53,937 bases of DNA from NCBI GenBank assembly GCA_021776275.1, contig JAJFGH010000074.1, positions 1-53,937 of the forward strand. Reading direction: 5' to 3'. This document shows, piece after piece, positions 1 to 53,937 of the stretch. How positions within the stretch are numbered: the first letter of the stretch is position 1; each line of letters begins with the position of its first letter. The translations under genes and the position numbers were made by a program. Source of the stretch: Alphaproteobacteria bacterium. Its GTDB lineage: Bacteria > Pseudomonadota > Alphaproteobacteria > GCA-2746255. The notes below the pieces were generated by a model. That model had not been told where the DNA came from, made no database searches, and worked only from the letters and a program-made list of their open reading frames with translations.

Positions 1-80
1 TGCCTCGCGGCGGATGGAAAGGCCATACTTTGCACCGAAAAGCCGACCGCGAAAAGAAAACAAGGCCAAGGGAAACGGAT

Positions 81-164
81 ATGTGCAAGCAGTGGAAAAA
101 GCCTCGGGTCCAGGTGATCCGTATCGGCCTTGAGATCAACGCTTACGCCTGCTCGGAAGGCTGA
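81..164 (+). CDS. pqqA: PQQ precursor peptide PqqA (27 aa, too short for the ORF track)
   Basis: ATG at 81, TGA at 162-164. Translates MCKQWKKPRVQVIRIGLEINAYACSEG, which contains the PqqA Glu-x3-Tyr motif (EINAY). Lies 60 nt upstream of pqqB. Confidence 0.85.
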   Translation: MCKQWKKPRVQVIRIGLEINAYACSEG

Positions 165-223
165 TCTCGACCCTTTCACTTCATTGAACGCCTAAAAAAT
201 TTACCCACAACGGGAGATTCCGG

Positions 224-1156
224 TTGTTGCAGATTCGTGTTTTGGGATCGGCGGCGGGCGGCGGCCTCCCGCAGTGGAATTGCAATTGTTCGATCTGCCA
301 ACGTGCCCGCGCGAAGGACCCGATGGTTCGGCCCCGAACCCAATCGTCGCTGGTTGTGCGCGCCGGGGACGGCCCTTGGTTCCTGTTGAACGCCTCGCCC
401 GATCTGCGCCAGCAACTAAACGAAACCCCCGCCCTGCACCCAGCCGATATGGGCCGCGGAAGCCCCATCGGCGGCGCCGTTGTGACCAACGCCGACATCG
501 ACCACATTGCCGGGCTGTTGAACTTGCGCGAAAGCCAGCCGCTGCGCCTTTACGCGACGGCGCGCGTACAAGAAACGTTCAACGCAAACCGAATTTTTAA
601 CGCCCTCAACCCAGAGATGGTGCGTCGAAGCCCGTTCGCCCTTGGCCAGCCAACGCGCCTTGAAACCGCCGACAACGCCCCTTCGGGTCTTGTCGTCGAA
701 GCCTTCACCGTTCCGGGGAAAGTGGCGCTTTATTTGGAAGACCCAACCGCCGGCCCCAATTTTGGCAGCGTTCCGGAGGACACGATCGCGCTTCGGGTGG
801 CATCGGAGACGGGCGATCGCCATTTCTATTACATTCCGGGCTGCGCCACCTTTCCCGACCCATTGGCGGAGCGCCTGGATGGCGCGCCCCTCGTCTTCTT
901 CGACGGCACGCTTTGGACGGACGATGAAATGATTGCGGCAGGCGTTGGCATAAAGACGGGAAAGCGCATGGGACATATGAGCATTTCCGGCCAGGACGGT
1001 ACTCTAGCCGCCTTTCAGAAACTGGACGTGAAGCGTAAAATCTTTATTCACCTGAACAACACGAACCCCGTTCTTGTGGAAGACTCGCCGGAACGCAAAC
1101 GCGTCGAAGAGGCGGGCTGGGAAGTTGCCTATGACGGCATGGAGATTTGCCTGTGA
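224..1156 (+). CDS. pqqB: PQQ biosynthesis protein B (metallo-beta-lactamase fold)
   Basis: 310 aa. The N-terminus IRVLGSAAGGGLPQWNCNCSICQRAR is typical of PqqB. Position between pqqA and pqqC. Confidence 0.95.
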   Translation: MLQIRVLGSAAGGGLPQWNCNCSICQRARAKDPMVRPRTQSSLVVRAGDGPWFLLNASPDLRQQLNETPALHPADMGRGSPIGGAVVTNADIDHIAGLLNLRESQPLRLYATARVQETFNANRIFNALNPEMVRRSPFALGQPTRLETADNAPSGLVVEAFTVPGKVALYLEDPTAGPNFGSVPEDTIALRVASETGDRHFYYIPGCATFPDPLAERLDGAPLVFFDGTLWTDDEMIAAGVGIKTGKRMGHMSISGQDGTLAAFQKLDVKRKIFIHLNNTNPVLVEDSPERKRVEEAGWEVAYDGMEICL

Positions 1157-1893
1157 GCCCCGCGCCATTGACGCCAGAAGCCCTTGAAGAGGCATTGCGC
1201 ACTATCGGCCGCGAACGTTATCACGACCGGCATCCTTTCCACGCCCTTCTCCATGGCGGCAAGCTTGAGAGAGGACAGGTGCAGGCCTGGGCGCTGAACC
1301 GGTATTGCTACCAGGCGCATATTCCCATCAAGGATGGCGTGTTGTTGGCGCGAATGACCGACCCGGCACTCCGGCGGATCTGGCGGGTGCGCATCGAAGA
1401 CCATGACGGAACCCAGGAACGCGAAGGCGGCATCGCGCGCTGGCTGAAGCTGACGGACGGCCTTGGCCTTCCCCGGGACGAGGTCATCGCCATGAAGGGC
1501 GTGCTGCCGGCGACCCGATTTGCCGTCGAAGCCTATGTACATTTCGTCGGCGAGCGCCCCTTGCTTGAAGGCATTGCCTCCTCCCTGACGGAACTTTTTG
1601 CGCCGAAAATCCACCGCGAGCGGATCGCCGGCATGTTGGAGCATTACGACTTCATCGAGGACGCCACGCTCTCTTACTTCCGCAAACGTCTCGATCAGGC
1701 AACGCGGGATGCGGATTTCGCTCTGGATTACGTGAAACGGGAAGCGCGAACGGCGGACGCCCAACACCGCGTGCTGGGCGCGCTTACGTTCAAATGCGAC
1801 GTGTTGTGGGCGCAATTGGACGCGTTGATGCACGCCTATGTCGCGCCCGGCCAAATTCCGCCCGGCGCCTTTCAACCGAAAGACGCGTCCTGA
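1147..1893 (+). CDS. pqqC: Pyrroloquinoline-quinone synthase PqqC
   Basis: 248 aa with PqqC-like sequence (RYHDRHPFHALLHGGKL..., NRYCYQ). The start may instead be GTG 1153, which gives a GTGA overlap with the pqqB stop. Confidence 0.95.
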   Translation: MPVSPAPLTPEALEEALRTIGRERYHDRHPFHALLHGGKLERGQVQAWALNRYCYQAHIPIKDGVLLARMTDPALRRIWRVRIEDHDGTQEREGGIARWLKLTDGLGLPRDEVIAMKGVLPATRFAVEAYVHFVGERPLLEGIASSLTELFAPKIHRERIAGMLEHYDFIEDATLSYFRKRLDQATRDADFALDYVKREARTADAQHRVLGALTFKCDVLWAQLDALMHAYVAPGQIPPGAFQPKDAS

Positions 1894-2177
1894 TGGCCCG
1901 CGTTGAGCTGAACGCCGATGCGGTGCCGCGCTTTGCGCCGCATGTGCAGTTTCGCTTCGATGCGAAGCGCACCCAATGGGTCATATTGGCGCCGGAGCGC
2001 CTTCTTGTACCGGATGCGATTGCCGTTGAAGTGCTTCGCCTTTGCGACGGGCAGGCATCGATTTTCACGATGGTCGCCGCCCTTGCCGAAACGTATCAGG
2101 CCACCCCTGAAACCCTTGAAGGGGACATCTTGGAACTGCTGCAGGACCTCATGGACCAGGGAGTTCTTACCTTATGA
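1893..2177 (+). CDS. pqqD: PQQ biosynthesis peptide chaperone PqqD
   Basis: Internal ATG at 1893 overlaps the pqqC stop by 1 nt. The 94-aa product MARVELNADAVPRFAPHVQFRFD... is PqqD-like, and the gene order fits. Confidence 0.9.
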   Translation: MARVELNADAVPRFAPHVQFRFDAKRTQWVILAPERLLVPDAIAVEVLRLCDGQASIFTMVAALAETYQATPETLEGDILELLQDLMDQGVLTL

Positions 2178-3262
2178 GCACGCCCGAACCGCCCTTGGCC
2201 TTACTTGCGGAGCTGACCCACCGTTGCCCCCTGCAATGCCCCTATTGCTCGAACCCATTGGCGCTTGAAGGCGTCGAGGGAGAGCTTGGCACGGAGGAAT
2301 GGTGCCGGATTCTGGATGAGGCGGCGGCGCTTGGCGCCTATCAGGTCCATTTTTCCGGAGGTGAACCTGCCCTTCGCAAGGATCTGCCCAAGCTTGTCCG
2401 CCATGCGAGCGCCGCCGGGCTTTATACAAATCTGATCACCTCCGGCATCCCCCTCAATGGGGAAAAAATCGACGCCCTCGCCGGGGCCGGTCTCGAACAT
2501 GTCCAGCTTAGCTTGCAAGATACGCTGCCTGAGGAAGCCGACCGGGTCGCCAAGATGCCAGGCGCCCATGCAAAGAAATTGGAAATTGCCCGGTGCGTTC
2601 GCGAGGCCGGTCTCGCGCTTACGATCAATTGCGTTTTCCACCGCCAAAATCTGGAGCGCCTCGACGCGATGATCGAGCTTGCCGTCGCGCTCGGCGCGGG
2701 GCGGCTGGAAATTGCCCATGTCCAATATTACGGCTGGGCCATCGAAAACCGTCAGGCCCTGCTGCCCAGCCGCGACCAGATCGAAAAGGCAAACGCCCTG
2801 ATCGCCGACGCCGAGGCGCGGCTAAAGGGCGTGCTGCTCTTCGATCATGTGCCGCCGGATTACTACGCCCGGCGGCCAAAGGCCTGCATGGGCGGATGGG
2901 GACGGCAATTTTTGAATATCAGCCCATCCGGCAAGGCCCTTCCCTGTCACGCCGCCGAAACCATCCCGGACCTTCGTTTCGACAATGTCCGCGAGCGCAG
3001 CCTGGCCGACATCTGGGTTGAATCGGACGCTTTCCGGCGCTTTCGCGGCACCGGCTGGATGCCGGAACCCTGCGGGTCCTGCGACAGGCGGGAAATCGAC
3101 TGGGGCGGCTGCCGGTGCCAGGCGCTGATGCTGACGGGCGATGCGGCGCAGGCGGACCCAGTCTGCGAGCTTTCCCCCGACCATGGCCGGATCCTTCAAA
3201 TGGTGAAAAACGAGGCCGGCCAGGAGGTCCCTCCCTTTCGCTATCGGCGGAAGGCAAACTAG
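2174..3262 (+). CDS. pqqE: PqqA peptide cyclase PqqE (radical SAM/SPASM)
   Basis: 362 aa with a CPLQCPYC radical SAM motif and C-terminal Cys clusters. ATGA overlap with pqqD. Confidence 0.95.
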
Positions 3263-3344
3263 GAACCGGTTGCAAGGCGCCCCTATCTTTTGGATACTGC
3301 GGGCGAATTTGCACAAGCCTTGTGGAACGCTCTGGAGAGAACAG

Positions 3345-3728
3345 ATGAGATCATCGAAGATTTTGGGCCTTGGCCTTGGACTCGCCCTTGCCCTAGCGCT
3401 GGCCAGCGGCTCGGCACTGGCAGGTGACGCAAAGAAAGGCGAAAAGGTTTTTAAGAAATGCAAAGCCTGTCACACGCTGGAAGCTGGCAAGCATAAGGTA
3501 GGTCCGTCTCTGGCCGGTATCTTTGGCCGGAAAGCCGGATCTTCGGAGGGCTTTAAATTTTCGAAAGCGATGCAAGAATCCGGCATTACGTGGAACGCGG
3601 AAACGCTGGATGCCTATCTTGCCAATCCGAAAGGCTACATTAAGGGCAACAAGATGGCCTTTCCGGGCGTGAAGAAAGAGGCCAAGCGCCAGAACCTAAT
3701 TTCTTATCTGGAAGAAGCGACGAAATAG
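3345..3728 (+). CDS. Class I c-type cytochrome (cytochrome c2/c550-like), secreted
   Basis: Start chosen at ATG 3345 after a GGAGAGA ribosome-binding site. Signal peptide [31 protein letters not shown] heme motif, and a distal Met in KMAFPG. Confidence 0.9.
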
Positions 3729-3751
3729 CCCTCCCAGGTAAGTTTTTTTAG

Positions 3752-3785
3752 CGGCGTCGCCCCCATGGAGAGCGGCGCCGTTTTC
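3752..3785 (+). terminator. Rho-independent terminator after the cytochrome c gene
   Basis: Stem CGGCGTCGC / GCGGCGCCG with an 11-nt loop, followed by TTTT (3781-3784). Confidence 0.6.
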
Positions 3786-4503
3786 ATTGTTGCGCCAGCA
3801 CCGTTTCCAATTGCCGAAGCTTGTCATCGACGGAAATGTCCATTTCCGAGGTGATTTCAAGCTCGCGATCTTCATACACGTTCCGGTCCGGGTGCTGTTT
3901 TCCCCAGGCCTCCACGGCCAAATCGCGCCGTGCGATCAAATCAAAAATCTCGGGCTGAAAAAGCCGGACCATCGCCGTGACCCAGCGATTGACCGGCCAG
4001 GACGGACGCGCCTGGTCCATTTCGAATCGCGCGATCATTTGGCAAACGTCCTTCGCCACATACCATGCTTCGCCGGTTACCCAGCGGTTTGTCGTGAACA
4101 GGCTGGTCGGGAAGCCATAGGCGTCCATCGAGATCGCAATCAGATGGCTTAGCGCGCCGTTGCTATCCTCGGGCGTCTCGAAATCCGGCAAAGGGGCCGG
4201 CCGCATGCCCGCGGGCATGCCCTTCGGCCGCAAGAAGACGTGAAAATGGCCGTGTTCCTCCCGGTCTTCCCGATGGGAATGGTAATAATATTGGGAATGG
4301 GTTTCCCCATCATAGGCGTCCCCATCCGGGTAGTGATTCCACTGATAAAAGGTCTCGTGGCCACGGATCAGCTCGCCAACGATGTTGTCCCCGGTCTTGG
4401 CGAGAAGCCGGTAGCATTCCAGGATTTCTTGAGCGGCCGCCATCTGCGCCTCCAGCCGGGGGCGTGGGATCGAGGCAAGGGCCGTCTTTTCGCTTTCAGC
4501 CAT
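3784..4503 (-). CDS. Conserved hypothetical protein with a His-rich segment
   Basis: ORF 3784..4560. The likely start is MAESEK at 4503. Contains HSQYYYHSHREDREEHGHFHVF. No family can be assigned from sequence alone. Confidence 0.65.
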   Translation of the reverse strand: MAESEKTALASIPRPRLEAQMAAAQEILECYRLLAKTGDNIVGELIRGHETFYQWNHYPDGDAYDGETHSQYYYHSHREDREEHGHFHVFLRPKGMPAGMRPAPLPDFETPEDSNGALSHLIAISMDAYGFPTSLFTTNRWVTGEAWYVAKDVCQMIARFEMDQARPSWPVNRWVTAMVRLFQPEIFDLIARRDLAVEAWGKQHPDRNVYEDRELEITSEMDISVDDKLRQLETVLAQQ

Positions 4504-4762
4504 CCCGTTTTCCACCCCCTTCTCAAGCTGCCAAAACCCGATGGAGAACACAGTTAACAAAATTTATCCATCTTAATCAATTAGTTAGAAAAATCTCCGG
4601 TGGCGGGCCCCACCCTCAATCCAGGCCGACCGCCCAAAAGGGCGTAATTGACTAGATTTTCTGCCCTGTTGAAAATATGTTAGTCCACTCAATGGGGCAG
4701 CCCAACGCTAACGATAAAAAAACAAAGAATTCCCAGACAGATACACAGACGGTGAGGAAGCC

Positions 4763-5884
4763 ATGCGTTCAAGTTTCGTGAAATCCCTTCTGTCGTCCGG
4801 AGCGATCCTTCCATGGGTGATCGGAGCCGGCGTCGTAACAACCGCCGCACTGATCACGCACAACCCAGCCAAGGCGGAAATGGTTCAAAAGCCATCCATC
4901 GCCTTCGAGCAGGTTGCGGAATCAACGGATGCGCCGGAGACATTCATGCGCGGGGGTCATGAGTACAACGTCGTTAAATCGACCTATGACGGAGAAGCCG
5001 CCCTGCAGAGCTTTATGAAGCTCAACAAAGGTCAGTACCGGTTCTATCCGGACCCGGTGGACAACCCCGGCACGTTCTACGCGCCGAAGGGCTGGCCCTT
5101 CAAGAGCGGCGAAGTCATCCCGAAGCTCCTCGTTACGGGGCAAGAGGTTCTCGAGGAAGGTTTTGCCGCGAAGTACATTCTTGGCGAAGACCATGCCAAG
5201 CGCGTACGCCCAGGCGAGCCATTCGACTATGACCTTTTCGTTCTTGCCGTAACGTCCCTTTTCGCAACCGGCCTTTATTGGGAAATCGTCGTTTCCCGCG
5301 AGGGCGATACGCTGGTCGTCAACGCGATTGAATCCCCGGTCGTTCGCGGGGAAGTGGTGGGCCGCGAGGACTTGATGTCGGCAGAAGAAAAAGCCGCGCT
5401 CGAAGCGAAAAACAAACTCAACATGAAAGAAGCAAACGCGCTTTACGAAGCCGTTCGCTTCAAGATGATCGAGGGTTGGGAAAAATCAAACAACGAGATC
5501 GTTTCCGAATATTCCGAGTGGAAGCGCTACAACGTCGTTCCCTTCCAGACCGGGGAATTTACCGGCGATCAATACATCAATCTTTATGCAAATGAAAAAG
5601 TCGAGAAATGGGAAAATTTTGATCAAATGCCGATTGGGACCGTTCTCGTGATCGATAGTTTCCATGGCGATGCGGATCGCATCGGTTTCGCCGCCAGATG
5701 GAAAGCCGGCGAGCTGGTTATCTTGCAGAAGATGAAAAATGGCTTCAACGCCGCGACCGGCGACTGGAAGATTACTAAAATCGACCACAAAGGAGTGGCC
5801 CAGGACATCACCGAAGAAAAGGGTGTACGGTCGACCTACCTTTTTGCCCTGCCGGATGAATACAAGAAGACGATCTATTTCTAG
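4763..5884 (+). CDS. Secreted or membrane-anchored protein with a C-terminal cytochrome-P460-fold-like domain lacking CxxCH
   Basis: 373 aa with an N-terminal hydrophobic segment. The C-terminal about 130 aa aligns by eye with the two P460-like paralogs (WKRYNVVPF..., DSF..., KMKNGFNAATGDWK...), but the heme motif is replaced by STYLFALPDEY. Confidence 0.75.
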   Translation: MRSSFVKSLLSSGAILPWVIGAGVVTTAALITHNPAKAEMVQKPSIAFEQVAESTDAPETFMRGGHEYNVVKSTYDGEAALQSFMKLNKGQYRFYPDPVDNPGTFYAPKGWPFKSGEVIPKLLVTGQEVLEEGFAAKYILGEDHAKRVRPGEPFDYDLFVLAVTSLFATGLYWEIVVSREGDTLVVNAIESPVVRGEVVGREDLMSAEEKAALEAKNKLNMKEANALYEAVRFKMIEGWEKSNNEIVSEYSEWKRYNVVPFQTGEFTGDQYINLYANEKVEKWENFDQMPIGTVLVIDSFHGDADRIGFAARWKAGELVILQKMKNGFNAATGDWKITKIDHKGVAQDITEEKGVRSTYLFALPDEYKKTIYF

Positions 5885-5926
5885 GTTCGTCTCCATATTC
5901 AACGGGTAGAATTCGTTGTGAGAAAT

Positions 5927-5955
5927 TGGGGGGCGCTTCGGCGCCCCCCTTTTTT
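5927..5955 (+). terminator. Rho-independent terminator
   Basis: GGGGGGCGC-TTCG-GCGCCCCCC hairpin followed by TTTTTT. Confidence 0.75.
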
Positions 5956-6100
5956 ATACGATTTTAATTTGCGCCCGGCGCACATTGACACCCTGCCCAG
6001 AGGGCCCTAACTATTACTTGTCGCAGGCCAAATCTGGCGGGCGCGGCGGTTTTTTTGGCGCTTGCGGATTCCCCACATGAATGGGGAAAGGAGGATTTCC

Positions 6101-6739
6101 ATGGCAATGGCGTCTCGGAGCTTTCTGAAATTTCCAGCCTTTATCGGTGCTGCCTTTCTGTTGGCCGCGGCGATCGGCGGCGAAGCCGTCTCGAAAGAGC
6201 CTTTGACCGACGAGGGGGCGGAAATGACCTACAACGCCCTTCGTGCAGCCATGGTCGAGAGCTATCGGGCCGGCGGCGATGACACTGCCGCCGTCTATAT
6301 GGGCTGGCAGCGTTTTAACCGTGTACCGTTTCTTTCCGGAACCCATGGTGGGCGCTACAGCAACATCTATGGCAACGCGAAAGCCAGCGCCTATGGCCTC
6401 TTTGAAAAGGGGAAACCCCTGCCGAAAGGCGCGGTCCTGGTAAGAGACAGCTTTATGGCAGCCAAAGCCTGCCTTACGGGCAACGTAGCGCTTGGCGATA
6501 AAACGCCGCCGGGCGTCTTTGCCTGTTTTGGGCCGCTATTCGTTATGGAAAAAATGGAAAAAGGCTTCAATCCGGAGAGCGGCGATTGGCAGTTCACGAT
6601 GATTTTTCCGGGTGGCACCGTCTTCGGCACGACAAAGGGACAGGGCGCGGAAAACGTCGACTTTTGCATGAATTGCCACGAAGCGGCCGAACCGGACGAT
6701 TTTATCTTCTACACCCCGGAAGAATATCGGCCCAATTAG
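6101..6739 (+). CDS. Cytochrome P460 family protein (mono-heme, periplasmic)
   Basis: Start at ATG 6101 after an AAGGAGGA ribosome-binding site. Signal peptide present. C-terminal FCMNCHEAAEPDDFIFYTPEEY (CxxCH near the C-terminus) and GFNPESGDWQF are typical of P460/c-prime-beta family proteins. Confidence 0.8.
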   Translation: MAMASRSFLKFPAFIGAAFLLAAAIGGEAVSKEPLTDEGAEMTYNALRAAMVESYRAGGDDTAAVYMGWQRFNRVPFLSGTHGGRYSNIYGNAKASAYGLFEKGKPLPKGAVLVRDSFMAAKACLTGNVALGDKTPPGVFACFGPLFVMEKMEKGFNPESGDWQFTMIFPGGTVFGTTKGQGAENVDFCMNCHEAAEPDDFIFYTPEEYRPN

Positions 6740-6761
6740 ATCGCCACGAACAATCCTTCAT

Positions 6762-6800
6762 AAAAAAAGGGTGGAACCTTCCGGTGCCACCCTTTTTTTG
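6762..6800. terminator. Bidirectional rho-independent terminator between convergent genes
   Basis: A-run, then GGGTGGAACC-TTCC-GGTGCCACCC hairpin, then T-run. Confidence 0.7.
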
Positions 6801-6812
6801 TGCAACGAGGCG

Positions 6813-8093
6813 CTACCACTTTGCCCGTTTTACAGCCTTCAGATTGATCTCCGTCGGCTGCATATCCGTATTGAACTTGATGTTCTCATCCGTCATCAAA
6901 ATGGTGGCGTGGCCGATCAGAAAATCATAAACGGCGGACCATGTCGGCCATAGAACCTTGCCGTCCGGATCGTCCTCGGTCGGAAAAACGCGATACCCCT
7001 GAATTGTCGTCTTCCAGAGTTGGCCTTTCGGCGTGAAATATTCGCCCAGATAAGGGGTCCAGAGTTCCGCATCGACGTAAACCACCTTGCGGCTGTAGGG
7101 ATGGCTCTCCGGCGTCATGCCTTCAACGACATAGACTTCCCTAGGCTCCCATTCTTCCACCGGGTTCCAATGGGGGCGCGTCTCCAAATCGAAAACGGGA
7201 AATTGTTCCTTCGGCGTACTGCCCCTCGGGTTCCAAAAGGGCTTGGTCACGTTCGCGATGACAAGAATTTTCTTTTTCGCGAGAACCTTGAAGCCGTCAT
7301 ACCAGGTCGGGTGCGCGCTCAAGATCATAATATCGTCGCTGAGAAAATCCGTCGAACCCAGCTTGTCCATCCAGAATCCGCCCGAAAAGCGGCGCACCTT
7401 GCGCGCCGCGACCGCGTAGGCCAACAGCCAGTCCGGATCGCCGTTCACATAGCGAATCAGGACCAGTCCGTTCCCCTTCATGTCCTGTGGAGCCGTCAGG
7501 ACGCTGAGCGTTTTCTCGAGAATTCTTTTATTTTCCGACCCCGCGCCATTGTCGCGGCGAAGCGCACCTCTTACGAAGGCCCGTTTGACAAACTGTTTCT
7601 GAACACGTTCGAGACCGGTTTTCTCGTTGAGAAGCGCGATCACCGTGTTCGGGTATTCCTGGTTGTCCCCCTGCTGTTTGCCGAGGAACATGTTCCACAT
7701 GACTTTTACGCCCGCCTTGGGATCGTCGGGATCGATCACCGGAAAAGGCGCGCCGGCGACCCACCCGTTTACCTGATTCGAGGCATCGTCCAGCGTGACG
7801 ACGTCGACGTTCTGATTCGTCGCCGCCACCCATTTCGGGTCCTTCGGATGAGGCTTGGCGTGGGCCAGCTTCATCGTCAGTCCCTTTTCGCGGATCTGCC
7901 ACTGAAAATGTTCGGGGATAAGGCTTTGGATGGTTTCCCCCTCGAAGGTTTTTTCGAGAAGCGCGCCTAAATTCTTGGCGCTGATGACCGTTCCTTCCGG
8001 CACTTCCTCGGCCATGGCCGAGGTTCCGAAAATCAAGCCGGTGGCCAGGACGGCCCAAACCCAAACGTCCCGCATCTTGGTCTTTCCCATCAT
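6813..8093 (-). CDS. DUF1329-like (LolA-fold, lipoprotein-sorting-like) periplasmic protein
   Basis: 426 aa with a signal peptide ending SAMA-EE. The family call comes from remembered overall sequence character, not from a search. Confidence 0.7.
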   Translation of the reverse strand: MMGKTKMRDVWVWAVLATGLIFGTSAMAEEVPEGTVISAKNLGALLEKTFEGETIQSLIPEHFQWQIREKGLTMKLAHAKPHPKDPKWVAATNQNVDVVTLDDASNQVNGWVAGAPFPVIDPDDPKAGVKVMWNMFLGKQQGDNQEYPNTVIALLNEKTGLERVQKQFVKRAFVRGALRRDNGAGSENKRILEKTLSVLTAPQDMKGNGLVLIRYVNGDPDWLLAYAVAARKVRRFSGGFWMDKLGSTDFLSDDIMILSAHPTWYDGFKVLAKKKILVIANVTKPFWNPRGSTPKEQFPVFDLETRPHWNPVEEWEPREVYVVEGMTPESHPYSRKVVYVDAELWTPYLGEYFTPKGQLWKTTIQGYRVFPTEDDPDGKVLWPTWSAVYDFLIGHATILMTDENIKFNTDMQPTEINLKAVKRAKW

Positions 8094-8189
8094 CCTCTCT
8101 CGCTCCTACCCCATGAATTTTCCCCTAACCCATTAGCATAGAAAGCTTTTGGAAAAATACTAGGTGGCGCCAAGGGCGTTCGCCATAAT

Positions 8190-8837
8190 TTGCCGATTCG
8201 TCCGAACGGCCCTGAGGCCGGAACATCCGGGCAAGCGGACAGGCGGCCCGGCCGCAGGAGGGGGTGGAAAATAGCCGAGAGCAGGACGCCACCGGAGAAC
8301 CCCGGACGCCGCCGTTTTCTGAAATTCGGTCTTGCCGGAGCCGGCCTGATTTTCCTGGCCGGGCTGTGGCGCCATGCCGCCAAGGCGGCCCAGGGGGCGC
8401 CCGCCGGCTTTCGTTTCCTCACCACCCAGGATCGGCGAATTTTCGCCGCCCTTGCCCCTCGCCTGCTGGGAGAGGCCCTGCCAAGGGATGGGAGGGAAAG
8501 CCGCATTGCCGAGATCCTTGCCGCCATCGACCAGCTGGCAGCGGCGATGCCGCCGGTTATGCAGGCCGATTTACGCCAGCTTTTCGACCTTCTCGGCTTC
8601 CCCCCGACGCGGATCGCCCTAGCCGGCGTCTGGAGCGGCTGGGAGACGGTTTCCGAGCAGGAGGTGGACGCTTTCCTCGACCGTTGGTCGACAAGCACGT
8701 TTACGCTTCTCCAACTGGCTTACGCGGCCCTCCACGACCTTGTCATGGCCGCCTGGTACGACAACCCCCACGCCTGGGCCCGGGTCGGCTATGACGGCCC
8801 CCCGGACATCCCGGATGCGGTTCGCAAGGCCGTGTGA
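8190..8837 (+). CDS. Tat-signal small subunit associated with a GMC oxidoreductase (gluconate 2-dehydrogenase subunit 3-like)
   Basis: Twin-arginine motif GRRRFLKFGLAGAGL. Its stop overlaps the downstream GMC gene (GTGATG). The start codon is uncertain (TTG 8190). Confidence 0.7.
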   Translation: MPIRPNGPEAGTSGQADRRPGRRRGWKIAESRTPPENPGRRRFLKFGLAGAGLIFLAGLWRHAAKAAQGAPAGFRFLTTQDRRIFAALAPRLLGEALPRDGRESRIAEILAAIDQLAAAMPPVMQADLRQLFDLLGFPPTRIALAGVWSGWETVSEQEVDAFLDRWSTSTFTLLQLAYAALHDLVMAAWYDNPHAWARVGYDGPPDIPDAVRKAV

Positions 8838-10417
8838 TGGCGGAACGCATTCACATCGATGCCGCAAGGCTTGAGAAGGACGAAAGCTTTGCCGCCGATG
8901 TCGCCATCGTCGGCAGCGGCGCCGGCGGCGCCGTGGCGGCCGAAATTCTGGCCCGGGCCGGCCTTCAGGTCGTCTTGATCGAAGCGGGCGGGTACCACAC
9001 GGCGAAAGATTTCAACGGCCGCGAGGGAGAGGCCTTTCGGACGCTCTATTGGGACGCCGCCAGCCGCAAGACGAAAGACAAGGCGATCACCCTGTTGCAG
9101 GGGCGCACGGTCGGCGGCAGCACCGTCGTCAATTGGACGGCAAGCTTCCGCACGCCGCCCGAAACCCTTGCCCATTGGGCCGAAGCCTTTGCCGTAAAGG
9201 AAACGGATGCGGAACACATGGCGCCCTGGTTCGAGATGGTCGAGCGCCGCCTTTCCGTTGCCCCCTGGGACGTTCCGCCGAATGCAAACAACGCGGCCCT
9301 AGGCCGGGGTTGCGAACGCCTTGGATGGCACCATGGCGTCGTACCCAGAAACGTCCGCGATTGCTGGGACCTTGGCTATTGCGGGTATGGCTGCCCGACC
9401 AATGCCAAGCAATCCATGCTTGTCACGACGATCCCGGCAGCGCTTGATCATGGCGCCATCCTCATCAGCCACGCCCGGGCCATGACGGTCGAAACCGAAC
9501 GCGACCGCGTCACTCATGTTGAATGCCTTGCCCTCGATTCCGAAAGCCTGCATCCGACCGGGCGCAAAATTCGCGTCCATGCCAGCCATGTGATCGTTGC
9601 GGGGGGCGGCATCAACGGCCCGGGGCTGCTTTTACGATCCCGGCTTCCGGACCCCCATCGCCGCCTTGGCAAACGCACCTTCCTCCATCCCGTCAACGCC
9701 CTTGCCGGCGAATTGCCGGAAAAAGTTCTGCCGTTTGAGGGCGCACCGCAATCCATCTATTCGGATGCGTTCCTTTGGCGAGACGGCGTCGCCGGAAAAG
9801 CGGGGTACAAGCTTGAAGTGCCGCCGCTCTTTCCCGTCCAGGCGGCCATCGCCATCCCGCTATTCGGCGACATCCATGCAGCGGGCATGGCCGCGCTTCC
9901 CCATACCCATGCCATCCTTGCCTTAATGCGGGACGGATTTCATCCGTCCTTTTCCGGCGGCCGCGTCCTGCTGCAAAGCGACGAAAGCCCCGTGCTGGAT
10001 TACCAAACGAACGCGTTTCACTGGGAGGGCTTTCAGCATGCCTATCTTTCGATGGCGGAGCTTAGCTTTGCCGCCGGCGCAAAATCCGTTTTCCCGGTGC
10101 ATCGGGAAGCAAGGCCCTATGAAAGCTGGCGGGAAGCGAAGCGCGCCATCAAGGAAGGCCTTTCCATGAAACCGCCTCGGGCGCTCGTCTTCTCCGCGCA
10201 CATCATGGGCGGCTGTGCGATGTCGGAGGACGCCAGGCTGGGGGTGGTCGATTCCTTCGGCCGCCACCACCAGATAGAAGGGCTTTCCGTTTTTGACGGG
10301 TCCCTCTTTCCCACAAGCCTCGGCGTCAATCCGCAGATATCGATTTACGCGCTGGTCGCCAGGAACGCGGTACGGCTTGCCGAGGCCCTCGCCGGGCACC
10401 CGGTAGGATTTGCCTAA
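8834..10417 (+). CDS. GMC family FAD-dependent oxidoreductase
   Basis: 527 aa. FAD-binding motif DVAIVGSGAGGAVAAEILARAG and a C-terminal GMC signature region (HIMGGCAM..., DGSLFPTSLGVNPQ). Confidence 0.9.
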   Translation: MMAERIHIDAARLEKDESFAADVAIVGSGAGGAVAAEILARAGLQVVLIEAGGYHTAKDFNGREGEAFRTLYWDAASRKTKDKAITLLQGRTVGGSTVVNWTASFRTPPETLAHWAEAFAVKETDAEHMAPWFEMVERRLSVAPWDVPPNANNAALGRGCERLGWHHGVVPRNVRDCWDLGYCGYGCPTNAKQSMLVTTIPAALDHGAILISHARAMTVETERDRVTHVECLALDSESLHPTGRKIRVHASHVIVAGGGINGPGLLLRSRLPDPHRRLGKRTFLHPVNALAGELPEKVLPFEGAPQSIYSDAFLWRDGVAGKAGYKLEVPPLFPVQAAIAIPLFGDIHAAGMAALPHTHAILALMRDGFHPSFSGGRVLLQSDESPVLDYQTNAFHWEGFQHAYLSMAELSFAAGAKSVFPVHREARPYESWREAKRAIKEGLSMKPPRALVFSAHIMGGCAMSEDARLGVVDSFGRHHQIEGLSVFDGSLFPTSLGVNPQISIYALVARNAVRLAEALAGHPVGFA

Positions 10418-10437
10418 CCGATTGAAAGAATTCTCTT

Positions 10438-11433
10438 TTAATCGACGTGGATCACGCCTTTGGGGTAGAAGGCACGAAAGGCGAAGGCGAAGCTTATGTC
10501 GTGCACGGCGTCTTCCAGGCCATCGTCCGTTTTTCGCTGCACAACCACGTTGCCGATATCGCGCCCTTCGCGGATGCGCTCCGTATCAAGCGCCGAGTTC
10601 TGACCCGTTTCCCAGGTGAGCACCAGATCCCCGACGACGATCTTTCCACGATTCTGGAGAAGCCGCAGGCTCCATGCCTCGCCCCCCACCGAGACCACCC
10701 GTTCCAAAGGCGGCAGATTGGACGGCAGATCGCCTTTATACAGAAACGGAAGCTGGCTGCTGTCGTAGCTGACATAGGGATTGTAGCCATAGGCACGCAT
10801 GCTTGCCGAATTCGGGATAAGCACCCTTCCCTTCGGCGCCCGCTTCCGAAACTTCGCAAAAGATTCGACCCGCGAAGGAATCATTTTCAAAGTTTCGCCC
10901 GTATATGCCCCGACAATACCCATGCCTGTAAATTGCTGCCACCAGCTTTCCGTCTGACGGTCATACATGACGAGATCCGAATTTCGAAGCTTGCCCGTCG
11001 TGCCAAAATCCAGGACGACTCCATCCAAGCGGCGATCGAAGACAATTGCGGAATTGCAAAGCGGACAAAAGGTAACGGCAAGCGGCACGCTACCGATCTG
11101 GTCGTTCACAATCTCGTGCCACATGAGGATCTGCAAAGGATAGGCGCGCGCCTCATCGCCAATGACGACGCTTACAACCGGTTCGTCATTGCCGATTGCC
11201 GTAATGGAATCCACCGATTTAAATTTCGGATTGTTGACCGCAGGGATGCCGTCCTTCGATGGCCCGCCGGAAACAATGTCGTTGAAATCAATCGACGTCT
11301 TTGCAAAATCCGTTTTCGGCCATTCCCCACGCCAGCGCCGAAGGTCGCTGGCCGCCGCTTCGTTCCCAGGGAAAAAAGATTGGGCGGATACGCAAAATAT
11401 GAAAATGCCCGCAATGAAAAGAAAAGCCTTCAT
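10438..11433 (-). CDS. DUF3179 domain-containing secreted protein
   Basis: DGIPAVNNPKF, AYPLQILMWHEIVND, FCPLCNS and TGKLRNSDLVMYDRQTESWWQQ are hallmark DUF3179 motifs. Start chosen at MKAFLF (11433) after an AGGGG ribosome-binding site. Confidence 0.85.
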   Translation of the reverse strand: MKAFLFIAGIFIFCVSAQSFFPGNEAAASDLRRWRGEWPKTDFAKTSIDFNDIVSGGPSKDGIPAVNNPKFKSVDSITAIGNDEPVVSVVIGDEARAYPLQILMWHEIVNDQIGSVPLAVTFCPLCNSAIVFDRRLDGVVLDFGTTGKLRNSDLVMYDRQTESWWQQFTGMGIVGAYTGETLKMIPSRVESFAKFRKRAPKGRVLIPNSASMRAYGYNPYVSYDSSQLPFLYKGDLPSNLPPLERVVSVGGEAWSLRLLQNRGKIVVGDLVLTWETGQNSALDTERIREGRDIGNVVVQRKTDDGLEDAVHDISFAFAFRAFYPKGVIHVD

Positions 11434-11556
11434 CCAACCCCTACACATCACCGTCCTTCCCCTTCGCTTTTGCCGCTACCGGGCGGTGCATCGCAGGATG
11501 CAAAACCGCACCGGCAGGGCATGGGTTTTTCCGAGCAATCGACGCCGAATTTCGTT

Positions 11557-12414
11557 TTATTTCTTCCGGTATTCTTCCGGCAGAAACATCAAATGGTCGT
11601 AATCTTCCGCGGCGGCATGGCAGGCAATGCAGAATTCGACCTTGTCGGAGCCTTTTCCGTTCGTCGTCCCAAGGATCTGCCCGTTCGGAAGGACCATCGT
11701 GTAGCGCCAATCCCCACTGGCCGGATTGAAGCCAGAGCCCATTTTCTCCATGACGAAAAGCGGCCCGATGGGCGAGGCGGCGGCCGCCCCACAAGGGTTG
11801 CATGGGTTGCAACTGTTTGCCGCGCATGGGTTTTTCGCCGCGCATGGGTTGCATGGGTTGCAGCCCTTTGCCGCAGCGGCTGTGAAGCTGTCTTTTACAA
11901 GGATGGCCCCTTCCGGCAACCGGCCGGCATCTTCGTATTTCCCGTAAGCGCCCGCCTTTGCATTGGCGTAATTGTTCACATAACGCCCGCCATGGGTGCC
12001 GGAATTGTAAGGGACGGTGTTGTAGCGCTTCCAGGTTTGATAGGTCGCGGCATAGGGAAGGCCGGATTTCTTGTAGGCCTTCATCATCCCATGCTTCTGG
12101 GCCTTATAAAGGGCCGCAGCTGCCGCGTCCGAAAGTTCCGGCCCCGCCGCTGCGCCACATGGACCGCAGGGGCTACAAGGGCCGCAGGGGTTGCAGCCCT
12201 TTGCCGCGCACGGGTTTTTTGCCGCGCAGGGGTTCTTCGCTGCACACGGGTTTTTGCTGCTGGTGCTTTTGGAATAGCCCGCCAACTGGTCGGCCTGCGC
12301 CGGGGGTCCGGCCAAGGTCACGCTTATCGCGATGACCCCTGCGCCAACCATCATGGGAAGCACGGTCCCCGATAGCAAAGCGGATTTGAGGGGTTTTTGG
12401 GAATCGGTCCGCAT
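11557..12414 (-). CDS. Cytochrome P460 family protein carrying two Cys-rich (N/G/S)PC repeat insertions
   Basis: 285 aa with a signal peptide. CIACH heme motif (nt 11617-11631) followed by DYDHLMFLPEEY. Paralogous to 6101..6739. Repeat blocks KNPCAAKNPCAAKNPCAAKGCNPCGPCSPCGPCG and KGCNPCNPCAAKNPCAANSCNPCNPCG. Confidence 0.8.
   Translation of the reverse strand: MRTDSQKPLKSALLSGTVLPMMVGAGVIAISVTLAGPPAQADQLAGYSKSTSSKNPCAAKNPCAAKNPCAAKGCNPCGPCSPCGPCGAAAGPELSDAAAAALYKAQKHGMMKAYKKSGLPYAATYQTWKRYNTVPYNSGTHGGRYVNNYANAKAGAYGKYEDAGRLPEGAILVKDSFTAAAAKGCNPCNPCAAKNPCAANSCNPCNPCGAAAASPIGPLFVMEKMGSGFNPASGDWRYTMVLPNGQILGTTNGKGSDKVEFCIACHAAAEDYDHLMFLPEEYRKK
11788..11868 (-). repeat. Coding tandem repeat 2: CNPCNPCAAKNPCAANSCNPCNPC
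   Basis: Residues 183-209. It replaces a loop that is non-repetitive in the paralog at 6101..6739. Confidence 0.85.
12154..12255 (-). repeat. Coding tandem repeat 1: (KNPCAA)n / (G/S)PC units
   Basis: Residues 54-87 of the P460-like protein. The DNA shows near-tandem 18-nt and 9-nt units (gcgcacgggttttttgcc / gcgcaggggttcttcgct ...). Confidence 0.85.
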
Positions 12415-12669
12415 CGAATTCTCCTGCTTACTGGAGTTTAAAAACTCGTTTCCAACTTTCCTTTCGTTTTTCTCCTAGGCGCGTTCCAGCCCAAGAGTCC
12501 CCATTGGTCCGTAAGCAAGGTCGATTTGCCGTGAGTGGCATAGCGTTCGAGCGGGATTTTATCGGCATGGGCAAGGCCGTTCAAACGGCGTGCGATCACA
12601 ACTTTGTGAGACGGCCGCAAACGCGAAAGGGGGGGGGCCATGTCCGGTTTTCTTCGATTTACCGCATTT

Positions 12670-13827
12670 CTAGCAGCATTCCCCATCGGATCCGCAAAGG
12701 TCCGCTTCTTCCGTAGTGGCGTCGTACGCCACCCCTTTTGTCTCCCTTGGGTGCCGCGCAACGGTCCGCGAGCAATCGAAGGGGGCGGCCTCATCGAGGG
12801 GAATAGCCACTCGGGGCGGCACCGGATAAACGTCCTCCGCATAGGGAGCGGAGGTGAAAATCCGGTAGGTCTTGTCGCAAACCGCCGCCGGCACGCCGCG
12901 CTGCAAGACATGGCCGTCGTCGTCTTGAACTTCGCGCCATGGGCCTTTGTAGACGACGGCCTGATTGCGCTCCCAACAGGCCCCTTCTTTGCCCTTATGC
13001 GCCGTGACGGTCACCGAACGAAACTCGATGCCCTCCACTGTCCGCCAAGGCTCCGCATCGCGCTTTGCGAGGGAAATCCCGTAGAAGCCCGCCTCTTCAA
13101 AGGCGCGCAGGAACGCGCTTTCCTGAAAGGCTCCGGAAATGCACCCGGACCAAAGCTCGGCATCCTCGCGGAGCTGGGCCGGCACTTCCTCGTCCGACAC
13201 GATATCGGAAATCGCGACGCGGCCGCCCACCTTCAACACCCGGTACATTTCCTGAAAAAGCTGCTTTTTCTCATCGGGATGGACGAGGTTCAGCACGCAA
13301 TTCGAAACGATGACGTCGACATGGCTGTCGGGGACAAGCGGCGTCATGTCCTCGCGGCGGAAACGCTCAAGCGCGCCATAATCGGCATAATTCGCGATTG
13401 GTTTTTCTGCGATCTTCTTTTCAAGCGCGGCAATGTCCGTCCGCAAATCCTGAATACGCCCCCGGTGAAAAGTCACATTGTCCCAGCCGATACGCTTCGC
13501 GATTTCCGAACGGTGCTTTTCCGCAAGCGCCAGCATATCGGGGTTGAAATCAACGCCAATCACCCGGCCCGCGGCGCCGACAATCTGAGAGAGAATGTAA
13601 CAGGCCTTGCCGCCGCCGCTTCCCAGATCGAGCACGGTTTCGCCCTCGCGGACGTAGGGCGTGGGATCGCCGCAGCCATAATCCCTTTCAAGAATTTCGT
13701 CCGGAATAACCTTGAGGTAGGCGGGGTTGTACGAAATGGGGCAGCAAAGCGCTTCCTCTCGAATTTTCGACGCATCCGCATAGCGGCGTAAAACTTCGCT
13801 GTCTTTATCAAGCGTGGCTGTCGTCAT
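12670..13827 (-). CDS. SAM-dependent methyltransferase, ArsM-like (arsenite methyltransferase family)
   Basis: Start ATG 13827 after an AAGGAGG ribosome-binding site. N-terminal CCP...YGCGDP cysteine motifs, SAM motif VLDLGSGGGKACY, and a C-terminal CGSDGECC. Confidence 0.8.
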   Translation of the reverse strand: MTTATLDKDSEVLRRYADASKIREEALCCPISYNPAYLKVIPDEILERDYGCGDPTPYVREGETVLDLGSGGGKACYILSQIVGAAGRVIGVDFNPDMLALAEKHRSEIAKRIGWDNVTFHRGRIQDLRTDIAALEKKIAEKPIANYADYGALERFRREDMTPLVPDSHVDVIVSNCVLNLVHPDEKKQLFQEMYRVLKVGGRVAISDIVSDEEVPAQLREDAELWSGCISGAFQESAFLRAFEEAGFYGISLAKRDAEPWRTVEGIEFRSVTVTAHKGKEGACWERNQAVVYKGPWREVQDDDGHVLQRGVPAAVCDKTYRIFTSAPYAEDVYPVPPRVAIPLDEAAPFDCSRTVARHPRETKGVAYDATTEEADLCGSDGECC

Positions 13828-13864
13828 TTGCGTCGGCCTCCTTGGCAGAGCTGAAGAACGGCTG

Positions 13865-13942
13865 TTACAGGTAGTTCGCAGCCAACCACCATAGGATGGC
13901 AAAAATCGCCGCTATGATCGTAAATTTGAATCGGGAAGCCAT
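13865..13942 (-). CDS. Possible 25-aa hydrophobic micro-protein (MASRFKFTIIAAIFAILWWLAANYL)
   Basis: ATG with a GAGG ribosome-binding site 6-7 nt upstream, one predicted TM helix, and a stop 37 nt upstream of the ArsM-like start. No homology evidence. Confidence 0.3.
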   Translation of the reverse strand: MASRFKFTIIAAIFAILWWLAANYL

Positions 13943-14152
13943 CGAAACCTCGTCGCTTGCGAGCGCCCAAAGGCGGGCACTCCCTCCCTCTAATTTCACC
14001 AGAAAGGCTGTGCCGACAAGGGCGTTTCATAACCTTTTGGGATGTCAGAAGAATTTTTGAGAAACCTGGGCTGCATGCGTCGCTTTTGAGCGGGCCAGCC
14101 TTGCGCTATCTTTAGAATTGTCCCCACAATAGCAACGCGACAAGGAGGAGCC

Positions 14153-16339
14153 GTGTTACCTCGCATCCATTATGCGTCACCTCGCTGTCTTAAATTGCTC
14201 CTTGCGATGCTTGCCATCGCTTGTGCCACAATTTTTGTTTCCCGGTCAGCCTTGGCAGAAACCCGCTACGCCCTTTTGGTGGGCGTGAACGATTATGAAA
14301 GCCTACCGGCTTATCTGCAATTAAAAGGCCCGCGGAACGACGTGGAATTGGTTGCCGGCGTCCTTCAGGAAAATGGGTTTGAAGAATCCCACATCACCCT
14401 CCTGACGGACGGGCTGGAGGGCGCAAAAAAACCAACGCGCGCTGCTATTCTCTCCGAGCTTGGAAAGCTGGCCGCCAACGTTAAGAAAAAAGATTTTGTC
14501 TATCTCCATTTTTCCGGCCATGGCTCGCAACAGCCCATAAACCCTACGGCCAAAGGCACCGCCTGGGAGACGGACGGCCTTGATGAAATTTTTCTGCCAG
14601 GTGACATCGGCAAATGGGACAACGCCATCGGCAAGGTTGCGCGTTCGATCACGGATGACGAGCTGGGCGCTGCAATCACGAAAATTCGCAATCGCGGCGC
14701 TTTCGTTTGGGCGGTTTTCGATGCCTGCCACTCGGGAACCATGACGCGCGGCCTGCCCTCGGGTGAAGAAGCCATGCGTTTACGAAAAGTAGCGCCATCC
14801 AGCCTTGCCATTCCGGATTCGCTCTTCGAATCCGACATATCCTCTCTGCCGTCTTCGGCTAGGGAGGAAGGGCCAGGGTTTATGGAGGAAGCGGGTGGCT
14901 ACGTTGCCTTCTTTGCCGTGCAGACGACGGAAACGACACCGGAAATGCGCTTGCCGGCAGGCCATCCGGAACGCCGTTCCCAAGGTTTATTCACCTTCAC
15001 GGTGATGCAGGCGCTGGCCACGGACCCAGACGTGACCTATCGGCAACTTGGAGAGCGTGTGCTGCAGATTTATGCGTCCCAAAACCGCCGCAATCATACG
15101 CCCCTGTTCGAAGGAAGCGCACTGGACGCCCCGCTCTTCGGTAGCCGCCCGCAGCGCCAGGCGCGGCAATGGAAGGCCAAACGGAAAGACGATCTCCTCT
15201 ACATTGCCGCCGGCAGCCTTCATCAATTGGCGGAAGGGTCCATTTTCGCCATCGTAGCGAAGGCCAATTCGAGCCAGGACGCGGTTTTAGGCTATGTCCG
15301 CCTTGAAAAAGCGAACGTGTTGCAAAGCAGGCTTCTTCCCATTGCCCATCGGGGCGTCCCGGCCTTGGCATCAACGGACATCCCGGATCACGCTTATGCC
15401 CGTCTGGCATCCCAGCGCTTCACGCCCGGCATTCGAATAGCCAAGCCCCCTGCATCCACACCACCGTCACCGATAGACCGTGAAGTTGCATCGCTCCTCG
15501 ATGCGCTTGCCAAGGCATTGGGGAAAAAGGAGGACGGCATCGCCATCACGTGGGTTCCGCCGAACCAGATGGCGGATATCCGCTTGGCGATCGGAGAATC
15601 GCCGGACACCGCCGGCCCCGTTCTCTGGCTGTTGCCGCCGTCGAGCGAAATCGTAACGGAGGGTGCCGGCAAAACCCATTCCATCGCCCTGAACGCAGGC
15701 CGGGATGCCATCTACGAAAAGCTGGAGACAAGCTTTATGCGGATGGCCAAAATGTTCAACCTCTTGAAGCTTGCAAGCCAACTTTCCACAAGCCGGACCG
15801 CCAAAAAAATCGAGCTTTCGGCGAAAGTCACACGGGCGGGTACGGGAAAAACGGAACGCTATTTTCCTTCCGACATTCCCTATTTCCAGGCCAGCGATGT
15901 TGTCGAATTTGCAATCGCGAACCCAGGCCCCCTGCCTTTGGATCTGACCCTTCTGTTCGTCGATACCGATTTTGGCATCACGCCCCTTTTCCCCACCGAA
16001 GCGGGCGAAATCAACCGCATCGAAGCAGGGGGATTCTACACATTGCAAACCGAGGTAAATGCCGAGACGGTCGGCCTGGAACGCCTGATCGTAATCGCCG
16101 TCGAGGCCGAGGCGAACGCGCCGCTTGTTGAGTTCACTTTCCTTGCACAAGCGAGCCTTCCGCGCACGCGCGGGAGGAAGTCGAATGATTCCGCCACGCG
16201 TCCAAATGCCGAATTGGAAGCCATGTTCCGTCACGCGGGTTTCAACCCCCCACGAACGCGCGGACTGACTCCAGAGCGATCAACGTCGGAACGGGCCGGC
16301 ATGCGGATCTTCAGCTGGCAGACCTTGCCGCCGAAATAA
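14153..16339 (+). CDS. Secreted caspase-family (peptidase C14) protein with a C-terminal DUF4384-like domain
   Basis: Signal peptide, YALLVGVNDY, catalytic dyad contexts LHFSGHG and FDACHSG. The C-terminal segment ASDVVEFAIANPGPLPLDLTLLFVDTDFGITPLFP resembles DUF4384. Confidence 0.9.
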   Translation: MLPRIHYASPRCLKLLLAMLAIACATIFVSRSALAETRYALLVGVNDYESLPAYLQLKGPRNDVELVAGVLQENGFEESHITLLTDGLEGAKKPTRAAILSELGKLAANVKKKDFVYLHFSGHGSQQPINPTAKGTAWETDGLDEIFLPGDIGKWDNAIGKVARSITDDELGAAITKIRNRGAFVWAVFDACHSGTMTRGLPSGEEAMRLRKVAPSSLAIPDSLFESDISSLPSSAREEGPGFMEEAGGYVAFFAVQTTETTPEMRLPAGHPERRSQGLFTFTVMQALATDPDVTYRQLGERVLQIYASQNRRNHTPLFEGSALDAPLFGSRPQRQARQWKAKRKDDLLYIAAGSLHQLAEGSIFAIVAKANSSQDAVLGYVRLEKANVLQSRLLPIAHRGVPALASTDIPDHAYARLASQRFTPGIRIAKPPASTPPSPIDREVASLLDALAKALGKKEDGIAITWVPPNQMADIRLAIGESPDTAGPVLWLLPPSSEIVTEGAGKTHSIALNAGRDAIYEKLETSFMRMAKMFNLLKLASQLSTSRTAKKIELSAKVTRAGTGKTERYFPSDIPYFQASDVVEFAIANPGPLPLDLTLLFVDTDFGITPLFPTEAGEINRIEAGGFYTLQTEVNAETVGLERLIVIAVEAEANAPLVEFTFLAQASLPRTRGRKSNDSATRPNAELEAMFRHAGFNPPRTRGLTPERSTSERAGMRIFSWQTLPPK

Positions 16340-16356
16340 CGAAAAGACGGCGCGTC

Positions 16357-19239
16357 TTATTCCGCAGGCTTTAGAAGACTGGAAGGAAGAACGAGACGAA
16401 AGCCCGAAGGCACGGCCAACGGCCGTCGCGTCGTTGGGGTTTGTTTTCCGCCCGTTAATTCGAAGACCCGCTCGGACAGATAGACATCCAACATCGAGAC
16501 CGTGATGTAAGGCTTCTTTCGATAGGCGGCCTCTCCCCCAATGGCCTCCAGCAAGGCTTCCGTAAAGGCGCCGTTTCGCCAAACCTCGCTTTCCAATGAA
16601 AGCTGTTCGCTAGCCGAGGAAGCAAAAACCACAACGCCATATTCCGGGCTGGCAAGGTCGTTGACAACGCGGTTGACGTCTACGGGCGGACGATCCCCTC
16701 CCCAAACCCCGGCGGCATGGCAGGTATCGACGAAAAGGAACGTTCTGGCAGGAATGCTGGCCAGGGCGTCCCGGATTTTTTCATACGGCATCGCCGTTTC
16801 TTTCAAGCGTTCCGGATCCACTTTAGTCGGCAGGAAAAAATAATTTCCCTTTGCATCGTCAACGCCATGACCGGCAAAAAAGACGATGGCAACGTCGCCT
16901 GGCTGCGGCGCCGTTTGAATCCATTCGAGCCCTGCAAAAATATTTTCGAGAGATGCCTTATCATCCTGAAGAAGCTTAGTCTCTACGGAATGGTAAAGGC
17001 CTCCTTTTTGAAGCTTGGCGATCGCGGTGAAGTCGCGGGCATCCTGGTTCGCATAATTGAGCCGCAGCGCAGGATTTTCATAAGCACTTATCCCGACCGC
17101 CAATACGTAGAGCGTTGGCTTTCCGCCAGCCGCATTCCTGCCGGTCAAGGCGTAGGAAGCCGCTTCGCTATAGACGCCGTGACGATTCTTGGCGACAACC
17201 GAGATGCCCCTGGCATTTTTTGGAATTGTGACGTCAAGGCGATGCTGGGTGCCATCTGCCGTCGCCGCGATCTTTCCCTCGATGTCGGCGATCGGCCTGC
17301 CGTCCGCCATAATGCGGATTTCTGCCGCAGGCTCTCCGTTTGCCGAACGCAGGGAATAGCGAAGCGTAACCTGATCCGGGCCCGCCGCCTTCTCGGTGGC
17401 CTCGATCGAGATGACCGGAGGCAAGATCTCGGCAATGCCGCGTTGCCGTTGCTTGCGGCCGGCAGCGCGGTTGGCGGCGGCCAGCGCCTTGCCTTCGTCC
17501 AGAAAAGCCAGAACCTGGCCGACGACGTCCGGGCGGTAAAGGTCATCGCGAAAACGCGAGACGGAAAAGAAATCCGCGGCGTACCCCTTGCCCCGGTTCA
17601 CATGCCAACCGATGAGGTCGTCCCCGCCAGCGGAAGCCATGTAATAGCCCGAAGGCGTCCACGCCACCCACCGCTTGTCCCGGTGCGGGAAAAGGGCAAG
17701 CAGTTCTTCGCCATCGGCCACGCGATACCAACGGATGGTGCCATCCCCAAGGGCAAGAATGGCAAGCTTGCCGCTTTGCGCAACGTTGACGGCCCAGACC
17801 TGCTCGGGCGTTTGCACGTTCCAAATCTCTGCGCCCTTGCGGTCAAAATGGCGCAGGCGCCAACGGGTGCCCAACAGAAAGCTGTCGCCATCCGGCAGAA
17901 TGGCGAGGCTAAAGGCCCGTTCATGGCGCTTGAGGGGAAGCGGACGGCCCTGAAGGGTCGGCTCGCGGGAATCCCGCCAGTTTTCAATGACGAGCCCCTC
18001 GCCCTCGGTGACCGGCGGCAAGAAGCCATCTCCAGCCGCGGGCGGATCGCGCGTCAAAGCGCGCGCGGCAATCGAAAAACGCGCCGGCGACTGCCCCCAA
18101 CGATCAAAGCCGAAAAAAACGGTGCCGCCATCGGGGGAAACGAGAAACCGGTCGTCCAGATTTTGAAACTTCGCGATCGACGTCGTTTGCGTAAAAACCC
18201 TTCGGAAAGAAGAGTCGAAAGCGCCAAAGGCCGGGTCGTCACTTGCATAAAAAACGCCACCGTCTTTCCGCGCAAGCAGGTGCATCACCATATCTTGCGA
18301 AGCCGCTCTCTCAAGGCGCCGGCCTTTCCCGCTTTTGTCCCAGCGAAGAAGAAGCTTGCGACCGCCTTTCTCATATTTACCGGCGGCGAAAAGAAAACGG
18401 CCATCCAGAGACCAGGCAACCCGAGCTAAATTTCCCTTCTCGATGCCATTTATATCGGGCGTAAAAAGAAGCGCGAGATCGCGCGCGGAGAACACCTCTA
18501 CAAGCGGCTCATCATACCCCACGGCGATTTTCTCTCCATCCGGCGAAAAGCTCGCCATGACGGGGATTCGCGCCGGCAAGGACGGCGTCTTTGCGATCCG
18601 GCGAAAGGACGCATCGTAAAGCCGGACATGACCATCCAGAGAAGCCGTGACCAATCGGCCATCCTGGGCGAACTCGGCCGAAAGCGTATCGTCCTCGTAA
18701 TCCTTGTCTTCGGCGACAAGCCGAAAATCCTTTGCGTCATAGATTCGAAGGCCATGCTCCGACTTGAAAGTGACCGCCAGATAGTTGCCGTCTTGCGAAA
18801 AAGCCAAATGCAGGGGCCGAAGCGGCAAGTCGCCGATTCGACGGATCATCTGACCGGAAGCCGTCTCAAAGAGATAAAGGCTCCAGTCCTCGCCCCAGCC
18901 ACCGGTCCAACCACCCGCGACGATACGCTTGCCATCGGGAGAAACGGCCAGCGCATAGAGGGCGCCCTCCTTGCCGGCATCAATGGGCATGCGGATGACC
19001 CGGATCAGCTCGCCTTTCGGCAGCGCCCAAACCCGGATGGTCTTGTCATAAGAGGACGTAACGAGGATGCGGTTGGCGGCGTCCACGCCAAAGCGATTGA
19101 TCGAGGCCGTGTGGGTACCCGCCTCGATCCGGAGAATGGGGCTTTCCGGCGGAGCGGTACCTGCCGCTACAGCTTGACGCGCGCTGGAACCCATCGCCAA
19201 AAGGGCGCAAAAAACGCTTATAAAAGTAATGAATCTCAC
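16357..19239 (-). CDS. Secreted WD40-repeat protein with a C-terminal caspase (peptidase C14) domain
   Basis: 960 aa with a signal peptide. Multiple WD-like blades (SSYDKTIRVWAL, SLDGHVRLYD, LGDGTIRWYRV). C-terminal LYVLAVGISAYEN, FFAGHG and FVDTCHAAG. Confidence 0.9.
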   Translation of the reverse strand: MRFITFISVFCALLAMGSSARQAVAAGTAPPESPILRIEAGTHTASINRFGVDAANRILVTSSYDKTIRVWALPKGELIRVIRMPIDAGKEGALYALAVSPDGKRIVAGGWTGGWGEDWSLYLFETASGQMIRRIGDLPLRPLHLAFSQDGNYLAVTFKSEHGLRIYDAKDFRLVAEDKDYEDDTLSAEFAQDGRLVTASLDGHVRLYDASFRRIAKTPSLPARIPVMASFSPDGEKIAVGYDEPLVEVFSARDLALLFTPDINGIEKGNLARVAWSLDGRFLFAAGKYEKGGRKLLLRWDKSGKGRRLERAASQDMVMHLLARKDGGVFYASDDPAFGAFDSSFRRVFTQTTSIAKFQNLDDRFLVSPDGGTVFFGFDRWGQSPARFSIAARALTRDPPAAGDGFLPPVTEGEGLVIENWRDSREPTLQGRPLPLKRHERAFSLAILPDGDSFLLGTRWRLRHFDRKGAEIWNVQTPEQVWAVNVAQSGKLAILALGDGTIRWYRVADGEELLALFPHRDKRWVAWTPSGYYMASAGGDDLIGWHVNRGKGYAADFFSVSRFRDDLYRPDVVGQVLAFLDEGKALAAANRAAGRKQRQRGIAEILPPVISIEATEKAAGPDQVTLRYSLRSANGEPAAEIRIMADGRPIADIEGKIAATADGTQHRLDVTIPKNARGISVVAKNRHGVYSEAASYALTGRNAAGGKPTLYVLAVGISAYENPALRLNYANQDARDFTAIAKLQKGGLYHSVETKLLQDDKASLENIFAGLEWIQTAPQPGDVAIVFFAGHGVDDAKGNYFFLPTKVDPERLKETAMPYEKIRDALASIPARTFLFVDTCHAAGVWGGDRPPVDVNRVVNDLASPEYGVVVFASSASEQLSLESEVWRNGAFTEALLEAIGGEAAYRKKPYITVSMLDVYLSERVFELTGGKQTPTTRRPLAVPSGFRLVLPSSLLKPAE

Positions 19240-19290
19240 AAATTGATAGCCATTTCAGTAGGTTAGGCAAATCGCCCTTTAGGGATACCC

Positions 19291-19320
19291 TTGACTTAAC
19301 CGGAAAGTTGGCATCAAAAT
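19291..19320 (+). promoter_or_regulatory. Candidate sigma70-type promoter of the peptide/radical SAM operon
   Basis: TTGACT (19291-19296), an 18-nt spacer, then CAAAAT (19315-19320), about 40 nt upstream of the first small ORF. Prediction by eye only. Confidence 0.3.
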
Positions 19321-19359
19321 CAATAGCCTGATTTTCATCGTCTCTTTGGGGGAACGGTC

Positions 19360-19506
19360 ATGAAAACGTCCAAATTGCTCGCCTGTTTTTTCGTCATCGC
19401 TTTCGCATTCGCCTCTTTCGCACCGGTCGTGATGCTTGGTGGCAACGCCCATGCGAGCGCCGGAACCGGCGAGGCCTGCGAAGCCGGCCCGGATGGGGAA
19501 TGCTAG
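19360..19506 (+). CDS. Small secreted Cys-containing peptide (48 aa, not in ORF track)
   Basis: GGGGGA ribosome-binding site 6-7 nt upstream of ATG 19360. Translates MKTSKLLACFFVIAFAFASFAPVVMLGGNAHA/SAGTGEACEAGPDGEC, a canonical Sec signal with an AHA cleavage site and a 16-aa mature part with a CX7C pair. TAG at 19504-19506. Confidence 0.5.
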   Translation: MKTSKLLACFFVIAFAFASFAPVVMLGGNAHASAGTGEACEAGPDGEC

Positions 19507-19553
19507 CGGCACACCAAATTGCTGCGAGCTTTCTAGCCCCTACCTTTCGGAGG

Positions 19554-20249
19554 ATGGCCGCGATGTTTTCGAAGCAGCCAAGATTCTTTCTTTTTGCGTT
19601 CAGCGCAGCGTTTCTTTTGACCTTTGCCGCACCCCAAGCCGCGGAAAAGGCGTCCAATGTCGAAGTGGAAACGCTGCGAAAGGTCAACCTGGCGCGCCAG
19701 ATCATTCAGCTTGGGATCGAAGACAAGGATCCCTTCGCCCTGATCGTCGCCGCCCGGATTTTCCGAGAAATCCCGCCAATTGAAGGGCCGCCGCCGAAGA
19801 AGATCAGCGGCAATTTGGCTGAGGACCGATCCACCGGCTCCGAGCAGATGTCCCTCGTTCTCGATCACTCGGTCGGCAATCTTTTGAAGAAGGCGCGGGA
19901 ATTTGCCGGTGACCGCCAGGACATTCTCGCCTTGATCGAGGACATTGCCGCCATGTCCCCCCGCGGCGCAGGCGGTGTCATACATCTGGATCAAATTCTT
20001 TCCGGCAAGACGGATGCCTATGAAATTACCTATGAGGGGAAAAAGCCCGCCGCTCTTTATATCGAAGCGCAGGACAACGTCGATTTGGACCTGCGCATCG
20101 AAGACAAGGCGGGAAAGAAAATCTGCGAGGACATGCGCCAGGGCGTTACCTCGCTTTGCGAATGGGACCCCGAAGAGACGGCGCCATTCGTCATCAAAAT
20201 CATCAACACAGACGACACACCAACCGAATACATTCTGTTGACGAATTAG
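19554..20249 (+). CDS. Secreted hypothetical protein, C-terminal beta-sandwich (pre-peptidase C-terminal-like) region
   Basis: ORF 19500..20249. Start is probably ATG 19554 or 19563, next to GGAGG. Signal peptide FFLFAFSAAFLLTFAAPQA. The C-terminus ALYIEAQDNVDLDLRIEDKAGKKICED...CEWD resembles PPC domains. Confidence 0.7.
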   Translation: MAAMFSKQPRFFLFAFSAAFLLTFAAPQAAEKASNVEVETLRKVNLARQIIQLGIEDKDPFALIVAARIFREIPPIEGPPPKKISGNLAEDRSTGSEQMSLVLDHSVGNLLKKAREFAGDRQDILALIEDIAAMSPRGAGGVIHLDQILSGKTDAYEITYEGKKPAALYIEAQDNVDLDLRIEDKAGKKICEDMRQGVTSLCEWDPEETAPFVIKIINTDDTPTEYILLTN

Positions 20250-20267
20250 GCCGTTGACGATGGGGGC

Positions 20268-20492
20268 ATGAGACAAATGACAGCGCGCCTACCTTTTAGA
20301 AAACGAACCATTCAGAAAGCTTCCCGCTGGACATTGGCGCTGGTGAGCGCCTTCGGCCTTGGCGCGATTTCCACGCCGCCCGCCATGGCCGCCGAAAGTG
20401 AAAAACCAATCGGCCCGATCGCATCCGATGCCGGGGCAGAAATGTTGGCTCAAACCAGCTGCGGCTGCGCCGTGACCGGGGTGCGGGGGTAA
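20268..20492 (+). CDS. Candidate RiPP precursor peptide A1 (signal-peptide-like leader, core ...EMLAQTSCGCAVTGVRG)
   Basis: 71-74 aa (ATG 20268 or 20277). Paralog of A2. Differences between the copies are concentrated at synonymous third positions in this frame. Located immediately upstream of the radical SAM gene. Confidence 0.65.
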   Translation: MRQMTARLPFRKRTIQKASRWTLALVSAFGLGAISTPPAMAAESEKPIGPIASDAGAEMLAQTSCGCAVTGVRG

Positions 20493-20505
20493 AAGGAGTA
20501 CGAGC

Positions 20506-20709
20506 TTGCCATTGAGAAAACGCACGATCCGAAAAGCCGCCCATTGGGCCCTGGCGTTGATGGGCGCCTTTGGCCTTGGCGCTTCTCCCACATCCACCAT
20601 GGCCGCCAAGGCGGAAAGCTCCCCCTTGCCGACAGCCCCCGATGCCGAGGCGGAAATGCTGGCCCAGAATTGTTGCAGCACCACCACCGTGACCGGAGTG
20701 CGGGGTTAG
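20506..20709 (+). CDS. Candidate RiPP precursor peptide A2 (core ...EMLAQNCCSTTTVTGVRG)
   Basis: TTG start 7 nt after an AAGGAG ribosome-binding site. 67 aa. Shares the RKRTI-K...W-LAL--AFGLGA N-region and the EMLAQ...VTGVRG C-terminus with A1. Confidence 0.65.
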   Translation: MPLRKRTIRKAAHWALALMGAFGLGASPTSTMAAKAESSPLPTAPDAEAEMLAQNCCSTTTVTGVRG

Positions 20710-20742
20710 GGAAACCGAACCCAGGCACCCGCCCATACGCCG

Positions 20743-22512
20743 TTGCGAATTCTTCGTATCCTCCCTCCCGGTCGCTTTCCGACGGTCGTCCACGACCCAG
20801 GCCGTTGGCTGGACCGTCTCGCCACGGATCCCGGCATCGAGGTCCTCTCCTACAGCTTGAACCATGCCTGGTGGCGTGTCCTCTGTTCGCCCGCCGTCTG
20901 GAAGGCCGTGCTCGCCCCCCTCTCCGCGACCCAGCGCCTGCGCAGACGTCTCGAATGGTCGGCCGCGGATTTTGAAGCAAAGGCAGGCACCAAAGCCGCC
21001 GCCGAGGCGCTTGCGAATTTCTACCGGCCGGAAACCTATGCCAATCGGGAAGCCTATTTTACGGCCGTCATGGCCCTTGCCAGGCACGTGGAGGCCTTAA
21101 ACGGCGCGCAAGATGAATTGACGTTTTCCCTACAGCATGGGGTCCTAGCGCATGGGCTGAATTATCGGGCAAGCGCGGAACTGGTCCGGTACGCAAACCG
21201 TGACACGCTGCTTGCGCGTTCGATGGTGGCGGCCCTCGAAGACTGTCCGGAAGCGGTGGATCTGCTTTGCCTCTCCGCCAACTCACCGTTTGATTTTCTG
21301 ACGGCGCTTATCGCCGCCCGCCTTCTTCGCGAGCGCCATCCGCGTCTTCACATATGTCTCACCGATCATGGTTATGAGAATTTCTCCCTGCAGCCGCATC
21401 TCGATCGCCTCCGCCAAGCCGGTACGCTGGACACGATTTTCGACACGGTGATCGAATCGCGGGACGAGCGGGACGTCATTTTGCCGGCGCTAGCCCAGCG
21501 GATAGCGGCCCAAAAACCCATCCGCGGTTTCTTGCGGAAAACCGAATTCCCAGAAGCTCCAGCGGCTTCCTCCGCACAAGCCTTGCCCGCCCCTCTTGTG
21601 CCGACCTTCTCAAGCGAACCGGTGCTGTGGACGCGCATTAGCCAACGGCGCTGTTATTGGAGCCGCTGCACGTTCTGCACGCAAAATTCAAAATATGATG
21701 ACCCGCGGGTGCCTACGAAGTCCGAAATTGCCGGCGCTTTGGATCGCATTCAGGCACAAATCACCGCCGGTTATCGGAACCTGCATTTCTCGGACGAAGC
21801 CGTATCGCCGGCGCTTCTCCGCCTTTTCAGCGAAGGCATCCTGGAGCGTGGCCTTTCTTTTCGCTGGGGATGCCGGTGCAAGCTTGACCCCTCGCAGACG
21901 CCCGAGCTGTTTCGTCTTGCCCGCGAGGCGGGGTGCTACGAAATCATCTTCGGGCTTGAGAGCATCTCGCCGCGCGTTCAAAAATTGATGGACAAGCATG
22001 TGGAGGGATTGGATCAAGAGCGGATTGCCGAAATTTTTGGCGCCGTCCACGGGGCGGGGATTGCCCTTTTCATCAATTTGATCGCCGGCTTCCCAGGTGA
22101 TACGCCCGAGGAAACGACGGCATCCGTGGCGTTCCTGATCGACACGTGTCAAAATTTCGAAAACACAACCTATGTTTTGAACCCCTTCGGGCTTTTCCCC
22201 GCGACGCCGATCATGGACAACCCCGCCGCCTTCGGCGTTGTTCCCATTGAGGCGGCAGGCGATATGGTGTCGGCCTATGGCTACGATCTGGACCCAAAAA
22301 TCCGCGACGCCACCTTGGCAGCCGCCGCGGCCATGCCCGAGATGAAAGCGCGCCTGAACGCCGCGTTTGGCTGGGATCGGCTGGGCCTTGGCGCAACCCT
22401 TGAGACGGTGCAGGCGCTTTATTTCGAAATGGGTCATGGCGCCCTTTTCAAGGCCATGCCCCATAACCCATTGGCAAATTTTGCCGGAAGACCCGATCGG
22501 CGCGCCTCATGA
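20743..22512 (+). CDS. Radical SAM protein with an N-terminal B12-binding-like domain and atypical CX4CX2C cluster motif
   Basis: 589 aa. RRCYWSRCTFCTQ at nt 21652-21678 (Cys304, Cys309, Cys312). The downstream region (GCYEIIFGLES, INLIAGFPGDT) is typical of class-B-like radical SAM cores. No C-terminal Cys-rich SPASM/twitch region. Confidence 0.88.
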   Translation: MRILRILPPGRFPTVVHDPGRWLDRLATDPGIEVLSYSLNHAWWRVLCSPAVWKAVLAPLSATQRLRRRLEWSAADFEAKAGTKAAAEALANFYRPETYANREAYFTAVMALARHVEALNGAQDELTFSLQHGVLAHGLNYRASAELVRYANRDTLLARSMVAALEDCPEAVDLLCLSANSPFDFLTALIAARLLRERHPRLHICLTDHGYENFSLQPHLDRLRQAGTLDTIFDTVIESRDERDVILPALAQRIAAQKPIRGFLRKTEFPEAPAASSAQALPAPLVPTFSSEPVLWTRISQRRCYWSRCTFCTQNSKYDDPRVPTKSEIAGALDRIQAQITAGYRNLHFSDEAVSPALLRLFSEGILERGLSFRWGCRCKLDPSQTPELFRLAREAGCYEIIFGLESISPRVQKLMDKHVEGLDQERIAEIFGAVHGAGIALFINLIAGFPGDTPEETTASVAFLIDTCQNFENTTYVLNPFGLFPATPIMDNPAAFGVVPIEAAGDMVSAYGYDLDPKIRDATLAAAAAMPEMKARLNAAFGWDRLGLGATLETVQALYFEMGHGALFKAMPHNPLANFAGRPDRRAS

Positions 22513-23414
22513 CGACGGTCTTTCTCACCGGCGCTTCCGGCCAGCTTGGCCAAGCGGTGGCAGGCGAGTTGCTGGCCCGGGGCCATGAGGTGGCGGCGAT
22601 GGTGCGCCGGCCCGTTTTTCCCAAGGGTTGTCGCCCGGTTCTCGGCACGCTCGAAGACGTCGGCCAATTGGCCCATGAGATAGCCAAGGCCGACGCCATC
22701 GTCCATGTCGCATCGGCACGCAGCAACAACCGGGAAGAGGTGGTTCAGAAGGACATCCTTGGCACTGGGCATCTTCTCGATGCCTGGGCGCGAGGAAACT
22801 TCGTCTATGCCAGCAGCCAGACGGTTTACGGCGTGCCCCAAGGCGACCTTACCGAGGCCGCCCCCTTGCAACCGGTCGTCTGGTACGACCTTGGAAAAAT
22901 CTGCAACGAATTTCAAATCGCAATGGCGGCGGAAACGGGCAATCGTGGCGCCGGCCTTTCCCTTCGCATGGCCGTCATGTTTGGCCCCGTTGCAAAAAGC
23001 AAAGGCCCGCCGCAATTTCACGAGATGATTTACGAGGAATGCCAAAAAGGCAGCGCGTTTCTCCTGGATTCGGAGGAGGCGCTTGAAACCTACGGCACGT
23101 CCTTCATCGGCGATCGCGACTTGGCACGCGCCATCGCCGATTCTATCAGCCTTACCGAGACCGGCCCCTACAACATCGCCGGGCCTTTCTGCAGCTGGAA
23201 GGAATTGATTGAAACCATCGACCGATTTGCCGGCACGCGGTCGAAATTCATCTTTCGGAAAGGCGCCGTGCCAAAGCCTGGGGAATTCCGCTTGCCGCAA
23301 TCGCGCTCGTTTATCAATTCACAAAAATTCGACGCGGCAACGGGCTTTTGCGCAGAACAAACTTTGGAAGAACTGATTGAGCGGTTTGTCCAATTTCGCA
23401 GCGACTCTAAATAA
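22509..23414 (+). CDS. NAD(P)-dependent epimerase/dehydratase family (extended SDR) protein
   Basis: TGASGQLGQAVAGELLARGHEV Rossmann motif and a YDLGK (YxxxK) catalytic motif. ATGA overlap with the radical SAM stop. Confidence 0.9.
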   Translation: MTTVFLTGASGQLGQAVAGELLARGHEVAAMVRRPVFPKGCRPVLGTLEDVGQLAHEIAKADAIVHVASARSNNREEVVQKDILGTGHLLDAWARGNFVYASSQTVYGVPQGDLTEAAPLQPVVWYDLGKICNEFQIAMAAETGNRGAGLSLRMAVMFGPVAKSKGPPQFHEMIYEECQKGSAFLLDSEEALETYGTSFIGDRDLARAIADSISLTETGPYNIAGPFCSWKELIETIDRFAGTRSKFIFRKGAVPKPGEFRLPQSRSFINSQKFDAATGFCAEQTLEELIERFVQFRSDSK

Positions 23415-23442
23415 AAAGGCCCGCGCAAAGCGCGGGCCCTTT
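23415..23442. terminator. Strong bidirectional rho-independent terminator
   Basis: AAAAGGCCCGCGC-AAA-GCGCGGGCCCTTT. Separates the SDR gene (+) from cspA (-). Confidence 0.85.
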
Positions 23443-23466
23443 CATTTCATCTTATCCGCAGCCGGA

Positions 23467-23676
23467 TTAGTCGGCGAGCTTCAAATTGCCGGCAAAGGTT
23501 TTACCATTCTGCCCGCTCTCAAGCTCATACTCGACCTGCTGACCTTCATTGAGGCCCGGCAGTCCAGCACGCTCGACCGCTGAAACATGGACGAAGACAT
23601 CCTTCGATCCATCTTCTGGCGTAATAAACCCATATCCTTTGACAGGGTTGAACCATTTCACGGTTCCAGTACTCAT
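23467..23676 (-). CDS. cspA: Cold-shock protein (CspA family)
   Basis: [34 protein letters not shown]... contains the RNP1/RNP2 motifs. Start at 23676 after an AAGAAGGAA ribosome-binding site. Confidence 0.95.
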
Positions 23677-23884
23677 TTGACTTATTCCTTCTTTAATTGT
23701 CATAGCCGCCCGCACGTTACGCGTAGGCGCGTCCTCGTTAAAAAATTCCTGGGGTATAGCAGCTAGGTCGGCTTGACAAAGCAGGATACGTCCGGGTCTT
23801 CGAAGACGAAGAGGATGATATAGGGCGAAGGCCACAAAATTTCAAAGAATTTGTAAAAACCCCTTGTAAATCAGGGGGGATAGG

Positions 23885-23934
23885 TGGTGGGCGCACACGG
23901 ACTCGAACCGTGGACCCGCTGATCAAGCGTCAGG
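23885..23934 (-). pseudogene. tRNA-Lys 3' fragment (degenerate anticodon arm, T-arm, acceptor 3' strand, CCA)
   Basis: The reverse complement reads CCTGACGCTTGATCAGCGGGTCCACGGTTCGAGTCCGTGTGCGCCCACCA. The T-arm CACGG/TTCGAGT/CCGTG is intact, but the anticodon loop has G at positions 33 and 37 and there is no proper D-arm upstream. Confidence 0.6.
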
Positions 23935-24199
23935 TGTGCTATCTAGCAAACGGTCGTTTAACGCGCCCCTGCGAGGGCGAACGACGACATGGTCGCGGCC
24001 TTGAGCATGGCGTGGTTCGGGGTGATGCACTGCTCGGGCTCACTCGGCCCGCCGAGGGAGGTCAATTGGTAGACGGAGATTTACACGAAGGAAACCAACA
24101 CCTTCCTCGGTATCTAAAAGGGAGTTAGTTAGCGACAAGTCTACTACAAGTTGGCTATAATCCAATTCTGCGACAAATGTGCGCAAAGGAGGATAAGAG

Positions 24200-24847
24200 T
24201 TGGATACGAACGTCCCATATATGCCGTCGGTGACCAACCTCCAGAAAATCTTGGACGCAATCCAAAAGGCTGGCGTTCCTGAAGTTTTTAATCTCGACTT
24301 TTTGAAGGACTTAGGATTTACGAGTTCCAATGATCGACCAGTAATCAAGGTCTTGAAATATCTCGGTATGCTAGACCCTTCAGGGCACCCGCAGACTGCT
24401 TACCGTGAGTTTGTTGACCATACTAAGGCAAAGGGAGTGCTCGCAGGGCGCATACGCGCCGCCTTCGACGACCTTTACCTCAGCGACAAGGATGCTCACA
24501 ACAAATCTGCAGAACAGCTTAAAGGCTGGTTCAAAACCAAAACAGGTGCAAGTGATTCTGTCGCGAAAAAGATGGCAACGCAGTTCAAATCACTTGCAGC
24601 CTACGCTGATTTCACAGCCGCCCTGGATGCTGAACCCAAAACCCCAGAGGCGGAGCCTGAAAAGAAAGATAAAATTGAGCCAGAAAAAAACGATAAGGAG
24701 AAGCCAACGGATTTACCGCCGCCTCCCATATCTGACATGAAGGGTTTGGGCTTTGTTTATCGGCTGGAAATTCATCTTCCTGACACGCAGAATGTGGAAA
24801 CGTTTCGCGCGATTTTCCGTGCTCTGCGAGAAGAGCTCATGCCGTGA
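24200..24847 (+). CDS. DUF5343-like protein
   Basis: TTG start after an AAGGAGGA ribosome-binding site. The N-terminal VPYMPSVTNLQKILDAIQKAGVPEVFNLDFLKDLGFTSSNDRPVIKVLKYLGMLD pattern matches my recollection of DUF5343. Acidic/Lys-rich linker. Confidence 0.65.
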   Translation: MDTNVPYMPSVTNLQKILDAIQKAGVPEVFNLDFLKDLGFTSSNDRPVIKVLKYLGMLDPSGHPQTAYREFVDHTKAKGVLAGRIRAAFDDLYLSDKDAHNKSAEQLKGWFKTKTGASDSVAKKMATQFKSLAAYADFTAALDAEPKTPEAEPEKKDKIEPEKNDKEKPTDLPPPPISDMKGLGFVYRLEIHLPDTQNVETFRAIFRALREELMP

Positions 24848-25419
24848 AATCACAGATAAACGATTTTGTCTTCACCGGGGTCCTGGCTTCACACTGCATC
24901 CGTGACCTGCAAGCTAAAGGTCTCCTCCGAACGCCAGCGGTAACACCTGACGAACGGCGCGAACAAGATTTGTTCGCACCGGTCCCGGAAAGTATCCGCG
25001 GCGGCTCCATTCAGATGCAGCGCTGGTATCGAATGCTATTTGTATTTGAGAATCTCGTGCGAGACTTCATTATTACTCGCTTAAAGGAACTAGACGGAGA
25101 AGGTTGGTTTGAAAAACGTGCATCAAGCCAGATGAAGAAAAAAGTCGAGGATCGGGAGAAGAATGAGGAAAAAAATCAATGGCATATCGGTAGAAATAAG
25201 CAGCCTATTTTCTATCTGGATTTCGGCGACCTTGGGCTCCTTATCACCAACCACTGGAACGTTTTCAACGATTTCTTCGATAATCAAGCTTGGGTCATTA
25301 GCCGCATTCAGGATGCAGAGCGGACGAGAAATGTTATCGCGCACACGAATCTCCTGTCCTCTGAAGAAGGAGAACGTCTCGAAATGTATTTACGAGACTT
25401 CTTAAGGCAGATCGGTTGA
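24844..25419 (+). CDS. Swt1-like HEPN domain protein (putative RNase)
   Basis: GTGA overlap with the upstream gene. Rx4H motif RNVIAH at nt 25327-25344, with an upstream helix FENLVRDFI typical of HEPN. Confidence 0.7.
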   Translation: MKSQINDFVFTGVLASHCIRDLQAKGLLRTPAVTPDERREQDLFAPVPESIRGGSIQMQRWYRMLFVFENLVRDFIITRLKELDGEGWFEKRASSQMKKKVEDREKNEEKNQWHIGRNKQPIFYLDFGDLGLLITNHWNVFNDFFDNQAWVISRIQDAERTRNVIAHTNLLSSEEGERLEMYLRDFLRQIG

Positions 25420-25476
25420 GGCCAAAGACACAGCATCGTGCGCTCGGCCCTACACGCCGGGACCAGTATCAGAGCG

Positions 25477-26022
25477 ATGGATGATCCCGCGACATGGAAG
25501 GACCTAATTCCGGTTATCAGCGTGATGACCGCACTGGTAGCAGTCATCGTTTCGCCACTCGTGAGCTGGATGATCGCCAGACGCCAACTCGACATCGTCA
25601 AACACCAGATTTCTTCTTCAAATGTTTCCTCTAAGAGGCAAGTCTGGATAGACGAGTTGCGGCAGGACATCGCCGAGGCTCTAGCCCTAATGTCTCGAAT
25701 TGAAGAACTTAAAAGACCAAGCCCCAACCTTAATGAAAATGAGCATCTAGAGGTTTTTGATCGGAGAATGGAAGCCGAGTTACGTGCTACCGAACTCCTG
25801 ATGCGGATCAGGCTGCGGCTTAACCCAAATGAGCAGGTACACAACGACTTGGTGAGTGCGTTTCAAGAGGTTGCGCTCGCGGCCCCTGATCCAAAGCCGG
25901 GTGAGACGGAAGAAGACCGACACAGGTTGCAGGCAGGGTTTAAATCTGCCCGCGACAAAGCCCTTGGGATCACGCAAACGATTCTGAAGAATGAGTGGAA
26001 CCGCGTACGACGCGGCGAATAG
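25477..26022 (+). CDS. Small membrane-anchored hypothetical protein
   Basis: ORF 25438..26022. The likely start is MDDPATW at 25477. One N-terminal TM helix (LIPVISVMTALVAVIVSPLVSWMIA), then a helical, charged region. Confidence 0.55.
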   Translation: MDDPATWKDLIPVISVMTALVAVIVSPLVSWMIARRQLDIVKHQISSSNVSSKRQVWIDELRQDIAEALALMSRIEELKRPSPNLNENEHLEVFDRRMEAELRATELLMRIRLRLNPNEQVHNDLVSAFQEVALAAPDPKPGETEEDRHRLQAGFKSARDKALGITQTILKNEWNRVRRGE

Positions 26023-26084
26023 CACGAGAGACCCGTCTACTTTTCTAGTGCGTAGTAGGGAGAAGCATCAAAGGTCAAATTAAA

Positions 26085-26115
26085 TGGGGTCAGAACGATG
26101 TGCCGTTCTGACCCC
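26085..26115. terminator. 12-bp hairpin just downstream of the tRNA-Lys 3' end (likely tRNA terminator on the minus strand)
   Basis: GGGGTCAGAACG-ATGTTGC-CGTTCTGACCCC. On the minus strand it is followed by ATTTAATTT. Confidence 0.5.
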
Positions 26116-26125
26116 TTCGAGGAAT

Positions 26126-26410
26126 TGGTGGGCGATGCAGGGCTCGAACCTGCGACCCGCTGATTACTCCACCACTACGGCTTTCGCCGCCCCTTTCGGG
26201 TTTGTGGCCCGGACTATCCCATCACCATATCCCGGAGGATGTAGGTGGGTGCCGTCTAGTCTCTACACCTTCCCCTTGCGGGGCTTGGCTCGGGATTGCC
26301 AACGTCCATGGACGGAAGGGTTCCCCGAATTTGACACCTGTTCACCGCGCCGTTTCCAACGCGGGCTCCCAATCGAGAGTCAGCTGCTCTACCAACTGAG
26401 CTAATCGCCC
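26126..26410 (-). tRNA. tRNA-Lys(CUU) interrupted by a 209-nt group I intron in the anticodon loop
   Basis: 5' exon 26376-26410: GGGCGATTAGCTCAGTTGGTAGAGCAGCTGACTCT (positions 1-35). 3' exon 26126-26166: TAATCAGCGGGTCGCAGGTTCGAGCCCTGCATCGCCCACCA. Spliced, this gives a 76-nt cloverleaf with anticodon loop CUCUUAA. Confidence 0.9.
26167..26375 (-). ncRNA. Group I (IC3, Azoarcus-like) self-splicing intron
   Basis: Contains GGTGTCAAATTCGGGGAACCC, TTGGCAATCCCGAGCCAAGCC and GGAAGGTGTAGAGACTAGACGGCACCCACCTA, which closely match the Azoarcus tRNA-Ile intron core as I remember it. P1 is exon CUCU paired to GGAG with a U.G wobble at the splice site. P10 is GAUU paired to exon AAUC. The intron ends in G. 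Confidence 0.85.
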
Positions 26411-26530
26411 TTAGTGATTCCCCCGTTTAACCTCAACATCAATAAGCGAAAAGTCATCAAAATGCCATCAAAATCTTAGCTAAATAACGACTAACCTATT
26501 GTTTTTACTACAGTTACAGCCGACACACCA

Positions 26531-26573
26531 TCTGATTAAGAGTCAGCTGCTCTACCAACTGAGCTATGCGCCC
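26531..26573 (-). pseudogene. tRNA-Lys(CUU) 5' fragment (acceptor 5' strand, D-arm, anticodon arm; no T-arm)
   Basis: The reverse complement reads GGGCGCATAGCTCAGTTGGTAGAGCAGCTGACTCTTAATCAGA. It is followed by non-tRNA sequence (TGGTGTGTCGGCTGTAAC...). Confidence 0.6.
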
Positions 26574-26647
26574 CAAGGGGGAAGCCCCTATAGCAAAGCC
26601 CGCCCGTCTTGTCGATAGGCCAGCGAAATCCGACCGCCTGAAGGCCT

Positions 26648-27799
26648 TTAAAGGTCGTCCACGCCGCCCCGGCGGCTTAGCCGCACGTCGCGATGAACGT
26701 GGATGCTCATCAACAAGCCGAAGGCGAACAGCAGCGTCAAAAGCGCCGTGCCCCCGTAGGAGATCAACGGAAGCGGCACCCCGACCACCGGGATAAGGCC
26801 GGTCACCATGGCGATGTTGATGAAGAAATAGAGCGCGAAGGTGACGGTGATGCCCATGCCCAGCAGGCGCCCGAACTGGTTGCGGCAGTGAAGGCTGATC
26901 AAGAACCCGCAAAGGACAAGCAGCACATAAAGCGTCAGCAGAAGCAGGCCGCCCGCGATGCCGAATTCTTCCGCCAGCATCGTGAAAATGAAATCCGTCT
27001 GTTTTTCCGGCAAAAAATTCAGATGGGCCTGGGTTCCCTGAAGAAACCCTTTTCCTATAAGCCCGCCGGAACCAAGGGCAATTTGCGATTGCAGAATATG
27101 ATACCCGGAGCCTAGCGGATCGCTTTCGGGATCCAGGAAAACAAGAATGCGGCGCTTCTGGTAGTCGTGCAAACCCATCCAGAGAAGCGGCATCGCCGCA
27201 AGGACGCCGCCGATCAGCAGGGCAAATTTCCAGATGCGCACGCCTGCCAGGAAAAACACCGAAAGGCCCCCGATGATCAGCATCAGCGCGGTTCCCAAAT
27301 CCGGCTGCCGAAGGACCAGCAGCGCCGGCAAGGCAAGCAAGGCGAGCGGCGGCAACAGAAAGGCCGGGCGGACAACATCTTCCAGGCTGGCCCCATGGAA
27401 GTAACGGGCAAGGGCCAGCACCAGCGTCATCTTCACGACTTCGGAAGGCTGGATCTGAAAATAGCCAAGGTCCAGCCAGCGCTGTGCGCCCATTCCAACG
27501 ATGCCGGCAAACTCGACCGCAATTAGGAGCAAAAGGGAAATGCCATAGATCGTATAAGCATGATGCAGCCAAAAACGAATGTCCGTAAGCCCAACGGCAA
27601 GGAGAACGGCAAGCCCAACGGCAAAGCGGATCGCTTGCTGGCCCGCCCAAGGCGTAAGGCTTGCATTGCCGGCGGAATAAAGCATGGCAATGCCGATCGC
27701 TGCGATCAGGAAGAGAAGAAAAAGCATCCCCCAATGGAGCTGGCGGATCTTGTCGCCAAAACGAAGGGTATCGCCGTGATAATCGCTTGCTTCGATCAT
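26648..27799 (-). CDS. rodA: Rod shape-determining protein RodA (SEDS glycosyltransferase)
   Basis: 383 aa polytopic FtsW/RodA/SpoVE family sequence. Downstream of mrdA with a 4-nt overlap. Confidence 0.95.
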   Translation of the reverse strand: MIEASDYHGDTLRFGDKIRQLHWGMLFLLFLIAAIGIAMLYSAGNASLTPWAGQQAIRFAVGLAVLLAVGLTDIRFWLHHAYTIYGISLLLLIAVEFAGIVGMGAQRWLDLGYFQIQPSEVVKMTLVLALARYFHGASLEDVVRPAFLLPPLALLALPALLVLRQPDLGTALMLIIGGLSVFFLAGVRIWKFALLIGGVLAAMPLLWMGLHDYQKRRILVFLDPESDPLGSGYHILQSQIALGSGGLIGKGFLQGTQAHLNFLPEKQTDFIFTMLAEEFGIAGGLLLLTLYVLLVLCGFLISLHCRNQFGRLLGMGITVTFALYFFINIAMVTGLIPVVGVPLPLISYGGTALLTLLFAFGLLMSIHVHRDVRLSRRGGVDDL

Positions 27800-29655
27800 G
27801 ACGCCACCGGATTCTTACGCGCGGCCTTCGATGGCTGTCTTCGCTGAATCTCAAGCAAGAGGTCCCTCGCAATGGGGGCGGCGGCGGCCGAGCCGCTGCC
27901 GCCATGCTCGACGATGACCGAGATGGCGTATTTCGGGGCGCTCAACGGCGCAAAGCCAACGAAAAGCGCGTGGTCGCGTTCCTGCCAGGGGCGGTCCCGG
28001 TTCTTGAGGACCCCCTCTTTTCGCTCCCGGTCCGAAATGCGCATCACCTGAGACGTACCCGTCTTGCCGCCCATGGCCATGGCCTTGTCGTGAATACGGG
28101 CGCCAAAGGCCGTGCCTTTGGGCTCGCTCGTCACCGCAATCATTGCCTGGCGGATACGCGAAAGCGTGGACTGGCGAATGCCAAGCGGCTTGAAGGTCGC
28201 CGGCGGCCGGTCGGCAACGCTTTCCGGCTGCACAAGTTCTTGGGTTAGATGGGGAAACACTTCGTAGCCGCCGTTCACCAGCCGGGACGTCATCACGGCA
28301 AGCTGCAAGGGGGTGGCCAGGGCATAGCCTTGACCGATCCCGGTGACCAGGGTTTCGCCCCCCTGCCAGGGCGCGCCGAAGGTCGCCATTTTCCAATCGG
28401 GGTCCGGCACAAGCCCAGTTTGCTCGCCCGCCAGATCCGGGATCAGGGATTGGCCCAGGCCAAACCGGCGCGACATCTCGGCCATCCGCTCGATGCCGCA
28501 ACGCCGGGAAAGCTCGTAAAAATAGACATCGCAGGATTGCTGGATTGCCTCATGAAGCCCCACCAGGCCATGGCCTTCCCGTTTCCAGCAATGGAAGCGG
28601 TCCCCGCCCAGCTCGACGTAGCCTTTGCAAAAAACCTTTTTCTGCTGCGAGACCAGACCGGCTTCAAGGCCGGCGGCCGCGACCATCATCTTGTAGGTCG
28701 AACCGGGAGCATATTGGCCGGCGATGCATTTGTTCGTCAGAGGCGCGCGCCGATCCGAAAGCAAATTTTTCCAGCTTTCCTCACTCAAGCCCGTTACGAA
28801 TGCGTTCGGATCGAATGCCGGCGTCGAAATCATCAGAAGCACTTCGCCGGTGTGCACATCCATCGCAACGCAGCCGCCGCTTTTGCGCTCAAATCGTTTG
28901 CTCGCAAATTGCTGCAAATCGGAATCCAGCGTCAGCGCCACCTGGTGGCCGGGCTTTCCTTCTTCGCGCGAAAGTTCCCGCACAACGCGCCCAACCGCAT
29001 TCACCTCCATTTGGCTGCTGCCCGCCTTGCCGCGAAGCGCCAAATCGTAAATCTTCTCGATGCCGCTTTTGCCGATGCGAAAATCGGGGAGTTGAAGCAA
29101 CGGATCTTCCGTAAGTTCTTTTTCCGTAACCGCTGCCACATAGCCAATGACATGTGCCGCTGCAGCACCCAGCGGGTAATGGCGGCTTTGGCCAACGTCG
29201 ATCAGCACGCCGGGCAAATCCGGCGTGTTCACTTCGACACGCGAAACCTCTTCCCAATCCAGATTTTCCTGCACCATGACCGGGACAAAACCGCGCTTGC
29301 GCTTCATTTCATGGAGAATTCGCCGCCGCTCCGCAGCCCCAATCGGCAAGATAGCGCCAAGACGATCCAAGGTTTCTTCAATATCCAGCGTCTGCTCCGG
29401 AACCATGACAACGCGGTAGTTCTTCCGGTTTCTTGCGATCGGTGTCCCGTTGCGGTCAACAATCGGGCCTCGTGACGGCTGAATTAAACGAAGATTGATC
29501 CGGTTTTCTTCCGCCAAGGTGACGTACCGGTCCGATTCGAGAACCTGCAAATAATAGAGGCGGCCGATCAGCGCCGAGACCAGCGCCATTTTCCCGCCCG
29601 CCAGAATCGCGGCCCGGCGGCTGAAGACGCGGTAACGGTCGCCTTCCCGATACAT
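27796..29655 (-). CDS. mrdA: Penicillin-binding protein 2 (peptidoglycan D,D-transpeptidase MrdA)
   Basis: PBP dimerisation and transpeptidase motifs (SxxK context GSTYK, KTGT). Start chosen at MYREGD (29655), giving a TAATG overlap with mreD. Confidence 0.93.
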   Translation of the reverse strand: MYREGDRYRVFSRRAAILAGGKMALVSALIGRLYYLQVLESDRYVTLAEENRINLRLIQPSRGPIVDRNGTPIARNRKNYRVVMVPEQTLDIEETLDRLGAILPIGAAERRRILHEMKRKRGFVPVMVQENLDWEEVSRVEVNTPDLPGVLIDVGQSRHYPLGAAAAHVIGYVAAVTEKELTEDPLLQLPDFRIGKSGIEKIYDLALRGKAGSSQMEVNAVGRVVRELSREEGKPGHQVALTLDSDLQQFASKRFERKSGGCVAMDVHTGEVLLMISTPAFDPNAFVTGLSEESWKNLLSDRRAPLTNKCIAGQYAPGSTYKMMVAAAGLEAGLVSQQKKVFCKGYVELGGDRFHCWKREGHGLVGLHEAIQQSCDVYFYELSRRCGIERMAEMSRRFGLGQSLIPDLAGEQTGLVPDPDWKMATFGAPWQGGETLVTGIGQGYALATPLQLAVMTSRLVNGGYEVFPHLTQELVQPESVADRPPATFKPLGIRQSTLSRIRQAMIAVTSEPKGTAFGARIHDKAMAMGGKTGTSQVMRISDRERKEGVLKNRDRPWQERDHALFVGFAPLSAPKYAISVIVEHGGSGSAAAAPIARDLLLEIQRRQPSKAARKNPVAS

Positions 29656-30170
29656 TAGGCTTGCCGAAGGATGGTCTTCTGGGTCCGGGCATAGACCCAG
29701 GCAAGGCATGGATAAAGGGCAATGGTGAGAAAATACTGGAAGACCCCCGGGCTGGGATCCCGGATCGTCCAGTCAAGCAGCGACAACGCCGCCCATTGAA
29801 GGATGGCCGCGCCCGCCGCCACCACCATGAAGCTTGCCCACGCGACGGAGAAGGATTCGTGCAGCAAATAACGGCGCTGTGAAACGACCGTTCCGTAGAC
29901 GAGCAGAAGAATGCCGGCGTTCAAACCGATCGGCGCACCGGAAAGCAGATCCAGCGCAAGGCCAATAAAAAACACCACCGGCGCCGGCAACAGGTCGGAA
30001 CGGTACAGCCCCCAATAATAGACCGCCGTCAACGGCAGCATGGGGACGATCGCCGCATAAGCGGGCACATGAAACGGGATCACGGTAAGAAACAAAAGGA
30101 CGACGGCGCTTAAGAACGGCGCCAGATTGCGCACATATTGGTTCAAGCGATACCAAAAGGGGGCCGTCAT
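29655..30170 (-). CDS. mreD: Rod shape-determining protein MreD
   Basis: 171-aa hydrophobic protein between mreC and mrdA. ATGA overlap with mreC. Confidence 0.85.
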   Translation of the reverse strand: MTAPFWYRLNQYVRNLAPFLSAVVLLFLTVIPFHVPAYAAIVPMLPLTAVYYWGLYRSDLLPAPVVFFIGLALDLLSGAPIGLNAGILLLVYGTVVSQRRYLLHESFSVAWASFMVVAAGAAILQWAALSLLDWTIRDPSPGVFQYFLTIALYPCLAWVYARTQKTILRQA

Positions 30171-31057
30171 TTGCGCAATATCTCTTTCGTTTGGGAATCC
30201 CCAAGCAAGTCCGGAAGCGCCCCTTTCAGGCCGTAATTGACGATGCGCACAAATTCGAGACGGTTCCAGGTCACAAAAGGCTGAATGCGAATCCCATCCT
30301 CTCCGACGGAACCCACCGTACCGATTGGCAAACCGGGCGGAAAAACCCCGCCATGGCCGGACGTGACGATGCGATCCCCTTGTGCAACGGCGGCCGTCGA
30401 CGGCAAGTAGCGCAGGCGCGGATGGCGGGTGTTGTCACCGGCTAGGATCGCCTTTTCCCGTGAGGATTCCACCAGTACGGGAATACGCGAATTCCAGTCC
30501 GTGATCAGAAGCACACGAGACGCGCGATTTCCAAGTTGCGCAATCCGGCCGACGACCCCTTCGCCATTGATCACCGGGTCGCCCCTTTTTACCCCTTCGT
30601 GCCTTCCAGCATCGATAAGAACGCTGCGAACGAAGGCATTGCCTGAATCCGCAATCGTGCGCGCCGCGACAAAGTGGACCGGGGCATCTGGCACGAGATT
30701 CAAAAGCGCACGCAGGCTCTCGTTTTCGCTTGCAAGCCGTTCCGCCGTCAATTTGGATTGCTGCAAGCTCGCGACCGTAGCGCGCAGACTCTGATTTTCC
30801 TCACGCAGCGTCGCCAGATCCGATATTTCGCCAAGCAGGGCCCGGCTTGCCACCACCGGACGGGAGATAAGGTCCACGATCGGCGCCGCAAAATCCGTGA
30901 CGTTGGCGCGCAGCCGTTCCGCAAAGGAAGTTTCCAGCCGCCCGATCACCATCAGGACCAGGGTTGCCGCAACCAAAAGCAAAAACGGGAAGCGGTGGGC
31001 AAACAATCTCACCGGCGTCGTGAGACGCAGGAACGATCCAGCGCGCAATCTTGCCAT
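30167..31057 (-). CDS. mreC: Rod shape-determining protein MreC
   Basis: 296 aa with an N-terminal TM, a coiled-coil, and MreC beta-barrel motifs (VVGRI..., GGVFPPGLPIG). Confidence 0.9.
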   Translation of the reverse strand: MARLRAGSFLRLTTPVRLFAHRFPFLLLVAATLVLMVIGRLETSFAERLRANVTDFAAPIVDLISRPVVASRALLGEISDLATLREENQSLRATVASLQQSKLTAERLASENESLRALLNLVPDAPVHFVAARTIADSGNAFVRSVLIDAGRHEGVKRGDPVINGEGVVGRIAQLGNRASRVLLITDWNSRIPVLVESSREKAILAGDNTRHPRLRYLPSTAAVAQGDRIVTSGHGGVFPPGLPIGTVGSVGEDGIRIQPFVTWNRLEFVRIVNYGLKGALPDLLGDSQTKEILRK

Positions 31058-31101
31058 CCCCCTTCTCCTTGAACCTCCGGCCTAGCTGAAAGCGAAACCC
31101 G

Positions 31102-32148
<1,047 letters not shown>

Positions 32149-32209
32149 TCACCTTGATTTCGGTTGCGCGGCAAAGGGCGACGTTCGCACCCTTTTCCAC
32201 AATGCGTTC

Positions 32210-33763
32210 TTAGGCCGTGAGAGCCGCCGGTGCGGTCTTCTCCCGTTTGACGAGCAATTTATTCAACGCGTTGATATAGGCCCGCGCAGAAGCCACCAGC
32301 GTGTCGGTGTTTGCCCCCTGGCCGTTCACCGTCTTCCCGTTTTCCTCAAGCCGAACCGTGACTTCCGCCTGCGCGTCTGTCCCTTCCGTCACCGCATGCA
32401 CCTGGTAAAGCTGCAAACGTGCGTCATGGGGGAACAGCTCGCGAATCGCATTGAAGGTCGCGTCGACCGGCCCGTCGCCGGATGCCGTCGTCTTGCGCGT
32501 TTCGCCGTCGATCTCAAGTTCTAGATCTGCCGTCTGCGGCCCGGTCGAACCGCACACTACCCGCAACTCCCCAAATTTGATCCGATTGTTTACCTGCATC
32601 AGCGCGTCATCCACGAGCGCGACGATATCCTCGTCGTAGAGGTCCTTTTTTTTATCGGCGAGGTCTTTGAACCGCCGGAAGGCGTCCTCGATGGCGTTGT
32701 CGCCCAGCTCATAGCCAAGATCTTTCAACTTCACCCGGAAGGCGTGGCGGCCGGAATGCTTCCCCATCACCAGTTTCGACTGGGTCAGGCCAACGGATTC
32801 CGGCGTCATGATTTCATACGTACCGGCATGTTTCAGCATGCCATCCTGATGAATGCCGGATTCATGGGCGAACGCATTTGCCCCGACAACGGCCTTGTTC
32901 GGCTGGACCGTAAAGCCGGTGATCGTCGAAACAAGCCGCGAGATCTTCGAGATGTTCTCCGTCTTGACCCCGGTTTGATAGGCAAGCACGTCCGCACGCG
33001 TGCGAAGCGCCATCACGATCTCTTCCATCGCCGCATTGCCGGCGCGCTCGCCGAGACCGTTCACCGTGCATTCAACCTGGCGCGCTCCCGCCTCGATCGC
33101 CGCGATCGAATTCGCGACCGCCAGGCCTAGATCGTTGTGGCAATGCACCGAGAGGGTGGCCTTGTCGATGTTCGGCACCCGATTGCGAATGGACGCGATC
33201 AAATCGGCAAATTCATCCGGCACCGCATAGCCGACCGTGTCCGGAACGTTGATGGTTGTCGCCCCGGCCTTGATCGCACTTTCGATGCAGCGGTATAGAA
33301 AATCCCGCTCGCTTCGCGATCCGTCCTCACAAGACCATTCGACATCGTCGGTAAAATTCCGCGCATGGGAAACGCTGTCGATCACCGCTTCATGAACGGC
33401 ATCCGGCTCCATTTGCAATTTGTATTTCATATGGAGCGGGCTGGTCGAAATAAACGTATGGATACGCTTGCGTTTGGCCGGCCTCAGCGCCTCCGCCGCC
33501 CGCTCGATGTCTTCACGGCCCGAACGCGCGAGCCCGCAGATGACAGGCCCCTTGACCGTCTTCGCAATCTCGTGCACGGCTTCGAAATCGCCCTTCGAGG
33601 CAATTGGAAAACCGGCCTCGATCACATCGACGCCAAGATCTGCCAAAGCTTGCGCGATCCGCAATTTTTCTTCGAGATTCATCGACGCGCCGGGCGATTG
33701 CTCGCCATCGCGCAAGGTCGTATCAAAAATAATGACTCGGTTTTTATCCGTGCTTTTACTCAT
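32210..33763 (-). CDS. leuA: 2-isopropylmalate synthase
   Basis: 517 aa. [26 protein letters not shown] and a C-terminal LeuA dimerisation domain. Confidence 0.95.
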
Positions 33764-34298
33764 CGGAATGCCCCTTCAGATTCTTCGAATAAACGTCAGG
33801 CTTAAGACAACTCTCCCTGAACATCCGCCAGCAAGTGGCAGCAACGCCCAGGGCGACTAAGTCGAAGAATCTCCGCGAGAGAATTCGCAGCAGGTACGCG
33901 CGATGAGAGGGTTGCGGCAGCAACGACGCCACGGCGCCCGCGGAAAGAACCCTTCCCGCCGGATGTCGAATCAAACCGATTTTTCGACCGCGTAACCATG
34001 CCACTCGTCTTTCCGCTGGCTCGAAAGCGTGATTGAACCTGGTAATTGCCTTTCATCCCCTGCGGTTAGGATTAACAACCAAAGGGAATTGTCAACAAAA
34101 TTGGTTAACGCTTTCTTTGTAAGCCTAGGGAATGTGCGCTTCCTAGGGACATTTTGCAACGATCGGGACGTTTTTTTTAACGGCTTCGCCTTTTATTGTG
34201 AACCGATCGGTCCAAATTAAGCTGGGCGATGCCTCTCGGCGCAAGGGGTGGTTATCATAGAGCAGGTATTTTGAACCGATAAGTCCGAAACAGAGAAA

Positions 34299-34928
34299 TC
34301 ACCTGTCCAGGGCCGTCAGCGCGACGCGCAGGATATCGTTCAAAGCGGTGCGGTCCGGCCTGGCCTTGCCGATGACCCGAAGGCCGCCAAGGCTGCTCAC
34401 CAGGTAGCCGGCGAGCACGCCAGCGCTGCGATCGGCCCGGATTTCGCTTGCCGCCTGGGCGCGGGCGATGACCGGCTGTAACACCGACGCCATCCGTTCA
34501 AAAATCCCGTTCACCTGCGCCGCAATTTCCGGGTCATGGGCGGCCAGCTCCACCGCCGTATTGACAGCAAAACAGCCATGGCGCCCTTCCGGGGTTAGGA
34601 GGCGGTCAATGGCCATCTCGAAGAGATCCGCGATGGCCTGGCGCGGCGACACATCGCCGCCGAGATGGGTCTTGATCTGTTCGAGTTGAACGTCCCCATA
34701 GCGTTCCAGGGCCGCAAGGAAGAGGGTCCGCTTGTTGCCAAAGGCCTCATAGAAGCTGCTTTTGCTGATACCCATGGCCACGAGCAGATCCTGCAGCGAG
34801 GTCGCCCCATAGCCTTTTTCCCAAAAGGCCTCCATCGCCCGGTGGAGCGCTTCCCCATGATCAAATTCGCGCGGGCGAACCATTTGCGCCTCGGTCGTGT
34901 TGCTTGCCGCTTTTTTCCGATCAGGCAA
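34299..34928 (-). CDS. TetR/AcrR family transcriptional regulator
   Basis: N-terminal HTH GYGATSLQDLLVAMGISKSSFYEAFGNK. The start codon is uncertain. Confidence 0.85.
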   Translation of the reverse strand: MPDRKKAASNTTEAQMVRPREFDHGEALHRAMEAFWEKGYGATSLQDLLVAMGISKSSFYEAFGNKRTLFLAALERYGDVQLEQIKTHLGGDVSPRQAIADLFEMAIDRLLTPEGRHGCFAVNTAVELAAHDPEIAAQVNGIFERMASVLQPVIARAQAASEIRADRSAGVLAGYLVSSLGGLRVIGKARPDRTALNDILRVALTALDR

Positions 34929-35017
34929 TATGGCGCTTTTGGACCAAACGGTCCAATAAATTCCCGCAACCTTGCCTCCGCAAAACGGCGGCCGGGCCGA
35001 ACCTTCCGTGCTTTCGG

Positions 35018-36049
<1,032 letters not shown>

Positions 36050-36574
36050 CTATAGCGGGTTTGGGCCCCGTGAAATTGCAACAACGCCAGTACGCGAAAC
36101 GTCGGTAAGTCCCAACGGGATCATTAAACTGATAAAGGCATTCAACTTGTCCGTCGAGCCGGTCATCTCAAAAACGAACGACTCGCTTGTGCTATCCACA
36201 ACGCGCGCACGGAAAATATCCGCAATCCGCAACGATTCGACGCGCTGTTCGCCACTGCCTGCGACTTTGATAAGCGCAAGCTCGCGTTCGACCGATGGTC
36301 CGTCGGTTGTAAGGTCGCTGACCTTATGGACTGGCACAAGCCGGCTAAGCTGCGCCTTGATCTGTTCGATCACCATGGGCGTTCCTGACGTGACAACGGT
36401 GATCCGGGAAAGCTCCTTTTCAACGTCGACTTCCGCAACGGTCAGGCTTTCGATGTTATAACCGCGACCGGAAAAGAGGCCGATGACGCGGGCAAGCACC
36501 CCCGCCTCGTTATCGACGAGCACCCCGATGGTATGTTTTGCAACGTTTCCCACGTTTTCGCCTCGACCGATCAC
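36050..36574 (-). CDS. ilvH: Acetolactate synthase small (regulatory) subunit
   Basis: 174 aa. ACT domain HTIGVLVDNEAGVLARVIGLFSGRGYNIESL. Confidence 0.95.
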   Translation of the reverse strand: MIGRGENVGNVAKHTIGVLVDNEAGVLARVIGLFSGRGYNIESLTVAEVDVEKELSRITVVTSGTPMVIEQIKAQLSRLVPVHKVSDLTTDGPSVERELALIKVAGSGEQRVESLRIADIFRARVVDSTSESFVFEMTGSTDKLNAFISLMIPLGLTDVSRTGVVAISRGPNPL

Positions 36575-36583
36575 GTCCCCGCC

Positions 36584-38347
36584 CTAAACGAGAACCATTC
36601 CTTCATCTGAAATCGTAGCCTGCGTATCCTCCGGTCCGAACAGCATCTCGTTGTGAGGGGCGCCGGAAGGAATCATCGGAAAGCAATTTTCCGCCGGGTC
36701 CACACGAACGTCGACGATGACCGGTGCATCGGCAGCGAGCATCTCTTCAATCACCGGATCGACCTCTTCCGGCTTCGTCGCACGCAGGCCAACCCCGCCA
36801 AAGGATTCCGCGAGTTTCACGAAATCCGGCAACGCGGCCGAATAGCTTTCGGAATAACGCCCGCCATGCATCAACTCCTGCCATTGGCGGACCATCCCCA
36901 TATATTCGTTGTTGATAATGAAGACCTTCACCGGCAATCGGTACTGAGCAAGGGTCGACATTTCCTGAATGTTCATCAGGATGGACGCCTCGCCGGCAAT
37001 GTCGACAACCAACGCCTTCGGATGGGCCACCTGAACGCCCATCGCGGCCGGCAGGCCATACCCCATCGTTCCGAGACCGCCGGATGTCATCCAATGGTAC
37101 GGTTTTTCAAATTTATAATATTGAGCCGCCCACATCTGATGCTGCCCGACTTCCGTCGTGATGAACGTCTCGCGGTCCTTCGTCAGCTCGTAAAGCCGTT
37201 GAATGGCATATTGCGGCTTGATCAATTTACCGGACTGGTTAAAGCGCAGGCAATCCCTTGCCCGCCATTCCTCGATTTGCGCCCACCAATCTTTCAGCGC
37301 TTTCTTATCGGGCCTGGCTTGCGCCGCCTTCCAGAATTTGATCATGTCCTCCAGCACATGGGCGACATCACCAATAATCGCGTGGTCCACCTCGATGTTC
37401 TTGTTGATGGAGGACGGATCAATATCGATGTGAATCTTTTTCGAGCCTGGTGAAAAGGCATCCAATCGACCCGTAACCCGATCATCGAAGCGGGCGCCGA
37501 TGTTGATCATGACGTCGCAGCCATGCATCGCCCAATTCGATTCACACGTGCCATGCATGCCGACCATGCCAAGGAACTGCGGATGCGACGCCGGGAAGGC
37601 GCCAAGCCCCATCAAGGTGCTCGTGCACGGGAACCCCGTCATTTCAACAAATTGTGTCAGCAGCTGACACGCCGCCGAGCCAGAATTCACGACGCCGCCG
37701 CCGTAATAGATAAGCGGACGCTTCGCCGAACCTATAAGCGCCACCGCCTGACGGATGGCATCTGCGTCCCCCTTTACGGTCGGCTTATAGGTTTTGTGCT
37801 CGACATTCGTAGGCCCAAAATATGGGCCGCTTTCCATCAAAATATCTTTCGGCAAATCGACAACGACCGGACCCGGCCTGCCGGTGCGCGCAACGTAGAA
37901 CGCCTCGTGCACGGTGCGCGCAAGCTTGTCCGTATCGCGCACAAGATAATTGTGTTTTGTGCACGGTCGCGTAATGCCCGTCGTGTCCGCTTCCTGGAAA
38001 GCATCGTTGCCGATGAGATGCGTCGGCACCTGCCCCGTTAAGCAAACGATCGGCACGCTATCCATGAGGGCGTCCGTCAAGCCGGTGACGGCATTCGTCG
38101 CCCCCGGGCCGGAAGTCACCAAGACGACGCCCACCTTGCCGGTCGAACGCGCATAGCCCTCCGCCGCATGGACCGCCGCCTGCTCGTGACGCACGAGGAT
38201 GTGCCGCAATTCCTTTTGCTGGAACAGCGCATCGTAAATCGGCAGCACGGCACCGCCCGGATAGCCGAAAATGACCTCGACCCCCTGGTCACAGAGGGCC
38301 TTAAGGACGATTTCCGATCCGATCATCCGATCCTGGTTCATTCCCAT
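36584..38347 (-). CDS. ilvI: Acetolactate synthase large (catalytic) subunit, biosynthetic type
   Basis: 587 aa. ThDP-binding motifs (GYPGGAVLPIYDAL, GLGTMGYGLPAAMG). Confidence 0.97.
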   Translation of the reverse strand: MGMNQDRMIGSEIVLKALCDQGVEVIFGYPGGAVLPIYDALFQQKELRHILVRHEQAAVHAAEGYARSTGKVGVVLVTSGPGATNAVTGLTDALMDSVPIVCLTGQVPTHLIGNDAFQEADTTGITRPCTKHNYLVRDTDKLARTVHEAFYVARTGRPGPVVVDLPKDILMESGPYFGPTNVEHKTYKPTVKGDADAIRQAVALIGSAKRPLIYYGGGVVNSGSAACQLLTQFVEMTGFPCTSTLMGLGAFPASHPQFLGMVGMHGTCESNWAMHGCDVMINIGARFDDRVTGRLDAFSPGSKKIHIDIDPSSINKNIEVDHAIIGDVAHVLEDMIKFWKAAQARPDKKALKDWWAQIEEWRARDCLRFNQSGKLIKPQYAIQRLYELTKDRETFITTEVGQHQMWAAQYYKFEKPYHWMTSGGLGTMGYGLPAAMGVQVAHPKALVVDIAGEASILMNIQEMSTLAQYRLPVKVFIINNEYMGMVRQWQELMHGGRYSESYSAALPDFVKLAESFGGVGLRATKPEEVDPVIEEMLAADAPVIVDVRVDPAENCFPMIPSGAPHNEMLFGPEDTQATISDEGMVLV

Positions 38348-38454
38348 GTCCTTGTTCGGCTCGCCGTCGATCCCAGATGGTCCTATGGCCGGATTGCCAG
38401 GAAAAACAGGCGAAATCCCCCGGATTTCCCCGGCGAGCCGCCCAACCTAGTCGG

Positions 38455-39387
38455 TCAGTCGGTCGCGGTCAATCGAAACTGACGAATAAATGAAAAGATT
38501 TTTTGCTCTAAACTTTCCGAATATTGCTCATTCACCCAGTGCCCCTCCGCCATTTGGTTGCGAAACCAGGTGAGTTGGCGCTTGGCGTAGCGCCGGGTCG
38601 CCTGCTGAGCCTCGGAAATAGCCGCCTCCAGCGAGATCGCCCCCTCCAGATGGCGCAGCAATTCCGGCACGCCCAACGCCTTTCGCAAGGGCAACGCCGG
38701 GTCGAGCCCAGCCAAGGCCCCCGCCTCGTCGAGGGCGCCCATCGCAAGCATGTGGAGGAAACGCTGGTCGCACGCCACATAGAGGGCGGGACGGGGCGGG
38801 GCGAGAAGGATGGGGACAAGGGAGACGCTTGCTTCTTCGCTGGTTTCGCGCTGCCAATCGGCGAGCGACCGGCCAGTAGCCTGAAACACCTCCCAGGCTC
38901 GAAGCAGCCGCTGGCGATCGCCCGAAGGCAAACGTGCCGCCATTTCCGGATCGCGCTCCCGAAGCATGGCGTGAAAGCCCTCGCCGCCGAGACGCGCCCA
39001 TTGCTCTGCCGCGTCTTTTCGGATCTCCGGCGGAATTTCCGGCACCGGCGCCAGACCGAAGGCAAGGGCGCGCAGGTAAAGCCCGGTCCCGCCGACAAGG
39101 ATAGGCAATTTTCCCGCCGCCTTTGCGTCACGAATTTCCGCAAGGGCCATGTCGCGCCACATCGCAGCGGAAGCGGGCGTCGTTGCCGGGAGCACGCCAT
39201 AGAGGCGATGGGGCGCACGGGCAAGGGCCGCCGCGTCGGGACGGGCCGTCAAAATACGAAGCTCGCGGTAGAGCTGCATGCTGTCCGCGTTGACGACAAC
39301 CCCATCGAAGGCTTCGGCAACGGCAAGAGCAAGCTGCGACTTCCCGCTTGCGGTCGGGCCACAAATCGCGAGGACGCGTTCTGTCAT
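38455..39387 (-). CDS. miaA: tRNA dimethylallyltransferase
   Basis: P-loop ICGPTASGKSQLAL and DSMQLYRELRILTARP. Confidence 0.95.
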   Translation of the reverse strand: MTERVLAICGPTASGKSQLALAVAEAFDGVVVNADSMQLYRELRILTARPDAAALARAPHRLYGVLPATTPASAAMWRDMALAEIRDAKAAGKLPILVGGTGLYLRALAFGLAPVPEIPPEIRKDAAEQWARLGGEGFHAMLRERDPEMAARLPSGDRQRLLRAWEVFQATGRSLADWQRETSEEASVSLVPILLAPPRPALYVACDQRFLHMLAMGALDEAGALAGLDPALPLRKALGVPELLRHLEGAISLEAAISEAQQATRRYAKRQLTWFRNQMAEGHWVNEQYSESLEQKIFSFIRQFRLTATD

Positions 39388-39429
39388 GACATTCGACTGG
39401 TCTTTGAAAGAAAGCCCGCGGTCAGAACC

Positions 39430-40668
39430 TTAAGATAGCATGTGTGAGATCAGTCCGTCGGCCAGTTTTGGCTCGAACCAGGTCGATTTTGGCGGCATCA
39501 CCTGACCGGCATCGGCGACGGCCATCAAATCGTCCAGCCCCGTCGGATGCAGTGAAAAGGCAACGGCCATCTCACCGGAATCAACCCGGCGGGAGAGTTC
39601 CTGCAAACCGCGGATGCCGCCGACGAAATCGATCCGGTCGTCGGTGCGAGGATCCTCAATGCCAAGAACGGGCGCGATCAAATGATCGGCAAGCAGGCTG
39701 ACGTCGAGCCTGGCAACCGGGTCCGCCGGCACAAGCGCCTGGCGAATGGCAAGCCGATACCACTTCCCTTCGAGATACATGCCAAATTCGCCCGAACGCG
39801 CGGGCGAGACGGCCTCGGTGCTTTCCTCGATGGAAAACGCCTCTTCGACGCGGGTTAGAAACGCCGCCTTCCCATGGCCGTTCAAATCCCGAACAACCCG
39901 GTTGTAATCCAGCACCTGAAGCGTGTCGGAAGGAAACGCAACGGCGAGAAAATAGTTATAGGGCGCATCGTCCTTGTCACCCGGATGGGCGGCGCGTTTC
40001 GCCGCCGCAACCCGTGAAGCGGCAGCCGAACGGTGATGGCCATCGGCAATATAAAGCGCCGGCATCGCCTCGAAGGCCTCGGTAATCGCCGCGATATTGG
40101 CGGGGTCCCGCACCACCCAGAGGGCGTGCACGATCCCATCGTCGGCAACAAGGTCGTATTCCGGCGCTTGCTCGCAGAGCTTTGCGATCAAGGCCGTAAT
40201 GGCCGAAGACGGGGCATGGGCCAACAGGACCGGCCCCGTTTGGGCATCCAAGGCCTCAATCTGGCGCACACGATCGTTCTCTTTCGCGGGCCGGGTGAAT
40301 TCGTGACGACGGATGCGGCCCGCATCATAGGCATCGACGGAAGCCGCAAGGGCGATGCCGGTTTGTTCGTGGTTGCCCATGCGCAAGCGGTAGATGTAGT
40401 AACAGGGCGCCTGATCGCGGCAAAGCACGTCTGCCGCCAACATGGCCTTCAAGTTTGCCGCCGCCTTCGCATAGACGGCATCGTCGTAAGCCTGGGTCCC
40501 CTGCGGCAGGTCGATCTCCGCCTTCGATATATGCAGGAAGCTCCATGGCCGGCCTTCCGCGCGGGCACGCGCCTCGTCGCTGTTCAGCACGTCATAAGGC
40601 GGCGCCAACACATCGGCGACATGGTTGCGTACCGGCCGCAGACCGGCAAAGGGGGCTATGAGCGGCAT
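39430..40668 (-). CDS. DUF1015 domain-containing protein
   Basis: 412 aa. The N-terminal PFAGLRP...VLAPPYDVL signature is characteristic of DUF1015. Confidence 0.85.
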   Translation of the reverse strand: MPLIAPFAGLRPVRNHVADVLAPPYDVLNSDEARARAEGRPWSFLHISKAEIDLPQGTQAYDDAVYAKAAANLKAMLAADVLCRDQAPCYYIYRLRMGNHEQTGIALAASVDAYDAGRIRRHEFTRPAKENDRVRQIEALDAQTGPVLLAHAPSSAITALIAKLCEQAPEYDLVADDGIVHALWVVRDPANIAAITEAFEAMPALYIADGHHRSAAASRVAAAKRAAHPGDKDDAPYNYFLAVAFPSDTLQVLDYNRVVRDLNGHGKAAFLTRVEEAFSIEESTEAVSPARSGEFGMYLEGKWYRLAIRQALVPADPVARLDVSLLADHLIAPVLGIEDPRTDDRIDFVGGIRGLQELSRRVDSGEMAVAFSLHPTGLDDLMAVADAGQVMPPKSTWFEPKLADGLISHMLS

Positions 40669-40756
40669 CCCGAAGGGTTTCCAGAAATAGGTTTCAAAAT
40701 CTTTGCCGTTCCCGGCCGCGGTGGAAACACGCGGCCGGGAAAGTGCAAAACGTCAA

Positions 40757-42277
40757 TTAGTCTTTCTCGATTCGAAGCGTGATGAAAAGCAGTTGATCGC
40801 CGCCACGTGCGATCTGCAGAAGGAAGAACTTCTGGCCTGACTTGCGCGCCTTCTCGACCTTCTCAAGGACGTCCGTTGGGGAATTTACCTGCTCGTGATT
40901 CTGCCCGACAAGTACAATGACGTCGCCCTGTCGAATCCCTTTCTCCATGGCTTCGCTGTTTTCATCAACACCGGCGATTGCCACGCCCTTTACGTCGCGC
41001 GGCAAATTAAACCTGCGGCGGATTTCTCCATTCAGCGAGGTTAGGGAAAGGCCTAGCGCCGTGGCGGTTTCACCGGAGGCGGCGCCCTCTTCCGAAGGCA
41101 CCTTTTCTGCCTCCGCCATTTCAGCCTCTTCCATCAGGCCGATCTCGACCGTCAAGGTCTGCTTCTTGCCCTTGCGCCAAATGACCAGACTGACTTTGTT
41201 GCCGACGCCGGTTTCCGCAACGACACGGGAAAGTTTCCGGACCTTATCGATCTCCTCGTCGCCAAAGCGCAGGATGACATCCCCCGGCTCCAATTTTATC
41301 TTATCCGCCGGGCTTCCCTCGACGACGCTGGCGACCATCGCGCCACGCGCACGGCCCATACCAAGGCTTTCGGCAATTTCAGGCGTGACCTCCTGAATGC
41401 GGATGCCAAGCCAGCCACGGCGCGTTTGACCGAATTTCTTCAGTTGCTCAACCACCGGCTTGGCCAGGGAAGAGGGAATCGCGAAGCCAATGCCGATGTT
41501 GACACCCGTGGGCGAAAATATGGCCGAATTGATGCCAACGACCTGGCCCTGCATGTTGAACATCGGGCCGCCGGAATTGCCGCGATTGATCGGCGCGTCC
41601 GTTTGAATGAAATCGTCATAAGGGCCAGCTTGAATGACGCGGGCACGCGCCGAAATAATGCCGGCCGTCACTGTGCCCCCCAACCCGAAGGGGTTGCCGA
41701 TGGCAATGATCCAATCGCCGACTTCCGCCTCATCCGAATCGCCCCAGCGCACGGCGGGAAGGGGCTTTTTCGTTTCAACTTTCAAAAGGGCCAGATCCGT
41801 TTTCGGATCACGGCCGACAATTTTTGCTTTGAGGTTCGTGTCGTCGTGAAGAATCACGTTGATTTCATCCGCGTCCATAATGACGTGGTTGTTCGTTACG
41901 ATGTAACCATCCGGGCTTATGATGAACCCTGAACCCAAAGACGTTGCTTTTTGGGGACGCTGTTCCTGGCGCTCTCCGAACTCGCGGAAAAATTCCTCGA
42001 AAGGCGAACCCGGAGGAATTTGCGGCGCTTCTTGCTGCCCCGGCCCACGTCCGCGCCGTTTGACCGTCTGGGTGGTCGAAATATTGACGACCATCGGCGT
42101 TAATTCTTTTGCAAGTTTCGCAAAACTATCCGGCCCCTGCCTGGCTTCAGCGGAAGCGACGATAAAGAAGCTGGCAAAAACTAAAAAGAGGATCGCCGGA
42201 AAGGCGACGAATATTGAAACCGGGTTTTTTGCGATCGGCGCAGTTTGCGCCACTGCCGAGAACTTGGTCCGGGTCAT
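40757..42277 (-). CDS. degP: Periplasmic serine endoprotease DegP/HtrA family (two PDZ domains)
   Basis: Catalytic motifs TNNHV, DLALLK and GNSGGP, with two PDZ-like C-terminal regions. Confidence 0.92.
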   Translation of the reverse strand: MTRTKFSAVAQTAPIAKNPVSIFVAFPAILFLVFASFFIVASAEARQGPDSFAKLAKELTPMVVNISTTQTVKRRGRGPGQQEAPQIPPGSPFEEFFREFGERQEQRPQKATSLGSGFIISPDGYIVTNNHVIMDADEINVILHDDTNLKAKIVGRDPKTDLALLKVETKKPLPAVRWGDSDEAEVGDWIIAIGNPFGLGGTVTAGIISARARVIQAGPYDDFIQTDAPINRGNSGGPMFNMQGQVVGINSAIFSPTGVNIGIGFAIPSSLAKPVVEQLKKFGQTRRGWLGIRIQEVTPEIAESLGMGRARGAMVASVVEGSPADKIKLEPGDVILRFGDEEIDKVRKLSRVVAETGVGNKVSLVIWRKGKKQTLTVEIGLMEEAEMAEAEKVPSEEGAASGETATALGLSLTSLNGEIRRRFNLPRDVKGVAIAGVDENSEAMEKGIRQGDVIVLVGQNHEQVNSPTDVLEKVEKARKSGQKFFLLQIARGGDQLLFITLRIEKD

Positions 42278-42495
42278 TAGGGGTCTCCTATCTACCTTTA
42301 CGTCTTCGGTTCATATTTGAAAGGAACGCCCCTTCAAACATCCCTCCGGAAAGGTCGGATTCGTCAACGTCTCGGTCGACGCCCCTAAGAGTCTTCTTCA
42401 CAAGACTGTTCCGCATGCCTTCGGATGGAACTCACGAATAGATTTAGCTTTTGACGGAAAAAATCAAGCGTGCAGCCTACAAGTCGGATCACAAA

Positions 42496-42526
42496 GTCGA
42501 GAGACGGGCCTTGTCTGGCCCTCGAC
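42496..42526 (-). terminator. Hairpin terminator immediately after the hflC stop
   Basis: On the minus strand: GTCGAGGGCC-AGACAA-GGCCCGTCTCTCGAC followed by TTTGTGAT. Imperfect stem. Confidence 0.45.
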
Positions 42527-43414
42527 TTAGCGTTTTTTGCTCTGCTTGCTTCCTTCTAATTCTTTGAAAAACCTAAAGAAAGCACTGTCCGGCGAAAGCA
42601 CGAGCGTCGTGTTATCCCCCTGCAGCGCCTTGCGATAGGCTTGCAAGGACCGGTAAAACGCATAGAAGTCCGGCGCCTTGGTAAAGGCATCCGCGTAGAG
42701 TTGGATCGATTTTGCGTCGCCTTCGCCACGCAGAATCTGTGCCTGCTTCTTAGATTCAGCGAGGATAACCACGCGATCCCTCTCGGCACGAGAGCGGATA
42801 CGCTGGGCAATCTCGGCACCTTCCGCGCGGAATTCCTTCGCTTCACGTTCGCGCTCGCTTTTCATGCGCGCATAAATTGCCTGACTGTTTTCGGCTGGCA
42901 AATCGGCGCGACGAATACGGACATCGGTCACGCGAATGCCAAAACTCTTCGCTTCGCTATCCACTTCGTAACGGATTTTCTTTCGAATATCGGCGCGCTT
43001 CTCCGTCAGCACCTCAGCCAAGGGCACGCTGCCGATCACGCGCCGAAGGCCGGCGCTCATCAACGAATTCAACCGCGCGCGGGCGCCAAGTTCATTTGCG
43101 ACCGTTTCGTAGAAAAGAAGCGGATCGATGATTTCCCAACGCGCATAACTGTCAATCACCAATCGTTTCTGGTCGGCGGCGATCACCTCTTCCGCGGAAT
43201 GGGGAAAATCCAACAGCCGTTTGTCGTAATAGACGACATTCTGAATGAAGGGGGTTTTGAACTTGAGGCCCGATTCTGTGATGACCCGTCTCGGATCACC
43301 AAATTGCAGAACGAGGGCCTGCTGAGTCTGCTGCACGGTAAAAAACGCATTCAGGGCCACGATAATGGCGAAAAGAATCCCGCCAACTACGATAAGAAGC
43401 GCGTTCTTCTTCAT
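42527..43414 (-). CDS. hflC: Protease modulator HflC
   Basis: 295-aa SPFH/band-7 protein. 4-nt overlap with hflK. Confidence 0.95.
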   Translation of the reverse strand: MKKNALLIVVGGILFAIIVALNAFFTVQQTQQALVLQFGDPRRVITESGLKFKTPFIQNVVYYDKRLLDFPHSAEEVIAADQKRLVIDSYARWEIIDPLLFYETVANELGARARLNSLMSAGLRRVIGSVPLAEVLTEKRADIRKKIRYEVDSEAKSFGIRVTDVRIRRADLPAENSQAIYARMKSEREREAKEFRAEGAEIAQRIRSRAERDRVVILAESKKQAQILRGEGDAKSIQLYADAFTKAPDFYAFYRSLQAYRKALQGDNTTLVLSPDSAFFRFFKELEGSKQSKKR

Positions 43415-44514
43415 TCTCCCCGCTCCTTCCCATCTTTGCTACGGATCCGCTTTTGGACTTCGGGAAGCGGAAGGTAAGGAATCACACCCTGCCCATCCGA
43501 TGCGCCGGAATCGATAATAACTTTTTCTGAGTTTTGGAAAATTTCTTCCATGGTTTCTAGATACAACCGCTGCTCGGTGACTTTTTCTGCCCGGCGGTAT
43601 TCCTTGTAGACGGCGAGAAAACGGCTCGCATCCCCTTCCGCACGGGCAATGATTTCCTGCCGATAGCCTTCGGCCTGCTGAACGTTCTGTTCGGCTTCGC
43701 CGCGCGCCTTCGGAAGAATGTCGTTTCGATAGGCTTCCGCCTCGTTGCGTTGGCGCTCGAGGTCGGCTCGGGCACGCTGAACGTCCCGAAACGCATCAAT
43801 GACTTCGGAAGGCGGGTCCACTTTCTGCAACTGCACCTGAGTGATCTGAATGCCCGAATCGTAGGAATCCAGAATTTGCTGCAGAAGAGCATGGGTTTCC
43901 TGCTCGATCTGCTGGCGTCCCTCGGCGAATGCGCGAGCAATCGGTTTTTGTCCGATAATTTCGCGCATGGCACTTTCGGATGCGGATTTCACGGTTTCGG
44001 CCGGGCTGCGAATGTTGAAGAGAAACTTTCCGGCGTCACTGATTACCCAGAAAGTCGTAAAGTTGACGCTGACGATGTTTTCATCCCCCGTCAGCATCAG
44101 GCTTTCTTCCGGCACCCCACGCAAGGCACCGGCGCCCCCAAACTCGGAAGCCGAACGAAAGCCAACCTCGACGCGGTTGACGCGCGTGACTTTCGGCGTT
44201 TCAACCCGCTCGACCGGATAAGGCAGATGGTAGTGAAGACCCGGCGGTCTTGTCGGCCGGATCCATTCACCAAAACGAAGGACGACGCCTTGCTCGTCGG
44301 GAAGCACCCGATAAAACCCGCTGGCGAGCCAAATGCCGGCCACCACGAGCACGGCCAGAATCAGGCCGCGGCGACTGCCGCCAGGAAAAAGGTTTCGGAA
44401 TCGGTCCTGGCCCTGACGAAGCAGGTCCTCGATATCCGGTGGCTGCGGACCACCCGGCCCACGCCCCCAGGGGCCGCCTTGCCCCCCGTTTCCACCCTGA
44501 CCAGTCCAAGGCAT
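43411..44514 (-). CDS. hflK: FtsH protease activity modulator HflK
   Basis: Start chosen at MPWTGQGGNGGQGGPWG (44514) after a GGAGAC ribosome-binding site. SPFH domain. Confidence 0.92.
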   Translation of the reverse strand: MPWTGQGGNGGQGGPWGRGPGGPQPPDIEDLLRQGQDRFRNLFPGGSRRGLILAVLVVAGIWLASGFYRVLPDEQGVVLRFGEWIRPTRPPGLHYHLPYPVERVETPKVTRVNRVEVGFRSASEFGGAGALRGVPEESLMLTGDENIVSVNFTTFWVISDAGKFLFNIRSPAETVKSASESAMREIIGQKPIARAFAEGRQQIEQETHALLQQILDSYDSGIQITQVQLQKVDPPSEVIDAFRDVQRARADLERQRNEAEAYRNDILPKARGEAEQNVQQAEGYRQEIIARAEGDASRFLAVYKEYRRAEKVTEQRLYLETMEEIFQNSEKVIIDSGASDGQGVIPYLPLPEVQKRIRSKDGKERGE

Positions 44515-44664
44515 TGTTCGCGTCTCCTTGGCTTTATGAAATGCCCGCCTTTTCAAGGCGTCTTTAGGGCCTTATATGACAGCTTGGGTTGTCGCGCAAC
44601 GATGGCCTATTTAAACGGCATTTTACGCTGAAAACCGCTTTCAAAAGGGGGCAAGGCAAGAGGC

Positions 44665-45759
44665 ATGGCGACGAAAGATCATCCGGAAATCTTGAAGGCC
44701 CTTCGCGAGATCGCCGACCCGGCAAGCGGCAAAGACATCGTGACCAGCGGCCTGGTGGCGAACGTCCTTCAGAAGGAGGGCAACGTCGCCATTGTCCTCG
44801 AAATCGATCCGAAACGGGCACAGGAGCTGGAGCCGGTCCGAAAGGCCGCCGAGGCGGCGGTGCAAAGCCTTCCTGGCGTCCTTTCGACAAGCATCGTGCT
44901 GACCGCCGAAACGGCTGGCAGCGAAGCCGCCCACGCGCCGCCCGACGCGCCGTCCCATGGCCCGTCCGACGGGCCGAAAGAAATTGCCCGCATCCCCGGC
45001 GTGCGCAGCTTGCTGGCGGTGGCGTCGGGCAAGGGCGGTGTCGGCAAATCCACGACCGCCGTCAATCTGGCCCTTGCCTTGAAGGCGAACGGCCTTGCCG
45101 TCGGGATCTTGGATGTGGACATCTTCGGCCCATCGATCCCCCGCATGATGGGAATAGCCGGCAAACCCGAGACGTCCGATGGCAAGACGATCCTTCCGCT
45201 TGCCAATCACGGCATTGCCTGCATGTCCATCGGGTTCCTGGTCGAAGCAGACGCCCCCGTCATCTGGCGGGGCCCCATCGTTATGCGTGCGGTCGAGCAG
45301 ATGCTCCGGGACGTGCGCTGGGGCGAACTGGACGTTCTCGTGCTTGACCTGCCCCCTGGCACCGGAGACGTTCAATTGACCCTGGCACAGAGCGCGCCGC
45401 TTACCGGCGCCGTCATCGTTTCGACGCCACAAGATCTGGCCCTTCTCGACGCCCGCAAAGGGTTGAACATGTTCAGGCAGGTGCACGTGCCGGTTCTCGG
45501 AATCGTCGAGAACATGAGCTATTTCACCTGCCCCCATTGCGGCGATCAAACGCCAATTTTCAGCCATGGCGGCGCCCGGGAAGAAGCCAAGCGCCTTGGC
45601 GTGGATTTCCTAGGCGAGGTCCCCCTTGCCATTGCCATTCGCGAACGGGCGGACGAAGGGGTGCCCATCGTCATCGCCGAGCCGGAAGGCGAACATGCCA
45701 AAGCCTACCGGGAAATTGCCAACCATGTGTGGAAAAGCCTGGAAGCGCGCGTAGCCTAA
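44665..45759 (+). CDS. apbC: Iron-sulfur cluster carrier protein ApbC/Mrp
   Basis: N-terminal MIP18/DUF59-like domain, deviant Walker [11 protein letters not shown], and a CPHCG motif. Confidence 0.93.
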
Positions 45760-45768
45760 ATCGGAAGC

Positions 45769-46716
45769 TTACGCATCCTCCCCGTTTTCTTCGAGGACCG
45801 CCATCAACTCGCGCCATTCGCGGGCGCTTAGGCCCGTTTCTTCCTGGGTGGGTTTTTCTCCCGCCAACATGCGGCGAACGACGCGCATCCCCTCCGCCGA
45901 AAGATGAACGCCCCCCATGCGGTATTGCCGAAAGGCGGCATGGGTCATCGGCACCCAGTGCTTCAAAGTATCGAGAAGCACGTCCGCATAAACCCGGATT
46001 TCATACTGGGCATGGGGGTCCGCGCGCAGCGAGATGAAATGCATCAAATTGTGCAAATCGATCTTCCAATACCACTGGGTATAGAAATTCAAGGAAAGGT
46101 TCATCCGCGCAAGTTCCCGCGCCAAACCGGAACGGGTTGGGTCAAGCAAATTGCCTTCTTCGTCGGTATTCATCATTTCCGTGTAGTGCGCGTAGGCGCG
46201 CTCTGAATCTTCCCGCAACAATTGCTGGACCCGCGCCGCCTCCTCGCCTTCCAGAACGTCACCGCGGCCCTGACGGTTTGCTGAAGATTGTGTGCCGAGC
46301 TGTTCCGGCGTGGGGATATAGAACTCGCGGTCCAAAATGGAATATCGCGCGGAATATTCGTTCACGCTTGCCATGCGGTGACGGATCCACTGCCGGGCAA
46401 CGAAGATCGGCAGTTTTACATGGAATTTGATTTCGCACATTTCGAACGGTGTCGTGTGCCGGTGGCGCATCAGGTAGTTGATCAACCCCTGATCTTCGCG
46501 CGTCTTTTGCGTCCCCTTGCCATAAGAAACGCGGGCCGCCTGAACAATGGCGCCATCGTCTCCCATGTAATCGATAACACGGACAAAGCCGTGGTCGAGC
46601 AGGGGCACCGCCTGATAGAGGATCGCCTCCAACGCGGGCACGGTTACGCGGCAGGTCGGCTGCTGGTTTGCGCGAAGGTCGTCGATTTCCTGAAGCTGCT
46701 CGGGCGTAAGTGACAT
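45769..46716 (-). CDS. thyX: FAD-dependent thymidylate synthase ThyX
   Basis: RHRxxS signature ([16 protein letters not shown]). Start at MSLTPEQ (46716) after a GGAAGG ribosome-binding site. Confidence 0.92.
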
Positions 46717-46842
46717 TGGGCCTTCCACGCGTTCGTCCGGTCGGCACTTTAGCGCCTGGGTCCGGCCAAGGCCAGCGCTCCCGCGCGCGAAAATCCCCCC
46801 GGCCAACCTTTCCACCGCGCCCCGAAGTGCCTATATTAGAGG

Positions 46843-47150
46843 GGTCGGTTTTCCGGCTATGGCAATAAACGTTAAGTGAAATAGACGGTGCGGACCCGGG
46901 GGCAGTACCCGGCGCCTCCACCAAATTTACCTGCCCAATCGTCTTGGACGATGGGCGCTTTGGGGGCGAACTAGGATCGACGCACGTGATAAAGGCTTAA
47001 TTTTTGCTCGGTATGATACCACCGTTATCGGGTCGTTTTATAAGTGCCAATGACAACAATCGTTATGCACTCGCTGCTTAAGCATTAAGCAAGCGCGGTC
47101 CGGGGGGCACCGGGCAACAGAAGCCCCCCACCTGCCACCTGCGAAGCCGG
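46843..47150 (+). ncRNA. ssrA: Circularly permuted (two-piece) tmRNA gene ssrA; outer boundaries approximate
   Basis: The acceptor piece ends CCGGG-GGCAGTA-CCCGG-CGCCTCC-A-CCA at 46923. The coding piece starts GGGGGCGAACTAGGATCGACG at 46962. GGGGGCG/CGCCTCC form an acceptor stem with a G3.U70 pair. The tag ORF GCC AAT GAC AAC AAT CGT TAT GCA CTC GCT GCT TAA (47046-47081) encodes ANDNNRYALAA. Confidence 0.8.
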
Positions 47151-47159
47151 TATGGAACG

Positions 47160-47666
47160 ATGAGCGAAATGGATTACGACAAGCTGTTTGAAGATGCGCT
47201 GCGCAGCGTTGTGCAAACGGTTCTGACGCGCGTCATCAAAGAGGGCCTCCTTGGAGACCACCATTTTTATATTTCCTTCCAAACCAACCACGCCGGCGTT
47301 TCCATTCCGGACAGCCTGCGGGCCCGTTATCCGGACGAAATGACGATTGTCCTGCAAAATCAGTTTTGGGATTTGAAAGTGACGGACGAGCTGTTCGAAG
47401 TCACGCTCAGCTTCAACGACATGCAGGAACAAGTGGTCGTGCCTTTTAAGGCGATTACCAGCTTTGTCGATCCTTCCGTGCGCTTTGGCCTGCAATTTCG
47501 CGGCGGCAAAGAATCGGAAGGTGGCGCCATCCTTCCACAAGAAGGGATACCCCAGCCACGGCCCGAAACGGCCACCAAGGACAAGGGCGGCAAGGCCACA
47601 TCGGATCAAACCGAAGACGATACAACGGCGGAAGTCATCCCCCTCGATACCTTTCGCAAAAAATAG
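47160..47666 (+). CDS. sspB: ClpXP adaptor SspB (alphaproteobacterial type)
   Basis: 168 aa. DYDKLFEDALRSVV..., HHFYISFQT and VVVPFKAITSFVDPSV are typical of alpha-type SspB. Acidic C-terminal tail ending in a ClpX-binding-like LDTFRKK. Confidence 0.85.
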   Translation: MSEMDYDKLFEDALRSVVQTVLTRVIKEGLLGDHHFYISFQTNHAGVSIPDSLRARYPDEMTIVLQNQFWDLKVTDELFEVTLSFNDMQEQVVVPFKAITSFVDPSVRFGLQFRGGKESEGGAILPQEGIPQPRPETATKDKGGKATSDQTEDDTTAEVIPLDTFRKK

Positions 47667-47705
47667 CCTGCATGCGGCAACTCCAGACGAAATGAAATTC
47701 GTTCC

Positions 47706-48080
47706 GTGTCTACGACAACTGAATTTATCGACTATATCTTCGACCTGCTGAGACCGCTTGAGCCGCTTAACCGACGGCGCATGTTTGGGGGGCATTGCAT
47801 CTATAGGGATGGGCTGCCCTTCGCCATCATTTTTGACGACACGCTGTATTTGAAAGTGGACGATTCAAATCGTGAGGCTTTCGCGGCCCATGGTATTCAC
47901 GATTCCATTCGGGCTTTCGACAAGGACCCGAGCATGACGATTTCCTATTACGAGGTTCCGGCCGACATCATGGAAGACCGGGAGGAGCTGTGCGATTGGG
48001 CGCGCAAGGCATTTGAAGTGGCCCTCCGCGCAAAAAGCCCCAAGAAGGGGAAGCAAAAAACAGTCGCAGGGAAACCATGA
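47706..48080 (+). CDS. TfoX/Sxy N-terminal domain family protein
   Basis: 124 aa. RRMFGGHCIYRDGLPFAIIFDDTLYLKVD matches the TfoX_N pattern. Confidence 0.8.
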   Translation: MSTTTEFIDYIFDLLRPLEPLNRRRMFGGHCIYRDGLPFAIIFDDTLYLKVDDSNREAFAAHGIHDSIRAFDKDPSMTISYYEVPADIMEDREELCDWARKAFEVALRAKSPKKGKQKTVAGKP

Positions 48081-48340
48081 CGCCCCAGGAAACCCGCCGA
48101 ACAGACCTGATTCGCAAACGATCCGTGATTGTCGCCGGCCATCGGACGAGCGTCTCGCTAGAAGAGACGTTCTGGGAGGCGCTGTCCGAGATCGCCACCG
48201 CGCGCAGCATCTCGATCAACCACCTCGTCACGGAAATCGACCGCGAAAACCCGAACAATCTTTCAAGTGCGATTCGCGTTTATGTCCTGCAAACGTTCCG
48301 AGACCGCGCCCCGCGCGGGGCCGAACCCGGCCAGCCTTAA
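48077..48340 (+). CDS. Ribbon-helix-helix (RHH_4-type) domain protein
   Basis: 87 aa. RSVIVAGHRTSVSLEETFWEALSEIA...ISINHLVTEID is typical of this small conserved family. 4-nt overlap with the upstream gene. Confidence 0.75.
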   Translation: MTPQETRRTDLIRKRSVIVAGHRTSVSLEETFWEALSEIATARSISINHLVTEIDRENPNNLSSAIRVYVLQTFRDRAPRGAEPGQP

Positions 48341-51300
48341 AGGCCAAAGCCCTTCAAAAGATCTTGAATGACTTTTTCCGGCTTGGGCGCTTCTTCGCCG
48401 CCGCCCTCTTCCGCTGGCGCAGCGCCTTCCGGCGCCCTCGGCTCTTTAAACGGCAGCACCTTTTTCAACAAACTGCCAATGCCTTTTTTGACGAGGTGCT
48501 TTTGAAACTGTTTTGTATCGAAACGGCGATGGGGATTGTCCAATGGCCCCTTCATGAGAAGTGCGAAGACCGGCGCCCCCGGCTCGGAAGCGAGGTGGAA
48601 ATCGGTCCGCAGATCCATGTGCCAATTTGGCAAATCCACCTTCCCGGTAAGGTCCGCCGTGCCGGACTGTGCCTGCATATGCATGTCCTTTATTTGGGCA
48701 ACGCCGTTTGCGACCGGGATCGTGCCGCTTAAATTCTGAAACCGCGTCTCGCCGCCTGAAAGCGCCGTGTCCAGAAGCCCAAGAAAGGCCTCCGGCCGGT
48801 CCAAATTGTCCAACTTCTCGCTTACCGCGTCGAGATCGAAGCCCCGGACCGTCCCGTCTTTGACATGAAGCTTCGCCGCCCCGTTTAGCGCCGAAACAAG
48901 TGCATGCTCGCTGTTTCCGGACGTCTTCAGATCGAGATCAAAGTCCAGCGTGCCATCCCCGAGATCAAATCCCGAAGAAGCAAACAGCGCTTTCTTGATA
49001 TTGGCGTTCCTTACGACAAGCTTGCCGTTCGCCGTTGCCGGCGTGTGATCCGCAAGTTTTGCCGATGCATCAAAAGCGCCGTCGAATAAATTTCCGGATA
49101 GCTTGTTGAGATTAAGGACACCCTCTTTAAGCACGATGCCCATGCGCGGCTGTTCGACACGAATGTTGTCGTAGATGAGGGCGGCTGCCGAAAGATCGAT
49201 GTCCGCGTCGAGCAGCCGAAGGCCCGAAAGATCGAGCGGCGCCTTTGACCAATGGCCGCTGCCCTTGCCGCCTTGGGAAGGGGCCTGGGCCGCCTTTTTC
49301 TGGTCGGGCGCCGGCGACGAGGCGGCGGCACGGGACGGCGCGGGCAGGAAGCGATGCGCCGGGATTGCCCCCGATTCGAGCTTTGCCGTAATCACCGGCC
49401 GTGGCCCATCAAGCTTTGCGCCGATTTTTCCGGCAAGTTTTACCGGGCCAACTTGCCCATCCAGGCCGGAAAGGACGATGGATGTGGGCGTTCCCTGCAA
49501 TTGCGCCTTCAGATCCATCGCGCCCAATTTTGATTGCGGCCGATAATCGAAGACTTCCAGAAGCGTCGCCAGATTCGGGTAGGCAACGGCAAGACGAAGA
49601 TTGAAATCGGGTGCTTCCGGCAGATTGCCGATGTCCCCATTTGCACGAACGACCCCCTTTGCGGCACCAAGCTCGGCGTTGAGGTTCAAACGGTCCTGGG
49701 TACCGGCAAGACGCGCCTGCATGGTCGCGGGCCCAAGCTTCGCCACCGCCGCCGATGGCGCATCGCCGGTTAAACGAAACAACTGCCCCACGTCTCTCGA
49801 ACGCAGGTCCAGCTTGGCATCGAATTGTGGCGTGTCGGAAAATTTTCCGGCCTTGCCGGAAAGTTTTGCCTGAGTGCCGGCAAGGTCCTGAACGCTGGCT
49901 TCCCGAAGCGTCAACGCGCCATTCTCAAGCATGCCGCTTAAACGAATTCCGGAGATCGGCTGCTTTTGATAGGTAAGCCTGGAAAGCGCAAAGGAAAAAT
50001 CGGCATCGAAATCCTCCAGAACTTTCAGGCCGGAGGCGGCCCCTTTTTTCGGTTTTTCCTTTTCCTGTTTCGCCTCGGAACCAGCGGAAGGGGTTGCAGC
50101 CGCGCCTACGGTGGCATCCTTCTTTTCTTTTCCCAAATAGCTATCCAGGTTCAACTGGTTCATGGACAATTGGCCGCGTAAATTCGGACGGCCCGCAAAC
50201 GCTGCGGAAAGCATCCCCGTCAGCCGCGAATCATCGAGCTTGAGATCCAGTTTTTCGGCGGTTGCCCTTTCCGGGGTAATGGCGAGCTTCGCCGTCAACG
50301 CCGCCTCGCGCATGCGGCCCGCCGGCACATCCGCAAGGTCGACCCGTAACCAGTTAAAGAGGCTACGCAGATTTTTTGTACGGAAGTCCAAATCGCCTTC
50401 GAAACGCGGCGCGCCCTTCACCGCGGAAACAAAACCGAACATTGAAAGGCTGGCGCCGCCCGGCAATTGGGCCGCGGCCTGATCGAGCGCAAGCTCGCCA
50501 TCCGCAAGCGACGCATGGATGCGAGCCTCGCGTATTGCCGCGCCCTGAAAGATGATGGATTCGGCCGCCAGGTTGAAAGAACCGCTGAAATTTTTTGGAA
50601 AAGCGAAGACGGTTTTCTTCTTCTCTTTTTTTGTCCCCGAAGGACCCTCGCCCCCTGCTGGCGAAGCGGCCCCCTCTTCCTCGATTGTCTTGGCCGCTTT
50701 GGGCGCAGCTTCCCGCTGCATTGCCAACCACGCATCCAGGTCTATTTTCGAAGCCCGGATCGCCGTTTCGGCATGGATGGTTTCGCCAAGGCGCATTTTT
50801 ACGCTGCCATCGGCCGTAGCCCCTCCGAAACCGAGGGCAATTTCGCGAAGCTCGATGTTGCTGGAAGAACCGACGAACGACGATTGATAGGAAAATTCCT
50901 GCGCCAGCGCGCCCGGCAATGGCGCCGCCCCCGCCTCGGCGAACGCACCGATCAAACCTGCAAGATCTGCGCTTTTTGCCGTCAGGGTCCCGGTAAGCAC
51001 CCCCGTTGGATTGGGCGCCGAAAGCGTTCCGGAAAAGCCCAAGGTTGTATCCGCCTTCGGGACGCTAATTTCCAAATCAATCGGCGTCCCGGGCCCCTCG
51101 ACGAGGGCCCCCGCGCCCAACTCAAGGGAGACCGGCAAACCACGGACGATAAAATCACCGCCCACACGAAACGGCCCAACCAGGGATTCGGCATGAATGT
51201 CCGCATTTAATTTCTCGATACGCTCCAACGTTCCCGATTGTCCATCCCGGTAAACAAGCGTTCCGTTTTCAATCGTGAACCGATCCACCTGGATTGCCTG

Positions 51301-51795
51301 CGCAGCGCCACCGGCGTCCGTATCCGCCCCCGCTTGCTCCGCCGGCATTTCCGCGAGCGCCTTTGCCGTGTCGGCGATTTCCTCGCTTGCCGGCGGTGCG
51401 AATTCCCAATTCGCCCGGCCATCGGCGAGCCGCTCCAGCTCGATGACGGGATCAATCATCGCGATGCTTTCGATCTGAACGCGGCCCGTGAATAGCGGAA
51501 AGAGCGCAACGCGCACGCGAAGCGCTGCTAGCTGCACCATATCCGGGCTGGCAGCCCCCTCAAGGTTTGCAAGTTTTATTCGATGAACGGACAAGGCCGG
51601 CGTCGGCAGGATCGAAAGATCCATGTCTCCTTCGATCGTAAGCGTCCTGCCCGTTGCGGAACGCGCTTTGTCCGCGATCAGGTCCTTGTATTGATTCGCA
51701 TCAATAAAGCTCGGAACAATCAGCGCGAGAAAAAGCAGGAGGGAGACGGCGATGAGCGCGCCGTAAAGAATTCTGTTTTTACTTTTTTTATTCAT
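48337..51795 (-). CDS. AsmA family (AsmA-like, outer-membrane biogenesis/lipid transport) protein
   Basis: 1152 aa. N-terminal TM anchor followed by an AsmA N-domain (DANQYKDLIADKARSATGRTLTIEGDMDLSILPTPAL) and a long repetitive beta-rich body. Confidence 0.88.
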   Translation of the reverse strand: MNKKSKNRILYGALIAVSLLLFLALIVPSFIDANQYKDLIADKARSATGRTLTIEGDMDLSILPTPALSVHRIKLANLEGAASPDMVQLAALRVRVALFPLFTGRVQIESIAMIDPVIELERLADGRANWEFAPPASEEIADTAKALAEMPAEQAGADTDAGGAAQAIQVDRFTIENGTLVYRDGQSGTLERIEKLNADIHAESLVGPFRVGGDFIVRGLPVSLELGAGALVEGPGTPIDLEISVPKADTTLGFSGTLSAPNPTGVLTGTLTAKSADLAGLIGAFAEAGAAPLPGALAQEFSYQSSFVGSSSNIELREIALGFGGATADGSVKMRLGETIHAETAIRASKIDLDAWLAMQREAAPKAAKTIEEEGAASPAGGEGPSGTKKEKKKTVFAFPKNFSGSFNLAAESIIFQGAAIREARIHASLADGELALDQAAAQLPGGASLSMFGFVSAVKGAPRFEGDLDFRTKNLRSLFNWLRVDLADVPAGRMREAALTAKLAITPERATAEKLDLKLDDSRLTGMLSAAFAGRPNLRGQLSMNQLNLDSYLGKEKKDATVGAAATPSAGSEAKQEKEKPKKGAASGLKVLEDFDADFSFALSRLTYQKQPISGIRLSGMLENGALTLREASVQDLAGTQAKLSGKAGKFSDTPQFDAKLDLRSRDVGQLFRLTGDAPSAAVAKLGPATMQARLAGTQDRLNLNAELGAAKGVVRANGDIGNLPEAPDFNLRLAVAYPNLATLLEVFDYRPQSKLGAMDLKAQLQGTPTSIVLSGLDGQVGPVKLAGKIGAKLDGPRPVITAKLESGAIPAHRFLPAPSRAAASSPAPDQKKAAQAPSQGGKGSGHWSKAPLDLSGLRLLDADIDLSAAALIYDNIRVEQPRMGIVLKEGVLNLNKLSGNLFDGAFDASAKLADHTPATANGKLVVRNANIKKALFASSGFDLGDGTLDFDLDLKTSGNSEHALVSALNGAAKLHVKDGTVRGFDLDAVSEKLDNLDRPEAFLGLLDTALSGGETRFQNLSGTIPVANGVAQIKDMHMQAQSGTADLTGKVDLPNWHMDLRTDFHLASEPGAPVFALLMKGPLDNPHRRFDTKQFQKHLVKKGIGSLLKKVLPFKEPRAPEGAAPAEEGGGEEAPKPEKVIQDLLKGFGL

Positions 51796-51904
51796 AAGAC
51801 CTGAAGCTGCGATTTCAATGGGGGAACGGTGCCTTAATGCTTACACCAAAATGGTTTGGCTTTCGATCAAAGGTTCACCCGCGCGCCCTGGCCTTCTAGG
51901 GAAT

Positions 51905-52273
51905 CTAAGCGTTGCCAGCCGCCAAGGCAGCGTCAACGGCATCGCAAATCTCTTTCAGCGTAAAGGGCTTTGAGATGATCCGGTGAATTAAGACATTGAG
52001 ATTGTGTGCGCGTTGTTTTTCTGCCGCATAGCCGGTCATCAATACGATCGGCATGTTTGGGTTCTCTTTCGCGGTCTTCAGGGCCAGGGCGATGCCGTCC
52101 ATGCCCGGCATGAGAATGTCCGTCAACAGCAGGTCGTAAGATCCTGCCGCCAGCATATCGAGGGCAAGCAGGCCGTTTTCGACCGCCGTCACCTCGTGCC
52201 CGCCATGGGTCAGCGCGCGGGCAACGAATTGCCGTACAGATTCTTCATCTTCGGCTACAAGAACACGCGCCAT
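51905..52273 (-). CDS. cpdR: Single-domain response regulator, CpdR-like
   Basis: 122 aa. VLVAEDEESVRQFVARAL..., phospho-acceptor context LLLTDILMPGMDG, ...SKPF. Resembles Caulobacter CpdR as I remember it. Confidence 0.75.
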   Translation of the reverse strand: MARVLVAEDEESVRQFVARALTHGGHEVTAVENGLLALDMLAAGSYDLLLTDILMPGMDGIALALKTAKENPNMPIVLMTGYAAEKQRAHNLNVLIHRIISKPFTLKEICDAVDAALAAGNA

Positions 52274-52302
52274 TTTTTAACCGCTATGCAAAAAGCTAAT
52301 TT

Positions 52303-52953
52303 TTAGTCGCGCCCGGAAAAACCGATGGCCATTGCCTCGGCCGTTGAAGAAGGATTTTCGACTCTTGTTTCAAACGCAACACTCTCACCGGGAAGAAGAC
52401 GCATCTCCGTGGCGACAAAAAACCATTCGTAAACCGTTTTGCCCTCTGCATCCTGAAGCATTCCGGAAAGTTCGGGCACTTCTCGTACGTGCTGTGAGGT
52501 GTTCAAGACTTCTCCCGTTACGACCAGCCATTGATTTTCGCCTTCGGAAATGCGCCCAGATGCAACGCTGCGAATTTCCAAACCCGTTCCAGCAATCTCG
52601 GGCGCCAATCCCACCAACGCATAGAAACGTTCAACCGGAGGCCATGCCGCAATCGCCTGCTGACGCGCAAGCAACCCGATGGCGATGGTGCCCGTGACAA
52701 AAAGCAGCAGCGTCGCCCAGCCAAGCAGGTTCCGCCCACCCGGCGATGCGCGTCGGACGCTTGGAAGATTCGAACCGTCCGGAATGGCCCGTGGCTCGGA
52801 AGGGCGTGCGGCAAGCGGTTCCGTGGAGACATGGGAGGGTTCTTGATGCCAGACATGGCCACATTTCGCGCAGCGGACCTTGCGCCCAGCCGCACCAATG
52901 GCATGGGGGTCAACCAAGTAACGGGCGGCGCAACTGCTGCAGCTAAGAATCAT
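52303..52953 (-). CDS. MJ0042-type zinc-ribbon protein with a DUF3426-like C-terminal domain
   Basis: N-terminal CSSCAARYLV...RCAKCGHVW zinc ribbon, one TM helix, and a C-terminal beta-rich domain. Confidence 0.8.
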   Translation of the reverse strand: MILSCSSCAARYLVDPHAIGAAGRKVRCAKCGHVWHQEPSHVSTEPLAARPSEPRAIPDGSNLPSVRRASPGGRNLLGWATLLLFVTGTIAIGLLARQQAIAAWPPVERFYALVGLAPEIAGTGLEIRSVASGRISEGENQWLVVTGEVLNTSQHVREVPELSGMLQDAEGKTVYEWFFVATEMRLLPGESVAFETRVENPSSTAEAMAIGFSGRD

Positions 52954-53099
52954 CGAAAAATTACCCCGGGAAACTGGCTGATTTTATAGGCAGAGACAAG
53001 TTTGAATGGCAAGGGCCACGCAGGGCGCTGGACGCGGTTGAGCCCTCTATGCGATCCTATTTTGCCCGAATTTCCTAGCTTTTTGGAGACCGAACGAGC

Positions 53100-53819
53100 G
53101 TGGACACAACCCCGATAGTGCGACTCCAGAATATCGGCATGCGGTATGGCCCTGGAGAAGAAATTCTTAGCGACGTCTCGTTTGAATTGGCGGCCGGGTC
53201 TTTCCATTTTCTAACTGGCCCCAGCGGTGCCGGCAAATCAACCCTTTTGAAGCTGATGCACCTTGCCGAACGGCCGACGCGCGGCTGGATACGGATCTTT
53301 GGAAAAGACGTGACGACCTTGCCGCGCTCGGCGCTTCCGGCCCTGCGGCGGCGCATCGGCATTGTCTTTCAGGACTTTCGCCTCCTTAACCACCTTTCTA
53401 CCCTCGAAAACGTGGCCTTGCCCTTGCGCCTTGCCGGGGCGAAGAAGAAAGAAATCACCGAACATGTCACGGAGCTGCTCAAATGGGTTGGCCTTGCCGA
53501 CCAGATAAACGCACGCCCGCCAACGCTTTCGGGGGGACAGAAACAGCGCGTTGCCATTGCCCGGGCCGTTATCTCGCGGCCAAGCCTCTTGCTTGCCGAC
53601 GAACCGACCGGAAATGTCGATGAACAAAGCGCCATGCGCATTCTTCGTCTGTTTGAAGAGCTCAACAAAATTGGAACAACCGTCGTCATTGCCACCCACA
53701 ATGAATCGCTCGTCGGGCAATTTTCCTATCCGGCGCTTCGCCTTACGGATGGCAAGCTCATTTCTTGCCCGCAGGATGCCGCGCCCCCTGCAAGGGATGC
53801 CACACGGGAAATCGCTTAA
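53100..53819 (+). CDS. ftsE: Cell division ATP-binding protein FtsE
   Basis: Walker A GPSGAGKST, ABC signature LSGGQKQR, Walker B LLLADEP. Followed directly by ftsX. Confidence 0.93.
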   Translation: MDTTPIVRLQNIGMRYGPGEEILSDVSFELAAGSFHFLTGPSGAGKSTLLKLMHLAERPTRGWIRIFGKDVTTLPRSALPALRRRIGIVFQDFRLLNHLSTLENVALPLRLAGAKKKEITEHVTELLKWVGLADQINARPPTLSGGQKQRVAIARAVISRPSLLLADEPTGNVDEQSAMRILRLFEELNKIGTTVVIATHNESLVGQFSYPALRLTDGKLISCPQDAAPPARDATREIA

Positions 53820-53937
53820 ATGTTTTCAAGACCTGTCGAGCTTCAGTTTCGCCGCGACCCTTCGACGCGAACGCTGCCATGGATCATCGCCGTGATGGTT
53901 TTTTTGGCTGGCCTTGCGCTAAGCGGAGCTCTTTCCC
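53820..53937 (+). CDS. ftsX: Cell division permease-like protein FtsX (5' partial, runs off the window)
   Basis: ATG at 53820 immediately after the ftsE TAA. MFSRPVELQFRRDPSTRTLPWIIAVMVFLAGLAL... resembles alphaproteobacterial FtsX N-termini. Confidence 0.8.
   Translation, partial: MFSRPVELQFRRDPSTRTLPWIIAVMVFLAGLALSGALS

Follow-up and report, generated by a model that had tools for sequence, protein, structure and literature searches.

Layout and occurrence of the island

The window, by which we mean the whole 53,937-nucleotide stretch of DNA that was analysed, contains a 9.4-kb accessory island (13961..23409) that carries the genes casA, casB, pep48, sec249, A1, A2, rSAM and SDR. The first of these, casA (14153..16339, forward strand), has a GTG start with GGAGGA upstream and encodes a 728-aa exported, metacaspase-like C14 peptidase with a DUF4384-like C-terminal sandwich. 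The second, casB (16357..19239, reverse strand), also starts with GTG and encodes a 960-aa exported WD40-propeller protein with a C-terminal C14 domain. Both ORFs are present at these positions and lie tail to tail, with the 17 nt between stop codons that the earlier note had counted (16340-16356). Its distance of about 120 nt from the casB start (19239) to the first peptide ORF (19360) is likewise correct, the divergent intergenic region between casB and pep48 measuring 120 nt (19240..19359). A promoter-like site on the forward strand of this region (19291-19320) gives only a 9/12 match to the consensus, and the promoter/terminator scan performed no better than on shuffled sequence. The remaining genes are on the forward strand: pep48 (19360..19506) encodes a small secreted acidic C-X7-C peptide, sec249 (19563..20249) encodes an exported protein of 228 aa, and the peptide-modifying part (20268..23414) consists of A1 and A2, which encode GVRG-tailed precursors, a B12-type radical SAM gene (rSAM) and an SDR gene.

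In the same-genus genomes G004 and G003, DNA matching the window up to 13960 and from 23410 onwards lies on one contig, separated by 171 and 350 bp. These joined flanks indicate that the casA-to-SDR block is a single 9.4-kb indel relative to same-genus genomes, and searches of five same-genus genomes yielded none of the island genes. The caspase module and the Sec-exported GVRG-peptide/radical SAM operon were gained or lost jointly, in one piece of 9.4 kb. Attachment-site-like repeats and repeats of at least 7 bp were sought at the borders and not found, the island and the remainder of the window have equal G+C content with no composition shift at the borders, and there is no integrase inside the island. 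The insertion site is a variable spot beside csp and a split tRNA-Lys.

The same gene block occurs on a different backbone in another bacterium (locus L259), where it is flanked by ppk, ppx and DUF179 genes on one side and lipocalin genes on the other. Gene order, orientation and tight spacing are the same as in the window, and the proteins are 60-77% identical (casA 60%, casB 71%, sec249 75%, rSAM 70%, SDR 77%). We considered whether the host of this second block could be a close relative and rejected this, as its ppk has no counterpart in the genome of the window and its ppx has only a distant, partial match of 28% identity. The two blocks may represent a single transfer event instead of two independent associations.

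A whole-genome scan with PF00656 identified casA and casB as the only C14 genes in this genome. PADLOC matched its generic 'caspase' model alone at the locus, and a defence-system context was not found; a cytoplasmic role in abortive infection is unlikely because the proteins are exported.

Two exported caspases and their partner

The earlier description of both proteins as exported caspase-family members with intact catalytic dyads was borne out by Pfam, by alignment of casA with yeast Yca1 and by the invariance of the relevant columns. PF00656 scored 61.6 bits for casA and 50.6 bits for casB (gathering score 21.4), and WD40 (PF00400) scored 71.8 bits for casB against a cut-off of 27. There are 554 homologues of the full-length casA type and more than 3700 of casB, many of them named 'caspase family protein'; the casB family is found in at least 574 species genomes from many phyla.

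The translation of casA begins with a hydrophobic signal peptide (14153..14257, forward strand; aa 1-35) with its putative cleavage site between SALA and ET. A hydrophobic N-terminus precedes the conserved (H/Y/F)AL(L/I/V)(V/I)G strand in all 27 casA homologues aligned. In the catalytic domain (14261..15127), H123 (14519-14521; context HFSGHG) and C192 (14726-14728; context FDACHSG) coincide in the alignment with the catalytic dyad of Yca1, and the entry for the Yca1 C-to-A mutant, 4f6p, differs at precisely the C192 column. D63 and D190 fall on the Yca1 motifs N-D and D-x-C-H, and all four residues are invariant across the 27 homologues. The AF2 model of casA (pLDDT 72.6) matches the solved metacaspases AtMC4, AtMC9 and Yca1, with TM on target of 0.45-0.62 and E values from 5e-9 to 4e-7; as modelled, casA has the caspase-hemoglobinase fold.

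The label 'DUF4384-like', which had been attached to the C-terminal part of casA, has indirect support, through homologues: PF14326 gave no match to residues 335-728 even at E<=10, and it matches at the equivalent position in four full-length homologues of 39-41% identity (P0158, P0174, P0178 and P0181), two of them above the 27-bit cut-off (29.2 and 27.3 bits) and two just under it. The corresponding beta-sandwich (15812..16105, forward strand; aa ~554-651) is visible as strands in the AF2 model. It is followed by a disordered loop (16160..16285, forward strand; pLDDT <50 for aa 673-711) with two T-R-G motifs that are conserved among the 27 homologues (T672 in 23, R673 in 26, G674 in 24; T702 in 22, R703 in 27, G704 in 25).

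The signal peptide attributed to casB (19165..19239, reverse strand; aa 1-25, cleavage between AVA and AG) depends on the GTG at 19239 being the start codon. The public gene call begins 15 residues later (M16; 945 aa), and no clear ribosome-binding site precedes the GTG. A signal-like N-terminus stands ahead of the conserved PILRIE(T/A)G motif in 6/6 casB homologues examined, and the L259 orthologue aligns from residue 1 (70.7% identity). The WD40 beta-propeller region (17605..19134, reverse strand; aa ~36-545) has Pfam and PDB matches at 42-290 and 440-545, and a Pfam search of the linker returned weak WD40 matches and nothing else. In the C14 domain (16423..17106, reverse strand), the dyad residues H791 (16867-16869; context FFAGHG) and C840 (16720-16722; context VDTCHAAG) are invariant in 18 homologues, as are D733 and D838. 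When the caspase domain alone was searched against the PDB with phmmer, the best match had E=0.38 and covered the His half only; the call of the casB dyad thus rests on Pfam and family invariance. Degeneracy of the dyads, which had been raised as a concern, is not seen in either family.

From the published MCA2 and Yca1 structures, we take D63 and D190 of casA, and D733 and D838 of casB, to be the residues of the S1 pocket. Their conservation in both proteins makes the previously suggested specificity for Arg and Lys plausible.

Comparison of loci placed sec249 with these caspases. It adjoins casA in 27/80 casA loci and is absent within 10 kb in the other 53. Among 401 class-level genomes, it is present in 5/6 of those with casA and is then always adjacent, while 393 have neither (Fisher p=1.5e-9, with related genomes not independent). 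Conserved as a partner of casA, the protein had formerly been assigned to the peptide operon, whose gene content is corrected accordingly: sec249 belongs with the caspases. This partnership of the 228-aa secreted protein was missed by the earlier note. In the AF2 model (pLDDT 80.7), a helical bundle and a PPC/GOLD-like jelly roll, both confidently predicted, are joined by a coil that contains R134-G135 (19962-19967, forward strand). The linker column is basic in all 24 sequences aligned (R 18, K 6) and the next residue is G in 24/24, a motif similar to the conserved T-R-G loops in casA. Structure comparison pairs the C-terminal domain with jelly rolls of the PPC, collagen-binding, GOLD and subtilase types (TM on target 0.6-0.8, E 1e-6 to 1e-4). 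Pfam found no match in sec249 of the window, which is single copy in its genome, and matched PF04151 in 2/24 relatives (best E=1e-4).

We put at roughly 55% the probability that casA and casB are active, Arg/Lys-specific cysteine endopeptidases of the metacaspase/orthocaspase type, Sec-exported to the periplasm or further, that form one extracytoplasmic proteolytic module with sec249. The motifs, their conservation and the gene linkage suggest sec249 as the likely substrate of such a periplasmic module.

Relation to the peptide operon and to other neighbours

In the island, the caspases and the radical SAM operon travel together, and in the window lineage the two systems are probably used together. 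A rather unlikely alternative is that they are functionally unrelated cargo sharing one island. Each part is far commoner without the other, the two joint occurrences (window and L259) could derive from one fusion event, and the insertion site is the variable spot noted above. Nevertheless, this reading would have to accommodate the retention of order, orientation and tight spacing at 60-77% identity on two backbones, as well as the position of the casA partner sec249 directly upstream of the precursor genes in both. It is further opposed by a third locus (L001), where the rSAM operon includes a sec249 paralogue and the genome has casA, with a second sec249, elsewhere. All three rSAM loci with sec249 accompany casA: in the window and L259 they share a block with it, and in L001 a genome.

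The link between caspases and operon that the earlier note had envisaged is therefore local, seen in the single indel and in the L259 block, and does not extend to the radical SAM family. Neither casA nor casB was found within 10 kb in 25 further rSAM-family loci, and a casA relative was present in 1/15 of the rSAM-bearing genomes, on another contig; a family-wide association was rejected on this essentially complete lack of caspases. Tails of the GVRG type occur in 10 of these 25 loci, all of them caspase-less within 10 kb, and their retention there indicates that the tail is not present for the sake of a caspase. The caspases are not the general maturation protease of the GVRG/radical SAM peptide family.

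These data also bear on the proposal that the caspases mature A1 and A2 within the island, by cutting after the Arg of the terminal VTGVRG, or else after basic residues that follow the signal-like region. Such a role would suit a plausible P1 specificity for Arg or Lys, the likeness of the R-G tail end to the T-R-G and [R/K]-G motifs, and the union of caspases and operon in one indel and in one conserved block in L259. Both proposed cuts are nevertheless hard to sustain: cleavage at the tail Arg would shorten the peptide by a single Gly, and A1 and A2 have ordinary signal-peptidase sites (between AMA and AE), so that no leader protease is needed. In addition, rSAM is absent from the contig of one locus (L263), in which the casA/casB/sec249 module is accompanied by small Cys-peptides and a terminator after them. 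We regard maturation of A1 and A2 by the caspases as improbable.

The wider neighbourhoods of the two families differ. A WD40-caspase stands beside casA relatives in 19/80 loci, and a tail-to-tail pair with a gap of less than 25 nt occurs in the window, L259, L087 and L093. DUF4384 proteins or caspase-DUF4384 fusions were found beside casB relatives in 17/80 loci. Neither casA nor sec249 was near casB relatives in the 80 most similar species-genome loci, which indicates that casB is not generally tied to them and mostly stands alone. Relatives of casA are near genes for ECF sigma factors (22/80), putative anti-sigma factors (13/80), TPR-CHAT proteins (20/80) and HtrA-like proteins (17/80). Many casA loci that lack sec249 carry ECF sigma factor, TPR-CHAT or HtrA-like genes instead, so the casA family may serve signalling and not pro-protein processing. 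For the window, it is very improbable that the pair is an envelope signalling device of the regulated-proteolysis kind (a site-1-type cut that frees an ECF sigma factor or switches a receptor), a reading that these neighbours would suit and for which the periplasmic TPR-CHAT protein DdvA (PMC11506125) is a precedent, since the island was found to lack CHASE2, cyclase and sigma or anti-sigma factor genes, no CHAT protein was matched in the genome (89% complete) and its C14 genes are casA and casB only.

A proposed processing route and its relation to known systems

If casA, casB and sec249 do form an extracytoplasmic proteolytic module, its first step, export of both caspases as zymogens, is indicated by their signal peptides and dyads. 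Judging from the motifs, casA could then mature by cutting its own disordered T-R-G loops, and would cut sec249 at the invariant [R/K]-G linker, parting the helical N-domain from the PPC-like C-domain. More speculatively, the caspase domain of casB may be gated or aimed by a protein or peptide bound to its WD40 propellers, and the divergently encoded small secreted Cys-peptides are candidates for this ligand.

The metacaspases and orthocaspases of MEROPS C14B (Yca1, PDB 4F6O; T. brucei MCA2; Arabidopsis MC4 and MC9; Microcystis MaOC1) share with the window pair the His-Cys dyad, two S1 aspartates and the fold, the last as seen in the casA model. Orthocaspases and metacaspases cut after basic residues, and autoprocessing loops are likely both in them and in the window proteins (PMC6426788, PMC9622860). 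The window proteins differ in that both are Sec-exported, casA adds ~400 C-terminal residues that include the DUF4384-like sandwich, and the locus encodes a dedicated exported partner, sec249. In cytoplasmic caspase-NACHT-WD40 proteins, WD40 follows the caspase domain (PMC3501461), whereas in casB two WD40 propeller regions precede it. Closer are the exported WD40-caspase and DUF4384 modules, which in the literature have been catalogued in silico only (PMC3501461). These have the same casB family, architecture and pairing with a DUF4384-bearing exported protein, and casA/casB is a variant of this widespread, unstudied pairing. However, the DUF4384-like partner in the window has a complete caspase domain of its own, genes for a CHASE2 cyclase and for OmpA are missing, and the locus adds sec249 as a third partner and the fusion to the radical SAM peptide operon.

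DdvA of Myxococcus xanthus is a periplasmic TPR-CHAT anti-sigma factor for which regulated cleavage has been proposed (PMC11506125). It resembles the window pair in having a caspase-fold domain on the periplasmic side, and casA relatives are often beside ECF sigma and TPR-CHAT genes. In contrast to this transmembrane anti-sigma factor, casA and casB are predicted to be soluble exported proteins, the island lacks a sigma/anti-sigma pair and the genome lacks CHAT. For sec249, the comparison is with pro-protein convertases and subtilases that end in a P/PPC jelly roll (furin, Kex2, Tk-SP) and with the PPC domains (PF04151) of secreted bacterial peptidases, which have the same jelly-roll fold as its C-domain. 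Shared, too, is a basic-residue processing site between two domains, putative in sec249, but the jelly roll of sec249 is on a separate small protein without a protease domain and the presumed protease is a caspase and not a subtilase.

Bacterial caspase homologues are common and their discussion has centred on cytoplasmic cell-death roles; in the literature searched, we found no report of a physiological substrate for any exported bacterial caspase. The locus is a compact test case, with two C14 genes, one partner that has a single invariant basic site, exported peptides and a 9.4-kb transferable block. Cleavage of sec249 by casA, if confirmed, would provide the first enzyme-substrate pair for a large family of exported bacterial caspases and a function for the sec249 family, which comprises at least 766 clusters of uncharacterized proteins at 50% identity.

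A broader and more tentative possibility, again drawn from motifs and gene order, is that the sec249 family represents a new class of exported pro-proteins processed by caspases. A conserved, folded helical leader would be recognized by a casA-type periplasmic caspase, and the cut at the invariant [R/K]-G would free a variable C-terminal cargo. In the island, such processing would be linked to the Sec-exported peptides that radical SAM modifies, and the casB propellers would sense small Cys-peptides. Were this so, caspases in the bacterial envelope would serve in peptide maturation and in signalling. Small secreted Cys-peptides are encoded divergently from casB relatives in L259, L263, L025, L264, L297 and L298, and L259 has two pep48 paralogues (56-58% identity) in the same place. 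The cargo would be either the PPC-like domain, as in the window, or a hypervariable peptide of 12-22 residues rich in Tyr and other aromatic residues. In short proteins with the sec249 N-domain, a K(S/T)K(G) motif leads into a hypervariable tail at the end, and tandem short forms with 12-22-residue Tyr/aromatic-rich tails stand beside casA in three loci (L033, L040 and L096).

Active sites and export signals of the two caspases

The two caspase-type (Peptidase C14) proteins of the window, casA (14153-16339, + strand, a 728-aa ORF) and casB (16357-19239, - strand, a 960-aa ORF), are convergent, with 17 nt between their stop codons, and the start of casB lies 120 nt from pep48 (19360-19506), which encodes a small secreted Cys-peptide and heads the small ORFs of the adjacent operon; both spacings agree with those of the earlier note. 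Peptidase_C14 (Pfam) scores were 61.6 bits for casA and 50.6 bits for casB (cut-off 21.4 bits), WD40 and propeller models matched casB at residues 42-290 and 440-545, and a scan of the whole genome (a 1.70-Mb, 89%-complete assembly) detected no other C14 genes.

We show that catalytic and specificity residues are intact in both proteins. In casA, H123 (HFSGHG) and C192 (FDACHSG) occupy the same columns as the catalytic His and Cys of the yeast metacaspase Yca1, and the entry for the Yca1 C-to-A mutant differs precisely at the column of C192. These residues were invariant across 27 casA homologues, as were H791 and C840 across 18 homologues of casB. Equally invariant in these sets were D63 and D190 of casA and D733 and D838 of casB, which we take, from the MCA2 and Yca1 structures, to be the aspartates lining the metacaspase S1 pocket. 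The AlphaFold2 model of casA (pLDDT 72.6) resembles AtMC4, AtMC9 and Yca1. Orthocaspases and metacaspases cleave after Arg/Lys (PMC6426788, PMC9622860), and an Arg/Lys-specific activity of casA and casB is plausible because the S1-type aspartates are invariant.

Sequence reading and family conservation show both to be predicted exported proteins. casA starts with a hydrophobic stretch whose last residues are SALA|ET; GGAGGA lies upstream of its GTG start. The signal peptide of casB depends on the GTG at 19239 being the start; the public gene call begins 15 residues downstream, at Met16 (945 aa), and so cuts it off. A signal-like N-terminus precedes the conserved PILRIE(T/A)G motif in all six casB homologues read, and alignment of the closest orthologue begins at residue 1; the GTG at 19239 was therefore accepted. 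Pfam scores, conserved dyads and N-termini thus uphold the proposal that both are exported members of C14 whose catalytic residues are intact.

The description of casA as C14 plus a DUF4384-like region stands in full for C14. DUF4384 had no match in casA's own sequence, but PF14326 matched at the equivalent position in homologues of 39-41% identity (two above cut-off), and the label 'DUF4384-like' is therefore fair. Downstream of the catalytic domain, the model contains small beta and alpha/beta domains and, towards the C-terminus, a beta-sandwich (aa ~554-651); beyond it come a disordered loop (aa 673-711, pLDDT<50) and a final strand (aa 715-724). The loop region carries two near-invariant T-R-G motifs, whose arginines are conserved in 26/27 (R673) and 27/27 (R703) sequences, and casA might process itself at these sites.

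The families of both proteins are large and unstudied. We found more than 3700 homologues of casB, with relatives in at least 574 species genomes from Nitrospirota, Desulfobacterota, Acidobacteriota, Proteobacteria and other phyla, and several hundred full-length homologues of casA, chiefly in Proteobacteria. In an in silico catalogue, WD40 is the domain most often combined with prokaryotic metacaspases, and their N-terminal helices are interpreted as probable signal peptides (PMC3501461); the searchable literature yielded in silico catalogues only, and no experimental work on exported members of these families.

Conserved neighbours of casA and casB

We show that sec249 (19563-20249), a 228-aa exported protein previously assigned to the peptide operon, is a conserved partner of casA, a relationship which that note had missed. 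Homologues adjoin casA relatives in 27/80 loci, mostly within 200 bp and on the same strand. Among 401 genomes sampled evenly across the class, six contained casA, seven sec249 and five both, adjacent in every case (Fisher p=1.5e-9; three of the five joint genomes come from one family). The window's genome has a single copy. The family comprises 766 representatives at E<=1e-30 in a profile search, most of 210-250 aa, and no Pfam model covers the whole protein. In its AF2 model (pLDDT 80.7), an 8-residue coil connects a helical bundle to a jelly roll resembling PPC, GOLD and subtilase P-type domains. At one coil position all 24 sequences have a basic residue (R in 18, K in 6), after which come an invariant Gly, a variable position, Gly and usually Pro; sec249 may be cleaved at this [R/K]-G linker. 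Tandem exported short forms (128-143 aa) also occur beside casA relatives (L033:7404-8793, L040:8892-9308, L096:7972-8846). These keep a signal peptide and the sec249 helical N-domain, which is followed by K(S/T)K(G) and a tail of 12-22 hypervariable residues rich in Tyr and other aromatics; they resemble precursor peptides whose leader is folded.

Pairing of the caspases was examined in comparative loci with gene calls from our own ORF scans. A WD40-caspase lies near casA in 19/80 casA-centred loci from species genomes, five of them with close casB relatives, and the tail-to-tail arrangement with a gap of <25 nt recurs in L259, L087 and L093; casA was near casB in none of the 80 most similar casB-centred loci. 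In seven of 80 loci a small exported DUF4384 protein (PF14326, 77.5 bits) sits immediately beside the casB relative, upstream in five, and a further 10 have another exported caspase nearby, the single member scanned matching DUF4384 weakly. From these recurrent neighbours, the window pair is a variant of a WD40-caspase and DUF4384-partner theme, in which the partner, casA, is itself a caspase. Many casA relatives (e.g. L020, L021, L031, L044, L072) lie in a larger conserved neighbourhood of ECF sigma factor, putative anti-sigma, HtrA-like Trypsin_2-PDZ protease, sec249, casA and TPR-CHAT genes, a gene set suggestive of an ECF-controlled proteolytic cascade in the envelope.

Short Sec-type two-Cys peptides are divergent from casB in the window (19360-19506) and at six other loci (L259:9227-9559, L263:6605-6857, L025:12408-12536, L264:7624-7758, L297:7691-7864, L298:298-465); the divergent arrangement noted earlier has thus been conserved within the sub-clade closest to the window. 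CPPKC and a C-terminal C-X7-C each occur twice among them, and CC motifs are also present. A crude filter detected such peptides in 6/82 loci against ~1.4 expected (p about 0.003), one of the six looking spurious. Speculatively, the casB propellers could sense these peptides. L263 has the order sec249-casA-(216 aa)-casB, two Cys-peptides, terminator, with no rSAM (B12-type radical SAM enzyme) on that contig; the 216-aa exported protein between the caspases (L263:2985-3635, -) has no family match. The Cys-peptides of L263 (EECCTTTDK) are similar to the core of A2 (NCCSTTT), one of the window's two GVRG-tailed precursors, and have no GVRG tail.

Co-inheritance of the caspases with the peptide operon

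The proposed co-occurrence of the caspases with the rSAM operon fails at the scale of families but is strong locally. The rSAM family is rare (56 proteins in a 5.8-billion-sequence search), and 25 further loci, 10 of which have GVRG-type tails, were free of casA and casB within 10 kb; a casA relative was encoded in only one of 15 genomes with rSAM, on another contig. Within the genus, the DNA left of 13960 (a methyltransferase gene) and right of 23410 (a terminator and cold-shock gene) is separated by 171 bp in G004 and 350 bp in G003, so 13961-23409, exactly casA through the final SDR gene, is one indel, and the island genes are absent from all five same-genus genomes. L259, a 15-kb contig from another sample, carries the block in identical order and orientation: casA (60% identity), casB (71%), two pep48-like ORFs (56-58%), sec249 (75%), two GVRG precursors (A1/A2, about 41%), rSAM (70%) and SDR (77%). 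Its flanks are ppk/ppx/DUF179 and lipocalin genes; the window's genome has no ppk counterpart and only a distant, partial ppx counterpart. We thus show that caspases and peptide operon were co-inherited as one island in two backbones, which may stem from a single fusion event.

In the betaproteobacterial MAG L001, the rSAM operon includes a sec249 paralogue immediately upstream of the precursor gene, and another contig carries casA with a second sec249. casA accompanies each of the three sec249-containing rSAM loci, within one block in the window and L259 and within one genome in L001. Caspase action on A1 and A2, as the earlier note envisaged, is speculative: both have ordinary signal-peptidase sites and the GVRG tail is kept in caspase-less systems, which makes the specific processing proposed there the least likely of the readings that link the two systems.

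The right border of the island has a strong hairpin terminator (23418-23438), followed by the cold-shock protein gene (23467-23679, -, PF00313); related genomes contain several paralogues of this gene. The insertion site seems to be a variable hotspot: in two of the five relatives (G001, G005), the stretch separating the methyltransferase from the csp/tRNA-Lys region is occupied not by the island but by about 12-13 kb of different DNA. Elsewhere, L101:10001-13637 encodes two tandem rSAM paralogues with 46% and 43% identity to that of the window.

What the first reader, a model, noticed from the sequence alone, without database searches (positions are those of the whole stretch)
19291..23442. 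Compact six-gene operon: three small secreted Cys peptides, a secreted protein, an atypical radical SAM and an SDR; candidate undescribed RiPP-like system
All six ORFs are on one strand with gaps of 0-50 nt. In order they are a 48-aa peptide, a secreted protein of about 230 aa, peptide A1, peptide A2, a 589-aa radical SAM and a 301-aa SDR. A TTGACT/CAAAAT promoter-like element precedes them, and the strongest terminator in the window closes them (23415-23442).

Small paralogous peptides directly upstream of a radical SAM maturase are the classic RiPP gene-cluster signature. Three things are unusual here:
- The precursors carry Sec-type signal-peptide-like N-termini rather than a recognisable leader family. 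This is reminiscent of bufferins, which use MNIO enzymes, not radical SAM.
- No peptidase, ABC exporter or RiPP recognition-element (PqqD-like) protein is present in the operon.
- The only tailoring partner is an NAD(P) epimerase/dehydratase-type SDR.

I do not recognise this combination as any named RiPP class.
Basis: partly seen in the sequence, partly recalled or inferred. Interest (0 to 1): 0.92.

Follow-up and report, generated by a model that had tools for sequence, protein, structure and literature searches.

The report
Radical SAM system marking GVRG-tailed peptides
The operon is real, and its core (two small exported peptides, an unusual radical SAM enzyme and a reductase-type partner) belongs to a rare, apparently undescribed family found across many bacterial phyla, in which the enzyme gene sits next to proteins that all end in the same tail, ...A-V-x-G-V-R-G.

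Summary
The small ORFs are under purifying selection against a syntenic relative (dN/dS 0.2-0.5).

The 589-aa radical SAM has an invariant CX4CX2C motif and matches no curated family. About 60-70 clusters at 50% identity exist, spread over at least 9 phyla.

In 60 near-full-length loci:
- An extended SDR lies beside the radical SAM in 43. In at least 7 proteins the two are fused.
- In 41, an adjacent ORF ends in [A/G]-[V/I]-x-[G/A]-[V/I]-[R/K]-G-stop.

The proteins carrying this tail are otherwise unrelated: Cys-loop peptides, CC peptides (as in the window), poly-Pro peptides, ~160-aa cytoplasmic proteins and ~550-aa membrane proteins. Enzyme clades track tail classes.

It needs correcting on three points:
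- The hallmark is the C-terminal tail, not the cysteines.
- The 48-aa peptide lacks the tail.
- The secreted 228-aa protein is a lineage-specific accessory, also linked to caspase-like proteases.

The chemistry is unknown. I found no description in NCBIfam, Pfam or open-access literature.

The parts
19291..19320 (+). Sigma-70-like promoter candidate (TTGACT, 18 nt, CAAAAT)
   Evidence: Found by the pattern scan. Almost the same sequence (TTGACTTAACCG...GGCATCAAAAT) lies upstream of the orthologous operon in L036. Function is not shown.
19360..19506 (+). pep0: a 48-aa exported peptide. It has a signal peptide ending ...AHA and a predicted mature part SAGTGEACEAGPDGEC with two Cys. It has no GVRG tail.
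   Evidence: There are two orthologues in L036 (57-58% identity, dN/dS 0.2-0.37). It is absent from all other radical SAM loci. It is an accessory and probably not a radical SAM substrate.
19563..20249 (+). ORF2: a 228-aa secreted protein with a signal peptide, a helical region, an invariant RGAGG motif and a C-terminal beta-sandwich with a conserved Cys pair.
   Evidence: The 228-aa form is in the protein collection. The family is rare, with 13 clusters. The AF2 model has pLDDT 77. Foldseek matches the last ~92 residues to GOLD, pre-peptidase C-terminal and collagen-binding domains, with TM up to 0.8 normalised to the target. It sits next to the radical SAM system in the window, L014, L029, L036, L041 and L055, and next to C14/CHAT proteases in L036, L039, L040, L041 and L043.
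20268..20492 (+). A1: a 74-aa precursor with a Sec-type signal peptide (...PPAMA|AESEK), ending ...TSCGCAVTGVRG.
   Evidence: The tail matches the family motif. The orthologue in L036 ends CSCCCAVTGVRG; dN/dS is 0.21.
20506..20709 (+). A2: a 67-aa precursor with a Sec-type signal peptide (...TSTMA|AKAES), ending ...NCCSTTTVTGVRG.
   Evidence: AAGGAG RBS 7 nt before the TTG. The tail matches the family motif. The orthologue in L036 ends NTWCCAVTGVRG; dN/dS is 0.49.
20743..22512 (+). Radical SAM enzyme, 589 aa. It has a Rossmann-like N-terminal domain, a radical SAM barrel and a helical C-terminal part. The CX4CX2C motif is at C304/C309/C312, with further invariant C377 and C398.
   Evidence: PF04055 is the only Pfam hit. 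The best NCBIfam hits (PhpK family, ApyD) score 65 and 64 bits against cut-offs of 600 and 750. It has 141 homologues at 38-52% identity. The AF2 model has pLDDT 91. Nearest folds are MiaB, AprD4, MgmA, OxsB, TokK and TsrM, with TM 0.35-0.56.
22509..23414 (+). Extended SDR, 301 aa (NAD(P) epimerase/dehydratase fold). It is the partner of the radical SAM.
   Evidence: PF01370 at 4.9e-19. G8xxG11xxG14, S102, Y126 and K130 are conserved in at least 18 of 20 orthologues. It is directly downstream of the radical SAM in most loci and fused to it in about 900-aa proteins. The Arg-Arg after strand 2 (MVRRP) suggests NADP(H); this is inference.
23418..23448 (+). Intrinsic-terminator-like hairpin (9 G-C pairs, loop of 3) followed by a T-rich stretch.
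   Evidence: It lies between the SDR stop and the convergent cold-shock gene at 23467-23835 (-).
14153..19239 (.). Context: two signal-peptide-bearing caspase-family (Peptidase_C14) proteins. One is 728 aa on the + strand; the other is a 960-aa WD40-caspase on the - strand, divergent from the operon.
   Evidence: The same pair is syntenic in L036. Caspase or CHAT proteases recur beside ORF2 relatives but are absent from most radical SAM loci. The link to the operon is uncertain.

Best explanation
The core of the locus is a ribosomal peptide/protein modification system with three parts:
- substrate proteins whose only shared feature is the C-terminal tail [A/G]-[V/I]-x-[G/A]-[V/I]-[R/K]-G-COOH (here A1 and A2);
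- a family-specific radical SAM enzyme (CX4CX2C, Rossmann-like N-domain);
- usually an NAD(P)-dependent extended SDR.

Proposed mechanism, all inferred:
1. In the cytoplasm the radical SAM binds the free C-terminal tail. It uses a 5'-deoxyadenosyl radical to modify a residue within the last few positions. The terminal Gly is the most likely site, because it is the only position invariant in the 36 catalogued tails. The neighbouring Val or Arg is the alternative.
2. The SDR then carries out a hydride-transfer step (reduction or oxidation) on the radical SAM product. The known AprD4 (radical SAM) / AprD3 (NADPH reductase) pair works this way.
3. A1 and A2 are then exported by their Sec-type signal peptides and trimmed to peptides of about 33 aa whose CC/CGC motif lies just before the modified tail.

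ORF2 (a periplasmic beta-sandwich protein) and pep0 are lineage-specific periplasmic accessories. They may be tied to the neighbouring secreted caspase-like proteases.

Shown: gene order, conservation, co-occurrence, fusion, and co-diversification of enzyme and tail.
Inferred: that the tail is the substrate site, the order of steps, and export after modification.
Unknown: the chemical change.
For: Tail association:
- In 34 genome loci, 29 of 7404 stop-to-stop segments end in G[VILM][RK]G. Almost all are on the radical SAM strand, 0-720 nt upstream of the radical SAM, or just past the SDR.
- The window has only A1 and A2 with the full tail among 1180 segments.
- An independent metagenome set repeats the pattern. 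Overall, 41 of 60 near-full-length loci have a tail ORF.
- In 36 tails, position -1 is G in 36/36, -2 is R in 32 and K in 4, -3 is V in 28 and I in 8, -4 is G in 32 and A in 4, -6 is V in 24, and -7 is A in 21.

Tail carriers are unrelated scaffolds: signal-peptide Cys-loop peptides, CC peptides, poly-Pro peptides, ~160-aa proteins with no signal peptide, and ~500-570-aa polytopic membrane proteins. The tail is the only thing the enzyme could recognise in common.

Enzyme clades track tail classes:
- Enzymes in the fused-enzyme clade pair with ...NGGV[ML]GIKG.
- The SDR-less alphaproteobacterial clade pairs with ...PPPPAVGAVRG.
- The membrane-protein clade pairs with ...ERAVSGVRG.
- The ORF2 clade pairs with CC or His-rich tails.

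SDR partnership: adjacency in 43 of 60 loci, radical SAM-SDR fusions, and an intact catalytic Ser-Tyr-Lys.

RiPP-type tailoring genes lie in sister loci: a P4H-like 2OG oxygenase, an FkbM methyltransferase and DUF6065 next to poly-Pro tails, and a LanM-dehydratase-like DUF4135 next to ...CCGNCGTCGVRG.

Nearest characterised relatives act on peptide or protein substrates or pair with a reductase:
- ApyD methylates the penultimate residue of a C-terminal GYLYD motif (PMC11117315).
- AprD4 works with its NADPH reductase AprD3 (PMC5461906).
- MgmA and RimO are protein-modifying enzymes.

The small ORFs are under purifying selection.
Against: - No mass or activity data exist, so adjacency is the only link between enzyme and tail.
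- About a third of loci show no canonical tail ORF. Some of these are truncated contigs. Others have variant ends...TSG[SA]NG...AGARG...GATRG...G[GT]KA, or unrelated small peptides in the clade with tandem radical SAM genes. The variants weaken the argument that Arg, Val or even the terminal Gly is the chemical site.
- 17 of 60 loci lack an adjacent SDR, so the SDR step is not obligatory.
- An unmodified peptide tail has no obvious SDR substrate, so the SDR role is argued by analogy only.
- A cytoplasmic iron-sulfur enzyme acting on Sec substrates requires modification before export, which is untested.
Confidence: 0.6

Rival explanations
1. The tail is only a docking 'follower' sequence. The radical SAM chemistry happens on the variable core just upstream, for example thioether or other cross-links on the CC, CGC or C-x6-7-C motifs. 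The SDR tailors that product.
For: - Cys residues lie immediately before the tail in many small substrates: the window, and L001, L003, L009, L014, L015, L021, L029, L036, L046, L048 and L061.
- Follower peptides and core-directed radical SAM cross-linking are established RiPP logic (general knowledge).
- ApyD itself carries a recognition domain and acts close to the C-terminus.
Against: - Whole substrate classes have no Cys and no shared residue upstream of the tail: the poly-Pro peptides, L020, L022, L012 and L044.
- The enzyme has no SPASM/twitch auxiliary-cluster domain. Only C377 and C398 are conserved beyond the SAM cluster.
Confidence: 0.2
2. The tail residues are the raw material for a small diffusible product, such as a peptide-derived cofactor or metabolite. 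This would resemble mycofactocin, which is made from the C-terminal ...GVY of MftA. The upstream protein would be a disposable scaffold.
For: - Only the last ~7 residues are conserved, while everything upstream is free to vary.
- The combination of a C-terminal G-V-x tail, a radical SAM and SDR-family proteins recalls the mycofactocin system (my own knowledge).
Against: - No conserved peptidase is present to release a product.
- Using 500-aa polytopic membrane proteins as scaffolds would be wasteful.
- Signal peptides and Cys-rich cores argue that the whole peptide is the product.
- There are no matches to Mft families.
Confidence: 0.07
3. The radical SAM and SDR act together on a non-peptide substrate (sugar nucleotide, lipid or cofactor). 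The tail proteins are unrelated neighbours, or only acceptors or carriers.
For: - The SDR's weak best hits are to lipid or sugar enzymes: OleD, HpnA and sugar epimerases/dehydratases.
- The radical SAM's weak hits include HpnJ and AprD4.
- Radical SAM plus SDR pairs are known from small-molecule pathways: AprD4/AprD3 and TunB/TunA (my own knowledge).
Against: - The tail-ORF adjacency and the enzyme/tail co-diversification across at least 9 phyla are hard to explain without a direct link.
- No glycosyltransferase, lipid or sugar-pathway genes are conserved around the pair.
- All family scores are far below cut-offs.
Confidence: 0.08
4. The tail is a processing or sorting signal read by the neighbouring secreted caspase-family proteases. 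Orthocaspases and metacaspases cleave after Arg or Lys, so cleavage or transpeptidation would fall at GVR|G. The radical SAM/SDR would do something else.
For: - Two secreted C14 proteins flank the operon in the window and in L036.
- ORF2 relatives sit by C14/CHAT proteases in five further contexts.
- The basic residue at position -2 fits a P1 preference for Arg/Lys (my own knowledge of orthocaspases).
Against: - No caspase homologue lies within 6 kb of the radical SAM in any of the 34 GTDB genome loci. The exceptions found by other routes are the window, L036 and L041.
- The tail tracks the radical SAM, not the protease.
- Removing a single Gly is an odd function.
Confidence: 0.05

Closest known systems
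Aminopyruvatide pathway enzyme ApyD (B12-dependent radical SAM; NCBIfam NF050148)
   Same: - It is one of the two best-scoring named families (7.4e-18), and the match spans the N-domain and the barrel.
- It acts on a ribosomal peptide close to its C-terminus: beta-methylation of the penultimate Tyr of ...GYLYD (PMC11117315).
   Different: - The score is 64 bits against a cut-off of 750, so this protein is not a member.
- ApyD carries an RRE and a cobalamin domain. Here there is no RRE hit and no PF02310 hit in any of 20 members.
- The cluster motif is CX4CX2C.
- The partner is an SDR rather than an MNIO or P450.
- The tail motif is different.
AprD4 / AprD3 (radical SAM 1,2-diol dehydratase plus NADPH reductase, apramycin pathway)
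   Same: - AprD4 is the best PDB match by sequence profile (9e-8) and second by fold.
- It has a B12-like N-domain without a demonstrated need for B12 (my own knowledge).
- It works as an obligate pair with an NADPH-dependent reductase (PMC5461906). That is the logic I propose for the radical SAM plus SDR here.
   Different: - Its substrate is an aminoglycoside, not a peptide.
- The NCBIfam AprD4 model scores 15 bits against a cut-off of 500.
- Identity is 14% and TM is 0.44-0.55.
- No diol exists in an unmodified peptide tail.
Bufferins (MNIO-modified, Sec-exported Cys peptides; PMC11626156, PMC12452194)
   Same: - Small precursors have Sec signal peptides instead of classical leaders.
- Cys-containing cores are modified in the cytoplasm and then exported.
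- There is no dedicated exporter or leader peptidase in the cluster. This matches A1/A2.
   Different: - The enzyme class is entirely different. There is no MNIO/DUF692 protein and no DUF2063-type partner.
- The conserved element here is the extreme C-terminal tail, and many substrates lack Cys or a signal peptide.
Mycofactocin (MftA ...GVY tail, radical SAM MftC)
   Same: A radical SAM enzyme acts on the last residues of a small ribosomal peptide whose conserved part is a C-terminal G-V-x tail. SDR-family enzymes are part of the wider system (my own knowledge).
   Different: - MftC is a SPASM-domain enzyme with the RRE partner MftB, plus a peptidase and other enzymes. None of these is present or matched.
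- The tails here sit on exported peptides and on large proteins.

Membership tests
Radical SAM superfamily | A three-Cys motif binding the [4Fe-4S] cluster within a partial TIM barrel (PF04055) | tested here: met
   PF04055 at 5.5e-10, above the gathering score. All 20 members match. The Cys spacing is the non-canonical CX4CX2C and is invariant. The barrel fold is confirmed by the AF2 model and Foldseek.
Class B (cobalamin-dependent) radical SAM enzymes | An N-terminal cobalamin-binding Rossmann domain (PF02310) preceding the radical SAM domain | tested here: inconclusive
   PF02310 is not detected in any of 20 family members even at E<=1. The predicted fold has a Rossmann-like N-domain. It superposes both on B12 enzymes (OxsB, TokK, TsrM, MgmA) and on non-B12 ones (AprD4, MiaB, RimO). 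All NCBIfam B12-rSAM models score far below their cut-offs.
SPASM/twitch radical SAM peptide maturases | A C-terminal Cys-rich auxiliary-cluster domain; often an N-terminal or separate PqqD-like RRE | tested here: not met
   There is no SPASM or PqqD Pfam/NCBIfam hit at E<=1. Only two Cys (C377, C398) are conserved outside the SAM-cluster motif.
RiPP (ribosomally synthesised, post-translationally modified peptide) system | A gene-encoded precursor co-located with its modifying enzyme(s) | tested here: met
   Tail-bearing ORFs lie next to the radical SAM in 41 of 60 loci. Tail classes co-vary with enzyme clades. Extra RiPP-type tailoring genes lie in sister loci.
RiPP (ribosomally synthesised, post-translationally modified peptide) system | A demonstrated post-translational modification, and leader/core organisation with proteolytic release | not testable with these tools
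   No mass-spectrometry or expression data are available. The N-terminal part looks like a Sec signal peptide rather than a leader. Some carriers are full-size proteins.
Extended SDR (NAD(P) epimerase/dehydratase family, PF01370) | A GxxGxxG dinucleotide fold and a catalytic Ser/Thr-Tyr-Lys | tested here: met
   PF01370 at 4.9e-19. G8/G11/G14, S102, Y126 and K130 are conserved in at least 18 of 20 orthologues. No specific equivalog applies: the best is OleD at 38 bits against a cut-off of 580.
Bufferin / MNIO RiPPs | An MNIO (DUF692) enzyme with its partner protein | tested here: not met
   No such domain is present in any of the six proteins. Only the Sec-signal-peptide precursor style is shared.

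The most novel reading that the evidence does not exclude
The A-V-x-G-V-R-G tail is a portable C-terminal tag. A dedicated radical SAM enzyme, usually with an SDR, converts the end of the polypeptide, most likely the terminal glycine, into a new chemical group. Possibilities include an oxygen-independent amidation-type cleavage, a C-alkylated or otherwise capped terminus, or an adduct built with an SDR-made partner. The tag is used on exported peptides, on cytoplasmic proteins and on polytopic membrane proteins alike. That would make it a previously unrecognised kind of enzymatic protein C-terminal modification, not just another RiPP class.
Probability: 0.3. Interest if true: 0.9.

Novelty: new variant of a known kind. 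Interest (0 to 1): 0.78.

Why it matters
Radical SAM enzymes that modify ribosomal peptides are a main source of new peptide chemistry. New families are usually found through a shared recognition domain or a SPASM domain, and this family has neither. It nevertheless comes with an unusually clean, testable handle: a 7-residue C-terminal tail shared by otherwise unrelated proteins in at least 9 phyla, and a partner SDR that is sometimes fused to the enzyme.

If the tail is the modification site, three things follow:
- It would define a new enzymatic way to alter protein C-termini. Because only the tail seems to be needed, it might be transferable as a tag.
- It would add a second enzyme class, after the MNIO enzymes of bufferins, to the small group of cytoplasmically modified, Sec-exported peptides.
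- It would give a function to an uncharted clade of Rossmann-plus-radical-SAM enzymes with a CX4CX2C cluster motif.

Tried and rejected
1. A near-identity DNA search of the operon against plasmids gave no match.

2. Exact-sequence look-up gave no names or accessions, and A1/A2 are not in the collection with these starts. The source organism stays unidentified.

3. Six literature searches for the motif or the gene combination found nothing relevant. One query was malformed. The AprD4/AprD3 primary paper was not held.

4. I tried to model the enzyme with the tail by linking paired radical SAM and tail sequences into a 17-row alignment.

5. A crude hydropathy count could not settle the topology of the large membrane carriers, so I cannot say which side of the membrane their tails face.

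6. I considered a glycyl-radical-enzyme analogy (the RVxG motif and its activases). I rejected it because the enzyme is not activase-like in size or fold, and a stable radical at a free C-terminus is implausible.

7. I considered a MiaB/RimO-type methylthiotransferase, since MiaB is the top fold hit. I rejected it because the N-domain has no conserved Cys for the second cluster.

8. I looked for a caspase link as a general feature. I rejected it because there are no caspase hits in the 34 genome loci.

9. Sister families found by the exhaustive search are also uncurated, so they give no functional lead.

Full report
**Observation**

The six ORFs are present as described, all on the + strand:
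- pep0, 19360-19506
- ORF2, 19500/19563-20249
- A1, 20268-20492
- A2, 20506-20709
- a 589-aa radical SAM, 20743-22512
- a 301-aa SDR, 22509-23414, overlapping the radical SAM by 4 nt

The promoter-like TTGACT-18-CAAAAT lies at 19291-19320, and a hairpin with 9 G-C pairs lies at 23418-23438. A2 has a good AAGGAG ribosome-binding site. The 228-aa form of ORF2 is the one held in the protein collection.

The radical SAM cluster motif is CYWSRCTFC, that is CX4CX2C. It is invariant in 20 homologues, together with C377 and C398.

A relative from a metagenome assembly (L036; proteins 70-76% identical) has the same order: caspase, WD40-caspase (- strand), two pep0-like peptides, ORF2, two peptides, radical SAM, SDR. 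It also has an almost identical promoter-like sequence. Against L036, dN/dS is 0.20-0.37 for pep0, 0.21 for A1, 0.49 for A2, and 0.12-0.15 for the three larger proteins. The small ORFs are therefore real genes.

**What the proteins are**

Pfam sees only the radical SAM core (PF04055) and the SDR fold (PF01370). The four smaller proteins match nothing. NCBIfam gives only weak sub-threshold hits for the radical SAM:
- PhpK family, 65 bits against a cut-off of 600
- ApyD, 64 bits against 750
- HpnJ, BzaD and AprD4, lower still

An AlphaFold model built on 20 homologues is confident (pLDDT 91). Foldseek places it with enzymes that combine a Rossmann-like N-domain with the radical SAM barrel: MiaB, AprD4, MgmA, OxsB, TokK, TsrM and RimO. 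Identity is only 14-18% and TM is 0.35-0.56. A PDB sequence-profile search puts AprD4 first (9e-8).

The cobalamin-binding Pfam domain is not detected in any of 20 members even at E<=1. The N-domain has no conserved Cys for a second cluster. Cobalamin dependence is therefore open.

The SDR keeps GxxGxxG and the Ser-Tyr-Lys triad in at least 18 of 20 orthologues. The basic pair after strand 2 suggests NADP(H); this is inference.

**The family and its neighbours**

The word-indexed search found 141 homologues (38-52% identity) in many phyla. Several are ~900-aa radical SAM-SDR fusions. The exhaustive profile search shows only about 60-70 full-length representatives at 50% identity. Beyond these lie more distant, equally uncurated sister families.

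I fetched 34 genome loci and 41 metagenome loci. The genome loci come from Binatia, Elusimicrobiota, Alpha- and Betaproteobacteria, Acidobacteriota, Chloroflexota, Vampirovibrionales, Planctomycetia, Bacillota and Brevinematales.

The SDR is directly downstream of the radical SAM in most loci. The decisive result is in the ORFs beside the enzyme:
- In the genome loci, 29 of 7404 stop-to-stop segments end in G-[VILM]-[RK]-G. Nearly all lie on the enzyme's strand within 0-720 nt upstream of it, or just after the SDR.
- In the window, only A1 and A2 carry the full tail among 1180 segments.
- The metagenome set repeats the pattern independently.
- Over 60 loci with a near-full-length enzyme, 41 have at least one such ORF and 43 have an adjacent SDR.

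From 36 tails the motif is [A/G]-[V/I]-x-[G/A]-[V/I]-[R/K]-G-stop, with G at -1 in 36 of 36.

**Who carries the tail**

The carriers share nothing else:
- Signal-peptide peptides with a C-x6-7-C loop (...LACGGWxxPxC...AVxGVRG).
- CC or His-rich peptides that come with ORF2. The window has CGCAVTGVRG and CCSTTTVTGVRG. L036, L014, L029, L041 and L055 are similar.
- Poly-Pro peptides (...PPPPPPPAVGAVRG), in loci that also hold a prolyl-hydroxylase-type 2OG oxygenase, DUF6065 and an FkbM methyltransferase.
- ~160-aa proteins without a signal peptide, ending ...IQTNGGVMGIKG, in the clade that includes the fused radical SAM-SDR enzymes.
- 480-570-aa polytopic membrane proteins ending ...ERAVSGVRG or ...AVAGVRG.
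- A peptide ...YCCGNCGTCGVRG next to a LanM-dehydratase-like protein.

Clustering the enzymes by sequence groups them by tail class, which is what enzyme-substrate co-evolution predicts.

Loci without a canonical tail are partly truncated contigs. Others show variant ends right before the enzyme...TSG[SA]NG on SH3-domain proteins...AGARG...GATRG and ...G[GT]KA. A clade with tandem radical SAM genes has unrelated small peptides.

**The accessory genes**

ORF2 is a rare family with 13 clusters. It has a signal peptide, helices, an invariant RGAGG motif and a C-terminal beta-sandwith with a Cys pair. The sandwich is of the GOLD / pre-peptidase-C-terminal type. It looks like a binding module, not an enzyme.

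ORF2 accompanies the radical SAM system only in the CC/His tail lineage. More distant ORF2 relatives sit next to secreted caspase (C14) or CHAT proteases with no radical SAM nearby. L041 has CHAT, C14, ORF2, a peptide, the radical SAM and the SDR together.

In the window, both upstream caspase-family proteins have signal peptides, and the 728-aa one has the catalytic His and Cys motifs.

pep0 is conserved only in L036. It ends in Cys, not in the tail.

I therefore read the 'six-gene operon' as a four-gene core (A1, A2, radical SAM, SDR) plus two lineage-specific periplasmic accessories. The connection of those accessories to the caspase-like proteases is unexplained.

**Mechanism**

What is shown is genetic: adjacency, fusion, co-diversification and purifying selection.

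From this I infer that the radical SAM recognises the free C-terminal tail and modifies it. The invariant terminal Gly has the most easily abstracted C-alpha hydrogen in a peptide and is the only invariant position in the canonical tails, so it is the best single guess for the site. The Val/Ile and Arg/Lys positions are alternatives. The variant tails in outlying clades caution against over-reading any one of them.

The SDR most plausibly performs a hydride step on the radical SAM product. The precedent is AprD4 with its NADPH reductase AprD3. ApyD gives a precedent for a related enzyme acting next to a peptide C-terminus.

Because the enzyme needs a reduced iron-sulfur cluster, A1 and A2 would be modified before Sec export, as in bufferins.

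The chemistry itself cannot be derived from sequence. It could be methylation, an amidation-like cleavage, a cross-link or an adduct.

**Rivals**

- The tail may be only a docking follower, with chemistry on the Cys-rich cores. This is contradicted by Cys-free carriers.
- The tail may be the source of a small cofactor, as in mycofactocin. No releasing peptidase is conserved, and large membrane carriers would be wasteful.
- The enzyme pair may act on a small molecule. This does not explain the tail association.
- The tail may be a caspase processing site. No caspase lies within 6 kb of the enzyme in any of the 34 genome loci.

**Novelty**

- No NCBIfam (release of June 2026) or Pfam model covers the enzyme, the tail peptides, ORF2 or the large carriers.
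- Six full-text searches found no description.
- Only open-access papers and preprints were searchable, so prior description in a subscription journal cannot be excluded.

I class this as a new variant of a known kind: radical SAM modification of ribosomal products. There is a fair chance that the modification itself is a new type of protein C-terminal chemistry.

Noticed in passing
window 14153-16339 (+) and 16357-19239 (-): Two caspase-family (Peptidase_C14) proteins, both with signal peptides. One has WD40 repeats and a weak match to the 'EACC1-associated caspase' model. The pair is syntenic in L036. C14 or CHAT proteases recur beside ORF2-family genes in L039, L040, L041 and L043, sometimes together with HtrA-like proteases.
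   Followed up: partly
window 24200-25419 (+): A DUF5343 gene followed by a Swt1-like HEPN gene, with a 194-aa ORF of unknown family after them. They sit in a stretch of lower G+C (about 0.50 against 0.58). This may be a small toxin or defence module.
   Followed up: no
proteins P0183, P0186, P0188, P0194, P0196, P0197: Giant proteins of 1300-2300 aa that contain three or four tandem B12-radical-SAM-like domains. P0183 passes the 'RiPP maturation radical SAM C-methyltransferase' cut-off with four stretches.
   Followed up: no
L021 2362-4462: Here the radical SAM is followed by a 570-aa protein with a LanM-dehydratase-like DUF4135 domain. After it comes a 78-aa peptide ending YCCGNCGTCGVRG. No SDR is present.
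   Followed up: partly
L008, L013, L017, L019, L023, L032: The poly-Pro tail peptides (...PPPPPPPAVGAVRG) come with a conserved trio: a prolyl-hydroxylase-type 2OG-Fe(II) oxygenase, DUF6065 and an FkbM methyltransferase. These loci mostly lack the SDR.
   Followed up: partly
L007 6001-9733, L059, L057: A clade in which L007 has two tandem paralogous radical SAM genes and no SDR. Its upstream small signal-anchored peptides end ...AGQGSLA or ...EEMYGGC instead of the GVRG tail.
   Followed up: no
L004 2359-3626 and L052: Two tandem ~200-aa SH3-domain proteins directly upstream of the radical SAM end in ...AMTSGSNG and ...AMTSGANG. This may be a variant tail with Asn in place of Arg.
   Followed up: partly
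L006, L010, L018, L027, L031, L056, L063: The large tail carriers are polytopic membrane proteins with no Pfam match. Before the tail they share a conserved Cys motif: ADNCxxLxDC, or SC[VQ][ED]PTCCFG.
   Followed up: no

Follow-up and report, generated by a model that had tools for sequence, protein, structure and literature searches.

The extreme C-terminus of a ribosomal peptide is modified by a radical SAM (rSAM) enzyme in mycofactocin biosynthesis, in which MftC acts on MftA (conserved …GVY) and to which SDR-family enzymes are linked. MftC, of the rSAM-SPASM class, depends on the RRE protein MftB; the pathway also requires MftE, MftD and MftF, and the precursor carries no signal peptide. 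Within RiPP pathways, B12-type rSAMs methylate (PoyC- and Mmp10-type enzymes). Side-chain or backbone carbons (Gln, Arg) of methyl-coenzyme M reductase are modified by MgmA (PDB 9ccb) and Mmp10, which are class B rSAMs of Rossmann-plus-TIM-barrel fold, and apramycin C3' deoxygenation relies on AprD4/AprD3 (PDB 6fd2), which combine an rSAM bearing a B12-like domain with an NAD(P)H reductase in a two-step logic. PbsB, a B12-type rSAM of a RiPP pathway, makes C–C crosslinks (PMC12257519), and ApyD (NF050148) serves as the B12-rSAM in aminopyruvatide biosynthesis, a RiPP pathway with its chemistry centred on the C-terminal residue of the precursor (PMC10635010). Bufferins (PMC11626156, PMC12452194), common across Proteobacteria, are RiPPs that bear Sec signal peptides and owe their modification to MNIO/DUF692 enzymes; their small, Cys-containing precursors receive it in the cytoplasm from a compact set of enzymes and are then exported, with no dedicated protease or exporter.

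Here we describe a locus in which two tandem peptide genes, A1 and A2, precede an rSAM gene and an SDR gene (Table 1). The window, that is, the whole stretch of DNA analysed, comprises 53,937 nt of an alphaproteobacterial contig. Both peptides end in a tail of consensus A-V-x-G-V-R-G. In genomes of different phyla this tail shows genetic coupling to the rSAM–SDR pair, and its variants follow the enzyme clades. Of known systems, bufferins, mycofactocin, the MCR-modifying rSAMs, AprD4/AprD3 and ApyD come nearest in concept. The locus resembles the bufferin systems in precursor type, predicted order of modification and export, and economy of genes. Its enzymes, rSAM plus SDR, are unrelated to the MNIO plus DUF2063 of bufferins, and Pfam searches of the window operon and of related loci detected neither MNIO (DUF692) nor DUF2063; bufferins also have no invariant C-terminal tag, whereas the tail carriers described here include Cys-free and large membrane proteins. 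The likeness to mycofactocin would lie in an rSAM acting on the conserved C-terminus of a ribosomal peptide, but the enzyme class and accessory genes differ, and the NCBIfam MftA, MftB and MftC models gave no match to the peptides or enzymes. MgmA and Mmp10 (TM 0.36–0.48 and 18% identity relative to the window rSAM) have no SDR partner, and their substrate is a folded enzyme, not a C-terminal tag. AprD4 acts on an aminoglycoside diol, and its NCBIfam model scored 15 bits against a cutoff of 500 for the window rSAM. No SDR takes part in the ApyD pathway, which also requires an MNIO, an RRE protein and a P450; the window rSAM is not a member of that family. No description of a GVRG-tail/rSAM–SDR system was found in the full-text literature outside subscription journals.

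A1 and A2 lie on the plus strand as tandem paralogues that both end in VTGVRG, as the original prediction had it. From its first ATG, A1 begins MRQMTARL…, and this longer form agrees with the start of its orthologue B1 (MRNERTPLRKR...; see below); a second ATG at 20277 gives the 71-aa form quoted originally. Behind a signal-peptide-like N-terminus, A1 has a Cys-x-Cys segment and the tail AVTGVRG; A2, with a similar N-terminus, has a Cys-Cys pair before the tail (T)VTGVRG. The n-h-c signal-peptide architecture with AxA-type sites proposed for these N-termini is supported at the level of heuristics: in A1, A2 and their orthologues B1 and B2, a basic n-region precedes a hydrophobic stretch of 13–15 aa, and cleavage-like sites can be read as AMA|A (A1), TMA|A (A2), SQA|A (B1) and ATA|D (B2). 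A Tat signal was considered and rejected, since RKR is not kept as a twin-arginine in B1 or B2. The genes are tightly packed: A2 follows A1 after 13 nt, the rSAM gene follows A2 after 33 nt, and the SDR start overlaps the rSAM stop by 4 nt, with the strong terminator-like hairpin behind it. The AAGGAG preceding A2 also precedes B2 in the syntenic contig L119.

Table 1. Features of the peptide–rSAM–SDR unit and its upstream neighbours (positions in the window).
Feature	Position	Strand	Details
Lineage-specific 48-aa secreted Cys-peptide (...ASAGTGEACEAGPDGEC)	19360..19506	+	Two paralogues in L119; called as gene P0128
Lineage-specific secreted 228-aa protein	19563..20249	+	18 nt upstream of A1; syntenic in L119–L121
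A1, candidate precursor/substrate peptide	20268..20492	+	74 aa from first ATG
A1 C-terminal tag A-V-T-G-V-R-G	20469..20489	+	Last 7 codons; TAA stop 20490–20492
Shine–Dalgarno AAGGAG of A2	20493..20498	+	7 nt 5' of TTG start
A2, candidate paralogous precursor/substrate peptide	20506..20709	+	67 aa, TTG start
A2 C-terminal tag V-T-G-V-R-G	20689..20706	+	Last 6 codons; TAG stop 20707–20709
Radical SAM enzyme, 589 aa	20743..22512	+	PF04055, E 5.5e-10
Cluster motif C304-x4-C309-x2-C312 (CYWSRCTFC)	21652..21678	+	Invariant columns of rSAM alignment
Extended SDR (NAD-dependent epimerase/dehydratase family), 301 aa	22509..23414	+	PF01370, E 4.9e-19
Intrinsic-terminator-like hairpin with T-rich tail	23418..23448	+	9 G-C pairs (23418–23438); closes unit

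A word-indexed homology search with A1 gave no match, A1 itself included, and an exhaustive profile search was needed to find a relative: the A1+A2 profile, run against 1.84 billion representative proteins, returned a single protein, P0124 (80 aa, E 2.7e-4). The contigs that encode it (L119–L121) are fully syntenic with the window, in the order caspase, WD40-caspase (minus strand), one or two ~48-aa secreted Cys-peptides, a 229-aa secreted protein, B1, B2, rSAM and SDR. B1 is P0124 itself and ends …ACSCCCAVTGVRG, and B2, of 66 aa, ends …ENLAQNTWCCAVTGVRG and is deposited as MGB1547427.1 (‘hypothetical protein’). Both are called as genes in L119–L121 and are orthologues of A1 and A2; the original prediction was to stand or fall with the existence of such peptides, and they exist. 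The flanking genes are 70–76% identical between the window and its L119 relative (ω 0.12–0.16), and the peptides are more divergent (ω 0.24–0.48). EMLAQ, put forward as a conserved recognition block, is missing from B1, reads ENLAQ in B2 and is absent from every other lineage. It is therefore conserved only locally, and the model of a recognition sequence with a hypervariable core is thus only partly supported.

We compared A1 and A2 by MAFFT alignment and the Nei–Gojobori method over 66 aligned codons, of which 40–41 encode identical residues, with 22, 10 and 29 differences at codon positions 1, 2 and 3, respectively. This gave Sd 30.2, Nd 30.8, dS ~1.0–1.1, dN ~0.25 and a dN/dS of 0.22–0.25, a ratio to be read with dS close to saturation and a sample of 66 codons; the other five frames of the same nucleotide alignment (two sense, three antisense) gave 0.49–1.96. 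Because dN/dS is lowest there of all six, the plus-strand frame is the frame under purifying selection, and the ratio, well away from 1, agrees with the selection originally proposed to act on the paralogues. The codon blocks quoted in support of that proposal proved exact, and third-position bias is clear in the conserved blocks; elsewhere, first-position changes are also frequent. The last four codons of A1, A2, B1 and B2 differ only synonymously (in that order, GGG/GGA/GGC/GGG, GTG/GTG/GTT/GTA, CGG/CGG/CGG/AGA and GGG/GGT/GGA/GGT), the Arg codon even varying CGG↔AGA.

These results bear on the possibility that the peptide ORFs are no genes at all, that the 263-aa antisense ORF at 20296–21087, or none, is expressed, and that a repeat at the DNA level accounts for the similarity of the two copies. 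In line with such a reading, the region contains long antisense ORFs, and A1 and A2 lack annotation in the source record. Against it, the lowest dN/dS falls in the plus frame, the orthologous peptides are called in L119–L121 and deposited in NCBI, conservation of the tail across phyla (below) is confined to the plus frame, and the 263-aa antisense ORF overlaps the well-supported rSAM gene by 345 nt. Open antisense frames also occur in L119 and are expected at roughly 60% GC, and exact look-up in a collection of 15 billion proteins returned none of the antisense ORFs. We regard this explanation as having a negligible chance of being right and, as the original prediction argued, take the plus frame to be the translated one, given its dN/dS and the orthologues called as genes. 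A1 and A2 are also absent from the 15-billion-protein collection, although it includes four further genes from this contig, arguing that they are unannotated real genes. Judged from sequence, A1 and A2 are real translated small genes missing from public annotation, and would illustrate how such genes are missed.

To place the tail in a wider context, we collected 43 orthologous rSAM loci from at least eight phyla. Scanning genome contigs with the full-length rSAM alignment recovered mostly generic B12-rSAMs, with true orthologues only in L001–L005; the metagenome scan used a probe restricted to the rSAM N-terminal domain. An ORF ending G-[VI]-[RK]-G* was present in 26 of the 43 loci, mostly on the rSAM strand and 8–350 nt upstream of the rSAM, so that the RiPP arrangement of a precursor gene clustered with modifying-enzyme genes, seen here for A1/A2 and the rSAM and SDR, recurs in these loci. 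Such ORFs numbered 34 of 6,813 in orthologous loci versus 7 of 20,539 in control loci (~15-fold; Fisher p=9e-15), and four of the seven control ORFs are B1/B2 on short contigs. Tandem copies occur in L084 (two), L002 (two) and L095 (four, downstream of the rSAM). The original description of VTGVRG as a conserved element is upheld by this enrichment at rSAM loci as well as by the synonymous codons of A1, A2, B1 and B2.

Across 36 tail instances, position −7 was A in 18 of 36, −6 was V in 24, −5 was variable, −4 and −1 were G in all 36, −3 was V in 28, I in 5, A in 2 and T in 1, and −2 was R in 31 and K in 5; the instances were chosen by the pattern G[VIAT][RK]G*, which fixes the four final positions, so the independent evidence in these counts consists solely of the −6/−7 preferences, V over I and R over K. 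About 40% of loci lack a canonical tail, and most of these are truncated or have variant tails; GATRG, GARG, GIKG, GTKA, GGKA and GANG occur in divergent enzyme clades. The same three-gene cassette is found in a cultured bacterium, Paenibacillus athensensis. Extra genes are clade-specific, including an FkbM-type O-methyltransferase (six loci), a PrsW intramembrane protease (four loci) and a second, canonical B12-rSAM in L002; no protease, RRE protein or transporter is conserved across the rSAM loci.

The proteins that carry the tail are otherwise unrelated, with conservation confined to their last 4–7 residues. Among the small ones are signal-peptide peptides of ~70 aa that bear a C-x4-8-C pair, and leader-like peptides free of Cys (two in L002). 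Carriers of intermediate size (150–220 aa) include 150-aa soluble proteins with the tail GIKG beside a fused or divergent enzyme clade (L108/L110/L117) and ~210-aa single-TM proteins, and the largest are polytopic membrane proteins of 457–547 aa with a C-x5-6-C motif (L005, L099, L101, L118). Positive-inside topology of the large carriers was inconsistent, with only L118 clearly cytoplasmic. NCBI labels the carriers ‘hypothetical protein’; Pfam and NCBIfam contain no family for A1/A2, for nine other carriers or neighbouring proteins, or for a 249-aa protein, and PADLOC gave no match on the cassette. No Pfam, NCBIfam or PADLOC model covers the rSAM–SDR–tail system. The N-terminus of the peptides resembles a Sec signal peptide more than a leader. 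The large membrane-protein carriers fit a protein PTM better than a classical RiPP.

This diversity of carriers also tests the proposal that the tail and EMLAQ serve only as recognition or ‘follower’ elements and that the rSAM acts on the variable Cys/Ser/Thr segment as the core, installing, for instance, thioether or other Cys crosslinks. A1, A2, B1 and B2 all have two to four Cys directly before the tail, in their most variable part, and the C-x4-8-C pair found in many other carriers sits 4–10 residues before the tail, with its C-x5-6-C counterpart in the large membrane carriers. However, several carriers have no Cys near the tail (both in L002, L081, L094, L115 and L108/L110/L117), EMLAQ is not retained, the conserved SDR partner is left unexplained, and the rSAM, for which Radical_SAM is the sole Pfam match, lacks the Cys-rich SPASM/twitch domain typical of thioether-forming rSAMs. 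We therefore consider modification of a Cys core unlikely. The hypervariable Cys core of the original prediction is thus plausible locally, in that the Cys stretch varies among A1, A2, B1 and B2, but does not extend to the family. Because many carriers (those of L002, L081, L094, L115 and L117) are without any Cys, the invariant tail is the sole family-wide candidate for recognition or modification. Overall, the genes, frame and tail of the original account have stood, whereas EMLAQ and a family-wide Cys core have not, and the downstream rSAM and SDR were unmentioned in it.

The enzyme encoded after A2 belongs to the radical SAM superfamily by its PF04055 match, three invariant Cys and a fold matching rSAM barrels, with a motif spacing of CX4CX2C versus the canonical CX3CX2C. 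Only two further Cys, C377 and C398, are invariant, and both are inside the barrel; no SPASM match was found in Pfam or NCBIfam, which places the enzyme outside the rSAM-SPASM/twitch peptide maturases with their C-terminal Cys-rich auxiliary-cluster domain. Its N-terminal region is Rossmann-like (B12-domain-like), with the invariant signature DHGYENFSL; the Pfam B12-binding domain PF02310 was not detected. AprD4, the nearest PDB sequence relative, is not known to use cobalamin. The AF2 model (pLDDT 92.4, pTM 0.92) contains a Rossmann-like beta-alpha unit at approximately residues 174–264 and aligns full-length with TsrM, OxsB and TokK, only at TM 0.40–0.48 (Foldseek). Its structural neighbours were MiaB/RimO, MgmA, AprD4, OxsB, TsrM, TokK and CysS (TM ≤0.48, identity 13–18%), MgmA being the second-best match (Foldseek E 6e-11). 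The model thus places the enzyme among Rossmann-plus-barrel rSAMs, remote from every solved one. A profile search of the PDB likewise returned only AprD4, MgmA and TsrM, remotely and over the core only; the best of these, AprD4 (E 2e-8), was limited to residues 328–468.

Among curated families, the two best NCBIfam matches were ApyD NF050148 (64 bits versus a cutoff of 750, E 7e-18) and the PhpK family TIGR04479 (65 bits versus 600, E 4.1e-18); with rSAM_ocin_1 TIGR03975 at 30 bits versus 282, the enzyme falls below the cutoff of every curated RiPP rSAM family tested (ApyD, PhpK, rSAM_ocin_1). About 140 relatives (38–52% identity) come from Binatia, Elusimicrobiota, Terriglobia, Bacillota (Sulfobacillus, Paenibacillus athensensis), Chloroflexota (Ktedonobacterales), Alpha- and Gammaproteobacteria and an actinobacterial-like MAG. 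We also considered a glycyl-radical-type motif and rejected it: the GRE consensus RVxG[FWY] is not G-V-R-G-COOH, and the rSAM is not a PflA-type activase.

The SDR partner adjoins the rSAM in 28 of 43 loci; most of the others are truncated contigs, and in five loci an adjacent SDR is missing although the contig continues for at least 1.8 kb downstream. TGxxGxxG and Ser…YxxxK are kept in all eight orthologues examined, fusions included (as TGASGQLG, SSQTVYG and YDLGK), which identifies an extended SDR; PDB sequence searches with it gave remote matches only. Seven rSAM–SDR fusions of ~900 aa (P0095/97/98/101/103/116/118) serve as a Rosetta stone, indicating that the two enzymes act jointly. The GVRG tail offers no obvious SDR substrate, so the role of the SDR hinges on the rSAM product. 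It could accordingly be asked whether the pair acts on a small molecule (a sugar, lipid or cofactor), with the GVRG tail as a sorting, anchoring or binding signal of the same pathway, given that sugars or small molecules are the usual substrates of extended SDRs and AprD4-like rSAMs and that the tail shows no evident SDR chemistry. The three-gene cassette is nevertheless minimal and self-contained in very distant phyla, no glycosyl- or acyl-transferase is conserved, and tail variants co-vary with enzyme clades, making a small-molecule substrate very improbable.

We consider it likely, from the sequences compared here, that A1 and A2 are dedicated substrates of the downstream rSAM and SDR and that the tag is their recognition element and, most likely, also the modification site; for site and type of modification, conservation is the guide. 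The rSAM would bind the free C-terminal tail in the cytoplasm and start 5'-deoxyadenosyl-radical C-H abstraction within the invariant G-V-R-G, after which the SDR would act on what the rSAM produces in a coupled NAD(P)(H) redox step, for instance by reducing a carbonyl, imine or alkene. Candidates for the change are C-methylation of Val or Arg, an oxidized Arg/Lys side chain, and alpha-functionalization or removal of the terminal Gly. Export of the modified peptides via their N-terminal signal peptides would follow in this alphaproteobacterial lineage, yielding mature peptides that are predicted to be ~33 aa long, acidic and Cys-containing.

For the family as a whole, we lean, with moderate confidence, towards A-V-x-G-V-R-G-COOH being a hitherto unrecognized, phylum-spanning tag that is read by the dedicated rSAM and SDR, which would install a new C-terminal PTM on unrelated secreted, soluble and polytopic proteins, a system directed by a tag rather than a RiPP directed by a leader. 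A scaffold model similar to mycofactocin or PQQ, in which only the C-terminal residues matter and, once modified, are released by cleavage to give a small molecule or cofactor, the remainder being a disposable carrier, would account for conservation of only the last 4–7 residues across unrelated carriers and for the PrsW protease in four loci, and MftC provides a precedent for an rSAM acting at the extreme C-terminus of a peptide (…GVY). Yet no peptidase is conserved family-wide, polytopic carriers of ~500 aa and carriers with signal peptides would be costly, odd scaffolds, and the NCBIfam mycofactocin and PQQ models gave no match; we view this model as distinctly unlikely. If the tag-directed reading is correct, the system would be a widespread, unannotated family of radical-SAM-dependent peptide and protein maturation, in which the recognition element is an invariant C-terminal tag of a few residues, not an N-terminal leader or RRE, and substrates range from 38-aa peptides to membrane proteins of ~550 aa. 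An rSAM with an obligatory SDR partner, sometimes fused, would imply a two-step radical-plus-hydride chemistry new to peptides, and new chemistry is plausible because the rSAM is structurally remote (TM<=0.48) and has a CX4CX2C motif. Since it is short and portable, the tag could become a tool for site-specific C-terminal modification, and the minimal three-gene cassette of cultured P. athensensis makes the system experimentally tractable.

Several genes upstream of A1 are shared only with the L119 relatives. The upstream caspases (Arg/Lys-specific, clan CD) were considered as proteases cutting the tail at V-R|G and were rejected, as they are syntenic only in L119 and absent from every other locus. 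Membership of the 48-aa Cys-peptide in the system is uncertain. The 228-aa protein, which combines a helical N-terminal part with a PPC/collagen-binding-like beta-sandwich, is outside the family-wide core and is probably co-transcribed with A1.

Duplication of the tagged peptide in tandem, as in the window, is a recurrent feature of loci that encode GVRG peptides (C-terminal tail A-V-x-G-V-R-G) with the radical SAM enzyme (rSAM), because the putative substrate genes are amplified differently in three other loci. Four GVRG peptides lie in tandem downstream of the rSAM gene in L095 (4292-5185), two are in tandem in L084 (990-1498), and in L002 (3459-5991), which also contains an additional canonical B12-rSAM, a unit of peptide plus short-chain reductase (SDR) is present in two copies upstream of the rSAM gene. 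The tail is also carried by polytopic proteins of around 500 amino acids in L118 (5624-6997), L101, L099 and L005, which have in common a C-x5-6-C motif (for example, ADNCANLGDC or DNCASLSDC) just ahead of their last hydrophobic segment, reminiscent of the C-x4-8-C pair found in the small tagged peptides. A crude positive-inside estimate of tail location disagreed among these large carriers.

The cluster motif of the rSAM (CYWSRCTFC, residues 304-312) has CX4CX2C spacing, compared with the canonical CX3CX2C, and was invariant in 26 diverse homologues. Since the same pattern also recovered many distant B12-rSAM loci, including those of Nitrospira, Chryseobacterium and Micromonospora, the spacing may be a trait of a larger rSAM clade.

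The 228-aa secreted protein encoded upstream of the peptide genes (19563-20249, +) is lineage-restricted, as a search of 5.8 billion proteins yielded just 3 relatives, and contains two invariant Cys residues. In its AF2 model (pLDDT 65), the N-terminal part is helical and the C-terminal part folds as a beta-sandwich; as modelled, the latter resembles PPC/collagen-binding domains (ColH CBD, TMt 0.69, rmsd 2.0 Å). Upstream of this gene, both the window and its syntenic relative L119 encode another family of small peptides that are secreted. These peptides (45-49 aa) have a signal peptide followed by …ASAG(S/T)GE…C…C*, with Cys as the C-terminal residue, and, given a promoter-like site at 19291-19320 ahead of the gene in the window, may belong to the same operon as the 228-aa protein and peptide genes.

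Features in the window and in L119
Feature	Position	Strand	Remarks
Large caspase-domain (Peptidase_C14) protein	14153-16339	+	
Large caspase-domain (Peptidase_C14) protein	16357-19239	-	
Promoter-like site	19291-19320		
Small secreted Cys-peptide	19360-19506	+	Called as gene, no family match
Same family, L119	4903-5040 and 5086-5235		Called as genes, no family match
rSAM cluster motif CX4CX2C	21652-21678	+	
DUF5343 protein	24200-24847	+	PADLOC candidate PDC-M34A/B
Swt1-like HEPN protein	24844-25419	+	PADLOC candidate PDC-M34A/B
tRNA-Lys(CUU) gene, intron-interrupted	26126-26410	-	
Group I intron, 209 nt	26167-26375	-	Rfam RF00028, 55.9 bits
Partial tRNA-Lys 5' half, 45 nt, intron-less	26530-26574	-	
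Permuted two-piece alphaproteobacterial tmRNA	46805-47172	+	RF01849, 261 bits

Two caspase-domain genes, one with an N-terminal WD40 propeller and both weakly matching the NCBIfam 'caspase, EACC1-associated type' model, directly precede the peptide operon, a synteny kept in L119. They were not found in any other GVRG locus and are therefore probably an unrelated conflict-type module. Between the operon and tRNA-Lys, in a region of lower GC (0.50), the DUF5343 and Swt1-like HEPN proteins matched a candidate defence pair (E 4.5e-65 and 2.1e-56).

The group I intron splits the anticodon loop of the tRNA-Lys gene, and its in silico removal yields a canonical 76-nt tRNA; ARAGORN missed this intact intron-containing gene in the window. 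The intron-less copy of a tRNA-Lys 5' half, around 120 nt away, suggests an earlier integration or duplication event at this site. The tmRNA, which assigns the window to the Alphaproteobacteria, encodes the tag peptide ANDNNRYALAA.

Follow-up and report, generated by a model that had tools for sequence, protein, structure and literature searches.

Gene organization of the locus

The window, that is, the whole 53.9-kb stretch of DNA analyzed, contains a gene for a radical SAM enzyme that lies directly downstream of two small paralogous genes, termed A1 and A2, and directly upstream of a gene for an extended SDR (Table 1). The gaps between successive genes, counted from that of a secreted protein of 249 aa, are 18, 13, 33, and −4 nt, the start of the SDR gene overlapping the stop codon of the radical SAM gene (ATGA). 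From this spacing, the radical SAM gene is predicted to be cotranscribed with A1, A2, and the SDR gene in a tight operon.

Table 1. Positions of the operon's genes, motifs, and terminator-like hairpin in the window
Feature	Position	Strand	Basis or remark
Secreted protein, 249 aa, unknown family, first gene of the operon	19500..20249	+	Ends 18 nt upstream of A1
Precursor A1, 74 aa, tail ...SCGCAVTGVRG	20268..20492	+	Translation; signal-peptide-like N-terminus, ...AFGLGAISTPPAMA/AE
A1 tail A-V-T-G-V-R-G, proposed recognition and modification site	20469..20489	+	35-sequence tail consensus
Precursor A2, 67 aa, A1 paralogue, tail ...CCSTTTVTGVRG	20506..20709	+	Translation; signal-peptide-like N-terminus
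A2 tail T-V-T-G-V-R-G	20686..20706	+	Tail consensus
Radical SAM enzyme, 589 aa	20743..22512	+	TTG start; translation, Pfam, homologues, AF2 model, Foldseek
N-terminal domain, ~270 aa, Rossmann B12-binding-like fold	20743..21552	+	AF2 secondary structure; hhalign
Family-specific motif D208-H-G-Y-E-N-F-S-L216	21364..21390	+	Stands where the wider clade has "GG" after Rossmann strand 4
CX4CX2C motif, C304-YWSR-C309-TF-C312, probable ligands of the SAM-cleaving [4Fe-4S] cluster	21652..21678	+	Invariance; OxsB alignment
D351-E352, equivalent of the "GGE" SAM-binding motif	21793..21798	+	Family invariant; aligned with OxsB D362-E363
Extended SDR (NAD-dependent epimerase/dehydratase family), 301 aa	22509..23414	+	PF01370, 69 bits
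Intrinsic-terminator-like hairpin, 9 G-C pairs and T-rich tail, closing the operon	23418..23438	+	Sequence

The true start of A1 is likely the ATG at 20277, and a G-rich stretch lies upstream of the A1 start; A2 is preceded by an AAGGAG ribosome-binding site 7 nt before its TTG start. An exact look-up of A1 and A2 in a public protein collection did not return them as gene calls under these coordinates. The signal peptides of these and the other tail peptides described below were judged by eye and with a hydrophobic-stretch heuristic rather than with a dedicated predictor. In the SDR, the G8xxG11xxG14 motif, S102, and Y126xxxK130 were at least 90% conserved among 21 orthologues, and the enzyme is predicted to be catalytically intact.

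The 249-aa secreted protein gave no Pfam or NCBIfam match. Its homologues adjoin a tail peptide in two other loci only (L013 and L027), and because no more than 3 loci contain it, it was rejected as a core component and may at most have an accessory role. Two caspase-domain genes (positions 14153-16339 and 16357-19239) were also considered, since metacaspase-like peptidases cut after Arg. No homologue of either gene was found in 33 related loci, and their adjacency was treated as coincidental.

The radical SAM enzyme and its CX4CX2C motif

A Pfam search of the 589-aa product detected a single domain, PF04055, at 40.1 bits, above the gathering threshold of 29.5. There were 141 homologues covering the full length at 40 to 52% identity. 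At 50% identity, ~65 representatives cover the full length, and a wider set at an E value of ≤1e-30 comprises 1,359. In an alignment of 31 family sequences (38 to 51% identity) 46 columns were invariant. The TTG start is supported by this family, since the homologue N-termini, MxIxxLxPPGRFPTVV, align with the N-terminus so defined. No obvious Shine-Dalgarno sequence was seen ahead of this TTG.

The enzyme has Cys residues at positions 48, 168, 176, 205, 304, 309, 312, 377, 379, 398, and 469. The only triad in the core is C304-x4-C309-x2-C312 (CYWSRCTFC), exactly as the sequence-only reading had claimed. C304, Y305, W306, C309, and C312 were invariant in all 31 aligned homologues, the triad was present in each of the 32 orthologous genome loci holding that region, and the related CYWxxCxFC signature was present in 44 of the 46 loci of distant relatives examined. 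The canonical CX3CX2C spacing was not found in this family, every member of which has CX4CX2C. In a profile alignment the triad matched the OxsB segment sRGCDYSRCTFC residue for residue, and the family and OxsB alignments together ruled out the possibility, raised in the same reading, that a canonical motif had been misregistered. The crystal structure of OxsB is reviewed as having a CX4CX2C cluster-binding motif (PMC9204698), and RadicalSAM.org lists a CX4CX2C megacluster. The motif is thus a documented variant that is compatible with membership in the radical SAM superfamily, and the novelty attributed to it was not borne out, both OxsB and GenD1 being documented CX4CX2C enzymes. The Cys motif is already known in relatives; the real finding is the genomic context.

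The absence of a C-terminal Cys cluster was confirmed: beyond C312 there are just C377, C379, C398, and C469, all inside the barrel. With no Cys after residue 469, no CxxC-type cluster, and no SPASM match in Pfam, the enzyme is not of the SPASM/twitch type, again as predicted.

Fold of the N-terminal domain

The AF2 model of the enzyme was of high confidence (pLDDT, 91.4; pTM, 0.92). In the model, strands at residues 2-7 and 33-38 are followed by helices at 39-122, and the Rossmann strands pick up again at 174-178, 203-208, 235-237, and 262-264, placing a helical insertion (approximately residues 39-167) between strands 2 and 3. The segment quoted in the sequence-only reading, LLCLSANSPFDFLTALIAARLLRERHPRLHICLTDHG, corresponds to residues 174-210. 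Foldseek matched the model to OxsB, TokK, TsrM, AprD4, MgmA, and CysS over 430 to 530 columns; for OxsB, TokK, and TsrM the probability was 1.00 with E values of 6e-9 to 3e-8 over 430 to 536 columns, at TM-scores of only 0.35 to 0.55. The two-domain fold of class B enzymes of the OxsB/TsrM/TokK kind was therefore detected, and the proposal of a B12-binding-like N-domain split by a helical insertion holds at the level of fold. This interrupted layout recurs in the wider clade, as revealed by hhalign. Taken together, these comparisons place the enzyme in a distinct family of class-B-like enzymes comprising a Rossmann N-domain and a radical SAM barrel. Fold matches to MiaB and RimO also raised the possibility of an auxiliary cluster within the N-domain, which was rejected, as the alignment contained no conserved N-terminal Cys triad.

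Whether the N-domain binds cobalamin was approached through its motifs. PF02310 gave no match in the enzyme at an E value of ≤1 in Pfam, and in one distant relative (L035) its match was weak, at 23.9 bits against a cutoff of 32.1. The DxHxxG motif is absent from the N-domain, as had been stated. The family has within the domain the motif DHGYENFSL, in which E212, N213, and L216 were invariant and D208, H209, G210, and F214 at least 90% conserved in the 31-sequence alignment, and which aligned opposite the invariant G217-G218 of the alignment of seven distant relatives (alignment A2). The presence of DHG where the clade has GG would argue against cobalamin binding. The position of E352 would argue for it: the GGE motif of OxsB is Ala361-Asp362-Glu363, of which E363 contacts cobalamin (PMC9204698), and E352 aligned with this residue.

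OxsB (oxetanocin A biosynthesis; PDB 5UL2-5UL4), a nonmethylating class B enzyme, resembles the present enzyme in its CX4CX2C motif (CDYSRCTFC versus CYWSRCTFC), in the D-E equivalent of GGE, and in combining a Rossmann N-domain with a radical SAM barrel, although the sequence similarity is very weak (E value of 3e-3, 19 bits; TM of ~0.4 to 0.46). Unlike the present enzyme, OxsB has 744 aa, binds cobalamin, acts on a nucleotide, and works with OxsA, whereas the enzyme of the window occurs in the context of peptides or proteins, is partnered by an SDR, and carries DHGYENFSL instead of GG.

Relationship to named radical SAM families

The sequence-only reading had likened the enzyme to the TIGR03975 family of peptide maturases. 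Its kinship, as a peptide or protein maturase, with the clade around TIGR03975 was upheld by hhalign, in which the family matched seven distant relatives carrying GCYWxxCxFC with a probability of 100% (E value of 2.4e-53, 517 columns); membership in TIGR03975 itself was not, the NCBIfam score being 29.6 bits against a curated cutoff of 281.85. Membership in the ApyD family (NF050148; 64.3 bits against 750) and in the PhpK family (TIGR04479; 65 bits against 600) was rejected likewise. These models of B12-radical SAM methyltransferases (TIGR03975/PoyC type, ApyD, and PhpK), of which TIGR03975 and ApyD are RiPP maturases by NCBIfam name, were nevertheless the best NCBIfam matches of the enzyme. 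They were also the best models for the seven distant relatives, all below threshold, and these proteins share the interrupted N-domain and GCYWxxCxFC with the enzyme. Apart from its scores far under the cutoffs, the enzyme differs from the TIGR03975, ApyD, and PhpK types in lacking an RRE, in the loss of the GG motif, and in having an SDR partner.

No NHLP- or Nif11-type leader was found beside the enzyme: A1, A2, and three orthologous precursors had no NCBIfam match at an E value of ≤1 beyond chance level, and A1 and A2 had no Pfam match at an E value of ≤0.01. As no model from either collection matched, this test excludes A1 and A2 from the NHLP/Nif11 precursors. They differ from such precursors in being signal-peptide proteins that would be recognized via the C-terminal tail. 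Pfam detected no RRE (PqqD-like) in the enzyme, giving PF04055 alone; an RRE is not obligatory for RiPPs. In some relatives of ~700 aa (L037, L041, L046, and L065), a C-terminal extension that is absent in the present family looked PqqD-like by eye.

A conserved C-terminal tail and an SDR accompany the enzyme across phyla

Comparison of the related loci revealed that a neighboring ORF ends in A-V-x-G-[VI]-[RK]-G-stop in 27 of 37, spanning more than eight phyla, a count that takes in variants (AVRG and GIKG) and four extra loci. The pairing of tail ORF and radical SAM gene was observed in Proteobacteria, Acidobacteriota, Chloroflexota, Planctomycetota, Elusimicrobiota, Bacillota, Vampirovibrionales, and Binatota. 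Family loci totaling 427 kb contained 26 occurrences of the strict form, G[VI]RG-stop, almost all of them adjacent to the radical SAM gene and on its strand; the window contained only two, at the ends of A1 and A2. In the consensus of 35 tails, the final Gly was present in all 35; the residue before it was R in 34 tails and K in the other, position −3 was occupied by V (28 tails) or I (7 tails), and 32 tails had G at −4. The tail ORF was absent from 10 of the 37 loci, some of which lie on truncated contigs, and one locus (L003) had a variant tail, ...SG[SA]NG.

The proteins that carry the tail are otherwise diverse, the terminal A-V-x-G-[VI]-[RK]-G-COOH being the only element common to the substrate candidates across phyla. 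They include signal-peptide peptides, polytopic membrane proteins of 480 to 570 aa (L005, L009, L016, L026, and L029), a 151-aa protein without a signal peptide beside fused radical SAM-SDR enzymes (such as P0098), and an RHS-repeat protein. Neither the GVRG-tailed membrane proteins nor the other precursors could be assigned to a named family in Pfam or NCBIfam. Multiple copies of hypervariable peptides were present in three loci (L002, L014, and L020) as well as in the window. The arrangement that characterizes a RiPP cluster, a precursor with a hypervariable core and a conserved segment beside a tailoring enzyme, was thus found in the form of the tail ORFs.

An SDR gene was adjacent to the radical SAM gene in ~27 of the 37 loci and downstream of it in at least 21, and in several cases the two were fused (P0095, P0097, P0098, P0101, P0103, P0116, P0118, and L022). 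About ten loci, among them most of those in the poly-Pro alphaproteobacterial clade, had no SDR gene, which is therefore not obligatory. In a Bradyrhizobium-like clade with poly-Pro cores, the neighborhood additionally contained genes for a P4H-like 2OG oxygenase, an FkbM methyltransferase, and DUF6065, a set that would be expected where peptides are tailored.

The C-terminal G-[VI]-R-G tail on exported neighbors and the cotranscribed, sometimes fused SDR define the system, and both had been missed when the sequence was first read. The cassette of GVRG tail, radical SAM enzyme, and SDR is named by no Pfam or NCBIfam model, and literature searches on CX4CX2C, GVRG, DUF6065, TIGR03975, radical SAM enzymes with Sec signal peptides, and radical SAM enzymes with an SDR or epimerase in RiPPs returned precedents for the motif and, in the library searched, no paper on the cassette.

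Proposed function of the cassette

We consider it probable that the gene encodes the radical SAM component of an undescribed cassette for tailoring exported peptides and proteins at their extreme C-terminus. This tail-directed logic of radical SAM enzyme and SDR is our main claim, and the modification itself is predicted from the genes. In the proposed mechanism, the free C-terminal tail would dock in the radical SAM active site in the cytoplasm, ahead of Sec export. The [4Fe-4S]+ cluster, presumably held by C304, C309, and C312, would cleave SAM, and the 5'-deoxyadenosyl radical would abstract a hydrogen from one of the last three residues, for which the tertiary C-beta-H of the Val or Ile at −3 and the C-alpha-H of the terminal Gly are the best candidates. 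The net result would be an oxidation in which the tail is either desaturated or oxidatively decarboxylated to an enamide or N-acyl-imine, and the SDR would then reduce this product with NAD(P)H; the modified product would be exported and its signal peptide removed. The oxidize-then-reduce chemistry is a reasoned guess, made because the tail offers no hydroxyl or carbonyl to the SDR unless the radical SAM enzyme creates one.

Radical SAM enzymes of the anSME type modify sulfatases before Sec export, and the bufferins are RiPPs with Sec signal peptides, so that substrates of the Sec pathway can be modified in the cytoplasm before they are exported. In the mycofactocin system, in which the precursor MftA has a ...GVY tail, MftC acts at the precursor's extreme C-terminus. 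These systems differ from the cassette, however. MftC and anSME contain SPASM domains, and MftC depends on the RRE protein MftB; bufferins are made with MNIO enzymes; and neither a G-V-R-G tail nor an SDR partner of the kind described here is present in any of them.

It is unlikely, in our estimate, that the enzyme instead uses methyl-cobalamin in the N-domain to methylate an sp3 carbon of the tail (e.g., C-beta of Val or a side-chain carbon of Arg), with the SDR acting elsewhere or on another step. The nearest characterized HMMs (PhpK, ApyD, and TIGR03975) are those of methyltransferases, which favors methylation over oxidation, and hhalign shows homology to the TIGR03975/PhpK/ApyD-like clade over the entire architecture, N-domain included; all of these HMM scores, however, fall 5- to 12-fold under the curated cutoffs. 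The Foldseek matches to TokK, TsrM, CysS, and MgmA and the alignment of E352 with the cobalamin-contacting Glu of OxsB point the same way, against which stand the undetected PF02310 and the replacement of the clade's invariant GG by DHGYENFSL. A beta-branched residue is conserved at −3 of the tail, and PoyC methylates Val at C-beta, but methylation of an aliphatic side chain would leave a coevolving, sometimes fused SDR without a substrate. In addition, a B12-like domain is also present in AprD4, the best sequence match in the PDB, and AprD4 is not known to use cobalamin.

AprD4 (apramycin C3'-deoxygenation; PDB 6FD2) bears on a further alternative, namely, that the enzyme and SDR are a small-molecule pair acting on a sugar, lipid, or cofactor, with the GVRG ORFs being carrier, sorting, or regulatory proteins or a coincidence. 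AprD4 and AprD3 are a radical SAM enzyme with a B12-like N-domain and an NAD(P)H-dependent reductase working in tandem, with the same logic of oxidation or dehydration followed by reduction that we propose for the present pair. AprD4 was a top fold match as well as the best PDB sequence match (E value of 2e-8, over barrel residues 328-468 only), the SDR is a member of the sugar-nucleotide epimerase/dehydratase family, the enzyme lacks the RRE-like extension of its longer relatives, and one locus has a weakly glycosyltransferase-like neighbor. The substrate of AprD4 is an aminoglycoside diol, however, whereas the conserved neighbor of the present enzyme is a peptide tail free of hydroxyl groups. 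The tail ORF stays with the radical SAM gene across phyla while all but its last 4 to 7 residues change, multicopy hypervariable peptides are typical of RiPP precursors, and clustering of the neighborhoods revealed no conserved sugar or lipid genes, so that we regard this alternative as very improbable. That the enzyme is a degenerate, noncatalytic homologue or a miscalled ORF, as its TTG start with no obvious Shine-Dalgarno sequence and its single Pfam domain might suggest, is scarcely credible given the invariant Cys triad and D-E pair, the 46 invariant columns in 31 sequences, the confident AF2 model, the alignment of the N-terminus with those of homologues, and the binding of a cluster by the same motif in OxsB (PMC9204698).

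Implications of a tail-directed cassette

Tail-directed modification by the radical SAM enzyme and SDR could be tested directly: two carriers of the cassette are in culture (Paenibacillus athensensis and Shimia litoralis CL-ES2), its substrates are short, and a mass change limited to the last residues is a sharp prediction.

More tentatively, the G-V-R-G terminus may be a portable radical-modification tag that has been grafted onto unrelated exported carriers, its reaction at the extreme C-terminus having no characterized precedent and the modified tail serving as a functional warhead or an anchoring handle. With such a tag, the terminal Gly might be oxidatively decarboxylated and the imine then reduced, or the Val or Ile at −3 might undergo desaturation and stereoinversion. 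If true, this would make the enzyme more than another RiPP methyltransferase, with carriers that include the C-terminal payload of an RHS-repeat protein.

If the proposed function is correct, the cassette would represent a RiPP-like class in which recognition by the enzyme depends on a free C-terminal tail and not on a leader or RRE. It would be an instance of radical SAM modification acting on Sec-exported substrates, and even on large membrane and RHS proteins, and would probably constitute a new radical SAM and SDR reaction pair.

Operon organization

The radical SAM gene (rSAM) lies in a tight operon with an extended SDR gene and two candidate precursor peptide genes, A1 and A2. A1 and A2 are paralogues, with N termini that are basic and then hydrophobic and that carry an A-x-A site (...PPAMA|AE for A1 and ...TSTMA|AK for A2); their C termini are ...SCGCAVTGVRG and ...CCSTTTVTGVRG, respectively.

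Coordinates of the features discussed
Feature	Locus	Position	Strand	Remarks
Caspase-domain (Peptidase_C14) protein	window	14153-16339	+	
Caspase-domain (Peptidase_C14) protein	window	16357-19239	-	960 aa
Secreted protein, 249 aa	window	19500-20249	+	first gene of operon; 18-nt gap to A1
A1	window	20268-20492	+	13-nt gap to A2
A2	window	20506-20709	+	33-nt gap to rSAM
rSAM	window	20743-22512	+	4-nt overlap with SDR
Extended SDR, 301 aa	window	22509-23414	+	last gene of operon
Terminator hairpin	window	23418-23438		directly after SDR gene
Cold-shock domain protein	window	23467-23835	-	converges on operon terminator
DUF5343/Swt1-like HEPN pair	window	24200-24847, 24844-25419	+	overlapping genes
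Permuted (two-piece) tmRNA	window	46831-47172	+	tag ANDNNRYALAA (ARAGORN)
Tailed polytopic membrane proteins	L005	4265-5971		
	L009	4447-5994		
	L016	4543-5997		
	L026	7807-9318	-	
	L029	4350-5993		
Poly-Pro sub-clade (alphaproteobacterial MAGs)	L007, L012, L015, L017, L021, L031			precursors end ...SSPPPPPPPAVGAVRG; SDR in L007 only
Paralogous ~200-aa proteins	L003	2359-2961, 2997-3626		upstream of family rSAM
Nostoc sp. T09 locus	L034	5228-5509, 5641-7320		
RHS-repeat protein, 1090 aa	L083	555-3827		ENA contig_11367, locus of P0110

Two caspase-domain genes lie immediately 5' of the operon, the second encoding a product with a signal-peptide-like N terminus, WD40 beta-propellers, and the C14 domain. 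They are probably unrelated to the operon, since they were not conserved beside rSAM in the other loci examined. Just 3' of the operon, the gene pair carrying DUF5343 (137 bits) and a Swt1-like HEPN domain (48 bits) looks like a defense or toxin-type module. As listed, the cold-shock ORF is extended by 54 residues at its N terminus; translation therefore probably begins at the internal Met after this extension. The window also contains a permuted tmRNA gene, of a type typical of Alphaproteobacteria and hence a hint at where the window comes from.

The cysteine motif of rSAM

The rSAM ORF starts at a TTG codon and was translated to a product of 589 aa. This start is supported because the N termini of homologues (MxIxxLxPPGRFPTVV) line up with it in a 31-sequence alignment. 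The ORF called in the sequence-only reading is real. The PF04055 comparison proposed there gave 40.1 bits over residues 302 to 462 (cutoff, 29.5), the sole Pfam match. Searching 5.8 billion proteins yielded 141 relatives; most spanned 98% of the query at 40 to 52% identity, and nearly all were named no further than "B12-binding domain-containing radical SAM protein." When 1.84 billion representatives were searched with the profile, the family comprised about 65 full-length representatives at 50% identity and the wider clade 1,359 proteins at an E value of ≤1e-30.

The protein has 11 cysteines (residues 48, 168, 176, 205, 304, 309, 312, 377, 379, 398, and 469), and the CX4CX2C triad C304/C309/C312 is exactly where it had been reported, in the segment RRC-YWSR-C-TF-C (nt 21652-21678). 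C304, Y305, W306, C309, and C312 were invariant among 31 aligned relatives, and C-Y-W-x-x-C-x-[FY]-C was present in 32/32 orthologous genome loci holding that region. Of 46 further loci from the genome scan, which encode more distant relatives (24 to 35% identity; L034-L079), 44 had GCYWxxCxFC. In the family profile alignment the segment matched "sRGCDYSRCTFCPRDHK" of OxsB residue for residue, and a review gives OxsB a CX4CX2C cluster-binding motif on the basis of its crystal structure (PMC9204698); Cx4Cx2C has also been reported for GenD1 (PMC4340712), and RadicalSAM.org lists a CX4CX2C megacluster (PMC9477430). The spacing is thus a trait of the clade, neither an error nor a novelty. The motif described as non-canonical is therefore genuine and invariant in the family but was already known.

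Throughout the family, barrel strands carry two further invariant cysteines, C377 (nt 21871-21873) and C398 (nt 21934-21936). The counterpart of C377 in AprD4 is also a Cys (WWC), and the wider clade conserves C398 (AGC); the two might donate an H atom or serve a purely structural role. Inspection of the Cys positions found no SPASM or twitch cluster, as the sequence-only reading had stated, and together with the domain search it found neither an RRE nor an auxiliary-cluster domain.

Fold and the cobalamin question

An AlphaFold2 model built from the 31-sequence alignment (pLDDT, 91.4; pTM, 0.92) placed strands at residues 2-7 and 33-38, followed by a helical block (~39-167), Rossmann strand-helix units resuming at 174-178, 203-208, 235-237, and 262-264, and a barrel from near residue 294. 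Foldseek matched the model to MiaB, MgmA, OxsB, AprD4, TokK, TsrM, and CysS in the PDB (E values of 4e-10 to 1e-6; TM-scores of 0.35 to 0.55), all sharing a Rossmann-like N-domain and a radical SAM barrel. Sequence matches in the PDB were weak (AprD4, 2e-8; TsrM, 9e-5; MgmA, 1e-4; OxsB, 3e-3). The proposed interrupted B12-binding-like N-domain was thus borne out in its fold and helical insertion, although the Pfam search did not detect PF02310 in rSAM. Profile-profile alignment with seven distant CYW-clade enzymes (probability, 100%; E value of 2.4e-53) covered 517 columns, among them those of strand 1, the inserted helical block, and the Rossmann core; the interrupted domain is therefore the standard architecture of this clade.

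The G-G that follows Rossmann strand 4, invariant in the wider clade, aligns with the nearly invariant D208-H209-G210-Y-E-N-F-S-L of the rSAM family, while the invariant D351-E352 aligns with D362-E363 of OxsB, in which E363 contacts cobalamin (PMC9204698). The evidence on cobalamin use points both ways, since PF02310 was not detected and the GG motif is lost, while the OxsB-like pair is retained. The resemblance to TIGR03975 noted in the sequence-only reading did not extend to membership: rSAM scored under the curated thresholds of TIGR03975, ApyD, and PhpK and is consequently assigned to none of them. The same three models were the best, all sub-threshold, for 9 of 10 distant relatives scanned. 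That rSAM is a B12-dependent C-methyltransferase would fit these nearest HMMs and the shared architecture, but the sub-threshold scores, the missing GG motif and PF02310, and the SDR partner make this unlikely.

A C-terminal tail adjoins the radical SAM genes

In loci encoding full-length orthologues, ORFs adjoining rSAM share a GVRG-type ending (C-terminal Gly-Val-Arg-Gly and variants). Across 35 tails the consensus was P-x-A-V-x-G-[V 28/I 7]-[R 34/K 1]-G 35 and then the stop codon, with all upstream sequence variable (Cys pairs, poly-Pro, or neither). Counting variants, a tail ORF was present in 27 of 37 family loci, the others including truncated contigs and one ...SG[SA]NG variant. The latter comes from the paralogous L003 proteins, which end in ...AMTSGSNG and ...AMTSGANG and may represent a variant tail with N for R and the final Gly kept; the copy at 2997-3626, the only one scanned, contains a bacterial SH3 domain. 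Strict G[VI]RG-stop endings numbered 26 in 427 kb of family loci, nearly all on the rSAM strand beside rSAM or SDR; the 53.9-kb window has two, A1 and A2.

The carriers are diverse. Small signal-peptide proteins were found in Binataceae (...TAVGGVRG), an Elusimicrobiota locus (three copies), Shimia litoralis, an isolate (...CCAAMGVRG), Bradyrhizobium-like MAGs (...SSPPPPPPPAVGAVRG), and Paenibacillus athensensis (121 aa; ...TAIMGVRG). A Vampirovibrionales locus has four tail-peptide copies (...CGVRG or ...GIRG), a Planctomycetia locus has two, and the tail in the locus of the closest homologue is ...TSVAGVRG. A 480- to 570-aa polytopic membrane protein that matched no Pfam or NCBIfam family carries the tail at its C terminus in Ktedonobacterales, Chloroflexia, and Terriglobia. 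The last hydrophobic segment is signal-peptide-like (...VYA|DNC...) and precedes a 60- to 100-aa tail ending in A-[VI]-[AS]-G-V-R-G, and we interpret each of these proteins as a fusion of a membrane domain with a "precursor." A 150- to 170-aa protein adjoins the rSAM-SDR fusions, both copies ending in ...GGVMGIKG; no signal peptide was found in the L081 copy. The L083 RHS-repeat protein (PF05593, 66.9 bits), encoded directly 5' of genes for a family rSAM and a partial SDR, has an ~85-aa C-terminal segment after a DPDGL motif, ending in ...CTPTAILGVRG, which may be the payload of the RHS shell.

Four strict endings occurred in 524 kb of distant-relative loci, in L034, L044, and L058, each with a related rSAM (~27% identity; HSYENFSL for DHGYENFSL in that of L034). 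Since the ORFs adjoining these enzymes end in ...VMGIRG, ...VMGVRG, and ...AIGGVRG, tail and enzyme are associated outside the core family as well. The free C-terminal tail is the sole element common to the proteins neighboring rSAM. An AprD4/AprD3-like small-molecule pair with unrelated neighbors, suggested by AprD4 being the best PDB match, fails to account for the restriction of conservation to the final residues of the neighbor ORF across >8 phyla and is in our estimate highly improbable.

The SDR partner and accessory genes

The SDR (PF01370, 69 bits) has no close relative among solved or named SDRs. Among 21 orthologues, G8xxG11xxG14, S102, and Y126xxxK130 were ≥90% conserved. Its gene lies directly 3' of rSAM in at least 21 loci, and it is fused to the rSAM C terminus in P0095, P0097, P0098, P0101, P0103, P0116, P0118, and L022. 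The SDR is thus predicted to be catalytically competent and is linked to rSAM by operon and fusion. Most members of the poly-Pro alphaproteobacterial clade lack the SDR, and in this clade the rSAM loci carry a P4H-like 2OG-Fe(II) oxygenase (PF13640), DUF6065 (PF19541, 331 bits), and an FkbM methyltransferase; this company suggests that the poly-Pro core may undergo proline hydroxylation.

Proposed tail-directed modification

By its sequence the radical SAM core is intact and conserved, and its invariant catalytic motifs exclude a degenerate enzyme or mis-called ORF, which is scarcely credible. We consider it probable that rSAM is a tail-directed maturase. The tail would be both its recognition element and its modification site, and modification would take place in the cytoplasm, ahead of Sec export. 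Modification before export is known from anSME-modified sulfatases. Bufferins are likewise a precedent (PMC11626156).

None of the tail residues (A, V, G, V/I, R/K, and G) provides a hydroxyl or carbonyl group, yet the SDR co-evolves and fuses with rSAM; a net oxidation of the tail by rSAM is therefore favored. One candidate reaction is desaturation of the beta-branched residue (Val/Ile) at position -3; another is C-alpha-H abstraction at the terminal Gly, which is invariant, together with its oxidative decarboxylation. The C=C or C=N bond formed in this way would be reduced by the SDR in a second step. Within the tail-directed model, we give such oxidize-then-reduce chemistry slightly less than an even chance, and methylation is somewhat unlikely. 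The substitution of K or N for R argues against the guanidine group as the probable reaction site.

Relation to known systems

The enzyme resembles OxsB and related class-B-like radical SAM proteins in its motif, AprD4/AprD3 in its proposed two-enzyme logic, MftC in its predicted targeting of a C terminus, and the anSMEs and bufferins in the predicted modification of exported substrates. None of the rSAM family, the tail peptides, and the membrane carriers is covered by a model in Pfam or NCBIfam (release of June 2026), and a full-text literature search, whose coverage mostly excluded subscription journals, found no description of the cassette. The observation made in the sequence-only reading was confirmed, and its interpretation was supported in part. 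We rate the cassette as belonging with radical-SAM-modified ribosomal peptide or protein systems. A conserved GVRG-tail, rSAM, and SDR cassette with such diverse carriers was unexpected and is directly testable.

Follow-up and report, generated by a model that had tools for sequence, protein, structure and literature searches.

The split tRNA-Lys(CUU) gene

We wondered how a tRNA-Lys(CUU) gene came to lie in two pieces downstream of rodA in an alphaproteobacterial contig, and what kind of DNA separates them. The window analysed here is the whole stretch of 53,937 nt (contig JAJFGH010000074.1, referred to as 54 kb). The original prediction read the arrangement as a resident gene halved by an islet, with pieces 2.6 kb apart.

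Both pieces lie on the minus strand (Table 1) and are halves of a single tRNA-Lys(CUU) gene. In the intact genes of loci L002 and L223, nucleotides 1-42 have exactly the sequence of the 5' fragment, and the final 39 nt of the 3' fragment (23923-23885) match the functional gene exactly. Joined in either register, the halves form a canonical tRNA-Lys(CUU) cloverleaf (ARAGORN), and the joined product equals the tRNA-Lys of L002 base for base. Since the joined halves reproduce the intact gene of relatives, the predicted split is borne out and the fragments come from one gene, not from different ancestral genes. A length of 43 nt had been proposed for the 5' fragment; nucleotides 1-42 are indeed derived from the tRNA, but the 43rd base (26531, A) is not. 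On the other side, the flank 3' of the 3' fragment, with the native terminator, is the same flank that stands behind the displaced 3' fragment of L223.

No tRNA was detected by ARAGORN at either junction. Past TAATCAG, the attL junction runs on as ATGGTGTGTCGG..., and beyond the core the junction sequence is unrelated to tRNA; the gene is thus not regenerated there, as had been predicted. The only overlap of the fragments is an imperfect direct repeat of 15 nt in the anticodon stem-loop. This repeat, CTGACNCTTNATCAG, has exactly two occurrences in the window, one at each junction, where an imperfect repeat in the anticodon arm had been noted; about 0.02 chance matches are expected, and two copies were found in none of 100 shuffles. 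The copies match at 13 of 15 positions. The ATCAG they share at the likely crossover is 5 bp long, which is short against the canonical 6-8 bp overlap of tyrosine recombinases; both this and the two mismatches count against the integration proposed below.

The predicted short inverted sequences GGTGTG and CACACC are present at the junctions. In tRNA sense, the start of the spacer (ATGGTGTG) is one arm of this inverted repeat, and the CACAC preceding the attR copy is the other. An inverted repeat of at least 5 nt flanking the core at a distance of 0-3 nt arises in about 1.3% of random trials.

Table 1. Features of the islet and its junctions (positions in the window)
Feature	Coordinates	Strand	Details and evidence
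5' tRNA fragment (attL)	26532..26573	-	tRNA nucleotides 1-42, GGGCGCATAGCTCAGTTGGTAGAGCAGCTGACTCTTAATCAG; sequence, Rfam tRNA model (29.8 bits)
attL core copy CTGACTCTTAATCAG	26532-26546	-	Within 5' fragment
Junction inverted repeat, CACACC	26525-26530		Sequence
Spacer between attL and replacement tRNA	26411..26531	-	121 nt, A+T-rich, element origin; sequence
Intron-bearing tRNA-Lys(CUU) gene, whole	26410-26126	-
Exon 1	26376..26410	-	35 nt, acceptor strand GGGCGAT, ends ...CTGACTCT; sequence, alignment
Group I intron	26167..26375	-	209 nt, IC3-like core, between tRNA nucleotides 35/36; Rfam Intron_gpI
Exon 2	26126..26166	-	41 nt including encoded CCA, T-stem GCAGG/CCTGC; sequence
Hairpin terminator	26086..26115	-	Directly after replacement tRNA, also 3' of convergent ORF3; 13-pair stem and T-rich tail, inverted repeat I12
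ORF3, cargo	25477..26022	+	181 aa, uncharacterised, hydrophobic N-terminal segment; Pfam/PADLOC: no family
PDC-M34B, cargo	24844..25419	+	Swt1-like HEPN protein; Pfam HEPN_Swt1 (2.1e-12), PADLOC PDC-M34B (2.1e-56)
PDC-M34A, cargo	24200..24847	+	DUF5343 protein; Pfam DUF5343 (6.5e-40), PADLOC PDC-M34A (4.5e-65)
Promoter-like site associated with PDC-M34A	24132-24161		Promoter scan
3' end of truncated gene	23962..24072	+	36 codons and stop; blastn 74% over 95 nt
3' tRNA fragment (attR)	23885..23934	-	CCTGACGCTTGATCAGCGGGTCCACGGTTCGAGTCCGTGTGCGCCCACCA
attR core copy CTGACGCTTGATCAG	23919-23933	-	Within 3' fragment
Junction inverted repeat, GGTGTG	23929-23934		Sequence
Native terminator of resident tRNA gene	23860..23877	-	Now 3' of 3' fragment; terminator prediction

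The locus in related genomes

If the gene had been interrupted, relatives should retain it intact at the same place. An uninterrupted tRNA-Lys(CUU) was found downstream of rodA in 26 of the 48 Rhodospirillales-type rodA loci scanned. It is likewise intact in four contigs (L223-L226) that are 97% identical to the window, in which a single gene is flanked on either side as in the window; homology between them and the window ends precisely at tRNA nucleotide 42/43 (26532 for L223). Intact gene in relatives and halves from one gene together support the predicted site-specific integration into the anticodon-loop region. These four sites are not strictly empty. They contain a different islet of 1.1 kb, which entered the same sublocation and restored the tRNA, as classical islands do; the L223 islet comprises a CBS gene and no integrase. 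In L039, too, this anticodon-loop sublocation of tRNA-Lys(CUU) is occupied, by a classical island with an integrase.

The layout of the window is not confined to it. Downstream of rodA in three metagenome contigs (L199, L105 and L168), belonging to two lineages other than that of the window and with RodA 50-69% identical to the window protein, a 5' fragment ending ...TAATC is followed after 78-105 nt by an intron-bearing tRNA-Lys; the corresponding end in the window is ...TAATCAG. The contigs are too short to reach the far end of the element, and over 1.6 kb L168 has host-like genes but no 3' fragment; both points tell against the integration proposed below. Point mutations mark the 5' fragments of L105 and L168 as decaying pseudogenes. 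Relatives of L105 (L230, L234 and L235) possess an intact intronless gene.

The intron-bearing replacement tRNA

The islet supplies a second tRNA-Lys(CUU) gene, separated from the 5' fragment by a spacer similar to no locus retrieved. No terminator-like site was predicted between the fragment and this gene. Its exons, joined in silico, fold as tRNA-Lys(CUU) and do not differ from the resident tRNA over nucleotides 8-48; exon 2 differs from the host 3' half. The interrupting sequence scores 55.9 bits (E 1.4e-11) with the Rfam model Intron_gpI (RF00028), whose gathering score is 50. The original prediction of a replacement tRNA with a group I intron is therefore confirmed by both the Rfam match and the fold of the spliced exons.

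An alignment of 14 homologues reveals compensatory changes at 41 of 78 consensus pairs; with the intron of Gordonia phage Daredevil added, 33 of 81 pairs covary. All 14 homologues have the U35.G wobble of P1 at the 5' splice site, and the intron ends in G (...GGAG). Its core stretches GGTGTCAAATTCGG and AAGGTGTAGAGACTAGACGGCACCCACCTA may resemble those of the Azoarcus intron. The intron is predicted to splice itself and the replacement tRNA to be functional. The intron contains no ORF and encodes no endonuclease.

The intron is the same kind of ribozyme, in the same class of location, as the group I introns of bacterial tRNA anticodon loops. Its host gene, tRNA-Lys(CUU), and its insertion between nucleotides 35 and 36 may set it apart from them, and here the intron-bearing gene rides a mobile element and replaces the gene that the element destroys.

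Gene content of the islet

The insert is AT-richer than its surroundings, as had been noted (50.7% G+C against 58% in the flanks). It contains three ORFs. PDC-M34A and PDC-M34B are adjacent with a 4-nt overlap and each matches its PADLOC profile; together they represent a two-gene candidate anti-phage defence system. PDC-M34B contains RTRNVIAH, an Rx4H motif. No mention of PDC-M34 was found in the literature searched, and PDC-M34A was not found in IMG/VR contigs. ORF3 is a membrane protein with about 120 homologues, located in other contexts without tRNA-Lys. The cargo genes are also found in other places with no tRNA-Lys beside them, so that an intact parent element did not come to light; this, too, tells against the integration proposed below.

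At the left end lies the 3' end of a truncated gene, whose full-length version (138 aa) is located upstream of PDC-M34A in L238-L240. The translations, compared by eye, read ...NDDMVAALSMAWFGV... in the remnant and ...HDDYVAALALAWFGV... in the complete gene. The 138-aa protein matches phrog_27743 (E 3e-12), and the 36-codon remnant is the sole phage-related trace in the islet. Because a gene that is longer elsewhere is cut here, the left part of the islet appears to be a deletion remnant.

The three ORFs (Pfam: DUF5343, HEPN_Swt1 and no family) include no integrase, excisionase or transposase; Pfam and PADLOC searches detected no integrase domain in them, and no tyrosine-recombinase motif was found in any frame of the whole 54-kb window. 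This agrees with the original prediction, which left the element as either decayed or mobilised in trans. Decay is favoured, since the left end cuts through the 138-aa gene, and mobilisation in trans stays as the alternative.

Origin of the islet

We consider it likely that the islet is a decayed integrative element of the tRNA-dependent kind, a 2.6-kb remnant probably derived from a phage. The element would have inserted into the resident tRNA-Lys(CUU) downstream of rodA by site-specific recombination. Its partners would have been the attB core CTGACTCTTAATCAG in the anticodon stem-loop of the gene and the look-alike element core CTGACGCTTGATCAG, flanked by CACAC and GTGTG, with the crossover most simply placed within the shared ATCAG. 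With only some 15 bp common to attP and attB, the tRNA is rebuilt at neither junction. The element's own tRNA-Lys(CUU), 121 nt past attL, would make good the loss. Lying at this distance from the junction and oriented like the broken gene, it could use the promoter of the resident tRNA; its transcript would then mature by self-splicing of the 209-nt intron between nucleotides 35 and 36. What remains of the islet would be cargo, namely the candidate anti-phage pair PDC-M34A/B and the membrane protein. The recombinase was probably lost, by internal deletion as the truncated left-end gene suggests, unless it is supplied in trans. As neither the islet nor the 54-kb window encodes a recombinase, the enzyme is assigned to the tyrosine type by analogy only.

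It is rather unlikely, if conceivable, that the islet never had a recombinase and is a satellite or mobilisable islet, equipped with att sites, replacement tRNA and defence cargo, whose integrase is encoded elsewhere in the genome or by a helper phage. Two different integrase-less islets do share this sublocation among 97%-identical genomes (that of the window and the 1.1-kb islet of L223), and no integrase remnant is visible although both tRNA fragments of the window are unmutated and the insertion is therefore recent. However, the left end cuts a gene that is longer elsewhere, as predicted for a deletion remnant, and the 54-kb window holds no integrase. Homologous recombination in the rodA/cspA flanks can also swap islets within a species without any recombinase.

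A history in two steps seems improbable. A classical island would have rebuilt the tRNA, and a later deletion or rearrangement would have removed the rebuilt 3' half together with the integrase, so that the 5' fragment is accidental. Classical islands do use the site (L039, L223) and the islet bears signs of internal deletion, but a random deletion would not end within a few nucleotides of one position in four independent loci. Such a history also leaves the matching 15-nt repeat with its flanking inverted repeats unaccounted for, and it gives no reason why a complete replacement tRNA should lie some 100 nt downstream every time.

Very improbable, too, is an event driven by the intron, in which a nuclease, as in intron homing, cut the intronless gene in its anticodon-loop DNA and the break was mended from an ectopic tRNA-Lys donor that bears the intron, with one-sided homology, duplicating the 5' half. 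In its favour, 5-8 nt separate the breakpoints from the intron insertion site. In L168, one acceptor sequence is common to the fragment and the intron-bearing tRNA, and a stretch of 1.6 kb with host-like genes lacks any 3' fragment. In L139, the intron sits in exons equal to the L223-type resident tRNA save for the last base (ACCC instead of ACCA), as if it had moved alone. On the other side, the 209-nt intron encodes no endonuclease, the replacement exon 2 is not that of the host, and the host 3' half of the window is separate, 2.2 kb away behind unrelated cargo, with an att-like repeat at both ends.

That the fragments stem from separate tRNA-Lys genes and have no connection, say as relics of a decayed tandem array like the tRNA-Lys(CUU) arrays downstream of rodA in L024, L036 and L037, can practically be dismissed. 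Joined, they equal one known functional gene exactly, they overlap in nothing but the 15-nt repeat, and the 97%-identical relatives have just one intact gene there, flanked as in the window on both sides.

Comparison with known systems

The decayed-element reading has close parallels. The lack of tRNA regeneration, termed unusual in the original prediction, has already been described for actinobacteriophages (PMC10865867) and two Sinorhizobium prophages (PMC11476347). In tRNA-dependent lysogeny of actinobacteriophages such as Fionnbharth, LeBron and Gaia (Guerrero-Bustamante & Hatfull 2024, mBio, PMC10865867), experiments demonstrated that a tyrosine integrase (Int-Y) acts at an 8-17 bp core, that the tRNA is not rebuilt and that a phage tRNA complements it. 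These phages and the window share an attB overlapping a host tRNA gene (in the phages often tRNA-Lys), a short core, junctions that rebuild no tRNA, and an element-borne tRNA, which in the window folds as tRNA-Lys(CUU) from its spliced exons. Those phages are complete and temperate and encode a tyrosine integrase of their own; the window islet measures 2.6 kb and has no recombinase and a single truncated phage-gene remnant; its host is an alphaproteobacterium. Its replacement tRNA lies directly behind the junction, which is not the case in the actinobacteriophage systems, and combines a group I intron with the same anticodon stem-loop as the target, whereas those of Fionnbharth and Snenia are intronless with different anticodon stems.

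Daredevil (NC_048021.1) comes nearest to the window in its layout. Its core-like, attP-like CGGACTTTTAATCCGC copies the anticodon stem-loop of the tRNA-Lys that is targeted. Beyond it, at a distance of 155 nt where the window has 121 nt, comes a tRNA-Lys(UUU) gene in the same orientation, which bears an intron in its anticodon loop and is unannotated in the record. The intron is homologous to that of the window (67% identity over 250 nt, helices conserved). In contrast to the window, the anticodon is UUU and not CUU, the intron follows nucleotide 34 and not 35, an integrase gene adjoins the core and the phage is complete. Since Daredevil was published as having no tRNA of its own and forming clear plaques (PMC10865867), the function of its tRNA is uncertain.

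Sinorhizobium meliloti prophages with kinship to Mesorhizobium phage vB_MloP_Lo5R7ANS inactivate a tRNA gene by inserting into its central part, a phenomenon called "poorly described" for two of these prophages (PMC11476347). They resemble the window in their alphaproteobacterial host and in a replacement tRNA of the same anticodon, but their target is tRNA-Leu(UAG), they are intact with an integrase, and the paper mentions no intron (PMC11476347). Classical tRNA-integrated genomic islands (Williams 2002; Islander, PMC4383910), represented here by L039 and the CBS islet of L223, agree with the window in target gene, anticodon-loop sublocation and a displaced 3' fragment at the far end, which in the window contains one copy of the direct repeat. 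Their attP carries the 3' part of the tRNA and regenerates the gene, whereas the window islet does not.

A possible role of the intron

Why should a replacement tRNA be interrupted? It is possible, though on balance doubtful, that the group I intron is a self-immunity device rather than a passenger. The replacement tRNA has the very anticodon stem-loop that the recombinase would target, and over nucleotides 8-48 its spliced sequence does not differ from the resident gene. An intronless copy would constitute a perfect attB, held by the element about 120-155 bp from its own attP. Such a copy could be cut by the element's own integrase or re-invaded by its siblings. The intron would split this site in DNA (CTGACTCT / TAATCAG), and self-splicing would restore the tRNA at the RNA level. 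This reading extends a proposal made on archaeal tRNA introns by Randau and Soll, as cited in PMC4390854.

In favour of such a role, five intron-bearing replacement tRNAs (window, L199, L105, L168 and Daredevil) keep the anticodon stem-loop of the target, and three intronless ones (Fionnbharth, Snenia and L117) have an altered anticodon stem. Against it stand the small size of this sample (five and three), the right half-site TAATCAGCGGG, which the intron leaves intact, and the clear plaques reported for Daredevil. Moreover, an intron-bearing tRNA-Lys(CUU) is apparently resident in at least 12 contigs, and the element may simply have captured one.

Significance

Integration that destroys a tRNA gene and complements the loss is known from a few phages, and for actinobacteriophages it was experimentally established only in 2024 (PMC10865867). 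Its intron-bearing version is undescribed and recurs in other bacteria and in one phage. The window suggests that the same logic operates in free-living alphaproteobacteria, where elements may end as tiny recombinase-less defence islets, and the layout recurs at the conserved rodA-tRNA-Lys(CUU) site in more distant lineages. A replacement tRNA may also come as a gene with an intron, which standard tRNA finders overlook. Since Daredevil was scored as tRNA-less and yet has an unannotated intron-bearing tRNA, surveys of tRNA-dependent integration and tRNA gene counts for genomes of this sort are likely to be underestimates. If the intron does protect the tRNA gene of the element from the element's own integrase, this would be a concrete, testable function, and bacterial tRNA group I introns, the persistence of which has long been unexplained, would gain a function open to selection.

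Resident tRNA-Lys(CUU) gene is split by the islet

All tRNA features of the locus lie on the minus strand. When the two halves bordering the islet are joined, in either register, a canonical tRNA-Lys(CUU) fold is obtained, and the joined sequence is base-for-base the tRNA-Lys(CUU) gene of an intact relative (L002), whose RodA is 83% identical. This bears out the original prediction that both halves belong to one resident gene. Neither junction is a gene any longer, since ARAGORN in default mode detects no tRNA in the whole window.

An imperfect direct repeat and inverted sequences had likewise been predicted at the junctions, and both were recovered. The copies of the direct repeat are CTGACTCTTAATCAG and CTGACGCTTGATCAG. 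Within the window this pattern is confined to the two junctions (0.02 matches expected by chance). Just outside the repeat, the two ends of the element have CACAC and GTGTG in inverted orientation; a repeat of this kind occurs in about 1.3% of random trials. There are two mismatches in attR, the 3' fragment junction. Because both fragments are otherwise unchanged (81 nt), comparison of the sequences indicates that these mismatches derive from attP and not from decay.

Features of the split tRNA-Lys(CUU) gene and of the islet
Feature	Position in window	Strand	Basis
5' fragment (attL), tRNA-Lys(CUU) nucleotides 1-42	26573-26532	minus	sequence
Spacer, A+T-rich, 121 nt	between attL and replacement tRNA		
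Replacement tRNA-Lys(CUU), exon 1	26410-26376	minus	
Group I intron	26375-26167	minus	
Replacement tRNA-Lys(CUU), exon 2	26166-26126	minus	
Strong hairpin terminator	after replacement tRNA (tRNA sense)		
ORF3, 181 aa, without known family		opposite to tRNA	
PDC-M34B, Swt1-like HEPN protein with Rx4H motif		opposite to tRNA	
PDC-M34A, DUF5343 protein		opposite to tRNA	
Promoter-like site	ahead of PDC-M34A		promoter scan
36-codon gene remnant	left part of islet, before attR		138-aa gene upstream of PDC-M34A in L238-L240
3' fragment (attR): diverged anticodon stem-loop copy, then 39 nt up to encoded CCA	23934-23885	minus	sequence

Islet carries a candidate defence pair and no recombinase

The insert measures 2598 nt between the repeats and its G+C content is 50.7%, against 58% in the flanks. 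No recombinase was detected by Pfam annotation of 16 window ORFs or by six-frame motif search of the window, in agreement with the predicted absence of integrase, excisionase and transposase.

Homologues of ORF3 and close homologues of PDC-M34A (a member of the candidate defence pair called by PADLOC) are found in varied contexts, none of which includes tRNA-Lys, the intron or an integrase. The cargo of the islet is modular. Search through islet proteins did not reveal a parent element, and PDC-M34A has zero matches in IMG/VR. The closest ORF3 homologues (76% identical; L081-L086, ORF at L081 1053-1763) occur without PDC-M34, next to a translationally coupled 236-aa protein without Pfam family; ORF3 is perhaps a module with exchangeable partners.

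The G+C-rich left end of the islet (23935-24199) gave no RNA or tRNA remnant in Rfam at E<=5, and neither this stretch nor the spacer showed similarity to any locus in a first comparison. An inverted D-loop match at 24059-24073, considered as tRNA remnant, looks like chance. The stretch was later accounted for as a gene remnant by means of L238-L240, whose 138-aa protein belongs to phrog_27743, a PHROG of unknown function. Identification of this protein as a terminase C-terminus was rejected, as it has no Pfam support and the PHROG is its sole match.

The same site is occupied differently in close relatives

Using RodA as query, 80 loci were found in species-representative genomes, and 48 of them were scanned for tRNA. 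tRNA-Lys(CUU) is located immediately downstream of rodA in 26 of the scanned loci. Contigs 97% identical to the window (L223-L226), retrieved by exact look-up of its CspA, also hold an intact tRNA-Lys at the equivalent position. Related genomes with an uninterrupted gene at this place, as the original prediction expected, therefore exist.

Homology between the window and L223 ends at tRNA nucleotide 42/43 (L223 position 6584, window 26532) and starts again at window 23933. The site in L223-L226 is occupied rather than empty: it holds a different, recombinase-less 1.1-kb islet (L223 6619-7790) with a CBS-domain gene as its sole gene, with a rebuilt tRNA-Lys on one side and, on the other, a displaced 3' fragment in decay (T-loop TTCGGGT). 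This layout is the classical footprint, at the same site. Since these relatives hold another islet there, the same anticodon-loop sublocation was entered by two different elements in one species. The window sequence past ACCA matches the flank of the displaced fragment of L223 and not that of its functional gene, so the ancestral order was rodA-tRNA-cspA. A third, classical island (3.3 kb, with tyrosine integrase) is present in L039 (Ferrovibrio); its 49-nt repeat begins in the anticodon loop.

Several metagenome contigs of both lineages start or stop inside tRNA-Lys (L227-L229 at position 1, L231-L233 at contig ends), as would be expected if populations are polymorphic beyond the anticodon loop. 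Directly beyond cspA, a 9.3-kb block (window 14102-23404) encoding a radical-SAM protein (20743-22512) and an NAD-dependent epimerase (22509-23414) is absent in the 97%-identical L223-L229. Its G+C content is like that of the rest of the genome, and it represents a second strain-variable segment beside cspA. Elsewhere in the window, a two-piece (permuted) alphaproteobacterial tmRNA gene is found at 46805-47132 (tag ANDNNRYALAA), with no island or integrase visible beside it.

The intron belongs to a conserved group

The predicted group I intron in the replacement tRNA-Lys(CUU) is supported by Rfam (55.9 bits, gathering score 50) and by covariation. Scanning of metagenomes with an exon-1/P1 pattern yielded at least 120 contigs, and at least 17 intron-bearing tRNA-Lys(CUU) genes are among the matches listed. 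Alignment of 14 full-length genes gives a consensus structure with both the tRNA stems and the group I helices; compensatory changes occur in 41 of 78 consensus pairs, and the U35.G wobble of the 5' splice site is invariant. The window intron ends with G and contains no ORF. Its removal from the 285-nt precursor would leave a 76-nt tRNA with acceptor GGGCGAT. From these features, the intron is probably functional and a member of a conserved ribozyme family. Williams' 2020 preprint lists 21 tRNA settings. The exon-intron junction pattern has 8 matches in IMG/VR, none of them in a tRNA.

Similar introns were also noticed in plasmids. An unannotated stretch of pCTX-M3 (NC_004464.2, about 61840-62067; L236 about 3950-4250, minus strand) is about 71% identical to the window intron, and the match recurs in over 1270 further plasmid records; the carriers are conjugative resistance plasmids from E. 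coli, Klebsiella, Salmonella and Acinetobacter. On one side of the stretch is the tmrB-like ATPase gene that neighbours aac(3)-IId, on the other a hypothetical gene. Inspection by eye gives a tRNA-Leu(UAA) with group I intron; an intron-bearing tRNA is also reported by ARAGORN intron mode, with its tta anticodon classed as stop-codon reader. Another unannotated intron-bearing tRNA gene, tRNA-Ile(UAU) according to ARAGORN intron mode, occurs in the Tritonibacter mobilis megaplasmid NZ_CP015231.1 (L237 about 3850-4450, minus strand), its intron being 74% identical to that of the window over 228 nt.

A similar module lies beside the integrase gene of phage Daredevil

For integration, some actinobacteriophages use a tyrosine integrase and an attB inside a tRNA gene, the core being no longer than 8-17 bp; the tRNA is not rebuilt, and a phage tRNA of identical isotype is required (Guerrero-Bustamante and Hatfull, PMC10865867). 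The same holds for two Sinorhizobium prophages at tRNA-Leu(UAG) (PMC11476347). The islet shares three defining sequence features with this tRNA-dependent lysogeny, but it comprises neither integrase nor phage.

In a BLAST search of the window tRNA region against phage genomes, the top match was Gordonia phage Daredevil (NC_048021.1), reported to integrate at tRNA-Lys-TTT without rebuilding the tRNA, to have no tRNA of its own and to form clear plaques (PMC10865867). The match falls into an unannotated gap that has the integrase gene on one side and gp53 on the other (record 42299-41821; L242 3325-3805). This gap contains a 16-nt copy of the tRNA-Lys(UUU) anticodon stem-loop and, 155 nt past it, a tRNA-Lys(UUU) gene of 311 nt at record 42131-41821, whose 238-nt group I intron aligns with the tRNA-Lys(CUU) introns over all core helices. 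In sequence, its exons closely resemble the tRNA of phage Fionnbharth, which is functional in experiments, and this extends to the unusual T-arm. Since a core-like copy and an intron-bearing tRNA-Lys(UUU) are found in this gap, the module of the window, a core followed after about 120 nt by an intron-bearing tRNA-Lys, has a match beside a real integrase gene. The Rfam Intron_gpI model misses the Daredevil intron at E<=0.01 and the plasmid tRNA-Leu intron at gathering score; both were recognised by BLAST similarity and ARAGORN intron mode, and the structural alignment additionally supports that of Daredevil.

The layout recurs in other genomes

Three short contigs (L199, L105, L168; RodA 50-69% identical to that of the window) display a truncated tRNA-Lys(CUU) 5' fragment after rodA (nucleotides 1-40, end ...TAATC), then 78-105 nt of unrelated spacer and, oriented alike, an intron-bearing tRNA-Lys(CUU). 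The fragments of L105 and L168 contain point mutations, as would be expected of pseudogenes. Close relatives of L105, a Reyranella/Enhydrobacter-like lineage, have an intact intronless gene (L230, L234, L235). L199 is likewise of a Reyranella-like lineage. Among the matches listed, six intron-bearing genes are of alphaproteobacterial type, and four of them lie behind a broken resident gene. L139 and L193 do not show this, nor do the genes with acceptor GGGCCGG or GGGCCGT. A degraded 5' fragment was sought upstream of the intron-bearing tRNA in L139 and L193, where alignments were no better than shuffles. In L117 (272-480, tRNA sense), the tRNA-Lys(CUU) 5' fragment has the end ...CTCTTAAT. About 95 nt further on lies an intact tRNA-Lys(CUU) that has no intron and whose anticodon stem differs (GGTGA/TCACT).

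Next after this L117 tRNA lies a YD/RHS-repeat-like ORF. Directly downstream of the intron-bearing tRNA of L193 (11017-12523, tRNA sense), a 345-aa protein, TIR-like at its N-terminus by eye, is encoded, followed by a small ORF; this region may be a defence island 3' of the tRNA.

Possible mechanism and role of the intron

Most likely, a recombinase, by analogy one of the tyrosine-integrase type, joined the resident gene to a short anticodon-stem-loop mimic in the element; the crossover is most simply placed in the shared ATCAG. Excision of the islet would give the circle junction ...GCACAC-CTGACNCTTNATCAG-ATGGTGTG... The integrase was probably lost together with a deleted part of the element; alternatively, it may be supplied in trans. 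It is highly improbable that the fragments were left by accidental deletion, and slightly more so that they arose by DNA-break repair, because the breakpoint is constant in four loci and an att-like repeat is present. After such recombinase-mediated joining, the replacement tRNA lies just past attL with no terminator predicted in between, which suggests read-through; as the spacer gave no sigma-70-like promoter in the scan, transcription would start from the resident promoter.

After splicing, the replacement tRNA does not differ from the resident gene at nucleotides 8-48. Were the intron missing, a perfect attB would lie next to attP in the element; with the intron, this site is interrupted. 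In Fionnbharth, Snenia (another actinobacteriophage) and L117, whose replacement tRNAs have no intron, the anticodon stem is altered. The sample is small, however, the right half-site survives the intron, and it is equally simple to assume that the element captured an already intron-bearing gene. Since the attB-like site is split and the intronless replacements are altered, a self-immunity role of the intron fits, and we put it forward as a tentative, rather doubtful proposal; a passage of PMC4390854 cites a similar one for archaeal tRNA introns.
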